From: Takakia lepidozioides
Lineage: Eukaryota > Plantae > Bryophyta
Assembly (NCBI GenBank): GCA_030704615.1
Contig: CM060731.1
Coordinates: forward strand, 30,380,001 to 30,444,000
Direction: 5' to 3'
Length of the DNA stretch: 64,000 nt
A model generated the notes under the pieces. That model searched no databases. It worked only from the letters and a program-made list of their open reading frames with translations, and was not told the origin of the DNA. This document shows, one piece after another, positions 1-64,000 of the stretch. The translations under genes and the position numbers were made by a program. Numbering within the stretch: the first letter of the stretch is position 1; each line of letters opens with the position of its first letter.

Positions 1-250
1 ATCTGTGGTGGTTTGGAATGAAAGTTACCGCCGATGTGACAGCGGGAAAGTATCCAAAAACAGATAACAGAGACGAGGAGAACTACACTTTTCCGACCCC
101 GGTCAATGGTGGGACAATCGAGACAAAAAAATGAATGCATGAGTAGCCGCAAGTTAGTATATGAACTAGTGTGATAAGTATGGTTGGGGTGTTTGCTGGA
201 AGAATTGTAGGTTGTCATTGTCAGTTGCTAGTAGCAAGGCAAGGATGTAC
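1..250 (+). pseudogene. Degenerate duplicate of an OSB-type 'PDF' motif exon (HF.DP.QWWDNRDKK) plus following intron
   Basis: 1-250 aligns by eye with 30201-30460 (atctgtggtggtttggaatga...tatccXaaaacagataacagagacga...gtcaatggtgggacaat...actagtgtgataagtatggttggggtgtttgctggaaga). The splice donor gt is mutated to at. Confidence 0.65.
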
Positions 251-770
251 CAATTCAAGAGAAAAAATGCAAGATATAAGCTTTTGAACTTACATTTAAA
301 ATTGAATATGATTGCGATGACAATATATACATTATAAATAATTAAGAAATTTTGATAAAGACTTTATAACCAAGGGAGGTGCATTCATTGTAGGTTTTAT
401 GTGGGGAAGCTATAACATGGACTTGCCATTTATTGACACTGATGATATATGGTCTCTTCTCTAGTGAGGAGCCAAGAAACGGCTAGTGAAATCTATTTTC
501 GTCTATAATAAACTTATCATCCATTTATTTTTCATCCGTTGTTCAATAACATAGACTAGGGTAGCCTATGCCGTTGGCCCAGGCGTCCAGTGTCATTTAA
601 GCCCAAGTGTAAGATCTTCTATGTATCCCAGTGCGTCTCATATGTCAAGGCCCAAATGAGACCTCTAGGATAGCCTATGCCTTTGGCCCATGTGTGAAGA
701 TTGAAATCCAAGACCAAGTGCAATTTTCTATGTATCCCAGTGCGTCTCCTCTGTTAAGGCCCAAGTGCGA

Positions 771-2106
771 GAGAGAGAGAGAGAAGACTCCGGCCGAAGC
801 CGGCGTAACTAAGAGCCATTTCGCCTTGCGGCTATTGCCCCCTTTCGGAGGTGGCCCTATTAAAAAAAAAAAATGTTATGTGGGACATCAGGTGACCGTA
901 GAAAATAGGGGGGTCTGTGGTACCCCTGGGGACCTAGGGTGCGTTCGAAGAGCCGGATTCCACTTGGCGTTTGTTGGTGATAATAGTTGTGTGGGAGCGG
1001 AGTACCGTGAGGTGAATTGCTTTGAAAAATTTATGGATGGGGAGGATGGGGATTTTGAAGTTATCATGTATATCGTTGATACTGGCAATATGGATGTCGC
1101 CTCTAGTGCCGGCGGTGATGACGATTAATGGACCAGTTTTCCAGCTGCGCCGTCGGATTGCAAGGATAAGCGGTGCATATTTTTGTCATTTTTCTAAGAT
1201 CGAGTCGTTAGGGTAGGCGTATCTGATTTTAGTGTTTGTCGGATTTGTGCATCAGTGGTAGCTTTGGTTAGCCAGAAGTGGTTTCAGAGTTTATGGTGCA
1301 ATACGTTGGATTGCATCCATTTTTGGATGTGTACTTTGGTATGGCTGATGGAGGCTGCAGCGTGTTTATTTGCTTCTCGGGTAAGAGTGGTCAGAAGGTT
1401 ACGGATGGGTCTAGGTGCAGGGGGGTCTGGTACGGGGTGTATAAACCAGAAAGGATGGGTATGGGCGATGTGGATAGGGTTGTCAATGGGTACAACTGTG
1501 GATTGGGAAACGCCGAGTTGGGCGAATAGGTCCGCTTCCTCATTACCATGAATGCCAGTGTGCGAACGGACTTTGAGTATATGGATTGGATGACCTTTGG
1601 AAATGGCCCTCTGGACAATGGCGACAATGAGGTTGCGGTCGGGGTGATGATGATGGGCAGAGGGGCGGGAGATGTGGTTTCGAATAAGAAATAGTGAGGT
1701 AAGGCTGTCGGTGAAGATGTAGTATGGGGGAGGGAAGGCGTCAAGTGTAGAGAGAGCATCGTAAATGGCCATGAGTTCAGCCCTTAGGATGGTGGCAGAG
1801 CCAAAGAGCCTGAGGGCAACACCTCGACCGGTGCCGGCGTGATAAATTCCGTACCCTGCATTAGGTTTGGTGAGGGATCCATCAGTGTAACGTGAGTTGG
1901 CCGGTGGATACTTGGGGGTGGTGTTTTGCTGATATATTGCGGGGATTGGGGGGAGGGGTGTTGTTGGTGTGACCTGGGGACGGGGGTAGCGCCATGCTCC
2001 CCCCTTTGTTTGTTTTAATCCGGGAAAATGTGGTGGCCGGTGCATGGGTGTGGGGGAGGGTCGCTGGGTAATGGATGGTGGCCTTTATTTTATGAGTTAT
2101 GGTTAG
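771..2106 (-). mobile_element. 5'-truncated non-LTR retrotransposon (RNase H plus restriction-like endonuclease tail; Dualen/RandI-like)
   Basis: 9-bp TSD CAAGTGCGA at 762-770 and 2107-2115; (TC)n 3' tail. ORF 1284-2045 has RNase H motifs YTDGS, RAELMAI, IFTDSLTS and KVRSHTGIHGNEEADLFA. After a stop and a frameshift it reads EK*QKYAPL...W...LIVITAGTRG. Confidence 0.85.
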
Positions 2107-2407
2107 CAAGTGCGACCTCTAGTGTAGCCTACGCCTTTGGCTTATGTGTGAAGAATTGAAACCTCAGACCAAGTGCAATTTCTTATGTATACAAGTGTGT
2201 CTCTTATGTCGAGGCTCATTTAAGCCCAAGTGCAAGATTCTATTCATGTATCCAAGTGCATCTGTCTGTAGAGGCCCAAGTGTCCAGTGTCATCTAAAGC
2301 CCAAGTACAATCTCCTATATATCCAAGTTCATCTCCCATGTCAAGGCCCAATTTGTTTCTTTTCAAGAATTCATTGAGTAATAATATACCCAATCATTAT
2401 TGATATA

Positions 2408-3369
2408 TGTTAGAGGGCTGCTTGGGACTTAGACGCTTTTACGGGATCTGTTACACAGACTGAGACCAACAGGAGCCTTAGGGGTGACAGCAATAGGCTT
2501 TAGGGGGGGGGAGATACACAGCCCGACACAGTCCATCACAGTCCAACACAGCCGACACAGTCATCACAGTCGTCACAGCTTCGCACAGCCAACACAGCCC
2601 GTCGCAGTCCGACACAGCCGACAGCTTCGCACAGCCGACACAGCCCAACACAGCCGCCACAGCTTCGCACAGCCCTACACAGCCCGACACAACCAGTCAC
2701 AGCCTAATACAGCCAGTCACAGCTCGGCACAGCTGGGGAACAGTTATCATTGGCAGGGAACGACTGTGGGGGAACGACATCTGAAAAAAGAACGTGTACT
2801 ACAGGGATGACGGTTAATTAGGAAAGCGGTTAGAACAGCTTGTAGGGAAAAAAAGCGAAGAGCGGGGACGTCTGGGAATCACTTCTTGGGGGGGGGACTT
2901 CTGGCATCACGGCTTGGAAATAGGGGGGAGAGTACATCTCTGAGTGGAAAGATGAAGAGCACGGAGTAGGAGAAGTGACGATCTGTTGTTACTTGATGAA
3001 TGCAAGCTGTAGAATTGTAATGTAGAGTAGATTAGAGACACCATGGCTTCAGTCTGATACTTGATAGATATTAATCTGATACATACTTCATACTCACACT
3101 GTGTAGAGAGACCTGAGTGAAGCTGTGGAATAAATGGATGGAATTTGATAGATTTCTGAAGCAAACTGATACTTAATTGCAGACAGTAAGGTAACTCGCT
3201 AACATGAATGCGGGAAGGAGTACAAATAGGAAACACCCCCATGATACACTAGCTGTAGGTCATGACTGATTGTTCTGAGCGGGCTAAGTGCTTAGAGATT
3301 TCCAACTCTTCTATCTTGGAGTTCCCACCTCGGATAGCGAAGGGATGGGTGAGTAAAAGCCGCTCGACA
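2408..3369. mobile_element. Solo LTR (962 bp)
   Basis: Starts TGTTAG and ends TCGACA; 5-bp TSD ATATA at 2403-2407 and 3370-3374. Removing it restores the host repeat seen intact at 4241-4285. Internal ACAGCC/CACAG degenerate repeat at ~2515-2735. Confidence 0.85.
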
Positions 3370-5750
3370 ATATATCTCCTGTCGAGGCTCCAATCATTGT
3401 CCAAGTGTCTAGTGTCATCTACGTCCAAGTGCAATCCCATATATATCCAAGTGCGTCTCATAACTTGTCTCTAACTTATATGGAGGCCCAAATACGACCC
3501 TCTAAGGTAGCATGTGTCGTTGGCCCAAGTGTCCAGTGTCATCTAAGCCCAAGTGCAATATCTATGTATCCCAGTGCACGTCGAGGCCCAAGTGCGACCT
3601 CCACGGTAGCCTGTGCCGTTGGCCATGTATGAAGAATTGAAATCTAAGACCAAGTACAATTTCATATGTATCCTAGTGCATCTCATATGTTGAGGCCCAA
3701 GTGCGACCTCTAGTGTGCCTATGTCGTTGGCCCATATGTGAAGAATTGAAATCTGAGACCAAGTATAGTTTCTTATGTATCCAAGTGTGTCTCCTATGTC
3801 GAGGCCCATCTAAGCACATGTAGATGCCCAAGTGTGCAATGTCATCTAAGCCCAAGTGCAATCTCCTATGTATCCAAGTACGTCTCCCATGTCCAGGCCC
3901 AATTTATTTTTTCCATGAATTTCCTATGTATCCGAGTGCGTCTCCTATGTCGAGGCCCAAGTGCGACCTCTAGTGTAACCTATGTCGTTGGCCCATGTAT
4001 GAAAAATTGAAATCTAAGACCAAGTGCAATTTCCTATGTATCCAAGTGTGTCTCCTATGTCGAGGCCCATCTAAGTCCAAGTGCGATATTTTATTCATGT
4101 ATCCAAGTGCATCTCCCATCTAGATGCCGAAGTGTCCTATGTCATCTAAGCCCAAGTGCAATCTCCTATGTATCCAAGTACGTCTCCCATGTTCAGGCCC
4201 AATTTATTTTTTTCCATGAATTTATTGAGTAGTAATGTATTCAATCATTACTGATATATCTCCTGTCGAGGTTCCAATCATTGTCCCAGGAAAGCCCATT
4301 TTGCCATTTTTCACGAATTTTCAAGTGTAATCTCTATTCATGTATTTAAGTGCTTCTCCCATGTGGAGGCCCAAGTGCGACCTCCGGTGTCCAATGTCAT
4401 CTAAGTCCAAGTGCAATCCCAAAGCCCACTTTGCTATTTTTGCAATCTCCCCTATCGAGGCTTCATATATTGAAATATCCACTTTGCTATTTTTTGCGAA
4501 TTTTCAGCGACCAAAAGTACTTGAAATTCCAAATCTCCCACATGAAGGGCCAATCATTGCTCTAGGAAAACCCAAATTCAATCTCCTGTTATCCATGGAT
4601 AATATGTTGGCCAACTCCGTCTCCAAATTTTATGAAACCAAGTTGATGCACCCCTACTCATCGAGGACTTTCCAACAGTACCGAAATAGGCCCCGCCGTT
4701 TGGAGGCCCATCTAAGCCCAAATTCAATCTCATATTATCCATGGATAATATGTTGGCCAACTGCCATATAGACGCCCAAGTGCGACCTCGAGGTGTCCTT
4801 CCAACACTTAATTTTGTAATTTATTTGAATTTCCAAAGACCAAATTTTATGAAACCAAGTTGATGCACTCTGGCCTACTCATCGAGGGCTTACCAACGGT
4901 ACCAAAATCGTGGCCAAAGGCCCCGCGGTTTTGGGAGATCTCAACGACGTTACAAAACATATTGTGAACGCCAATATTTTAAAATGACCCAATTTACATT
5001 TATATCCACGTGCACAAAAGAGAAATGAAGGGCCAATCATTGTTGCAGGAAAGCCCATTTTGCCATTTTTCACGAATTTCCCGCAACCAGAAGTACTTGA
5101 AATTCATTTTAGGCATATCTAATCATTTTTTTTCCAGAGAGCCTACGACCGGACGTGAACCGGAGACCTTTCCCTTGATATCTCTCCTCTCGAGGCTCGA
5201 ACCATTGTCCCAGGAATTCCCACTTTGCCAGTGACCCAACCTACTTGAAATTCCACATCTCCCACACCGTAGGTCCAAAAATCATGAGACCAAGCCCGTG
5301 CACCCCTGCTCGTCGAGGGCTTTCCAACGGGACCAAGCACCAGGGCTGGGGCCTCGTGGTTGGGGACATCTCAAAACAAAACAAAACAAACGTCTCGCTT
5401 CATATATTGATATTACCTGACAGAGGTGTTACCTGGAGAAGGCACATTGGAAATGAGAGGAGTGACATGTAAGGAAGGCACAAGATGGGCTTAGCGATTT
5501 TTGACACTGATGCGTAGTCGAGCCAATTTTACAAAATGGCTAATCCTAGTAAGTTCATCCAAGGTGTCATCATCCTACTCTACTGAGCATCTGTCCATCC
5601 TTATGGGGAATAAAGTGAGGGGAGGAATCCCGCCCCAAAGGGTCTCCTTCCCCTTTCTGTATTTTTTTTAAAAAAAAACTCTCTACACCAGAACAAACCA
5701 AGGACCGTTCCTTCCTCCGAAGTTTGTAGAGCTCCAGATTCTATGGCGGT

Positions 5751-8228
5751 TGTCATGGTTTTAGTCATGGTTATTTAGAATTACCTACTTCTAGTTAACT
5801 AGGACATCTTTAGATATTTATATTTATATTTTGTGTGTTGGGACTTCATTTCGTCTCACATGCCAAGTGAGGTGTCGAGCCTCACTTGCGACATGGGGAT
5901 AGGTTTTCCCCTTGTGAGGATGGAGGAGGCTCATCTTCTTGTAGTTGAGCCTCCATGAGCCTCTCTCACCTCCATAGCTCTAGGTATGGAAAGGGAGTGT
6001 GGTGAGGGCTTTGCAGGGTGGATTCCCTTAGCAAGGGTACCCTTGGCTTGACTTAGTTTATGTGATTGAGTGGATTCATGAGTGGAGGGTTTCCATTATG
6101 TTCACTTCCATTATCACTACAAGAAGATGACCTTATGCTTGTGAGTGCGGAGTATAAGGATAGTTTTGCACTTGTGTTGGTGTACACCAAGGAGTGAGAG
6201 AGCTAGGGAAAGCTCAGGTATCTCACAAGGCTTGCAAGGTGTTGCAAGGGAGAGTGTGTTTGCATTGCATCAAGGAGGTGGAGAGCTCAAGGAGAGAGCT
6301 CTTGAGTTACAAGACTTTGCAAGTATTGCAGGGAGAAAGTCTTGTATGTGTGGAAGCAAAAGGTTTGAAAGTTTGAGCAGAAGGAGCGTCATCTCTTATA
6401 TCTCAAGTGTTGTGACAACCATTTGCCAAGGAAGTGGCTTCTATGGTGAAAAGAATGCATTGAGGGTTTGTAGAAGCATTATTGTGCACCAAGGGTTTGA
6501 GAGCTTGGAAATGAGCTCTTGCATCACAAGAGAAGCGTCTTGTGTGTGGAGAAAATAGACACTAGGGTTTCAAGAGCAAGCTCTAGTTGTTCAAGGTGTG
6601 AAAGAGAAGCCAAAGAGCGGTACATGCTTGGGTTAGAAACACCATAGAAGGAGTACAACAAAGAAAGGTTGAGGAGCATTGAGTAGCTCAAGAGAAGCTA
6701 AGAAGTGGTTGTTTTATCCACGGTGAAATGAAGCCAAGTGGGGTTTCATTTGGTTGATAAACAAGCAAGCTAAGGCGCTAGAAATAAGTGCTTTTGCTAG
6801 TCTATGAGTTCTTGGATTGCTCTTGGTGAAGCAAGTGGTTGACCAAGCAAGTGGCGCATGTGTGCAACTTCAAGCTTGAGGAGAGCTAGAAGGTGAAGGG
6901 AACAAGTCATTCTTTTGTGTATGAGGTGATGCTTATGTGGAGCATGTTCTCAGCCCATTGAGGCTTCTATTTTCAAGCCTTGGAGAGAAAGGAAAAGGGC
7001 TGATTTCCACTTAGGTGAAGGAAAAGCACTTGTAGAGCACATGTTTGAGTTGGGGTTTCAACCTTAAGCTTGAGGAGAGCACGACTCTTGAGCTAGTAAG
7101 TGAAGGGACTTGAATCTTCCTCTTTGCATGAGATATGCTTGGAGAAGCCTCACATAGAAGCCAAGAATGGAGCATGTGTGTGGATGGCCAAAAGAGAGCA
7201 CATGAATGAGTGCAAGACTTGGTTGCTTGTCAAATGAGGTTAAAAACTTGATTCTTGAGCTCCAAATAAAAGTGAAGCTTGTTGTGTGGCAAATGCATTG
7301 CTAGGTGAGATGGAATCAAGCTTGGTTGTGGCTTGAGATGAAGAAGATCAAGGTAGTTTGCCTTGGTATCTCATAGAATTCATGGATGCTTGAGGAGAGC
7401 AAGCATGAAGTTCAAGGAAGCCCAAACCCTAGCTTGGAATGCACAAACCCTAGCATGAGATGCACATGAAACCCTAGGTGGATGGGAACAGTCACCAATT
7501 GTGGGAACGGTCACTATACGTTGGGAACATAGTGACATATAAAGACAATGTAGGGCTTTTGGAGGATTTTCAAGGGCCTTTTGGAGGATTGTTTGGGGGA
7601 TCTTTGGGGTCCTTTGGGGAGCTTTTGGAAGACACTCTGATGAGCTTTTGTAAGGTACTTTGACGAGCTCTTGAAGAGGTATTTGGATGACTATTTGGAG
7701 GTCTATTTGCGGTCCTTGAAGGCCAAGTTTGACAAGTTTTTGGAGCCTTGGAAGGCTATGTGGAGGACCATTTGGGGTCTTTGAAGGCCAATATTTGGCA
7801 AGTTTTTGGAGCTTTTGGAAGGCTGTTTGGAGGGCTGTTTGGGGTCCTTGGAGGCCGATATTTGGCGAGCTTGAGGAGTCTTTGGCGACTTGTTGAAACT
7901 ATTTGGGGTCCTTGAGGGCCGAGATTTGGCAGGCTCTTGTGGGCTTGGTGTACTGCTTGGAGTACCATTGTCCAAGCTTTGGGAGTCTTAGTGAAATTGT
8001 TTGAGAGACATCTTGAGGGATCTTAGAGAGTTTTTTGAGAGATCCTTGAAAGGTCTTGTCTATTGCTTAAGCAAGAGAGTGTGGAGATAGGGTAGTGGGA
8101 TGAGAGCATGTTGTGATAGGGATTGCTTTAGTCTCTCTTCCTTGTAGTCTTCCACCCTCTCTGTAGGCCAAAACCTTTCCGTAGGTGGAGGCAAGAGTCA
8201 GTCCGGGTTTGGGCTGGGGTGTCTTGCA
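5751..8228 (+). repeat. 5' LTR (~2.5 kb)
   Basis: Starts TGTCATGG. Homologous over most of its length to the inverted copy at 30886-33464 up to GGGCTGGGGTG (8221). Probable end ...TCTTGCA at 8228. Confidence 0.7.
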
Positions 8229-8645
8229 GGAGCGACACTGTGAAGTGTTTTTGGTGTGGGGGAGTTACTGTTTTGATTTCCTTGTGCTTGGATCCCCTCC
8301 ACACATGCATGCTTGACTGTGCGCCATGTTAGTTTTGTGTGGGCGCTTGTTTTCATAGGAGGTTGGTCCGGATTTGATCACCGGTCAATCCTAGAGCGTG
8401 TTGTCGATGGTGAGGCTGGGGTGATGACCAGTCAAACCATCATTATTCTCTTATGGTGAGGCTGGGTTGATGACCAGCAGACCATAGGAGTGCTTGCGGT
8501 GGATGCAGGTGCAGGTGCAAGTTTATGTTATGAACCTAGTAATCTAAGCCATAAGCTGCAACAGATTCTCTACCCGGTTACCTTGTGGCAATGGGGATTA
8601 GAGACAGGTTTACAACAGGCGTGGTTGTGAGTTTTCATCACGGAG

Positions 8646-10330
8646 ATGCCACCAGTTGTTGAGGGGAGTGCTGGTACGAACACCAGCGATACTAGTGGGT
8701 ATACAAGACGAGGTGTGCGGTTTAGGCCACCTTCACCTTCAGTGTCTTCTGAGGAAGGTTCAGACTCAGAGTTAGGAGGATTCTCGCCGAGGGTGCAAGC
8801 CATTTCCGTGCCATTATTGTGGGATACGATGGAGGAAATGTATGGAGCTACTAAGGGGCCATGTCGGTACTCTGGAGCTGTGGGCACCATTAAGCTTGAT
8901 GATTTCATACATGAGTTTGATAGTTGGTGTGATTTGCAGCAGATGCGCAATCCACAACTGTTTACGCCTTTTATGGCGTGGAAGGGGCTGTTTCAGCACC
9001 TTGAGGGGCCCCCTATGGATGACTATCATGAGTTTAGGTGGGGAAATGAGGTGGAGATTGAGGAGTGGCGACAATATTGGTCACCTGACTATGTCTCCAT
9101 CACTAGAGGCATAAGGGCAGCGGCGACACCAGCAGCAACACCAACATCTCCAACTGCAAGCACTAGTAGTCGGACAAGTAAAGATGGAGCTGGGAAATCC
9201 ACTCAAGCTCCTGCTGCAGCACCACCACCCGTGCCTGCCTTTAATCCAGTTGTGGAGTTCTTCGAGGAGTTCAGGAGAAACTACCAGGGGATAAGGACGG
9301 AGAAATTGCGGAGCTTGCAAGAGTTCCAACGCAAGCCTACTGAGAGTTTGAGGGAGGCTTACACACGCATGAGGCGATTGATAAATGTAACCCAAGGGGT
9401 TACGGAAGCTCAAGCAGTCCAATTTTGGTATGGGATATTGGACAAGGAGCTGAGGAGAAGGGTGCGGGATGCAACTCTCCTACAAGTGGACCAACCTACC
9501 TTAGCAAACGTGTTTTTGCTGGCAGAGCGGATAGAGCTCAATATGGTGGAGGAGCGAGTGGTCATGGTGGGGTTTGGTAAGGAGACACAACGAAGTGGGG
9601 CTCCTAGCCAACAACAACCACTACCCTAACGTGCTCAAAGCAACAAGGGGGCTCAGGCGAAGCCCAGGGAAGGACAGAGAGGATCTCAATTGCAGAGGTC
9701 ACTTCCTTCATTCTCAGACCAACAACAGTCGGGTGTAACATGTTGGGATTGTGGAGGACCCTATGTTAAGAGAGATTGCCCGTAGAGAGGCAAAGGGCCG
9801 GCACAGGCACAACCTACACAACTACAATGTGGGCATTGTGGAAAGTATGGGCATGAAGAGGCCCATTGTTATGACTTGCATCATGAGTTACGGCCAGGCC
9901 AGTTCCAAGAGAACAATGGTGGCCGGGGACGAGGCAATATAGTCCAGAGAGGTAGAGAAGACAGAGGTCGCGGTGGAGGTCATAACCAAAACCAAAGAGC
10001 ACAAGGTCAAGGGCAAGGTCATGACCAAGGCATGGTGGATAGGCTTGCCCAACTAGAGCAACGTCTTGCTACCATGGCCACTACTCATGTTGCGACAGCT
10101 CCAAGGCCTGAGGTTCAAGCCCCACCTGCACAACCTCCTATGCCTAGGGAAGACTAGATTGGTATGGGCTTCATGTGTGGAGCCGTACTTGCAGGACCAT
10201 TGCATGTGGACTCGGCAGCTGCTGTTACTCGAGCAACAACACGTGCTTCTGAACCAAGAGGAACGGATGTGGATTTTGATCCACAAAGGGGAGAAGCAAG
10301 TCGTCAGACAAGGCTTCCACAGTACATTGG
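8646..10330 (+). pseudogene. gag: gag (capsid-like region plus CCHC zinc knuckles), interrupted by stops
   Basis: ORF 8646-9629 has the retrotransposon gag motif FQRKPTESLREAYTRMRRL...AVQFWYGIL. The same frame continues to CWDCGGPYVKRDC and CGHCGKYGHEEAHC (CX2CX4HX4C) at ~9741-9870. Confidence 0.85.
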
Positions 10331-10740
10331 CTGAGACAGTGCCACCTACGCCATCAATAGCACCCGCTCGCCCAAGTGTGTCAGAGGTAGAGCCACGAAT
10401 ACCATTGGGGAGAGTTGGTGTGGCTCGGGAAATGCCAGTGGGTGGTGTTGTAAAACAAGGTGCAGCCAGTATATTGTTGGGGGCGGCTATGGCGGTTTGC
10501 CAAGCTCCATTATTTTCTGCAATAGTCATTACAATACCGGGGATTCGTCCAGCTGTTGTGTTCAGACTAGCAGCTAGACTCTGTGAGAGTGGTGATGCAT
10601 CGGCACTATCTGCGGAGATAACAGATAAGGTGCAGTCTATGGATGCTTTGGATTCGAGGGTGAAATCAGCCACAGCTGCGCCATGGCAAGCGGCAACTGC
10701 AAGGTTGCAGGAGTTGTCAGCTAGGCCAGCCATTGAGCGC

Positions 10741-11200
10741 AACATGGTGACTTCTGGGGTAGTCCTGGTGGACAATCATGATGGAGTGTTTCAATTGGGT
10801 GGCCTAACCGGGAGGAGGTATAGGCCACTGCGGGTCTTGTTGGACTCGGGAGCACAGCCATTGATGTTGGGGAGAGCAGCAATTGCAGGCTTGGGCCTCA
10901 CAGAGGCAGATTTGGAGCCGTGCCCTTTCCAAATTCAAACATCTTTGGGTGGTTCAGAGAAGGCGCGAGGGATTACACGCCATGAGCTCTTCATTCGATT
11001 GTAGCTGGATCATCCTACGGATGACTCAGTCATGAGAGCTAAAGCCATTGTTACGGACGCGATGTCCTATGATATGCTTGTTGGTGGGGCTGTGTTGTAC
11101 CCCATGGGCTTTACTTTGGACTTTTGGGATGAAACGACATCCTACAGGCCGGAATGGCAGTCAGGGGATGGTCGACGTGCACTGCTCCCAGTGCGGTTTA
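10741..11200 (+). pseudogene. Retroviral-type aspartic protease
   Basis: RVLLDSGAQPLMLG active-site motif (~10831-10872) and C-terminal YDMLVGGAVLYPMGFTLDF; one in-frame stop at 11002-11004. Confidence 0.85.
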
Positions 11201-11544
11201 TTGGGAATGTAGCGGTGGATCATAGGAACATGATGCCCACATTGGCTGCATTCTCAGGGGTGGTGGCTTGGGGTGGTGAGCTCTTGGAGGGCAATAGTCA
11301 TGCAGATGATAGGACACCATCTGATGAGGACAAGCAATTGTCATACAAGGCTGATTTGCTTCCTCATGTTCCTATGCATAGCTCACTGTGGAATGCAGTT
11401 GGGGATTTGGAGCGAGTGGCAAGCCAGTGTGTGCAACAAGCATGGCATGAGGCCTTTCCATCGGTAGGTGAGGGGAGTTCAGTTACATCACCTGTACCTC
11501 CTCAATGAGCTCCATTGAACACAGTGCCTATTATCTGGCAACAA

Positions 11545-12500
11545 CGTGACTCAGACATTTGTTTGCTAGACCTGTTTGGAGGTATGAGCACTGGGCTTGC
11601 AGGAGTGTTGCAAGCAGGAATCAAAGTACGCAAGTACTTGTATGTGGAGAAGGATGAGATTACTTGGCGTGTTTCCATGCGCCATGTTGTCTTGCTCACA
11701 CATCAGTATCCTGAGTTGTTGCCAATCTTAGCAATTCAAGGGTATCAAAAGGCCTTGCCAACAGACATTACCTTGCTAGAGGCGGATGATTTGGACCGGC
11801 ATGGTGTCATTGACTTGGTGATAGCTGGATGGCCTTGCCAAGGACACTCTCCCGCAGGTCATGGGAATGGCTTGCATGATGCATGATCGCATTTGTTTTG
11901 GGAGATGTTGCGAGTGTTGCGTGACTTGTAGGTGAGGCAAGTGTAACCTCCAGCTTACATCCAGGAGAATGTTCCTCTCATGGGGGATTCTCGGGCCGGG
12001 GTTATGGCCAGTGTGCATCAAATCCGGTCATGGATTGGACCAGCTGTATTGTTGGATGCAGCTGTAGTGGGTTCACGGGCATATAGGCCTAGGTTGTGGT
12101 GGACCAATCTTGCACCACTAGAGTTGCTCAAGAGAGCCTATGATTCCATTCAACGGCCACCCAACCTCACGGTTGAGGGCATTTTGGACCAATGGAGGCA
12201 ACCACAGAGAGTACGACATGATGATCGTCCACCTTTGGCGGTGGTCAATCGAGTGGGGCAGCCACGTGCAGCCTTGCCTACGCTCATGAGCTTTCCCTCG
12301 TCTCATGCTTTTTGAGACAATGGTCATGGGTTGATTTGGGACAGTGTGTTATAGCAAAGCCCAATACGGATGAACGAGAGCGGGCAATGGGATTTGCCAC
12401 GGGCACTACAGCTGTGCCAGCTCTGTCAGAGGTATCACGACGTCAGGTGTTGGGTCAGGCAATGGATCTCAATTGCTTGACATGGATCATTGGCTTGTGT
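11545..12500 (+). pseudogene. DNMT3-like DNA (cytosine-5) methyltransferase domain inside pol
   Basis: Motif I LLDLFGGMSTG (11563-), II YVEKDE, III DITLL, IV DLVIAGWPCQG (catalytic Cys at 11836-11838), V SHLFWE, VI QENV (ENV at 11965-11973), VIII LDAAVVGSRAYRPRLWWTNL, IX ERERAMGF...T, X RRQVLGQAM. It is in frame with the protease, with stops and one frameshift near 12315. Confidence 0.92.
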
Positions 12501-13031
12501 ATGGCTGAGCAATGGAGATTGCAAGCATTGGTGGCTACTTCCGCTCTCCCATTGGATATTGCACCCTCTCTGCCAACCGGGACAGTGAAGGCAGTGAGTG
12601 GGGGCGAGTATAAGATCATGGGGTGCAAACACCCATGGCAGATGTGGGATGAGATGCGCAAAGAGAGAGTCATTGGATCTCTCAAGCAGTAGTATGAGGA
12701 GTGGGGAGAGCCATACACTGAGGATCAGTTGGAGGACAAAGTGGCTAAGGTTTTTGAAGAGGTTGAGAATGTTTATTGTTCAGAGGATGTTCTCAAGGTG
12801 GCTATGGCGGAGCAAGTAGAGGCTACGCCACAGTCAGAGTGGGCGGATAAGGCCCAAGAGGTTGCTATCTAGCAACCAAAGGATTCGTCTCCTACCTCCA
12901 AGCCTGGTGTACCCAAGGTTGCAGTCACTGAGGACAATTGGGAACCAGATGTTGGACCTACAGTCACCCGAGGAGAGAGACGGAGGATCCAGCGATTTCT
13001 AAGGGCTTATAGAAATTGCTTTGCCTTCGGT

Positions 13032-14385
13032 TTGAAGGATTTGGGGAGTTTGAAGGGCCAGGAGATTCGTATTGATTTGGCAAGTGATACGCCAATTTTT
13101 CGAAGGCCCTACAGGTATAGTGATATGGAGAGGTCTTTGATCCAGTCACGGATTATGAAGTTGTTCGAAGCTGGATTGGTGGAGTTGTCAGGCGGGGAGT
13201 ATGCCTCGGCAATGGTGATGCTAGTTAAGAAGGATGTCTATGGCAATTGGACAGAAAGGAGGATGTGTGGGGACTACCGTCCTGTGAACCGTCAGACTAA
13301 GTCCAATAGATATGCCATGCCAACTCCAGAGGAAATCTTTGATGCCATTGGTTATGCAAAGGTGTTTAGCACATTGGACTTGCGATCCGGTTGCCACTAG
13401 TTGCCGATCAAAGAGGCTGACAAGCAAAAGACGACATTCTGGGGGATTGACCAACATGAGAAGGATTGTTTGTACAAATGGCGGTTCTTACCGTTTGGGT
13501 TGAAGAATGCTCCTGCAGAGTTTCAGAGGGTCATGGATAGGATTTTCGCGGGGCTAGACTTCGCCCGGTGCTACATTGATGACATCATCGTCTTTAATGC
13601 TACGGTTGAGGAGCATGAGAGACACCTTCAGGTGGTGTTTGAGCGCTTAAGAGCGCACGAGTTGAAACTGCACCCCGGAAAGTGCAAGTTCTTCCACAAT
13701 CAGATTGAGTATCTGGGCTACATGATATACCTTGGAGGATTGGGTGTTCAACAGACAAAGGTGGAGGCCATTGCATGCATTCCACGCCCCATGGATGTGA
13801 GCAGAGTTCGTGCTTTCATGGGATTGGCAAACTACTATCGACGGTTTGTCAAGGGATTTAGCAGCATTGCAAAGGCTCTTACCAAGTTGACCAAGGTGGG
13901 TCAGGAGTGGCAGTAGGAGGAGGAGCAGGAGGAAGCCTTTGAGGAACTCAAGGCTCGATTGACTTCTGTACCTATTCTGAGGCGGCCTATTCGGGGGCGG
14001 CCTTTCTAGCTACATACGGATTGAAGTATGCTGGGGATTGGAGCAGTGCTCACACAGGTGGATGATGAGGGAAGAGAGTTCGTAGTGGCATATGCTAGCC
14101 GCTCGAACAATGATGCCGAGGCGAAGTATAGTTCCTATGAAGGGGAGTGTCTGGCTGCAGTATGGGCAGTGGCACATTTTAGATACTACCTCTATGGCAA
14201 TCTCTTCATTTTTGTCACGGATCCCCAACCATTGAAGTGGTTGATGGAGTCAGACAAGCTTACAGGGAAGCTTACACGGTGGGCACTTATGCTTCAAGAG
14301 TACGACTTCTAGGTGGTGCATCAAGCCGGAATAATCAACTAGGATGCGGATGGATTGAGTCGCAATCCATGCACAAGTGAGCTTG
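13032..14385 (+). pseudogene. pol: Reverse transcriptase and RNase H (Gypsy pol)
   Basis: RMCGDYRPVN, FSTLDLRSG, LPFGLKNAPAEFQR, YIDDII, VRAFMGLANYYRRFV. RNase H: VAYASR, YSSYEGECLAAVWAV, FVTDPQPL, ADGLSR. Confidence 0.95.
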
Positions 14386-14559
14386 ATGATACAGGAGCTT
14401 GTTGGCATGGTGAGACGGACGAGGAGATGGTGCCAGGATGGCACGCATCTGTTTTTTTATGCATTCTAGCAATGGGAGCTCAAGCTGGTCCATCCCATGT
14501 GATTGGTCATAGCGATAGTGTGCATGACGATCCAGAGATCAGTGAGGAGCTTGGTGGTG

Positions 14560-16007
14560 CTAAGGATGTACATGAAGATGTAGCAATGTTGGCCTACCTT
14601 CGTACTGGAGAGACAGCAGCCAGTATGATTGCTAAGGAGAGAGATCGGATCCTACAACGAGCCAAGAGGTTCAAGTGGGAGGGGACTCACCTACTCCGAG
14701 TATGGGAGGATGGACAAGTGATGATTGTGCCTCATCCAACACAGCGAGCGCGATTGGTACGCCCAGCCCATGAGTTGGGACATTTTGGGGTGCGGCGCAC
14801 TCATAGTTTGCTGCAATGACATTATTGGTGGCGGGGCATGCACACGGATGTGCAACAGTTAGTGGCAAGGTGCATGGTGTGTGATAGAGTGCGGGCTTCT
14901 TTAAATGCACCTACTCCACAATTGCATCATTTATCCATTATGGGTTTGGGCTATTGTTGGGGTCTTGACTTCGCAGGCCCATTGCCACTAACGATTCGCC
15001 ATAACAAGTATGTGCTGGTGATGGTGGAACATTTCTCCAAATGGATTGAACTGGTGGCATTGCCTGACAAGGCAAGTAAGGGGGCTGCGTATGCATTCTT
15101 AGATCGAGTGCTTAGCCAATTTGGTGCTCCAGCCGAGGTACTCACGGACCAGGGGAGAGAGTTCTTGGGGAGTTTTCAGGCTTTGTGTGAGCAAGCCTTG
15201 ATAGATCACCGCACTACTTCTCGGGATCATCCCGAGGCTGACGGCGTGGAGGAGAGAGTTGTTCAGACAATCAAGAGAGGTTTGCGCAAGTATGGTTTGC
15301 AGAAGGGACACCTAGGAGATTGGGACCTTCAGCTGCCTTGACTAGCTATGGGCTATAGGTTCAGCAAACAAGCTTCACTTGCCTCCTTCTCACCTTACTT
15401 TCTTATCTTTAGCCGAGAGCCAGATTTGTCTGCATCTATTCGCAGGGAGACTGCAGTAGTCCTCAACCTTGATGATCCGGATGTGTGGACACAAACATGT
15501 GCCCAACGGGCAGAGTTGTTCAAGAGAGTCATGCCTATGGCTTTTGAGAACCTTGCTATTGCCCAACACCGAGACACATTGAGGTACGCCACTATACGTG
15601 GAGGGGGATATCGGCCAAGTGTTCGGCGTTTCCATCCTGGGGACTATGTGTATCTGCAGCAGACAGCGCCTACGACCTTGGATGTCACAGCAGGTCGTGT
15701 GATTCTAAGGGTCCGGGAGGTGTTGCCTTCAGGAGTGTTGATTCTGGAGGGTCGAGATGGCATGGTATGGAAGGACCATGTACGCAATTGTGCGCCATGT
15801 CACCTTCCACATGTGGATGAGAGGATAGATCCCAAGCTTGCAGTGGTACCTACAGGGTTGCATTGCATGCTATGTGGGCATGCTGGTGGTGCCGCGACCA
15901 TGTTGGTGTGTGACAATAGGGGGTGGCATATAGGATGCTTGACACCGCCACTTAAGGAGGTTCCTAGTGGAGAATGGTTGTGTCCACGATGCCTTGGACA
16001 GAGGTAG
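14560..16007 (+). pseudogene. Integrase with C-terminal PHD finger
   Basis: HELGHFG...CMVC zinc finger; WGLDFAGP, LTDQGREF and GVEERVVQTIK catalytic core. C-terminal CMLC...MLVCDNRGWHIGCLTPPLKEVPSGEWLCPRC at 15864-16007. Confidence 0.92.
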
Positions 16008-16350
16008 TGGGGCATGACAGTGGTGAGGTTGACAAGTAATCCGAGGTCTAGCTAACGGGAGTTCAATGCCATGGACACCCAATTGGAGCCATGGATTGCA
16101 GGAAGGCGAGTAACGATGGGGCTACTTTTGCACCCGACATCTTGATCTATTACCTTCAGATATGGGACTTGGGCGATTGATGACCACACGATGATCTTAT
16201 TGGGATGGATACTCGTCAGCTATCCGGTGTTAGAGGGACCTAATCACCAGCTAGGGGGGCGATTGTGGTATAGCTTTCTAGGATTGTGTGCTTAGATTGT
16301 GTGGTGGACATCGATGTATATTGTGGCACGATGCTTAGGTGCACGATAGT

Positions 16351-16758
16351 TGTCATGGTTTTAGTCATGGTTATCTAGAATTACCTACTTCTAGTTAACT
16401 AGGACATTTTAGATATTTATATTTATATTTTGTGTGTTGGGACTTCATTTGGTCTCACATGCCAAGTGAGGTGTCGAGCCTATGGGGATAGGTTTTCCCC
16501 TTGTGAGGATGGAGGAGGCTCATCTTCTTGTAGTTGAGCCTCCATGAGCCTTTCTCACCTCCATAGCTCTAGGTATTGAGAGGGAGTGTGGTGAGGGCTT
16601 TGTAGGGTGAATTCCCTTAGCAAGGGTGCCCTTGGCTTGACTTAGTTTATGTGATTGAGTGGATTCATGAGTGGAGGGTTTCCATTATGTTCACTTCCAT
16701 TATCTCATGCTTATCTAGAATTACCTACTTCTAGTTAACCATGACTAAAACCATGACA
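16351..16758 (+). repeat. Truncated 3' LTR copy capped by an inverted LTR start
   Basis: 16351-~16704 matches 5751-~6114. It ends in ccatgactaaaaccatgaca, the reverse complement of the first 20 bp. Confidence 0.85.
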
Positions 16759-17836
16759 TCTAGATCAAAATAAATCAGGTTAAACATTACATGATCAATT
16801 CATAACTCGTTAGCCATTGGACAATTCAAGTATTTCGAAGGTACCTAACGGAACCTGCTGACGGATGTTAACTTCGAAACTAATCTTCAAAACATTTTGC
16901 CTGATGCGGGTCCCATGTCTCTAACTTGCAAAATATCAAATTAGAAACCATCAGCGCTTGGAAATTGCACACAAGATACAATCGAAAATTAAAGCGGTGC
17001 AAAAAGAAAGATCTATTTTACAAGAGAAGGCTATTGAAACTGGAAACACATAGTGTAACACACACAGAATAAATTTGAGTAAATGTGAGATACAAAGTTG
17101 CATACTGACGTGAGAAGATCTGCGCTATTTTTTTAGAGTTGACAACGGAAACTCGACCATTAAATTGAACACACTTTTTTTAGTGGCATGTTGTGATATC
17201 AAAGAAGGTTTCATTGATGTTTTAAATTCTGAAATTGAAAAAGACTGAGAATTTGAGGGCATAACATTGGAAGTACAATGAATAAACAATAGGTTCAAAG
17301 TGCCCACTTTTGGTAGCGTGTCTATCATCATAAAGTAGTTGGAGAGGAGTACGCGCAACAAATTGATCACCCACAGAAAACATTACTCTTTTATTTACTT
17401 GAGACCATAACAGAATTGGTCTTCATAAATAGTTTGCTAAACAAAGTATGGCACGATTATCACCTTCCAAACCTCCATAAACAACACTATTGGACATTTT
17501 TTGAATAAATTCTTTGATTGTACGAACACCATGTAGTTCATAGAGGGCTTCCAAAGAAAAGTGGATTTGAATAATTTCGGCCACTTCATCACTAGGCGAT
17601 TGTAAAGTTTGTAGAAATGTTTCATGCTTTGACGACGTAGATTTTACGAAAATATCTCATAATGCAACAAATAAACAACTGAATCAAATAAACAGTCTCC
17701 GACAATATAATAGTAATCGTGTATACGTTGCAAATGTTGAGACTATAATATTAAGTCTATATTTGTATCCATTATTAAAAAATAAATCAAGTATAGTATT
17801 AGGGTTATAAGGTTCAAATTTTATTATAATAATTAA

Positions 17837-18671
17837 CCCTTAATTTCCAACATGGTTCATTTTTTGACACCTAAAAATTACTACCCATGCCCAGTAAAAT
17901 GAGACTAACTACTTATCAAAAATCATCCAGAAAAATGAACCTTACATGTAGGTGCGCACCTAGCACCTGCATGCACTCACCAAAAATAAACTTGTATCAC
18001 CGTGAAATGTGGGAGATTATATGGTTTTAGAGAGGATGAATTTATTGCTTTTGTTTTTGAAAACATGGTTTTTTAGCCTTGACCAACCGAAAGGTTTTTA
18101 GATTTTTGTGGAGTGTTTAATCCACACATTCCTAATCTGTGGTAGGAATGACATGTTCATGCAAAAAATGAGAGGCAAATGTCAAGTTTAGCATGGGGGT
18201 GCTTTGTGTGTATTTCTGGGGGGTTCAAACTACCTTCATTACAAAAGATTTAGAATTTGGGATATGGCCTCCACAAGATGCTATGCAATATTGCTCAAAT
18301 ATCCCTCTGGTGAGGAAGTGACTCTCTTCACACCTACACCCTGGTCCAAATTATGCCCACATCCAACGGTACAAATTGTAAAAATTGACCCCCGAGTGGC
18401 CTGAAGTGCTGTCCAGTCAGAGATGGCCACGTAGCAGTCAGCTTTGCGTGTTCCCCCTCCATGCAATAGTACATTTGACCCTCCGGTTTTTGGAAATTTC
18501 TGGACGTGACAAACTTTCTCCAAATGGCATGCTGTCAATTGGAGACGACCTGCCATGTTGTCAAGTCATTTATTGCTGAAGAAACAACCTAAAAATATTA
18601 AGATCTGCAAAAGTTACGTTAATATATCATGTTATATGAAACCCGAAACAGGTTCCATAGGCAGTTAAGGG
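17837..18671. mobile_element. Putative piggyBac-like non-autonomous element
   Basis: TTAA at 17833-17836 and 18672-18675; ends CCCTTAATTTCCAA and (reverse complement) CCCTTAACTGCCTA. No transposase ORF. Confidence 0.5.
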
Positions 18672-18953
18672 TTAATGGAGGGTGGCCAGACTAGATATAG
18701 TTTTGAAAAATGATTTATGAGATTTTTGAAAGACTGGCTGAAAATCTAGGTGTGAACTAAAAATCTAAAGCTTGTAAAACTGAAAACTGAAGTATTTAAA
18801 ACTGAAGAGAAAATAATGAACACATATGAATTGCAAGTTGCACAATATTGTCGAAATAGTCATATATTGCAACCAAAAACCACATACAACTCACAAAAAT
18901 TGATTACTAAAATCCAAACATGTTGTGTGGGCTATGATGTCAAAGTAATTTAG

Positions 18954-19511
18954 ATTGTACTCATAAGACGTTGTTTGCCGTAGCCTTGTGGCCATTGACC
19001 CCACGCCCAGTTTGAGCGGGAACAAAAGGGACAGAACCTACCTCTGTCAGGGGCTGACGTTGGTAGTAAGACTTACCTCCATATAAAGAATTAATCCGGG
19101 TTTTCCAGATATCCTCTAGAAATCCCTTCACACAAGCATCAATATGTTGTGTGTGATTTGCCCAAAAACTAGGCCTCAGGAGGCCCTGGGCTTTTGGCTC
19201 AGCCTCGAGACTTTCAAAGTTGGTAAACAGGGGTACAAGCACAATTCCATTTAATAGATTTGAAGAGAGCGTCTCTTTGGTGAGAGAACCTCGGACAGTG
19301 TATCAGAAAATGAATACTGTCTTCAGATTGCCCACACAACAGGCAATTGCACTCTCCCTTTCATCTCTGCTTCTGTTTGTTGTTCAAAGGTAGGCTCCCT
19401 GCCCTGAGTTTAAATTTCAGTCTAGTGCCGAGAGTGGGTAGACCCTTGAGGTCATCCAAGATGTCCTCCCCCATGCCACAGACTGGAAACAAGTTCAAAG
19501 AAGTTTTCTGC
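18954..19511 (-). mobile_element. LINE 3' fragment (same family as 40459-41525)
   Basis: Near-identical to 40459-41013; encodes ...LLRPSFWANH.Q.IDACVKGFLEDIWKTRINSLY. Confidence 0.85.
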
Positions 19512-20839
19512 ATATGGAGTTGCCTTGCATATGTGAGAAGATTGCTTACTTACAATGAGCAACTAAATTATGGTGCATCTCATATGGGAGGACTTCAAGA
19601 AAAGAAAAACAGCGGGTTGCCCTCTCCAAGGGTCTCACAGGCTTTCCATCATCAAGGCATTCTCAAATGTGCTTCATGTGGGACGTTTTTCTTTAAACCC
19701 CGTATGGGATTTGGTTGGATTTGAAGAACACGTTGCTTAGTTTATTTGCTGCATTCAAGAGCATATTACATTATATGGTTGCTTTCAGGTGTATCATACT
19801 TCAGCCTTTGTAATCCGTTAGTATATGCTCGGACTTACTCGGATTTGATTCGAGGGCATATGTGGTACACACTCGTTTGAAGGGTGGAGTAGAAGACGAG
19901 GTGATGTAGAAAATATGAAAAATCAGAAAACCAACAAACTTGGTGTTAGAGATGAGAAGAAAAGATACTTACAAATAAATGTAAAGAGGAGAAGACTTTG
20001 AATATACAAAGAGGTCATTACCTTGGAAGCTATTTGGTGTCCTCCATGGGTTGTGTGTGCATTATGCACTCCCTGCAAAGCGGCATATATGTCATAAAGT
20101 TTCCAGGGCCTCTGTCCCCTGTATATATATTAATTTATACATATGAATACTTGTTTTTGTATTCTAGTTGGGTTGGAGTTTGGATTGGGATTAGGTTTGG
20201 CATCATGTAGTTCTCTAGCGAACTACACATTACACTATGTATGTGTGGTTCGCCGGAGAACGAACCCGAGCCTATTTCTGAACCTAAACCGAGCCTATAT
20301 CCGAAGCCATCTTATTGGTGCCGAATCGATAAACTTCGTCGAACCTAGGGGTCTGATTAGATTCTCATGTCCGAACCTAAAAAAATTTGGCCGCTCACAT
20401 GCTCACCACCGCTCATCCCCTCCTAAATGTTCTATGAGCTGCTAATATGCACTATATGAACAAAGAAGTATGTAGAAGTAGTACTTCTGTCACCTCTTCA
20501 CCTATAGAATTTCTTCTTGGCTTTATCATTCAGTGGTACCAATGGCGTTGGCCCTAGCTTTGCAGAAGATGCCGCAGCCCCTAACCTATACTCCGGGGTT
20601 TTTTTTTTCATGAGCTAGGTTAGTGATATAGTGCATACTGACTATATATCACAATGAGGTATCCTATTTTATCATGAGCTCATTCCCGGAACCTAAGCTG
20701 TCCAAGTTCTGGGCTCTTTCATCAAGTTTCCTGCAACTTATATGCCTGTTAATTTGCAATGACTTGATAGAGGTGTTGTTTGAAAAGAAAATGCTATACA
20801 ATGATGCTTGACATTGCAGCTATTTGCATTACACAAGAG

Positions 20840-21165
20840 CTATCTCCTACTCTCTAACATGGAGACATGATGAATTCAAGGATACATGGTGGGATCGCAT
20901 GTCAAATACATGATACCCTGAGATAATCGATGCTATTTCTTGGAAGCAAGACCCTATTTCTTGGAAGAAAGACCGTCCTGTTACACAGGCAAAGTCTTGG
21001 CAGAAAAGGGTACAAGAGATATACAACTATCTGATAGTTAGTCCAAAAGTATTGACCCTACTGGATGATGCTGACCCGGGAGGGGGTTGTGTCCAAAGCC
21101 ATGTCTGATGCCCAAAGACTCTCCGATGAAAATGAAGTTAGGCATAAAACTTCCCTGAACCTGTC
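20840..21165 (+). mobile_element. Diverged LINE ORF2 fragment related to 41000-41300
   Basis: VVSKAMSDAQRLSDENEVRHKTSLNL vs VVSSAMSVAMRLSDENEVRQKTSLNL; also atttcttggaagcaagacc (ISWKQD). Confidence 0.7.
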
Positions 21166-21705
21166 TTTTCCTGTCTTTTGTACTATACAAATTACTCTTC
21201 TTGCATTATGCACATTGCATGCACTGAACAAACCAAGCCAGAACAGATTCATCAGGCCAACAGTTGGACAGAATAATAATACTTATGTTATAGCAAAATA
21301 TTTTGTGTTTCATGTTACAAAGAGCAAACAGTAAACACCTACTATTGAAAACGAGACTTCCACACTTCAACTACCCAATTTTCTGTTGCAAAGAGTGAGT
21401 TGAAGTACTGAACTCCTCAAATACAGTAATTATACACACCCACAACTCGAGTCCTAAAACTGAAACAAATCTGAAAGTCACTGCTTGCTCTCACAAATTC
21501 TCATGCAGCAGTTCTAAACACAAGACAGCCTACATATAAACACAGCAAGTCACAAGACTAGACAGGAGAGCTTTACTGAGGACAGCAACACGTTGAAACA
21601 GAAGGGAAAGGGACTTCTAGTCATGATTATCCACAAAAGCATGCCCTTGTCAGCAATAACTTACTCAATGATGGATAATAATGTATCCAATACCTTTTGA
21701 GCTTC

Positions 21706-24700
21706 TCACCCTGCCACTGATTTCTTAGTAGACATGGTGAACAGAGCTCGCTTTCCTCTCTCCAATGTGCTCAAAGTGACACGAGAGGGTAATCTGGCCA
21801 GTGTTGTACACAAAGAGCTGCGACTCAATCCACTGAACTTTCGGCGGGTGACCAGCTTGGGCCCGAGAGTTGCAGTCTTACTTGTCACTGTTCCTTTTGA
21901 GATTCTGGTGCTCTTTAATAAACTCCTTGTCACAGCAAGTGTTTGATCAAGGTTGCGAGATCTGATCCTGTTGCGGAGTACAGGTCTGTCTGGCTTGCTA
22001 ATGGCCTCAGTCTCTCCTGTGCTGCTCCCGGTGGACTTGGCTTGCCGGAATTTCGTGTTGCCAATAGCACTCAGCAATGGTGCCACCACCTGACTCTCTA
22101 AAGAAATCCTCTGCCCAGTCCCCTTTACCGGCTGTACATCCTGGGTAGCAGTTTTCTTCTTCTTGGATGGGTCACAAAGCTTGTTGTCCAAAGGAGCTTT
22201 CCTGGTAGTGCTTTTTCTGTGGGGATCTCCACCTTTGCCTGCTAGCAGCCATCTGAGCAGACCACAAAAATACTTCGTTCAGAATTACTTGACGTGGATT
22301 TCCCTGTCATTGGAATCAGCATGTAGATCGTAAGTTAAAGTTTGGGGATGCATCAGGGCTCAGACAACACTCTCTGCTTGAGTAACTAACACCTTAGCAA
22401 CCCTTACCCAGGGTCGTTTTGAAGTTGATCAATTTTGGGGTTATCCTCAGTGGAAAGCCCTGAGCCATTGTTGGAGGTGCGTACTAAGAAAAAACTGATC
22501 CTGATTAGTGGTCTGGATACTACTGGTCTTATTACTGCTTTTCATCAAGAATTTAATGTGAACCATTGAACCCCGAAGAGCATCATCTCCTATGTAATAC
22601 TTTCAAGGAGACACATAAGCAGGAGCATAGGGCTTACAGATCCCATAGCCGTTTCCCTTTGGTGGAATGCTTCTCGATTTCCTCAACACACTTTGGTCCC
22701 ACAGCCAAACATCAGAAATCCAACCAGTCAATGCTCTCTCAAACTAGATACCACCTTAGTAAGAAAGTGACAACTTGCCTAGTGAACTATCCCGGCAGCC
22801 TGTGAACTGGAGCTCAGTATGATGAGAATGGGTTTGGTAGTTTGAGAAGGTAGAAGCACATAAATGCACTCTTACGGAAGGTGCACAAACACTCAAGAGT
22901 ATCTGCAACTGCTACTCAGTCAGCAGTAGGATGCCATCGCCTCAGATGGAGGCCAATGCAAATACCGTGCTTCTGTAGATGGCAATGTTGCCTAGGGTAA
23001 AACAATAATGGGGTCAGGCGGATGATTGTGTGGGGATGTCACACAGAGGGACAGGTAAAGAATAAATCTTTGTTACCTGTGGCCATGACTGGAACCGCAG
23101 ATTAAGCGAGAGATGGCGCCAGCACACAAAATTTGGGGACAAAATGTTGTGCTCCACCTGCCAAATGCCTTATCCAGCCTGATTAGCCTGCGGTCTCCAA
23201 GTCCTTATCCATCAATCAACTTCTTTAAGCCTTGACTGCTCACATGAGAACTGATTCTCCTGCAAATATGATCTTAAGTTGCAAATCCAAGAAATATCTG
23301 TGTTCAACTGGTTGACACTGTTTGAGTTCAAAGCATTCACTTTTGGCAGCAATGTAAATGGAGATACACCCACCGGAAGGCCCACCCGAATCTTGAGCAC
23401 AGTGTGTTTACAATCCTCATAAGCCCTCTTGTAATTCCCAATAATACTTGACATACTGCCACAGTCATGCAAAAATCCTTATTTGGCAAGAGTCTCCAGT
23501 GAATCTAGACAGTTAGCAGCACACAACACTAGGAACAAACAAAGCTTTTGAATAAACTTCATTTGATGATTCCATCTACTCGTTAAGGTTGTTTCACTGG
23601 TACCTTTTGACATGAAAGCCAGAACATTATGGTTGCTATGACCCAGTACTGAGTCAACGATCTGGGTGGCCCGAAGTTCCTGCTACCCATCAAAAGGACA
23701 AGACCTGTTTCTTTGGACTTCAATATCAGAGCTGGGACTACCAATGAGTCAGTCTGAAAGATTCAACTAGAAGAGCTACATCTGACCTAGAGAGAGGGTT
23801 AGAAAAGACGGCTGAACCCTGATGACCACACACATAAGGTAAGTTACCTATCAAAGATTAGGTCCTTGTGCATGAGATCAGGGCAGCGGCTAATGCCAAA
23901 AGCACCATACTTGCCATTAAGCTGCACCAGCAGTACAATATGCTGATACACCTGGTCAACACCCATTTCCTTCCCTGTGTCAGTGAGACACATCATCTGA
24001 CTGGTGTCCTATATCCCTCTTTCCCATCTATGCCTACAGATATTAGCACCCGAAAACCCTAAGAGTATGATGTCAAATTGACAAAGACAATGATGAATTC
24101 ATTGTTGCACATGAAGTTAGGGGATACTGACTGGCTGGCCCAAGGTCGATCTGCTCCCTTCAGATAGGTTTGAAGTTTGGATATTCAGATTGTGTACTAC
24201 ACGAACATGAACAATACCCCTCCCATAGAAATGATGCCTTCTTGACTAAGTCATTACCTGACCACCCAACTCAGTCTTGAATCCCAACGGAATGCGCTCC
24301 ACCTCAGGGAGACCTGACTGCATGAGCAGACGACAATGATTTGAGTAATACAATTAATTGGGGTACATGCAAAACTGGCATGCCACAGGTGGTCCTCAAC
24401 AAGTCTTGAAAGAGGCACACCTAGTGGCACGTCAGTTGTAGAGCAATGACTGTCTGCATGATGGTTGAGACTCGAGCTACGCACGGCCTTCCTTCCCCAA
24501 CATTTGGAAGAGTCCCTCATGCTCTAGAGAAACTGCGACTAGTCCCGTTCTGTTGAATTCAAAACAGACCCGGGGCATGTGGCCAACGGTCCCACATGCA
24601 TAGTTTGCCGTAATTTGAAGGCAAGTTGCTGGTTTGCCCTGCAGAATGAACAGGATCATGCTCGGACTGGATCAAGCATGAGCTTTGATTTGAGCTCATT

Positions 24701-27700
24701 ATCGCTGCAGAAAGACCTTGGAACCTCTGGGAAGAGGTCTAATCAAGGGCACATGGAGGACACTGTGCTCTTATCTCAAGCTAACTTGGAGACAAGCAGG
24801 ATTATTCTTTGTACTTAGTAAATGGATAAGGAGGTTGGAGAGAGGGACTTCTGAAATAGTTTCCTACAAAGAGAGACGCAACACAGAGAGTGACAAGCAG
24901 AAAGCTGTGCGTCTTACAGTTAGGTAGAGAGCAAGGAAGACGGCTTCCACACACTTGATTGGCTGTGGTGCATAGATTATCTGAAAGACAATAAAAACAA
25001 ATTGAAGGTAAGATAAATAGTCTCTGCAGTATACAAACTGTATAATTCAGAAGTCAACAGTAGTAGCCCATGACAAGCAAATCCAACACCATCATGAGAA
25101 GAAATCCAATGAAAGCATGCAAGTGAAGAGATTTATCTTCCCCAGGGAACGGGGGGGGGAAGAGAGAGAGAAAGAGGGATGAATTCTGTCGGGTTGAAGA
25201 CTGGTAGTCTGTTCCACTGTGTCTACTGAAGGCATTCGCCGAGCTACATACTCTGTCAAAGCTAGTTGGTTTTTTGTGTGCAATCTCTCATCTGGTCAGG
25301 ATGTTGTCCCTTTTCCTCCAGACACAGAGAGACAGCGCAAGAAATGAAAGGCAAAAAGATCTATGAGTATTCACATCTCAAGGGATTTTCATGCTGCTAC
25401 ATGAATGCTATTTGAAGTTGATGTTAGCAACGTATACCATCCTCGCTGTGTCCATGATGCGAGAAAGAGGTCGTAACTTGTGAGCATTGAAATTTGTTTG
25501 CGAGTTATGTCTATACTCGAATGCACCAATGAACTGCTCTCCATGCACCGACAAAAAATCCATCACAACATCAGTTATATTGGGTAGTGTACAGTTAATA
25601 ACGAAGAACTTGGAGAACCCAACAACCTGCACTGAGAACTGCCCAGTACTATACAATAGTTATCCGTGTGGACTTCCAGCAGATAGGCAGGTGGTTAGGG
25701 TACTGTGTGACACTGGAGGTGATCCTGCATACAAATATGCAAGGACATGTTGCCCACCCACAGTTCCTTGCCAAAATGGGTACTCAGGGGCTTCCAAGTC
25801 AGTGGGGAACCATCAGGCAACAGATGTCACATTGAAAGTGGGGTGTTGGAAAGTGTCTCCCTAAGCCTCACTGGCTCAGGTAGCCTCTTTCTTCTTTTAC
25901 TGAGTACATTGTCAGTCAAAAGATAAGAAAAGCATTCCCTACTCATGAAAGAAGGATAATATGTACACCTTGGTGTGAAAAAGCCACTGAGGAACCTAAT
26001 AGGAGTGTTTTGCACTCCCAGTGGCTTAGAGAGTGGCTTCCAAGTAACAACCCCCTGAAATCAATAGGCAGTGCTAGAGATTTCAGAGAACAGAAACACA
26101 GGGCATTATCAAACGTATCGTTCACACCGTCACAAGAAGAGCTGACCTGACCAGGGATTCTCCCTGGTGGATGTCATGAGAAGATTAATGCCCTTCATAA
26201 CAATGGCTTGCCAGGCTAGCTGTCGTGGCATGGCTGACCAAGGCCTTCGTGGCAGACTTCTACATTACCTTAGCACATCAATAAGGTTTCTAAATGCTGA
26301 TCTGCAGCCCCCCCTGTGTCTGCAATTGGAGAATAGGACTTTGGAAAAAAGGTGGAGCGTGGGGAGAAGTCAATTAATGTTTGCAGTTCCAAATCTTCAA
26401 AAGCAAAAGAACCCAACCTGCTTCACCACCCTCAGGCGCGGTCGCACTAGCAGCTTGGTAAAATTGTCTGGCAACTTGGGTTTTGTGCTTTTGGGGGCCA
26501 AAGCTGGTTTAACCTTCGCAGTTGCTTCTAGCAGTTCGTCAATAGGAGGCAGTCGCTCACCCTCCATAGTCACTGCCAACAGCTGCAATGGCGCCCCAGA
26601 AATGCTGGTCTGCAAAGAAGATAACAGTCATAATTCTTCCAAAAAATAACTATCGATTATCCAGGATCCTTTGAAATCCCCTTCTTGCAAATAACAAACT
26701 AGTTAGTCAGGTTACTGGAGAGTTCAATGCTGCTGTAGAGTTCTACCCTCCAAATGCTGTGACTCGGTTTTAGCAAGAATAGAAGGAGCTACAGAGAAGC
26801 AAACTAGCAAAAGGGGCTGGCCTACTTTGGGGAGTCCACATTTTTGCCTGACCTTGACCGACTCCATAGTCAGGTCACACATTTCTAGCACGCACAAGGT
26901 CCAAACGCATGAAATCATTTTTGCGTGCCTAGATCTGTGTGCTTTAAAGGTAGGACCGGGAAAAAGTGGACATGAGCCAGTAACAACAGGGGACCAAATA
27001 CCTAAGCCCCCTTCATACAAGGTAAGCACTGTTCCCTTTAGGCAGATGATGGTTGCAGTATATGCTCAGCATTGGTGTGATAGGGAGGCTTTGAGACCTA
27101 TGAGTGAAGGATACATGAAGGATCCATCACAGCTACCAGGGTTTGGAAAATAGTCCCTTGTGATTACTGGTCTCCTCACCAACCTCAACCCTATATCTCT
27201 TACTAGACCTGCGCACAGACCACCTCTGTGGCCATAAAATACAGATACCACAGAGAGAACAACAGAAGCAATTGTCCAACCGAGCTCCCAAAGCCTTGAC
27301 TGTGACCAATCATGAGAAAGCCCTGGTGATATTGCCTAATGAACACGTATGCCTAAAACCATAGGTACATACATGTGTATGCACACAGCCATCATCTTCT
27401 TGCATGACATGAGAACATTTAGTAGCAGCAAAGATTACCTGGCACCAGTACTTTAGACACCTGACAGTAGAGAATAATAGCTTCCCCTGTTCTTGCAATA
27501 ACTTTCGGATTTCAAGCTCCCAGAGGCACCCCTACTGTTTTGTAGGGATCCACAGAGACAAATGAGAACCGAACAGCACATCTTCTAAGAGTAACAAAAA
27601 ACATAGGACATTCACAGGGCTTTCCACTGATAAGGCTTAGTGAGGAAACCCTATGCACATGCCTAGGAGCTCTTTTTAGTCCTGTTAGTGCCCACCTTGA

Positions 27701-29174
27701 AGCCCTCCTCCTTTGGTTCAAGAATTGTTCATAGTTAGTCTGCAAAGGCACTTGCTTGGACATTGAGCTGAAAATTTTTCATCTTCACAAATTAGACAAT
27801 GCTTACTACTACAGTATTGGATGTGGCCAGACAGCAGCCAGTCTTATGGTGGAAATCTTCAAGAGCATGGGAACCTTCACGAGTGCCCAGATCTCCAAAA
27901 GAGTCAGCCAGAGAAGAAGGGGTTGGCTTGAGAACAGAATCCATCATAGCTCCCATGGCTCTTATACTTGCTCTCCGGCACCATGTCAAAAAACACACCA
28001 CGATTTTGAAATAATTTTGAGTGTAAATTCTTGGCTTGTGGCACAAGCCTCTTTTCCCGCAAATAACATTTGGAGAAACGATCCTGCATAACAAACATAG
28101 AACTGTGTGTCTGAGAGAGAAAAACAAAAAAACTATAAAACTATCACAGTTACATGGTAGCCTGAAAATTCGCCCTATTCACAAACTTCCAGTGTGTGGA
28201 TGTGAAATTAGTGGGCGCCAGGCAACTGTAGAAAAAACGTGCCTCACAAATCACATTAAACTTGATAACTATGAGACCGCACATGAGATGGTTCAATAAG
28301 ATCATAACATTCTCAATTTGCCTTCAGATTAATCAGCTCCAGGCCCATCACTAAAGGTTTCTGGATAGACTTCCTTAGCTCAGAAAGGGTGGGATTTAAA
28401 ACATGGTGACTTCTGGAGCGGAATTCACCTTGGGGTTAACCCAGGCAGAGAGGTATAGAGGCACTGATAAAAATGTCCCATCTGTTGGGTTGGATGTGTT
28501 CATAGCTGCCCAGAATGTTGTTTACTATGAATGGCCTCATAGGGTAAACTGTCATAACCCATATCCCCCCCTTCCCAACCATCAATCCGGCAGGTAGCCA
28601 GAGTCGGACTACATCCCAGCAGTACAAAATCTGCGACTCACTCACACGCGCCACTCGAAAGGAAAACCCACAATCCAAATCCCCTAAACATCACAAAGGA
28701 GATCGAACCAAAGCTGAAAAGAGAACGGGGGAGACGGACAGACACGGAGCTCAAGGGGTGGCAGAGGTTGCAATCCAGGCAAAAGTGAAATACCTCACGG
28801 TGCCACAATTCTATCACCAACGCAGCCTCAGAGCTCCAGCATTTCCCCGGCCCTCCCGCACCCGGTCTCCAGGTGGCAAGAGGGGAGCGGCCATAGCCGC
28901 GCAAGGCGCGCAGCGGCCCAGAGAGACGGAGCCGTGAAACAACACACTGCCCCTCCTCCCTCGCCGCCGTTTCACGTCCTTGCACAGACTTGCCAGTACA
29001 ATTGATAACCTCCTTGGAGGTAATACCCGTACACACTGAGTCTCTGGCACTCCGCTCTCTGTTGGCAGTTAAGTAGGTGAGGATAGTCGTCGAGAGACGG
29101 GCAGGCCAGCGGGCTGCCCAACCGGTCCGAAGTCCTCGGGCAGCACCCGGCACTCTTCCCAAACATATTTTCAA
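21706..29174 (-). CDS. Unidentified multi-exon gene (possibly partly degenerate); exon model not resolved
   Basis: Several AG/GT-bounded open segments on the minus strand: ~26430-26610 (TSISGAPLQLLAVTMEG...), ~25438-25626 (VVGFSKFFVINCTLP...), ~24480-24640 (GKPATCLQITANY...), ~23210-23470, and a basic terminal exon 21706-22250. GC-rich 5' region at 28800-29200. Confidence 0.45.
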
Positions 29175-29590
29175 TATGGGCAGAGGGCAGAAGGCAATGC
29201 AAACTGCTCGCCGCTAATTTCACGTGAAGTACATGCCAGTTGTAACGAGTACGGGGTCCGTCCGTTGTTGCCTCCTCACTTTGGAGGAGACCACAGAACA
29301 ACGTCATTCAATTCGAGTAGAAGAATGGTGTCGATGAAACTGAAAAGGTGGCGATGGTAGAGTATATTGTGCATGGGCCTTTGGATGTGTGGTTCAATTC
29401 CCTGTGGAGCTGCCTTCCGGCTCTGCCCTTGTGTGCTTCATGGCGGAGAGGGGGTTTGTTTTCCCCCTCAAGGCCCAGCGCTTGCGTTTCCTTTGTAGAA
29501 AGGTAGCATGATAAGGAGAACATGTGCTCAGACTTCGGACTTTACTCGGAACACTCGGAACTCATGTAGTTCCTCGTCGTGTAGAGCCCA

Positions 29591-30885
29591 ATGGAGCCCA
29601 AAACGACTTGCATGAATATTGTTGAAAGCTCACTAGCACCCCTCAGTAAAGGACCTTGTCAAAATGTTGATGCTGTCGGATTTTCGAGCACAAACCTCTA
29701 CCTTGGAGCACGGAGGCAGAGCTGGCATGAGTTTTTTAAACATCCTTCACGATGGTGGGAGAACCGCAATCGCAAGGTGTGGCTCTTTCTTAATGTACGA
29801 TGTGAAGAAGTTTGTCTATCCTGCAAATGTGGGCTCTTGGCTCCTGTTAGTACCATGATTTGGTATTAGTCCTGATGTTTACAAGGTTCTTGGGGGAGTC
29901 AGTTTGGTCTTAGCAGGTCGTATTAATCTCTGTCTGTTCATCTGCACTGTGGTGGTTCTCACAGACGAATCCGAGATTACCTGACTACAGACACAATTAG
30001 CACACACCTTTTGGGTTGATGGTCGGTCAAATCCTCCATGGGTCATGACACAAGGTCAAGGACAACGTGGTGAGGGCATCTTCTTCTTCGACTTATTTCA
30101 GCCTGTTTTGCGCTCTCATCAGACTCGGCCTTGAATTTGCATATTGAATATGATGTCTGCATCCAAGTTGTAGCCTTTCATTTGCCATATGTTGCAGTGG
30201 ATCTGTGGTGGTTTGGAATGACTTTGACAAGTTAGTACCGATGTGGGAAAGTATCCGAAAACAGATAACAGAGACGATGAGAAGCTTTGGAATGAACACT
30301 TCTCCGACCCCAGTCAATGGTGGGACAATGGAGACAAAAAGGTGAATGCCTGTTGGAAGCAGACGCAAGTCAGCATCAAAACTAGTGTGATAAGTATGGT
30401 TGGGGTGTTTGCTGGAAGAGTTCTAGGCTGTCATTGTCTGTTGCTAGCAGCAAGGCAAAGATATCTGCATGATTTGTGCATCTGAGGCATGGATAGCTGA
30501 AGGAGCAGGGATGGAGTGTGGGTCCACATTCATCCAAGAGGGCCAGATTTCAAGCTCCAGATTACCTATGACTCCCTATGGATGGATAGCTACGAGAAAC
30601 CTGCATGGGTAGATGGTCAACTGGAAGTTGCAGCAGCATCGGCACAATTGATAAAATCAGGCACTGCTCATAAACGCACCTTCTTCAACACATTTCATCC
30701 TATTTTTCCCTCTTATCAGAATCGGCCCTAAATTGTCATTGTCAGTTGCTAGCAGCAAGGCGAGGACTTATGCATGATTTGTGCAGAGGCATGGATAGCT
30801 GAAGGAGCAGGGGTAGAGTATGGGTATAGATTCATCCAAAAGGGCCAGATTTCAAGCACCATATTACCTATGATTCCATGTGGAT
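29591..30885 (+). pseudogene. OSB-type PDF-motif repeat exons (organellar ssDNA-binding motif), degenerate
   Basis: SWHEFFKHPSRWWENRNRK|TNPRLPDYRH...WVDGRSNPPWV and LWNEHFSDPSQWWDNGDKK|HPRGPDFKLQITYDSLWMDSYEKPAWV. A third partial copy (~30735-30885) is cut by an LTR. Confidence 0.75.
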
Positions 30886-33464
30886 CACCCCAGCCCAAAC
30901 CTGGACTGACTCTTGCCTCCATCTACGGAAAGGTTTTGGCTTACAGAGATGGTGAAAGACTATGGGGAAGAGAAACTAAAGCAATTCCTAACCCCAGAAT
31001 GCTCTCATCCTACCACTCTCCCTCCTGTCTCTATCCACTCGCTTGTATGGCCGTGGCAAGTATCCTTCAAAGATCCCTCAACAAAGATCCCTCAATCAAT
31101 CCTTCAAGAGCTCTTCAACATTGTCCACCAAAGCTCCTCGAAGGGTCCTCCAATACTCCTCCAAGGACCCCAAAGATCCTCCAAACACTCCTACAAGGGC
31201 CCTCAAATATCTTCCAAACAATCCTCCAAAGGCCCTTAAATTTCACTAAGTCCTTTCAATGTTGATACCTTAATAGAGGTATAGTCTGAGGTTGCTAGGG
31301 TCCCTTATGTTGATGATACCTTTACAGAGGTATAGTCTGAAAATGAGGGTTCTCTTTGGTATACTAACAGAGGTATAGTCTGAGCTGATTAGGGTCCACA
31401 TATGGTGATACCTCAACAGAGGTATAGTAAAATGGACAAGCTCATGTTTGGTATACTAACAGAGGTATAGTCTGAGCTGATTAGGTTCACATATGGTGAT
31501 ACCTCAATAGAGGTATAGTAAAATGGACAAGCTCATGTTTGGTAAACTAATAGAGGTATAGTCTGAGCATATATTACTAGGGTTTGTAATGAAGAGCTAG
31601 AATGCAAATCCTTGACTTCTATGCTTCTACTCAAGCAAAAATATGTTCTCATAAGAGACATATTCTTGCTCTCTTCCACCCCAATGTACAACCAAGAGTG
31701 GTCCAACTCAACTTGCAAGTCATTGTCCACCAAATCAATCCCCCTTCTAGTCCTTGGGATTTGATTGCTAACTACCATATCTCCATTGCCGAACAATCAT
31801 GCATTTGTCTCTTGACAATTGCTCCAAATCAACACAAATTATCTCAATGTGTAGGAGCAATGCTTGTCACTTACAATAATGCTCCCAAACAATCCGCCTT
31901 GGATTCCACTCTCCTGCCATATGCCTCATTTGGGGTCTTGCACCAATCCATTATCCATGTGCTCCCCTTGGTCATTTGAATGCATGTTCCATGACCTCAT
32001 GGCTTATGTGTTGCTCTCCTTCATCATAACATGAATCAACACCTCTCCACTTCACACACAAATGGATCTCAAGGCCTTCACCTCTTGCTAGTTCAAGAGC
32101 TCCCATTCTCAAACTTGAACTTACAAACTCAAGAGAGCATGCTCCACATATGCATCACTTGCTTGGTCAACTATCCACCACAAAGCTCGCACTACCAAGA
32201 GCATAAATAGCCAAGTATTGCCTCCCCCTCTTGTCACATTACATAGTTAGGGTGAAGCTATGCATACGTTGAATGATGATTTCCCTTCAAGGATTTCCCA
32301 CCATATGTTCTCCAAGCCCTTCCGATGGCGCCCTAAGTTTGGCTCCACACCACCATGATTGAAAGATTTCTTCACATGCTCCCTTTCAAAACCTCTTGAG
32401 CTTCTTAATGCTCTCCAAGTATTTGCCCTTGTTGTCTTCAAGCCCAAGCCTATGTAGCTCCTTGGCTTCTTTTCCACACCATCCACACTTTGAACTTGCT
32501 TAACCCTAGCTTGATAGTGAAATGAGCACTAACAAGCCTTTAGTTAGTCTCCACAAGCCATGGCGCACACCATTGACTCCATAATGCATACAAAGGATTC
32601 TAGAATCCTAGAATCCATGCTTCCACACACTCAAAACTTCCTCCTTGCAATCTTTGCAAAATCTTGTGACTCAAGAGCTTTCTTCTCAAGCTCTTCAACT
32701 CCTTGGTGCATGCAATACTCGAGCACCTTTCCTTGCAACCCCTTGCAAGCCTTGTGATACAAGAGCTAAATTCTCTTAGCTCTCAACCTCTTTAACATAC
32801 AAGTGCAAAACTAATCCTTATACTCCACACTCACAATCATAAGGTGATCTTCTTGTAGTGATAAGAGATGATGAATGAGAGAAGTGGAAGACAATGAAAG
32901 CTCTCTAAGCATGAACAAAATGTCACACGCTGGTATGATACTAGTCGTGCTTGCTCTAAGATCAACTATCGCGCACCTCACTTCGGTAAACTCCCCTTCA
33001 AGTCATAGTTACTCGCTTTGATGCGCGCGCCTGACTCCCAACCTGGCCGCCGGGCCAACTTGGAGCTTCGGCTGCTCACCGGGGCATAACGGTCCCCCCT
33101 TTGTTCTCCCAAAGAACCCTCCACCGATTTGGAACCAGCGGGAATTCCCTTTGGTAGTTGGCAGTCCGGAACAGCTCCCCACTCTTTGGGGAATCCACCC
33201 TACAGAGCCCTCAACACACTCCCTCTCAATACCTAGAGCTATGGAGGTGAGAGAAGCTCATGGAGGCTCAACTACAAGAAGATGAGCCTCCTCCATCCTC
33301 ACAAGGGGAAAACCTATCCCCATGTCCCAAGTGAGGCTCGACACCTCACTTGGCATGTGAGACCCAATGAAGTCCCAACACACAAAATATAAATATAAAT
33401 ATCTAAAATATCCTAGTTAACTAGAAGTAGGTAATTCTAGATAACCATGACTAAAACCATGACA
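30886..33464 (-). mobile_element. LTR copy (solo or truncated) of the 5751 family
   Basis: The reverse complement starts TGTCATGGTTTTAGTCATGG at 33464 and follows 5751-8221, with swapped internal modules. No TSD found. Confidence 0.85.
31262..31570. repeat. Tandem array of ~7 AGAGGTATAGT-core units inside the LTR
   Basis: Core agaggtatagt repeats every ~40-50 bp, alternating gatacctcaacagaggtat (hairpin-forming) and gtatactaacagaggtat variants. Confidence 0.85.
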
Positions 33465-34281
33465 CATACGTGCAGCCTCTATCAGCCGCACCTCCTTTGT
33501 GAATTGTATATCGACATGTCTGTTGGCGAGAAATCTGAAGAAATTGTGTCTCATCTTGTTTTGATGCTTTGAAACCAAGTGCAAATGCTTAATGCAGTGC
33601 TTTCAACCATGTACTGCAGTGGCGTTTCCAATGGCATGGCAAGTCTCCTGGCAAAGACTCGCCCCAAATCGCCTACATTCCATGGGATTGCGTTGCTGAT
33701 TTCATTACTGGGGAGTCCTCCTGTGCAGATGGCCCATGCACTTTTCACAAACATCAGCAAAGAGGCTGTCCGGAGGGATCTCTCTTAGCTCCTCGCACCA
33801 ACAGTGCTTTGACTATATCTTGAAGGTGCAGAAGAAGTCTTAAGACCGAAAAGGTTCTCCTAGCCACACCAATAATGCTCGTAATACATTAAAACAAACC
33901 TGTTCTAAGCATCGATTATCGAGAAGCTCATCCATAATCAGAGCAAACTAGCGAAAATTGAGCCTGGAAGTCGTGGCAGGGTGTTTGATATGTTTCCAAT
34001 TCATATCTCTCTCAAATTTTGGCGATGCCGTGGAGTGGAGCTCGGAGGTTTCTCCAACGTTGAGGGGGGAGAGGGTTCCAAATGCAGAGATCATGCTCAT
34101 CCTTTGACAAATGATGCCATGGCAGGCCCACGAAGCTATGAAGGCGGCATAGATTCATGGCGCTTGCCTGGGGGCCTTTTTGCAGTCTGCAACAGATAAG
34201 TATTTTCATTCTCTGGTGCTGAACATATAATGGCCACTTTCAATAAAAATACAAGAAGAGCTATTGATATAGTTACTATTT

Positions 34282-35020
34282 ATGGCTGAACGAAATGTGG
34301 TGTCGTGGAACACGATGCTTGTAGGGTATGCACAGCAGGGGCGCGGGATGGAGGCTTTGGAGACATATGATCAAATGATGTGCGAAGGGGTGAAGCCCGA
34401 CCTCATCACGTTTGTGTGCGTTTGCAGTGCGTGTGCAAGCCTGGCAGCCCTGGAAAAGGGCAAAGATGTGCATGGCGACATCGTCAAAGCTGGAATTGTA
34501 CTAGATATGATCCTGAACATTGCCCTGGTGGACATGTATGCCAAATGTGGGTGCATCGAGGATGCAAAGGGAGTGTTCGACAATATGGCTGAACGAGATG
34601 TGGTGTCGTGGAGTACGATGATCGCATGATATGCACAACATGGTTGTCATAGGGAGGTCGTGCAACTATTTGAAGGAATGCAAAAGAACGGCTTGAAGCC
34701 GAATAGTATCACCTTTATATGTGTTCTCTCTGCATGCAGTCACGCTGGCCTACTAAATGAAGGAAGACGGTACTTTGATTCCCTGACTCAAGATCATGGT
34801 GTCACTCCGATAGTAAAGCACTTTGGCTGCATGGTGGACCTTCTTGGACCTGCGGGACAACTAGATGAGGTAGTGGACCTGATTAATAAAATGCCCATCA
34901 ATCCAGATGTTGTGGTGTGAAAGGCCTTGCTTGGTGCCTGCAGAATCCATGGCAATGTGGAGATGGCTAAACGTATAGCAATATCTATCCTCAAGGAGAG
35001 CTCGTATTTTGTCAGTAAAC
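34282..35020 (+). pseudogene. PLS-class pentatricopeptide repeat (PPR) gene fragment running into the E domain
   Basis: ERNVVSWNTMLVGYAQQGRG.EALE...VKPDLITF, ALVDMYAKCG.IEDA..VFD.M, LSACSHAGLL.EG, HFGCMVDLLG.AGQL, LLGACRIHGNVE. In-frame TGA at 34627 and 34918. Confidence 0.9.
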
Positions 35021-37523
35021 AGCTTAATTCCATTAGTGACAAAGGTCAACGAAGGTTGGCACGAACATTTGCCCCTGCCCAACGAACCTGCCCAAAAACT
35101 GCACCTTCGACTAACGAGGTGACAACATTCGCTCAGCCATGGTGCTTCCAAAAATTATCATTTTTCCCCACTTCACCCCGAACCTTCGTCCATCGAAGGT
35201 GGAGGATGATATAGCAATGTAAAATAATTAATTTAAAAAAAAAAACCCGAAAATTTTCATTTTCCCCAACTTCACCCTGATCATCTTCTTCATCCTCCAC
35301 CTTGGCCAATGAAGGTGTTCTCCGGGGCCATCTAGCCTACGATTGCTGTCCTTCAACTCCACAACTCATACCCCGCCTTTGTGATAATTAAAGGATCATT
35401 TCCTTTGCAAATTCTCTTTTTGGACCCCCATTCCAATCACATACAAAGCACCCCCCCTTCATTTTTGGGAGATTGGGGTGAAATTTGGTGTGAGGGTTTG
35501 GAATTGTGCACTTCACAGGAATATAACACTTTTTCTCCCAGGAAAATGTGGGATCATGGATTTTTTGCTTGGTCAAACATGAACTTTTGCTTTATTTTTT
35601 CCAATTTTCAAAAAATGCACCATCTTGTTATAATCTCCCAAACTACACGGTGGAATCTCCCCAAATTTGGGAGGCTTGTGCAGCTGGTAGGTAGGAATAA
35701 GTTTGTATGGTTCATCCAGGTGGATGAACGTTGGTAGGCAGGTAGCCGCTGTCGGTGTGAGGGTGGGTCCCGGAATTGTCCAAAAACCCAAAAACTGCTC
35801 CGTCCTTTAGGGGTTAATTTTTTTTTTCTCTCTCTATATGTATATATATACACTTCATGAGTACTAAAGACATTGTTTTGTCGTACAATATCGTGGTGCC
35901 AATGACTATCATGTACAGTGATATATGAATACTTTGTGGAATCTATAAACAAATTTATATTGGAACCAGGTTTGAAGTGTGCTTCATTAAAACATAAAAT
36001 ATTAGCCGTTTATATTGTAAATTGTGGTCTGTAAAAACATCTTCTTCATATAATAACAATGATTATATATATATATATATAATCATATTTTTATTTGGAA
36101 ACAGCTGGTACCAACAGCTCACAAATCAGGCCCAGAGGGGGAGCGAGTCTATTGGGCCCACAAAACACCTGAAATATGTAGATAAATAATTAACTATTTC
36201 AAGGATTTGCAAAAAGCAGCGGCTAGTGTGATGGTAAAGAGCATGTGATGAATGGGAGATCTACTATTCAAATCTTGGTAGGTGACATTGTGGCGGTAAT
36301 GTGTGTTACTTATAAATATATATTATGTTTGAGGGTCTGAAGGGTTGGAGTTAGGCGCTCGCTAGTTGGAGTCCGTTCTTGGTCAGTCAGTCCGCTTGCC
36401 ACTCGCCAGTCTACTGGTCAGTCCGCTCGCCAATCCGTTGGTCAGTCCGCTCACCAGTTGGAGTCAGTCGTTTGGCAGTCCGCTAGAAGGTCCATCGTCG
36501 TTAAAGAACTAGGACTTAGAAAAAATTGCAGAATCTAGACCCGGTGAAAGGGGGGTGGGTTCATGAGCTCACCCCATGGGCCATACCGGCGTCATGGTGC
36601 ATTCAAGTCCCAATTATTGAAAAATGAGAGGCTTTTTGTCCCACCATTATATAGGAGATTTCGATACAAATATATTGGAAAACGATTCAACCATGTAAAA
36701 ACAACCGGTACAATTTATGAGGATGTTTAATATGACACTACAATTCATAAAAACTCCTACAATGTATGGTTCATAGTTGGACCATATTTGGACAAATACA
36801 TCTAACCAACAATGTAGAGCTACAAAGGCATACTGGACAGGTCACAAACCTCTCTATATATATATATATAGCTTTGTTGTTAAATATCATCATTCAAAAA
36901 TATAGCATGTATGATATTTTGTTACATATCCCACATACTCCACATTTGGAGGGTAGAGCCATTATGCGTCTAGTTGCTTGATTGGAATTATTTAAGGGGA
37001 AAGAAATTAAAACCCCATTTAGTATATCTGAAAATCTTAAAATGTCTCCACTCTTGATTTTATGCTCACCAAAATTTTGGTCCAATCACCTACTCACCCG
37101 CTCACCAACTACCAACACACCAAGATTACCATTGACTCTACTTTTAAGAGGAGCGGCAAGGCCATGGAATGTGCACCTAGGGTTTCAGAGCTTGGAAGAA
37201 GAACTCTTGCACCACAAGAGAAGTGTCTTGTGGCTGGAAATGTAAGCCTTAGGGTTTCAGGGGCTGTGACGGGCTGTGACTCCTGTTCCAGCCCTGCTCT
37301 TACCATGATAAGAGCCCTCTCAATGCTGAAGCTCGAGATTGAAACCCACTCTCAACATACTCCACAAAGTGCACTGATTTGCCCCAAGCCAAATCAGCCC
37401 TTTCGCTTGGTCTTGCAATCTTTCACACATTCCCAACCCAGTCAAGTGGCTGGAAGTAAGGAGTCAAGTGCCAAGTGAGTGCCAAGAGTGAGTGCCTGGC
37501 ACTAACTTTGTTCTCATTTTCAG

Positions 37524-37815
37524 GTTTCCTGTCTTCAGCATGATTGTGTTCGTCCCATTCTTAGCCATATCGTACACAACGCCCGTGTACTTTCTGGTGG
37601 GATTGGCGCCACACTATGGTTCATTCTTTTTCTTCTTACTAGTTATCTGGCTCACAATTGTCATGGCCAACTCTTTCATTGCATTCTTCAGTGCTATCCT
37701 ATCAAACTTCATAGAGGGAAATCAGTTAATCACAGGATTCATGGCAGCTTTCTTCCTTTTCTCAGGCTATTTTATTTCCAAGGATTACATGCCCAGGTAC
37801 TGGCTTCTCCTACAC
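37524..37815 (+). pseudogene. Orphan ABCG half-transporter membrane-domain fragment
   Basis: PVYFLVGL...FFFFLLVIWLTIVMANSF...GNQLI..FMAAFFLFSGYFISKDYMPRYW matches plant ABCG ABC2_membrane C-terminal motifs. No nucleotide-binding domain nearby. Confidence 0.8.
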
Positions 37816-38002
37816 AATACCTCCAGTTGTTGCATATGCCAAAATCTTGGTTTATACAACTTTAGGGTCTATTACAACGCCATGGCAGAGTATTGTTAAT
37901 TTTTCTTCCGAAAGGGAAAACTGCAAGTGCCAGCTCACAATTCCGTCTTGCCAGAGGAGGAAAAATAATTCAGGCTCTTGCTACACTGAAGCCTCTGGAT
38001 GT

Positions 38003-40431
38003 CTAGAGGTACTTGACAAACCAGTCAAGCATGAGCTGGTGTGCCTCTACAGCCGCCTCCACTGCTGCTGGAGATGTTTCATCGTATCGTATTGTCCATC
38101 CATGCTTCACGTTTGGAAATATCTTCACATAGCTTTGTAACTGCAAACCAGCAAACATTTCCGATTTGACAAAGACAGAGAGATCAGCTCCAGGTTATGC
38201 TGCACAAGCCTAGCTGAAAAGGAACCTGCCCTGGAAATTGCCTCCAAATTCTGTTAAAAAGACCATGAAAATTAAAACACACTCCACAACCCATCCAACA
38301 ACGTGTCCACATCTCTGAAAGAGATCAGTAGAGGTTGATATAAACTTTCTGCATATGCCACACTCATTACAATGTCAGACACGGAAGAATTAGAACTACC
38401 ACAGTTTACAATAAAGGTGACCTCTGTGCGTGACGCCAGGATTGGTATAGCCTTCTCAGCCCCATCTGTTGGAGCAGCCAATACTGAAACCGGTACATTC
38501 ACCTCTGCATTGACATCCACAGTTCTTGGATTCAACACTGGCATGCACCTCTTCCCTCTTTAAATATTCATTTGGCTCCTTTTCTTGGGAGGTGATTGAC
38601 CTTCCCCAGCTATTCTTCCCTTGTAGCTCTCTGGTTGCTAAATCAGTCTGGGTTCCTACCTGTTCGGGTGTGCCAAGGACATCAGCAAGGTTCATGTACT
38701 GAGTTAATTGGGGGTCTTCCCATTCTCTTTGTCCAAAAAAGGGTTACAGAGAGACGGAGAATAACATCATATATTACATCCCGAAGGTCTTATGCGAGTC
38801 AGGAAGGTAATGAGGCTTTCCAAACCAAAATAGGACTTGGCTGTGCTGCACTGGAACATGCAAGAAAAGAGATGAAAAAAAGCATATTTGTTAAGCACCC
38901 AACAGTACAAGCATACAGCCAACAATTTGGAAAGTGAATACAAAATGCAACGGCACTTGTCACGGAATAAGGCAAGGGGGCTGACCTTCATAGTCTTTAG
39001 TTTCAACAAAGTAGGGATGCAGCTGCACGATTGCTTTAATGATCTCCTCCTGTCCAAGAAGAACTGCAACTTTTGCTGCACAAACAGTAAAGAGATATAT
39101 CAAGAAAACAAATCCCACGGTACGGGAATCAAGAACTAGGGGCAGACTATAAACATTAACCTGGTGGTTGAGGCGCTCTAGTCACAGGGTAGGTTGCAAG
39201 CTGGTTTAATAGGGGTTTCTGAGTCTCATGTGAACAAATACATAGTACATTACATGAGTTGCCTGTGAAGGGGCATTTAGATTGCCCATCCAACATAGGC
39301 AGCAGCTGTAATGGGTTAGCCACAATCTTGAAATCAATTTTGGGACAGGACCAGATAAATGTTGAACCTCTCCAAGTAATGATCAAGAAAATGCTTGAAA
39401 GGAGACAAACAATCACAACAGCCAAACAGTAATACCTCCCCAACAGAAGCCTGCTGCACCAATGGAGCTTATTCCTTTGGCCTTAATCTCCTCCACTAAC
39501 TGCTTTGCAACACCTACTGATTCAGCCTGCATCGCCACCACACAGGCCATTAAAAAGCCACAATCTCACTGTAAAGGTAGGCTACAGCCCCTGCTTTCTA
39601 CCAATCTGGTCGCAAAGCTCTCCAATTCATCATGTCTTCACTGGTGCACGTTGCACTTTCACCTGTCAAATGTTGGAAACATCCATGGTAAACTCCATTC
39701 ATTCTACAATAGCATATGCCTGTACACATTACAATGTCAGAAGGTACATGCACAAATAAAAATTCTTATCATGTTTCTGAAGTGTGTGAAATTTGTACCA
39801 GCGACTGTCTCACATGGGCCCACACATGAATGCAGAAAACCAATAGAGGAGCTTGTACTTATCCTGCCCTCAAGAGTAGGAGAAATTGAGTGATACATTG
39901 ATTAGCCAGTCCCTGCGAAAGGTGGCCCATGGGCATAGTCTGCACAGATCTGCCAGAGCCGGTCCTAGGATCTCAGACGGCCAGGGTATATGACACTCAT
40001 CCTGAATTCCCATACGGCTTGCACTGAGCAAACAAGAATCTAGCTACAAAAAGAAGTACTTATAAAACGTTGTGTGCCATAGCCTCGTGGCCATAGACCC
40101 AATCTAGCTACAAAAGAATGTACTTATGAGATGTTGTTTGCCATAGCCATATGGGATGTCCAGTTTGGTGCCCAGTTTGGGCGGAACAAGAGGGAAGGGC
40201 TCATTCCAGGAGTGGGATTTACCATGGTATAAAGAATTGGTTAAGGCTTTCCGGATTTCCTCGAGTAATCCCTGCACACAAGCATCAATCTGCTGTGTGT
40301 GAGCTGCCCAGCATTTAGACCCCAAGAGGGCCAGGGCTTAAGGCTCAGCCTCGAGATCACGAAAGTTGGTGAACAGAGGTGCAGGGACTAAGTTCTTAAT
40401 GGTGCTGAAGAGGTCTATGTGTGTGAGTGAA

Positions 40432-40463
<32 letters not shown>

Positions 40464-43159
40464 CTCATAAGACGTTGTTTGCCGTAGCCTTGTGGCCATT
40501 GACCCCGCGCCTAGTTTGAGCGGGAACAAAAGGGACAGAACCTACCTCTGTCAGGGGCTGACGTTGGTAGTAAGACTTACCTCCATATAAAGAATTAATC
40601 CGGGTTTTCCAGATATCCTCTAGAAATCCCTTCACACAAGCATCAATCTGCTGTCTGTGATTTGCCCAAAAACTAGGCCTCAGGAGGGCCTGGGCTTTTG
40701 GCTCAGCCTTGAGACTTTCAAAGTTGGTAAACAGGGGTACAGGCACAATTCCCTTAATAGATTTGAAGAGAGCGTCTCTTTGGTGAGAGAACCCCGGACA
40801 GTGTATCAGAAAATGAATACTGTCTTCAGATTGCCCACACAACGGGCAATTGCACTCTCCCTTTCCTCTCTGCTTCTGTTTGCTGTTCAAAGGTAGGCTT
40901 CCTGCCCTGAGTTTAAATTTCAGTCTAGTGCCGAGAGTGTGTAGACCCTTGAGGTCATCCAAGATGTCCTCCCCCATGTCACAGACTGGAAACAAGTTCA
41001 GGGAAGTTTTCTGCCTAACTTCATTTTCATCAGACAATCTCATGGCAACAGACATGGCTGAGGACACTACAGCCTCTAAGTCAGATTTATCCAGCAGGGT
41101 CAAGACTTGCGGATCCAGGTCCAGGTCCTTGAGGATCTCTTCTACTCTCTTCTGCCAGGACTAGCCTGTTTGACAGGTCGGTCCTGTTTCCAAGATATAG
41201 AGTCGATTAATTTAGGATATCTGGTGTTGGGCATATGTTGCAGCTGACCCCACCATCTGACCTTGAATTCATCTCGTCGGGAGCTTAAGGACGGAATGCC
41301 AAACTCACCCCAAACAGCCACATTGGCTGTTTTGGAGCATGCTGACATACACTCCTTAAGCACCCCCACTTGAATGGATTCTAGAGACTTAGCCTGGTTG
41401 GAGTTATCAACCCATATAGCAGATCCGTACTCCAAGGCAGGTCTAATAACACGACAAAGCATGGTTTTCTTAACCTCAGAGTTGACCCCTCTGCAGTGGA
41501 AAAATTTAGTGAGCCCCAGAGCTTTGAAGAGAGAGAGAGAGAGAGAGAGACCGGATGGTGTCTTGGGAGGTATTCAGACACTTTGGCCGTAAACTCATCC
41601 GAAAAGTCCGCCCCAGAGAAGATGTTCGCAGGAGGCTTGAAAATATCTCCGCGAAAAAAATCTGGAACTACCGCCAGGTAGCCCGCTTCTGCCACTTTGT
41701 CGGCCAGTTTCCTGTCATACACATCACAACAAGCCATGCCCCAAGAGATGTCTGATCTTGTCACCCAGACTGAAGAAGGAAATAGAGTAGCCTTCCCAAA
41801 GCCTGCTTAGAACCTTCTGGCTTGAGCAACCTAACACTACAGGTGCAGAGGCATTCCTAGTTGCCTAAAACAGACAGCTATGATGAGTTTGTGGGGACAG
41901 TCACAGGGGATACTGGCCATTCGGGAGTCAGTCCTGGAGTTTAAAAACCTGAATGAAACACAATCTGATTGTCGAAATGACGGAAGATGTAGAACTTGCA
42001 TAGATACTGTAATAGAAGGTCTGACATTCATTCTACCGCTGCCATAGTAGCTCTATACCCGGACACATCTGGACACAATGCAGAGAGAAGACATACAGAG
42101 AGGGACAGTTGTCACCTTAGAAGAGGTCCCTCATATCCTGTAGACAACCAACATAGCAGCGAGAATGTCAGTACATGTGCTCACATTCAAGACCCTGGTG
42201 GGCTCAAGCTTCAATCTGAACTTAAATAGGACTCAACATCAGTTTTGCCTACTCCAGCATCACTTTAGTCTCGTTTTCATTTCACAGTTCTCACCTTTCA
42301 ACCTGATATAACTGTTATCAATCACCTGAGAATGGCAAGCTCGGTACTTTCACACAACGAACAAAGAGATTTTAGCGCAATTAGACTGACTCGGTCCATG
42401 TGCTTACCAGCATGCAACGTGCAACCTGTGAAGCCCTACTGAAGTGCGGAAACTTCTGCATGTGTGCAGTGGAGTCGAAGAATTGGAGAATTTGTGGTAA
42501 CCAATAATCACAGTTAGCACTCCAGCTCAGCGATTTATGTCCACTAGCTTCCCTAAAGGAGGTCCCAGAATTTCATTATAGAGCAACTGGTTCATCTTAC
42601 CCCAGTCAACTGCACCAGGGTACTGCAGGATGCAGCTATGGTGCTAAGAGAAACATGTTGATCAAGTGTTCTCCTACATGAGCTTCCCTCACACTGGATG
42701 GATTGATGTCCTGGTACATGAGTCAGATAGTCCCCATTCAGCCAGGCTCAATTTACAAACACCTATAGAAGTTGACCCAAGACCAATAGTTGTACACTGG
42801 TTCACTGGCTAGCATTCATCCATGTGCGCATTTCCTAGGGAGAGCTGGCTCGGCTGGACTACAGAATGCACACACCTACGGCAAAGTGATAAGCGAATCC
42901 AGAAACGTACAACAAATGCTCAAGCGACCGAAAACGGAGGGGGAACATATGAGATTTTAAAAGAAAGAGAAACGAGGCGGATCAGCTCAACATAACCGAG
43001 GAAGAGAATTGAAGTACCCATAATGTCGTGGATGAGGATCACAGCAGCCGAAGCAGACTCCGAACCACTGACGTACACAGAGAGCCCGGCTATGGTGTCC
43101 ATTGTCCCCACAGAGGTATCCACCGCTGGAGGCGCGGGTATGCAGCACTCCTTCTGCAT
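38003..43159 (-). CDS. Dienelactone hydrolase family alpha/beta hydrolase (endo-1,3;1,4-beta-D-glucanase-like), 7 exons
   Basis: Exons ~43159-43018 (MQKECC...VILIHDIMG), 42137-42116 (YEGPLLR), ~41711-41553 (KLADKVAEAGYLAVVPDFFRGD), ~39526-39436 (IGAAGFCWG), ~39075-38985 (AKV...QLHP), ~38506-38421 (VPVSVLAAPTD), ~38140-38003 (VKIFPNVKHGWTIRY...WFVKYL*). Cys-Asp-His triad present. Confidence 0.9.
40040..40420 (-). mobile_element. Diverged LINE 3' fragment
   Basis: WAAHTQQIDACVQGLLEEIRKALTNSLY parallels the C-terminus of the adjacent LINE. Confidence 0.75.
40459..41525 (-). mobile_element. 5'-truncated LINE ORF2 (RT thumb to CCHC knuckle) in hydrolase intron 3
   Basis: IRPALEYGSAIW, AVWGEFG, KLRAGSLPL, CPLC...EDSIHFLIHCP. 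Bounded on both sides by (GA)n. Confidence 0.85.
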
Positions 43160-44199
43160 GGCGTCGTCTCAAATCGTCTCACCGCACTCTAAGAAGTTCC
43201 ACTCTCTTCTGGTCTCGTGTACGTGAAGGAAAATGGGGGATGTAAGGTAGTTATACCCAAATGTGAGCGTTTAAAGCAGATATGCCCGTACAATTGGTGC
43301 AGTAAGGGGAAAAATTATATGACTGGATTAGCAATTGAACAAACAGCTTGTGGTATGAATTGCATGAATTTTGGACGAAGTGGCTAATTGATATATATTA
43401 TCAAAGTGGCAGGGCACAAAAATGCTATGCATGAGCTATAGAGGGTACCATAACTCACTGAAATATTATCTAATATGAAGCCTACATGTGACCTGATATG
43501 CACGAGATGTGCACTTGAAATGGCCCCCACACACCAACTACTACACCCAATAACTCACCCAACAGCTCGGCCCACAAGAGCAAAATGTACCCTATGGTGC
43601 AGTAGCGAAATAAAGGAGATCGAATGCATGAACTCCAGTAAGCCCTTGGAAACCGTGAATGTGTGCCAAATGTTCAATCCCGCATGTAAAGTGGACCCCA
43701 CTCTCCTAGATTTGGATTCTTATTTAAGCACGTAGTGATCCAAAGTGTGCCAAACTGTGTGCTTTTCCAGCCTGAAACCTCACCTTTCACTGCACTAATT
43801 TGGACCATCCAAGTGTCACAAGCCACGGCTCTCCACCTATTGTTCTCCCGCCACCACCTTGATTCCTCCCGCCATCTCTGTCGCCTCCCAGCAACTCCTT
43901 CCCACCATGGCCCTCCATGACAGCAACTCACTCTACAACAGGTGGTCCCGAACCTGGTTGATGCGCCCATGGCACTCCTACAACTTGCAGATGACTTGTG
44001 TCTTCCCCTGGGGCCTTTGCCCGATGTTTAGCAATAGCAATTTTTTGATTGTGTTTACAGATTGGTGGAGCCCACCCGCACAATGGGGCGATCCATGCAT
44101 GCTTGGGGGAGGGGTTGTTTGCTTTGATTGCTGCATGCAGACGTTCTCCTGCCTCGCTGCAGGCTCGTGCCGACCACTTGGCGTCGAAGGTCCTCTTGG

Positions 44200-46409
44200 C
44201 TAGTCGCTCTTGTGTTCGGGCCTTCTTGAGAGCATCTTTCTCGATCTTCTCGGCTGCCCGCTTTGCTTTACCTTGCAGGGTCTCCTCTTTTTCTGCTCAC
44301 GAGCTTGGGTTGCTTCTTCTTTTAGTCTCACTTTTTGCTCTAGTGCTGCCAAGTATACATCAGATGTCATTATAATTGACTTGTTGTAGTCTATAATAGG
44401 TTCATCTCCTGATGCTCTTACCCTTCGATCGACTGCATGAGCCTCTGGGAGCGTCAAGAATCGGGAGATTGATGAAAGGACCTCTGGCTGGCTGGGAACC
44501 ATCTCCCAGTCTGCGTTATCATCGAACTGCACTAAGGACTCCTGACTACTGCGAAAGTGTGGCTGGTTGTCATCGCCCCTTTCCTGGTCATTGCGCCCAT
44601 CCTCATCTAGCTCTTCGACCACCACAAAGTAGTGGTGGTGATTATCTTGTATGCTGGGCACATGGTTGCCCAACACCTCTTCCACATGAAGGGCAGAAAG
44701 TACGTCTTTTACCTCCCCCTCAGGTGTATCCTCGTCCATTGATTCTGGCCTGATCTCCTCGGCGTGCAGGTCTGGTGTCCCCGGCCCTGAGAAACATTCT
44801 GCCGGCCCCATCTTTCCTGCCATGGCTTCTGGATTCAGAGGCCAGATCCCAGAGGTCTTGAATCCCTTGGCAATGTTGGTAGGGGTTAGTCCTTTTTTTC
44901 AATGCAAGGGAGACCCATTGGGCCAGATCTTCTTTCAACGCTCCTCTTCCTTTATGTGCCATGGTCCAAACATCTCTATATTTCCTGAAGGCAGTCTTAA
45001 AGGGCTTGAACACTGCCACATCAAGGGGCTGGAGTGCATGGGATGTGTGGGAAGGAAGTGTAATGACATCAAGTCCTACTGATCTTGCTTGCTTGACAAT
45101 GTCTAGGGTGACGTGTGAGTTGTGGCCATCCAGAATTAGCAAATGCCTGTTTGTGACGGTAATGTCATTGCCCATTGCCTTTGCTGATTCCAGAAAATGT
45201 GATATCCACTTGTGAAACAATATTGCAGTCATCCATGCTTTTCTTTGCATTGCCATTGTTGCTCCATATTCATATTTGTGAATGTAATTGCGACAACATC
45301 TTTTCCCTTTGAATATGTAGAAGTTTGGGATGTAACTTCCTGCAGCATTCATGCAGATGAGGACGCTCAGCCACTCCCTCTGATCTGGTGTTATAGAATG
45401 AATAGATCTGGATCCGGTCTTGGCCAGCACAACAGCACCTCCGTTTCGCCCAGCTTGGGCCCGTGACTTGTCACAATTCCATATCATTGTTGGCCCATAG
45501 TTGTGCTTCTCATACATCAGTTTCAGGTTAGCATAGAACGTCTTTACGTTCTCTGGACATAGTCCCTTGGCCCTCCCAATTTCTAGTCCTTGAGCTACTC
45601 TCAATGAAAGATGTGGATGTCGTGACCTGAACCATCTCACCCACCCCTAGCCCGAGATTCCATTTGTGAAAGGTGTGACTTTCTCGTGCGTAACTTCAAC
45701 CACCTTCAGACGTAGTTGAGTTAGTGTCAAGGGATGCCTGATATCTTGCATTTTTTCAATATACTGGACTAGTTCAGCTTCTTCCTTGGCGTTTAATGTC
45801 CCTTTGCTGCCTCTCTTCCTACTAGTAGTAACGCCATAAACGTGGTTTCTCAGACTTGTTGCAAGCACTTCAAACATCCTTGCTGCGGATCTGATGCTGT
45901 CTCCACGGTCAACGGCAGCCACGACACCTCGCAACTGTTCATCAGTCCAGTTTCCATTCTTGAGAGGCCTCCTCCCTCTCCTTGGGCGGCCCCCACGCAT
46001 AGCAGGTCCATCAGATCAAAGAGTGTTAATGTCGGCAGGTCCTTCAGTATTTGTCTCTGGCAATGTTGTTGTCTGGTCTAGCTGTACTGCAGATTCTGGT
46101 TGACGTTGGCCTTGGTCCACCTGAAATTCAACTTGATCTTGGGCTTGGGCTTGGCCCACCTGAAAATTCAACTTGGGAATCCTCTCCATGGCCCCACTGG
46201 AAATTTTCAAGGCCATCATCCTCACTTTGACCTCCATCATTTGCATGTTTATACCTTTCATTGTATCCGTCATCTGAGTCACTTGTGAGTGGTTGGCTAC
46301 TGATCTGCGTTCCATCGCTATCATCAGCTACCTCGGTATCTGGCAACAATCGAAAAGCTTGGCTGGGCCTGAAATTCAAGTCCATCGCTGTTGCACACTC
46401 CTCACTCAT
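44200..46409 (-). mobile_element. pogo/Tigger (Tc1/mariner superfamily) transposase, degenerate
   Basis: HTH-psq WTDEQL..VAAVDRG.SIRSAARMFEV..TSL, then CENP-B-type HTH, then DDE_1 motifs IWNCDKS, LLILDGHNSH and HALQPLDVAVFKPFK. Stop at 45647; frameshift near 44895. TIRs not found. Confidence 0.88.
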
Positions 46410-46419
46410 GACTATACAC

Positions 46420-46650
46420 TTAGTAATAAACTAGATTAACTGAAGTGTAAACTAAACCAATCTTCAAACTATGCTCCCTGCACATGAATTAGTAATAATG
46501 TACTGGATTAACTGAAGTGTAAACTAATGGGATTCCAATCTCCAAACTATGCTCCCTGCACATCAATCAATAGTAATGGACTGGATTAACTGAAGTGTAA
46601 ATCAATGCTGAGCCAATCTCCAAACTATGCTCCCTGCACATGAATGAGAA
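46420..46650. repeat. Three ~70-bp tandem copies upstream of the transposase
   Basis: ctXgattaactgaagtgtaaa...caatctXcaaactatgctccctgcacat occurs three times. Confidence 0.85.
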
Positions 46651-47228
46651 CTTGTAGTTTCGAAGTTGTATAATGAAGTTATACATGCAGGCAGAGTGAA
46701 TGGAACCCTGTGAATTTGAAATTGAGCAGCCGCCAAGGCATTTAAAAAAACAAATCAAAGCATATCTGATCAATCCTAAACCCCATGCAGAGTTAATTAG
46801 AATAACAACGTGCGTACATTAGCACTCAGCTTTATTAATATGCCTCCATTTGGCAAATACGCTGATCACAGTATTCAGTACGTTTTTGTTCACCTAACAA
46901 AGCACCATGGGCCCACAATGCCCATGAGGGAACCTTACGACCTTATTGGCAGTAAGGTCGCCGTTTAAGGGCATGCAAAACCACTTTACACCCCAAAAAT
47001 AGGGGTCCATTTTGAGACCTCCTCATATTTGGGCGTTTCTACCTTATATATCACTGTTGGGCGGTTATTTGATTTTCTTCATAACCAGCGGTTACAATAT
47101 ATAGTGCTGTCCATATGTACTGAAACTTCGCCGAAGGAACGGTCCAATATTGGTAGGTAATACCATACCCCGACAGGTAGGTAAGGTGGCCAATACCCTG
47201 AGCAATACCATACTAGGACAATACATAC

Positions 47229-48373
47229 CAGTGTTGGGTGGGTATATGAATTACCCTGATATACCCTGCGGGTATATCAGGGTATATTGATATATATATA
47301 TACCCTGGTGTGGCAAGTTTAGGTACCCGGATGTATACCCTTATATCAGGGTATATTTTTATGATATACCCTTATCCTTATATTTACCTGCATCAAGACG
47401 CTCAATATACCCTACTTTCCTGAAGGGTATATGTTAAAATGATGGGTATATCTAATCAGGGTATATAAGGGCCTTAATGTGCCTTCATAGCCTTTATGTG
47501 CTAGGTCTTTTCTCTTTTTGTTGTGTTGTTAGGGAGCCTTGAGCTATAAGAAAGCTCCAATCACAGCTAAAACAAATGTTACATAAATGTCATTCCTTAA
47601 ATGTCATATAACCCAAACAATACCTCTTCAGATCTCGCATATATATAATATATATATAAAAGGAAACCTGACAGCCCACAATTTATGCCCTTGAGGGGTT
47701 TTTATTAATTTATTAATTTAAGGAAATCTGGGAGCAACGGCCCACAATTCAGGCCCTTGAGGAGGGGGAAAGATACCCCCTTTTATTTATGGGCCATGCG
47801 ACCTACAGGACGATCAACGCCCAAACATACCGTCACACGAACAATCCCACACACAGGGCAGGGCAGCGGGTTCGAACCCCGAACTACTTGAGTGACACAC
47901 ACTGTGCACTTACCAGCTGAGCTACCACCCCATGTGTTTTTTTTAAAATCTCAAACCTCCTCCATCTTGCATTGGAAATTAACACTATCTTATCAATTTT
48001 CTCAGATTGTTTTTTTTTTTGTTTGTGTTTTGTACATATTGAAGAACATCTTGTGAGCAGTCGCTCCCAGGTTTCCTTTTTGAAAAATAAAATAAAAATA
48101 AAAATCATATATTCCTTAAAACCATTAAATTATATATCAATGGAAATAACTATCCATACCCGGAAACTATTCATACCCTCAGGGTATATTTTGGCATATA
48201 TATCCATACCCGGGGGTTATATAGAAATCTGAAAAGTTAATTTACCCATACCCGGAGGGTAAATATTTTTTCGAGATTTCAATTTATCCATACCCGGAGG
48301 GTAAATGATTTGACAAAAATAATTTACTTATACCCTAAGGGTATATTGAAATCAATATACCCGCACAACACTG
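47229..48373. mobile_element. hAT-type MITE
   Basis: TIRs CAGTGTTGGGTGGGTATAT / ATATACCCGCACAACACTG; 8-bp TSD ATACATAC (47221-47228, 48374-48381); many subterminal ATACCC/GGGTAT motifs. Confidence 0.9.
47700..47935 (-). mobile_element. tRNA-derived SINE nested in the hAT MITE
   Basis: Minus strand has an A box GGTAGCTCAGCTGG and a B box GGTTCGAACCC. Its body matches the copy at 58589-58794. Confidence 0.8.
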
Positions 48374-50318
48374 ATACATACCTCCCTCCATGCTGCGGTC
48401 TATATCATACCTGTCTTGTATCGCGATGGAGGATATTACTATTTGATACCAGTATTGCTGCGATTCGAGCTTCCAAACAGCCGAGCAGTAGGTGTATGTG
48501 TGGAGTTAGGGCGAGGGAATTATTCCGTTCAATTAAAAAGGCATGCAAACTTTTGGGTGGGTGTGGAGCCTCTCATTTTAGATTAACAACGTCTTGAATG
48601 CATTGTGGGGCCCGCACATGGTGGGACGTGCAAAATGGAGAGCCCCAGGGGGCCATGGGTCTGCAAGGAATGGTCTACAGCATGGAGGGTCTCCCCATGC
48701 CCCACTAGCAGACCCGCGGGAAAGCCTCTCCTGAGGCACACGCGCTATTCCAAGGTCGAGAGTTTAGAATAAAGCAATAAAATCTCGAATGTTGAGAAAA
48801 AAGCTGTGGGTGTCCCAGTGGTTGGATGCAATCCTTGAAAGTGCAGTGGCTGTGGGTTCAACCTTGAATGATGGTACAATATGTAGAAATGAAAATTGGG
48901 AAGTACACCAATTGTGTACATCCATTTCCATTCTCGAATAACAGTGCGTCCCTTCAATTGCAGTTGGATCCTCATGCTGTGTTGCCTGCGGTGGTTCTTG
49001 AGTTCCCTGTAGGGCCCTCCCCATACCCAGGCATAAACAAGGTAGAGTAAGAAAAGCAATAGCAAAAGAAGGCTGGAAGTGCAAGATGGCATGCAATGAA
49101 GACAAAGTTAATGAGCCCTCACTGGCGAGGCAGGCTCCTGAGTGCTTTGCGTCTGTACAATGCCAATGTCCTCCATCGCGAAATGAACAGGTTGGTGGGG
49201 TTTGGCCACACAAGGCGTAGACAGATGGAAGGCACAAAACCCTAGTTCCATTTTGGCAAGTAAGAATAGACTATCAAATTTGTCCAGCGAGAAATATAAG
49301 AAACAGATATGTGCTGCTTTCAAAAGTATTAGACTCAGAGAGAGAGATTACTCCTTCCGTATCGGACTTGGTGACGAACATCGTTCCAGCTATCCAATCG
49401 GGCCTCATTGAAAGAACCTTGGTAGTTGAAGTGATGGTAGAGAATCAGTCTGCTGCTTTGCCAGCTGTCTCAGGATTCTCCAAGCCTAAATCGGATCAAC
49501 GATAGATGGAACCTCCCTTCCGTCCCCAGCTGAGTTTCATTTTGGAGTAGTAAGATTGATTCTTGTCGTCCACAGTAGCGAGTCGTTCTTCCTTTCCAGG
49601 CATGGTCGATGAAAAGTTGATTGTTGAAGGCTTGTTCCCTTGGATTAGACAGGGAGTTCGCTGATTGTACCCTGGTCAATACCGGTACCTCGACAGCTAT
49701 GAGCAAATTCCCAATACTAAACCAGCACTAGATTGAAGGAGGATCTGATTGGCGCAACACATGGTGGCTTCAGTGTTCTTCGGGCCGATTTTGGTTTCGG
49801 CTCCAAGGTACCAAAACCACTGGGTAACTGAGGCCCATCCGGGTACCCGCCCCACAGTGATTAAGCGGTGTCCTCTATATGCATGGAGGATCCATTTGGG
49901 AATGCCCCAGGTGAGCTCAAAAGTCCTGCTACAATTATTGGTAAAACTCCATTTGAGTTTGATTAATCAACTCCACCATGATATATTTCATCTCCTGAGG
50001 GTGTAGTTATTCTCTAAATGAATGGCTAATGTCATTGCTGATCTTCAAAATATTCCCTACACCCCATTATGCCAATGATGGCAAGTGTTTGAAATAGTTC
50101 TCCCCCTCACTTTCTAACAATGTACAACTGTATGCTCTAAGTATGCAGGTGCGCCTCCTTTAAACGCATCCTGCTTACTGCCTTAGACACATCCTATGCA
50201 CTCAACAATTAGACTGTAGGATTATCTCCTGACATGGCCACTAACTTGAAGGAACAAAAACACATGTTCACACGTACTCATGACAAAAAGGCATATAATG
50301 TTTTTTCTTAGATGACTT

Positions 50319-58183
<7,865 letters not shown>

Positions 58184-58588
58184 GCTAGGAAATTTTCCGA
58201 ACCCAATTCGAAGAGGGCGCGAGTAAGAGTTTCCCGCGAAGATTGAAGATGCTACCTCGACCACCATCCATGAAAATCTGAGCCCGAGCTTCCACCAACT
58301 CTCACCAGACCCGCAAAGCTCCCACACACAAGATTTCTTGCTACCGCCAGAAACACAGACCTTAGTGAATAACCTGAAGTCCTTCCCTGTCTGCTATTGC
58401 AAGTGAAGTACTACATGAGTCAGACAAATATTATCTTTACACACATAAAGATAAAGATAAAGTTTCTTTAGCGTCAGAAGACCCCCTGTGGGCGGGGCCA
58501 GGACGGCCACGGGACGGCCGGCGTAACCAAAGGATTGGTCATTACTTTCAGTAAGAAGACAGTGGTAAATCAAGAGCAGGCCAAGATT

Positions 58589-58794
58589 TATTTTTTTTAT
58601 TTTTTTTAAGAGGAAACCTGGGAACCACAGCCCACAATTCACGCCCTTGAGGAGGGGGAAAAATTAACCCCCTTTCATTTATGGGCTAAGACATACGGTA
58701 CAGTCCCACACAGGGGGCAGGGCAGCAGGTTTGAACCCCGAACCACCAGGGCGACACACCGTGCACTTACCAGCTGAGCTACCACTCGAGGTGC
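58589..58794 (-). mobile_element. tRNA-derived SINE upstream of the kinase gene
   Basis: A and B boxes, A-rich tail, TSD CCAAGATT at 58581-58588 and 58795-58802. Confidence 0.85.
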
Positions 58795-59518
58795 CCAAGA
58801 TTGAGTCTTGCTAGAGAGGTACCGTTGGGTTGTTTTTTTTTTTTTTTTTTCTGGCGAATTTTCGGAATATTTCGATCTCAAAAAATAAAATGGAATATTC
58901 TCTCATGAATTCTCTGTTTTCTCATGGATGAAATTTCCAAACTTCTCCGGATAAAATATAAATTATGGATGAGTTTGTCAAATATGGATTATATACATGG
59001 ATGAAAGTACACATTTCAGTGGATGAACAGAAATTCTGGCTGTTTCCTGCAAAACTCCGTAACCACTCCTGTTATTTTCCACATTTCAAGAAAAAAATCA
59101 CACTTGGGATTCATAAAAACAAATGAAATGTCAACGCGTTGCTGAAGTGTCCAAGTGTTCCTTGAAGGCCAGGTGGATACCTTTATGACATCGAGCGGCA
59201 TGTAGATTGAACCCGCAACCACTAGTGAGGTGGCTTGTGTCGTGACCACTGGGAGTAGTTGATTGGAGTGCGATGGCTGAGATCCCTAGAACTAGAATAA
59301 AAGAAATGAGATTAGTAAGGAAAAGACGACACTGACTGGGTAAGATCCCATGGGACCGTACGCCAAAGAACCCTTGCCCTAGACCTAACATTCCATAAGG
59401 TAAGCTCCCTGAAAATACAAACGGGAAAAACCCATAGGTCTTACGTTTTTTACACTTCTGTAAAGAACTGGGGGTGATTTCTCTCCGTTAATATCGTTTC
59501 ATTATACAGCGTAATAAC

Positions 59519-61232
59519 CAGTGTTGTGAGGGTAGTAGCATTTTAAGGAACCTGCCGGGGTTCGGGTTTTCTTTTGGAACCAAGTCCGGGTCTGGATCCG
59601 GGTTTTTGAAATTTGGAAAATCCGGGTTCGGGTCCGGGTTTTCAAACATGGACTTGGGTCCGGGTTGGGAAATATTAGCGGGTTCACGGGTCAGCGAGTT
59701 AATTGATTAAATAAATTAAACAATAAAATTAATTAGAGATAAATTATTTTTGGCTTGAAAAAAGACTAAATCTTAATAGCGAATTTTATTTTAAGACACA
59801 TTCCTTCAAAATATACCATGAATATGTATTGCTCATTTAGCACAAGAATTAAAATAGAATTTGAGTTCATCAGTTCTTAAACATGTTAAAAATAGTAATA
59901 TCCCTCAAGGCTCATAGATTACTATAGCAATGTAGCATGGATGTATGGGAGCTGGCCTAATAATAATGACGCCTCCTTCGGAAGGCGTAAATTATGGTGT
60001 CACTTGACCCCGAAGGACACAACTTTGTGACACCAATCCGTGGATTGAACCAGTGTTGTGCGGGGTCCGGGTTTTGAAGGCGGTACCCGGCAGGTTAGGA
60101 TCTGGGTTTACCGGACCCGTGCTATCACAAAAAACCCGGACCCTAACCCGGATTCATTTCTAAAATGAACCTGGACCCGGACCGCCTGGGTCCAGAACCC
60201 GTTAAACCCGCTACCCGTGGGTCAATGTAGCGGGTCAGGGGTCCGGGTCTTAAATTTAGATGGGGCATAGGGGGTCCACCTTAGATTTGGTAGGTTTTGT
60301 CATATGTGTGGAGGGGACGAGCAGTAATAAGCAGCAGCCAGCCCCACCACGTTGTAGCCCACTGGTAATGCCCACATACCACCTCAAAAGCGGTTGTGGG
60401 TTCAATCCCCGGAGTGGTGTCACAAAGTTGTGCCCTCTGGCACCATAATTTACACCTCCCAAAATATTATTATTATGCCGGATCCCACACATCCGTGCTA
60501 TAGTGATCTACCCTTGAGGCATATTACTATTCTTAACATGTTTAAAGAATTGATATTGAAAAATAGAAAATGGAACTTAAACTTAATTTAATTCTTATTC
60601 ATGGTATACATATTCATATTCATGGTATATTTTGAAGGAATGTCTCTTAAAATAAAATTCATTATTAGGATTTAAAGTTTTTTCCAGCCAAAAATAAATT
60701 TATCCCTAATTAATCTTAATTTTCTAATTTATTTAATCAATAAATTAGGACCCAGATCCGAACCCGTGAACCCGCTAATATTTCCCAACAACTACCCGGA
60801 CCCTAACCCGAGTCCGTGTTGACAAACCTGGACCCGAACCCGGACCCGGATTTTCCAAATTTCAAAAACCCGGATCCGAACCCAGACTTGGCTCCCGAAA
60901 AAAACCCGCACCCGGACCCGGCGGGTTCCTTGAAAAGCCAGAACCCGCACAACACTGGATTGAACCCACAACTACTTTTGAGGTGGTATGTGGCCATTAC
61001 CACTAGGCTAACAATTTGGTTGCCCAGATGGTCTAACTTGAGTGATGGATTGGCTCGCAGGAAGCTGGTTCTAGACCTAGCAGGCGGGTCCGGTCCGGTT
61101 CATTGCTAGGTCCAGGTCGGGTTCATTTTAGAAATGAACGGGTCAGGGTCCGAGTTTTGGTGATAGCACGGGTGCGGGCCCGGGTTACCCCGCCAGGTAC
61201 CCAAGGTCAAAACCCGGACGCTCAAAACACTG
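59519..61232. mobile_element. hAT-type MITE (outer)
   Basis: Ends CAGTGTTG.../...AAACACTG; 8-bp TSD GTAATAAC (59511-59518, 61233-61240); subterminal CCGGGT/ACCCGG motifs. Confidence 0.9.
60051..60957. mobile_element. hAT-type MITE (inner; same family, opposite orientation)
   Basis: TIRs CAGTGTTGTGCGGG / CCCGCACAACACTG; 8-bp TSD GATTGAAC (60043-60050, 60958-60965). Confidence 0.92.
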
Positions 61233-61749
61233 GTAATAACCAGCCACGAGTATGAACAGTGCCGATTACACTCTCTATAATGCACACCTCCGACATTTTC
61301 TTATCTTTTACTTCCAAGATCTTTTCCTTCACTAGTCCCATTTCTTTTTATCATAAAAAGAAACAATGAAAAGAAAAAGAAATAATCCCTTTTCTTTACG
61401 CAAATGACCTCGTGTCGGGCGCCCCTTGAATTTTATGCCTAGGGTTGAGGGCGGCCTTGAATTTTATGCCCTAGGACCTTGGGCGCCCGGCTTAAAATTC
61501 AAGGAGCACCCTCCTCCCCAGGGGGTTTGTATCCTTGTGAGCACAACGTGTGCATGCTCACGTGAGCACAACCCACGGTCATGGGAGTTTTATGTTTTTA
61601 AGCCTCGGTCATAGGAGTTATATGTTTTCAAAACAGAATAAAACCATAAGTGGGTATAGAAGACTGATGCATTTGTAGAGTACATTTGCGCCAATTCAGC
61701 GAGGCGAGACCTTCAGTAGTGTAGCCAAAAACCCTAAACCTGTAGTGGC

Positions 61750-61935
61750 GGCAGTGAATTTCGCCCTAAGAAATACTTGGTGATTTGGGCACAAACTAAG
61801 CAGCGGTGAATTTCGCACTGAGAAATACTTTGTGATATGGGCACAAACCAGGCAACGGTGAATCTCGCACTGAGAAATACTTGGTGATATGGGCACAAAC
61901 TAAGCAAGCGGTGGGTTTTGCATTGAGAAATCCCA
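61750..61935. repeat. ~52-bp tandem repeat, 3-4 copies
   Basis: gcggtgaatttcgcactgagaaatacttggtgatatgggcacaaactaag is repeated. Confidence 0.8.
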
Positions 61936-63294
61936 TCACCCAAAAATTCTACATCCAAAAGGAATGGGTGGGGGCTTGAAAAATGACCTATCATCCTTTT
62001 AGCCACAATGTGATTGCTTCTCAAGCGGAATTTCGCAGTGCAAAATTATCCATAGGAGTTTTTTTTTTTTTTTAATTTATTTTAAGCAAGGGAAAGGACC
62101 TTATAGTTGAGATGAAGCCTCACCGCCTACTCTCCCGCATCTTATGGAGAAAAAGCCACGCCTATAGGGTAACATGTTCATCAGGTATAAGGGCTACTTG
62201 TTCTCTATGTGTTAGTTTTGCATAATTGTTAATTTCGTCAATTTCATTTCGATGTGAAAATTTCCCGGGAATTTGGGGAATATGACCTTGTGCTCACGTG
62301 AGCATGCTCACTCGCTACCCAACCTCCTCCCATGGGGCCTTCCTCTATACCTAACCCTATCCTGGGGTTTATCGTAAGACTTGGCCTCATCTGCTCAACC
62401 AATATAGCACACATGCAATTCTAGCGACGACCGAAGGTCGGAAGCTAGTTTAGCGTAGAGCAGGAATAGGGTGCTATAGTGCCACGTCATCGTAGACACG
62501 TCATCGTCGTTGTCAATATCTTTGGAATCTGCCCGGACGGCCCGCGCGAAAAACCCCAAAGCGCCAAGTTGTTTTGGAATTGCCCGGACTGCCCGATTCT
62601 TAGAGTTCTTGAACTGCAGGAGCTCTGCGTTTTCCGCCATCGTGCACCTTGCAAGCTCTCAATAGTCTCGCTGCTCAATGCAAACCGTGGTCTCTCCCTC
62701 ATTCGATCAGCTTCGGTTTTCGTGCGAAGGCTCCGCAGATCACATCATTTTACTTGCTTAGGCTTGTGAACGTGTTTTGGTCGTGACAGCCACATCATCA
62801 ATCATGATGGTAAGGTTGTTTGCTTTTGGGCCCTTTTCCAAGCATTGAATAGAAAGTTTGGGGTAAGGAATCAACAAGAAGTGATACAAAGTATGCTGAT
62901 GAGCATAACAATGTTTTTCAGTTGGTGATATCTGAACTTTTCAGAACCGCATAAGCAAGTTAGGATGGCATATGTGAAGATGTTCTGCATCACACAAGGT
63001 TTCACTATTATTGATCTAGGTCTGGTGGTCAAACATTGGGTTGTGCACTCAGGTGTGTGCTCTGCAATGGAACCGGCATCAAAAGGAGATACTGAGCAGC
63101 CATAGGTTCAGCCAGAATCAACTGTGCTTGCGGAAGTATCCATCTATGGCCAAAATTGCTGAACTCACTGGTCACACTACCCGTGTTCTCCATCTTGCCC
63201 AATAACCGGTTTTAGTACAAGTATGTACTCGATTTGTGAATTTTTCTTTGAAATCTGGCTCTGCCTCTCAATAGATTTTCTTTGTGTTGTACAG

Positions 63295-63785
63295 ATTTTG
63301 CAGATGAGTTGAAGAAGGCACGCCAGTTTGGAAGTCTAACTGCATTTGGACGCGGCTTGCCCAGAGGGGGTGAAGTATCAGCTGTAAAATCCCTTGAGAG
63401 ACAGGAGGGGATTCTTCGATCCCTAGCCTGACATGACCCTCTGGTATGCTTTTTCATTACATCTGAATTTGGTTGCTACAACAGGAAAGTTTGTTTCAAT
63501 GTTAAATGAGAGCACCAACCTTCAGAAGTGGTAAATAATTAAAGAGGGCTGCATACTGGATGGCCGGGCTTGCAGGTGAGCACACGATGTCTTCAGAAAG
63601 TAAGCAAGGGGCATCAGGCTGGGCATGGTGTGGGTCCAGCGAGTTGGAGAGCTGCACAAGGCTGAGGTGGCAACGAAGTGGGGGTGCACTGTGCGTGATG
63701 TTGATGCCGTACTGGCAAAGTACGAGTGGGCAAAGGAAGCAAACAGGCGTGTGATGAAGCTTAAGGAGGAAGGCAAGCCGCTTAG
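63295..63785 (+). pseudogene. Exons of a plant SRP54-M-domain-like / SEC-C-type protein gene, with an in-frame stop
   Basis: FADELKKARQFGSL...SLERQEGILRSLA*HDP and AEVATKWGCTVRDVDAVLAKYEWAKEANRRVMKLKEEGKPL resemble, from recall, a conserved plant family. TGA at 63429-63431. The 5' exon probably lies near 62600-62800. Confidence 0.55.
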
Positions 63786-64000
63786 CTCTTGTATGTTTTT
63801 GTTATGCTCTGGCAGCTGCATTCTCTTCTCAAAATCTCTCCTCCCGCCATCTCACCAAATGGTTTTCCATTGTTTGCCTGTTTCCTACCATCTTTTAATA
63901 CCTTGAATGATGAAATATATTTGTCCCTATACCTTGAATATAAGGTGGCCATAGCTAGGAGATGAAGGGTCTGGCCTGAGGTTGACACCATGGATTTGTT

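Follow-up and report, generated by a model that had tools for sequence, protein, structure and literature searches.

Introduction

The kind of element treated here is already known, from one alga. KnitGypsy-Dnmt3 of Klebsormidium nitens is described as a Gypsy element whose DNMT3-type domain has no introns, is not permuted and evolves under purifying selection. Its A-coding-B-A-B repeats are DIRS-like, and the domain gave no methylation in yeast, a result that the authors called inconclusive (de Mendoza et al. 2018, PMC5890265). The same paper describes SymbioDIRS-Dnmt3 of Symbiodinium, a dinoflagellate tyrosine-recombinase element with split repeats whose DNMT3-type domain carried out de novo CG methylation in yeast (PMC5890265). 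The Gypsy elements Tf1/Sushi and plant Tcn1, chromoviruses whose LTRs are ordinary, prime themselves and use no tRNA primer (Neumann et al. 2019, PMC6317226); the words methyltransferase, methylase and homeodomain are absent from that paper. In TMV, a UAG stop in the context CAR YYA divides parts of the viral replicase, and this signal is read through with 6-32% efficiency in plants (PMC2754532).

Here, we analysed a 64,000-nt stretch of contig CM060731.1 of Takakia lepidozioides (the window), in which positions 5751-16758 are a decayed Ty3/Gypsy element. Compared with KnitGypsy-Dnmt3 by published description rather than by sequence, it shares the Gypsy domains, an unpermuted DNMT3-type domain that lacks introns and is under purifying selection, and, in relatives, the repeat arrangement. 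It differs in that its hosts are land plants and that a conserved stop separates the methyltransferase from the reverse transcriptase (RT), whereas the algal DNMT lies in one ORF with RT and RNase H (PMC5890265). A PHD finger, self-priming and readthrough are not mentioned in the parts of that text covered. SymbioDIRS-Dnmt3 belongs to the tyrosine-recombinase elements, whereas the family described here integrates with a DDE enzyme and is flanked, in relatives of the window copy, by 4-bp target duplications. An initial annotation of this DNA had mentioned methyltransferase-bearing elements from Klebsormidium, and the kind is indeed described there. The land-plant range, the position in the Gag ORF and the conserved stop were not found in the published literature.

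Results

Layout and state of the window copy

All features lie on the forward strand. The domains of the element follow each other as gag, protease, C5-methyltransferase, RT, RNase H, integrase and PHD finger, and the Ty3/Gypsy order gag-protease-RT-RNase H-integrase is present. A long leader (6131-8645) with 65-67-nt tandem repeats holds no recognised gene, its longest stop-free stretch being 172 codons; it is partly common to a second copy of the element in the window, which starts at the same base as the first. Gag (8646-10331), the start of ORF1, contains three stops and two zinc-knuckle-like motifs (9741-9779 and 9828-9869); its identity with the N-terminal parts of Marchantia proteins is 40-50%. 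It is followed by a linker and an aspartic protease (10336-11508, LLDSGA at 10837-10854), which belong to the same ORF as gag in intact relatives. ORF2 (12873-16007) comprises RT (about 13260-13727, with YIDD at 13572-13583), RNase H (13917-14303), integrase (14736-15233) and a PHD finger (15864-15992). These four domains score above their Pfam cut-offs. The gag match (PF03732, E 5.4e-05, 23.8 bits against 24.1) and the protease match (PF13650, 17 bits against 24.3) fall below theirs; homologs support both assignments. No tyrosine recombinase family, the DIRS/PAT hallmark, was among the Pfam matches of the window copy, which has an rve integrase instead.

The initial annotation had called the copy dead, and so it is: the frame is broken between gag and protease, the methyltransferase alone has five stops and one frameshift, and several further stops lie elsewhere, including ORF2. 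Its claim that the flanking genes are of land-plant type is likewise consistent with what was found, the remnant of a PPR gene, and a receptor-like kinase for which the best matches among solved structures are plant kinases. It had also placed the LLDSGA protease, the methyltransferase motifs in canonical order and then RT, and every motif was located in that order. The PHD finger, the repeats and the self-priming site had been overlooked.

Profile, fold and substitution pattern of the methyltransferase domain

The methyltransferase occupies 11545-12520. A profile search with PF00145, the check that had been proposed for this domain, was run on the translation of 11509-12360 read with X at the stops and gave a match well over the cut-off (E 6.4e-11, 42.7 bits against 22). 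The motifs LDLFGG (11566-11583), DLVIAGWPCQ (11812-11841), QENV (11962-11973), RAYRPRLWWTNL (12076-12111), ERERAMGF (12372-12395) and LGQAMD (12450-12467) correspond to C5-methyltransferase motifs I, IV, VI, VIII, IX and X. Comparison with PDB profiles favoured DNMT3A (98 bits) over DRM (56) and HhaI (40), and a second such comparison gave 75 bits for DNMT3A, 43 for DRM and 31 for HaeIII. The domain of an intact relative, modelled by AlphaFold on a 41-row alignment, reached a pLDDT of 95.8 (a single-sequence run of protein P0001 gave 34.3), and its best match was DNMT3A (TM 0.73/0.83), the closest folds being DNA-bound DNMT3. Judged by profile, predicted fold and the unpermuted motif order, the window domain is DNMT3-like, in agreement with the original reading; DRM, DNMT2 and the prokaryotic enzymes are all less similar to it.

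Host DNMT3 (human DNMT3A/B; Physcomitrium, Yaari et al. 2019, PMC6453930) is thus the best profile and fold match and has the same motif order, but the element domain is only about 21-23% identical to it and sits inside a retroelement ORF; Pfam found no PWWP, ADD or DUF3444 in the element methyltransferase proteins. The C-terminal part of the window domain is 60% identical to a Marchantia protein (P0099, Mp4g09160) whose own methyltransferase domain, at residues about 880-1205, is naturally intact. Across the aligned sequences, the catalytic Cys, the Glu and the first Arg are kept in 41/41 and the second Arg in 40/41; an internal stop kept one locus (L040) out of alignment A3. Seven divergent pairs gave dN/dS of 0.08-0.22, values that are rough because most pairs have a dS close to saturation, and the close pair L003-L004 gave 0.87; the set leaves out the RT ratio of L038-L041. 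By these substitution ratios, the methyltransferase domain is under purifying selection.

A stop conserved between methyltransferase and reverse transcriptase

The initial annotation had the pol frame running from the methyltransferase into RT. This does not hold, as an in-frame stop intervenes in 43/43 checkable copies. In the window copy it reads TAG CAA CCA (12870-12878), a TMV-type readthrough context that was found at 1 of the 19 stops examined there. A stop stands at that place throughout the family, so the TAG at 12870 does not count among the decay of this copy. The codon that follows is CAR in 41 of the 43 rows while the stop itself switches between TAG and TAA, and the complete CAR YYA occurs in seven, including four separate branches with no Met nearby. 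In the window copy no in-frame Met occurs within 85 codons past the stop, nor does any in the 109 codons read past it in L038 and L072. In a subfamily of 34 rows the context is CAA CYC rather than CAR YYA, and an ATG follows in frame, three codons past the stop, so that re-initiation would be possible there.

The intact copy L038 has an ORF1 of 1369 codons, covering gag, protease and methyltransferase, and an ORF2 of 1047 codons in the same frame. Among long proteins with protease and methyltransferase, 17 of 22 terminate ahead of RT; for Marchantia the stop position is known from protein ends. Some distant members, among them P0142 and P0345, have no stop before RT. In this family, a methyltransferase that shares an ORF with RT and RNase H, as in the algal element, would come about only where the stop is read through, or else in distant members of the P0142 kind. 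Taken at sequence level, the methyltransferase closes ORF1, the Gag-protease-methyltransferase frame, and readthrough is the likely source of RT and integrase. The resemblance to TMV lies in the stop and its six-base context at the ORF1/ORF2 boundary (PMC2754532). Here, what is divided is Gag-protease-methyltransferase from RT-integrase, and the stop follows the protease instead of preceding it.

Terminal repeats, priming and integration signatures

The 5' terminal repeat A1 (5751-6116) starts with TG and ends with CA. It is matched, over 5751-6115, by repeat A2 (16351-16704), with 8 mismatches in 354 aligned bases. Upstream of A2 stands repeat B1 (16264-16348), which starts with TG and forms a junction of the CA-2nt-TG type with A2; its position and junction type recur in six element loci and in L038. 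The right end is atypical (16705-16758), two copies of the first part of A, one direct and one inverted, standing in for B2. Sequence read depth rises at the outer boundary of A1 and drops just past this right end. The window copy has no B2, no B in its 5' repeat and no target-site duplication (TSD), and so lacks the two complete TG...CA LTRs with TSD that are a Ty3/Gypsy hallmark; its relatives have TG...CA ends, a 4-bp TSD and permuted repeats. The arrangement A-coding-B-A-B is complete in L035, L021 and L044; the window copy shows A-coding-B-A. A 4-bp TSD was present in 4/4 loci with both ends located, and also in L024.

A primer-binding site and a polypurine tract, a further Ty3/Gypsy hallmark, are both present. 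The primer-binding site (6117-6130) is not of the tRNA type but a perfect 14-nt complement of 5931-5944, the predicted self-primer and putative 5' end of the element RNA. No tRNA genes were found in the window. The predicted fold of 5925-6140 has a z of -3.69, none of 200 shuffles being equally good, and the L003-type subfamily has a different complementary pair at the same location. Self-priming of this kind resembles that of Tf1/Sushi and Tcn1 (PMC6317226), from which the permuted repeats of the relatives set this family apart. The polypurine tract (16253-16262) is near-identical in ten metagenome loci and in L038. CACTACAAG, which follows A1, had been considered as a CACTA insertion; this was ruled out, since it recurs in the second copy and serves as the primer-binding site.

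In other copies of the window element's family, contigs from two runs connect the end of A with the start of B (joint 6115 to 16262). The A2/B2 junction equals the LTR right end plus a polypurine-tract remnant in 5/6 loci, and the sixth has an 18-nt filler. These signatures make integration through circular or dimeric cDNA likely. The mirror product A-B-A-coding-B, also possible from a circle, was seen at no locus examined. The idea that copies with a single B are products of one-LTR circles was dropped: L024 (one B) and L054 (B-A-B) have the same flank, which indicates recombination or assembly collapse.

Range and abundance of the family

Relatives were found in Marchantia, Riccia, Calypogeia, Sphagnum and Closterium, and with another domain order in Scenedesmus. 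All 29 organism-named matches from two of the homologue searches are from liverworts or Sphagnum, which bears out the proposal that the element persists in embryophytes. Marchantia proteins and metagenome loci repeat the gag-protease-methyltransferase order, which makes the domain a family trait. Closterium proteins share the domain order and the clade of the land-plant members. The homologue searches returned no Klebsormidium-named match, and a search from a distant member gave three proteins and no Klebsormidium record.

RT and methyltransferase trees, midpoint-rooted and built from element domains without host DNMT3, both unite the 15 protease-side members (with support values of 0.99 and 0.977), while P0313 and P0325 change position between them. 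A prokaryotic or viral origin was rejected: among the bacterial and viral matches listed (from 7 and 4 of 64 parts, respectively), identity is just 23-39%, bar one apparently misbinned contig, with the best phage matches at 23-28%. The ESM Atlas gave one streptophyte cluster and two phage clusters at 0.96, a score that does not separate these origins. We consider it fairly probable, as part of the whole best reading set out below, that the element represents an old green-plant Ty3/Gypsy lineage of which the window holds a decayed copy.

The family is abundant in T. lepidozioides. In one run, 45,291 contig records fall on the element and cover all 30 bins. Summed contig depth was 51,000-141,000 over the methyltransferase and 182,000-509,000 over RT and integrase, against 68 on one flank contig in run X1; these sums are not a copy number and give no ranking of the domains.

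Discussion

The reading that we favour, with moderate confidence, is that of an old Gypsy lineage in which a DNMT3-type enzyme ends the Gag-protease frame and likely methylates the element's own new DNA. Most ribosomes would halt at the TAG, giving one methyltransferase per Gag, packed in the particle, and the few percent that pass it would make RT, RNase H and integrase-PHD. The enzyme would then be freed by the protease. Self-primed reverse transcription would yield a linear B-A-coding-B-A DNA, whose ends may be linked to give a circle or a head-to-tail dimer; the integrase would cut the internal B/A site (CA-2nt-TG) and insert A-coding-B-A-B. Finally, the enzyme would methylate this double-stranded product, either ahead of integration or in its course, so that new copies would carry the mark on arrival. 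The ribosome-stop, reverse-transcription and end-joining steps are suggested by the sequence signatures described above, and protease release and cDNA methylation by analogy. A fuller version, in which an ancient green-plant Gypsy lineage, abundant to this day in seed-free land plants, combines a de novo methyltransferase in the capsid polyprotein (one per Gag), RT and integrase rationed by readthrough, and a DDE integrase acting on circular or dimeric cDNA that is cut at an internal site, is put forward only tentatively.

C-to-T differences between copies were counted by context (CG 173/1009, CHG 170/849, CHH 361/6122). CHG changes are as frequent as CG changes, which host silencing would explain without any element enzyme; self and host methylation are indistinguishable in these counts.

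The enzyme could instead be active chiefly in trans: rather than mark cDNA in the particle, it would act in the nucleus on host chromatin or on copies already integrated, and so curb copy number or modify host methylation. Its placement in the abundant ORF1 would supply far more enzyme than one cDNA needs, a benefit to the host was raised by de Mendoza et al. (PMC5890265), and the host DNMT3 of Physcomitrium makes CHH and de novo methylation (PMC6453930). Against this, Pfam found neither DUF3444 nor any other plant-DNMT3 targeting domain, and an enzyme acting in trans would be a public good, less likely to be kept under selection in each lineage. We regard this as unlikely.

It also appears quite improbable that the methyltransferase reading holds but translation of ORF2 begins at a separate start codon or uses an RNA that is spliced or shorter. 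The ATG past the stop in the largest subfamily would fit it, as would three Marchantia gene models that omit the stop region, with 117-166 aa where the DNA of a related subfamily has 220. Readthrough is nevertheless better matched by an ORF2 that remains in the frame of ORF1 in intact copies, by the four branches with full CAR YYA and no Met nearby, and by the alternation of TAG and TAA beside a retained CAR.

Doubtful, too, is the view that the domain is retained for a task that is not DNA methylation, for instance to bind nucleic acid in the particle or to methylate RNA. Gag-level abundance would suit a structural role, and the Klebsormidium domain was inactive in yeast, inconclusively according to its authors (PMC5890265). 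Such a role sits poorly with the invariant catalytic Cys, Glu and Arg, with DNA-bound DNMT3 as the nearest folds and with CG methylation by the related SymbioDIRS-Dnmt3 domains (PMC5890265). A one-off host-gene capture, an assembly chimera or a contaminant, alternatives that the initial annotation had itself named, can be dismissed as practically negligible: no listed contig covers the entire element, but the gag-protease-methyltransferase order recurs, the contig records cover every bin, a contig of another study joins protease and motif I with 82 differences, and the listed prokaryotic and viral matches are distant, bar the one apparently misbinned.

Cytosine methylation is the main means by which plants silence transposons. 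A land-plant element that has retained a predicted de novo methyltransferase of its own, under selection in mosses, liverworts and algae alike, inverts that relation. The permuted repeats suggest that the family has been misread or overlooked by ordinary LTR finders, and they offer a direct handle on the use of joined cDNA by a DDE integrase in vivo. Many annotated copies with full catalytic motifs exist in Marchantia polymorpha, as hypothetical or CCHC proteins that could distort counts of plant DNA methyltransferases. The benefit of the enzyme to the element, left open in the 2018 paper, is testable in this species. If the fuller version above is true, the model plant Marchantia would harbour both a transposon-encoded epigenetic writer and a non-canonical route of LTR integration.

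A decayed Gypsy element with a methyltransferase

The element occupies 5751-16758 on the forward strand, and read depth rises at its left end and falls at its right end. The terminal repeats (5751-6115 and 16351-16704) differ by 8 mismatches over 354 aligned bases. The reading frames at 8646-16007 encode, in order, gag, protease, C5 methyltransferase, RT, RNase H, integrase and a C-terminal PHD finger; gag scored just under its Pfam cut-off, protease well under, and all other domains above. With stops read as X, 11509-12360 matched PF00145 at 42.7 bits (cut-off 22), a positive outcome for the check proposed in the initial annotation, whose motifs were all found in the order it gave. It had also called this copy dead, and it is: the copy contains 20 in-frame stops (19 examined for their context, plus 12352), a methyltransferase frameshift near 12355-12360 and a broken frame between gag and protease.

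The host was taken as a land plant because the flanks contain a PPR gene remnant with in-frame stops (34273-35000), an ABC-2 transporter piece and a multi-exon receptor-like kinase gene (51715-58393, reverse strand) for which the best relatives of solved structure are plant kinases, in agreement with the land-plant type claimed for the flanking genes. The window also holds a DDE_1 transposase of 307 codons (44720-45646, reverse strand), a family of dispersed, degenerate repeats, each unit ~100-130 nt long (535-5230), and a 560-bp stretch in two copies of 96-97% identity (18952-19514 and 40456-41017) over ORF pieces that gave no Pfam match and that, we presume, resemble a LINE 3' end.

The element belongs to a conserved family

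Contigs from public sequencing runs were placed on the element. Run X1, from the same organism, gave 45,291 contig records covering 30/30 bins, and run X5, a separate study of that organism, also covered 30/30; a contig from a third study (X8) spans the protease to motif I with 82 differences over 684 bases. In protein searches, 139 relatives (97 + 42) came up, of which 29 were organism-named, all 29 being from liverworts (Marchantia, Riccia, Calypogeia) or Sphagnum, with best identities of 54-66%. Marchantia proteins such as P0099, whose cluster has 18 members, carry gag, protease and the entire domain in a single chain. A metagenome scan yielded 71 loci, with an identical layout in every contig of sufficient length, and a profile search returned 431 clusters (E up to 1e-30). 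The methyltransferase element is real and conserved, a family and not an accident; the liverwort and Sphagnum relatives bear out the proposal that it persists in an embryophyte, and the same layout in the Marchantia proteins and the metagenome loci speaks against a one-off capture. One locus, L072:1-6203 (CADCWO010000201.1), places this retrotransposon inside a bacterial bin, a Synechococcales MAG; it is 81% identical to the intact locus L038, has the same stop context and is most likely a misbinned eukaryotic contig.

Among 67 stored proteins with both domain and RT, the domain precedes RT in 8 and follows it in 59; the latter form a large sister group (P0267, P0213, P0126 and 56 further proteins). 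In those of the after-RT order that were scanned, RNase H precedes the domain and integrase follows it, and most carry a PHD finger. Among named members, Closterium has the domain before RT and Scenedesmus after it (one cluster is named Scenedesmus pol).

The domain is DNMT3-like

The DNMT3 likeness claimed for the domain was upheld by two routes. Profile ranking against the PDB placed DNMT3A/B/C (98 bits) ahead of DRM (56) and HhaI (40), an order repeated by a second profile search. The predicted structure of the intact L038 domain (pLDDT 95.8) had DNMT3A as its best structural match (E 1.3e-19, TM 0.73/0.83), and DNMT3 accounted for 30/30 of the matches listed. Matches of the domain to a phage source were weak, as were those to a bacterial or viral source among the matches listed. 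In an alignment of 41 domain sequences, all 41 have the catalytic Cys, the ENV Glu and the first RxR Arg, and 40 have the second Arg; Cys replaces the motif I Phe in 10/41, and Glu replaces the Pro preceding the catalytic Cys in 15/41. dN/dS was 0.08-0.22 in seven divergent pairs, with dS near saturation in most pairs and one more pair saturated, and 0.87 in one close pair, as expected for post-insertion decay. The domain thus looks functional in the family, judged from its sequences.

RT and domain trees (FastTree, 70 rows) both recovered as a single group the 15 members in which the domain precedes RT (support 0.99 and 0.977, respectively), and RT and domain distances were correlated (Mantel r 0.73). 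On this phylogenetic evidence, the two show long co-inheritance; since the trees were midpoint-rooted with host DNMT3 left out, they speak to co-inheritance and not to the donor.

A conserved stop ends the Gag ORF

The initial annotation described a pol frame running from protease through methyltransferase into RT. The order stands, but the unbroken run into RT does not, as a conserved stop ends the Gag ORF. It lies in the RT frame 72-93 bases ahead of the RT anchor in 43/43 rows, that is, in the window and in the 42 of 71 metagenome loci that had both anchors (29 were left out). In the window it is at 12870 (forward strand; TAG CAA CCA), the only stop with that context among the 19 examined. 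CAR follows the stop in 41/43 rows; the complete CAR YYA is found in 7 rows and L072, spread over four branches, and one subfamily of 34 rows has CAA CYC and then ATG. In the intact L038, gag, protease and domain make up an ORF1 of 1369 codons; ORF2 shares its frame and has 1047 codons. Twenty-two long proteins contain both protease and the last motif of the domain, and 17 of them terminate before RT. Three Marchantia gene models continue past the stop region but lack part of the length that related DNA has in it, which points to an intron having been predicted across the stop. By its reading frame, the methyltransferase is the end of the predicted Gag ORF.

CAR YYA is the TMV readthrough signal, for which the portion of the source consulted gives 6-10% in plants in stable assays and 32% in transient ones, UAA also being read through (PMC2754532). 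We infer that ORF2 would be expressed by stop-codon readthrough; in the ATG subfamily, re-initiation after the stop is possible, and a rival reading is that ORF2 is expressed separately. Distant members, P0142 among them, lack a stop between domain and RT, so its origin seems to lie on the branch with L038 and the land-plant elements.

Priming and repeat ends

Tf1 and Tcn1 use a self-priming mechanism. The 14 bases that directly follow the first copy of A, one of the two parts (A and B) of the split terminal repeat, are exactly complementary to 5931-5944 within that copy (fold z -3.69). At the same place, the L003-type subfamily has another complementary pair (16 nt in 2/11 loci, 9-10 nt in 5/11, 6 nt or none in 4/11). 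These pairs fit self-priming of the Tf1/Tcn1 kind, which the predicted primer pair resembles as far as the part of PMC6317226 consulted describes it. A second copy of the family (33464-30886, reverse strand) retains the 5' part only, with the same start base, 96% identity over 277 nt and a 12-nt self-priming pair, the coding region being absent.

Loci L035, L021 and L044 are arranged A-coding-tract-B-A-B, the tract being polypurine. Related elements end in TG...CA, with 4-bp duplications in 4/4 loci with both ends located and in L024. Six element loci and L038 have CA-2nt-TG where B meets A, and the window has it with one change; in 5/6 loci, the second A|B junction consists of a normal LTR right end and two further bases that agree with the tract end, L021 having an 18-nt filler. 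Ordinary reverse transcription yields B-A-coding-B-A, so the A-coding-B-A-B order would require the DNA ends to be joined to form a circle or dimer, which is then cut at B|A. However, the mirror product of the circle route was not seen in the loci examined, which counts against end-joining. At its right end the window copy has the tract, B, the second A and a 54-base fold-back of the A start (16705-16758), with a hairpin loop that runs in direct rather than inverted orientation; it has neither a second B nor a target duplication. A second B is likely present in other copies of this organism, because X1 and X5 contigs join the A end to the B start (23 bases on the short side).

Relation to known elements and proposed role

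Of the literature searched, only de Mendoza et al. 2018 and a 2026 preprint name such families. The former, in the text available, describes KnitGypsy-Dnmt3 with DIRS-like repeats and a DNMT sharing its ORF with RT, as a K. nitens-lineage acquisition without activity in yeast (PMC5890265). The preprint's main text has 'streptophytes (Gypsy-DNMT3)' with land plants unnamed (10.64898/2026.05.21.726589); its supplements may bear on host range. The consulted parts of PMC6317226, PMC11982613, PMC10952607, PMC9516144, PMC11244446, PMC6453930 and PMC5784723 contain no land-plant element-borne DNMT3, and the literature searched, with subscription journals mostly outside its coverage, did not describe the occurrence in land plants, the placing of the enzyme in the Gag ORF or the stop. 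One stated feature of KnitGypsy-Dnmt3 is not shared by the present family; set against its published description, our family probably works like it and has a common origin with it.

C-to-T differences in three pairs of one subfamily fell at 173/1009 CG, 170/849 CHG and 361/6122 CHH sites, which shows, from these substitutions, that its copies were methylated; the counts do not tell which enzyme was responsible. One alternative is that the enzyme acts in trans, and another that the domain has a non-catalytic role. We somewhat favour a chain in which the domain would be made once per Gag, packed and then freed by the protease, and would methylate the newly made double-stranded cDNA, or the joined form of it; copies would then arrive already marked.
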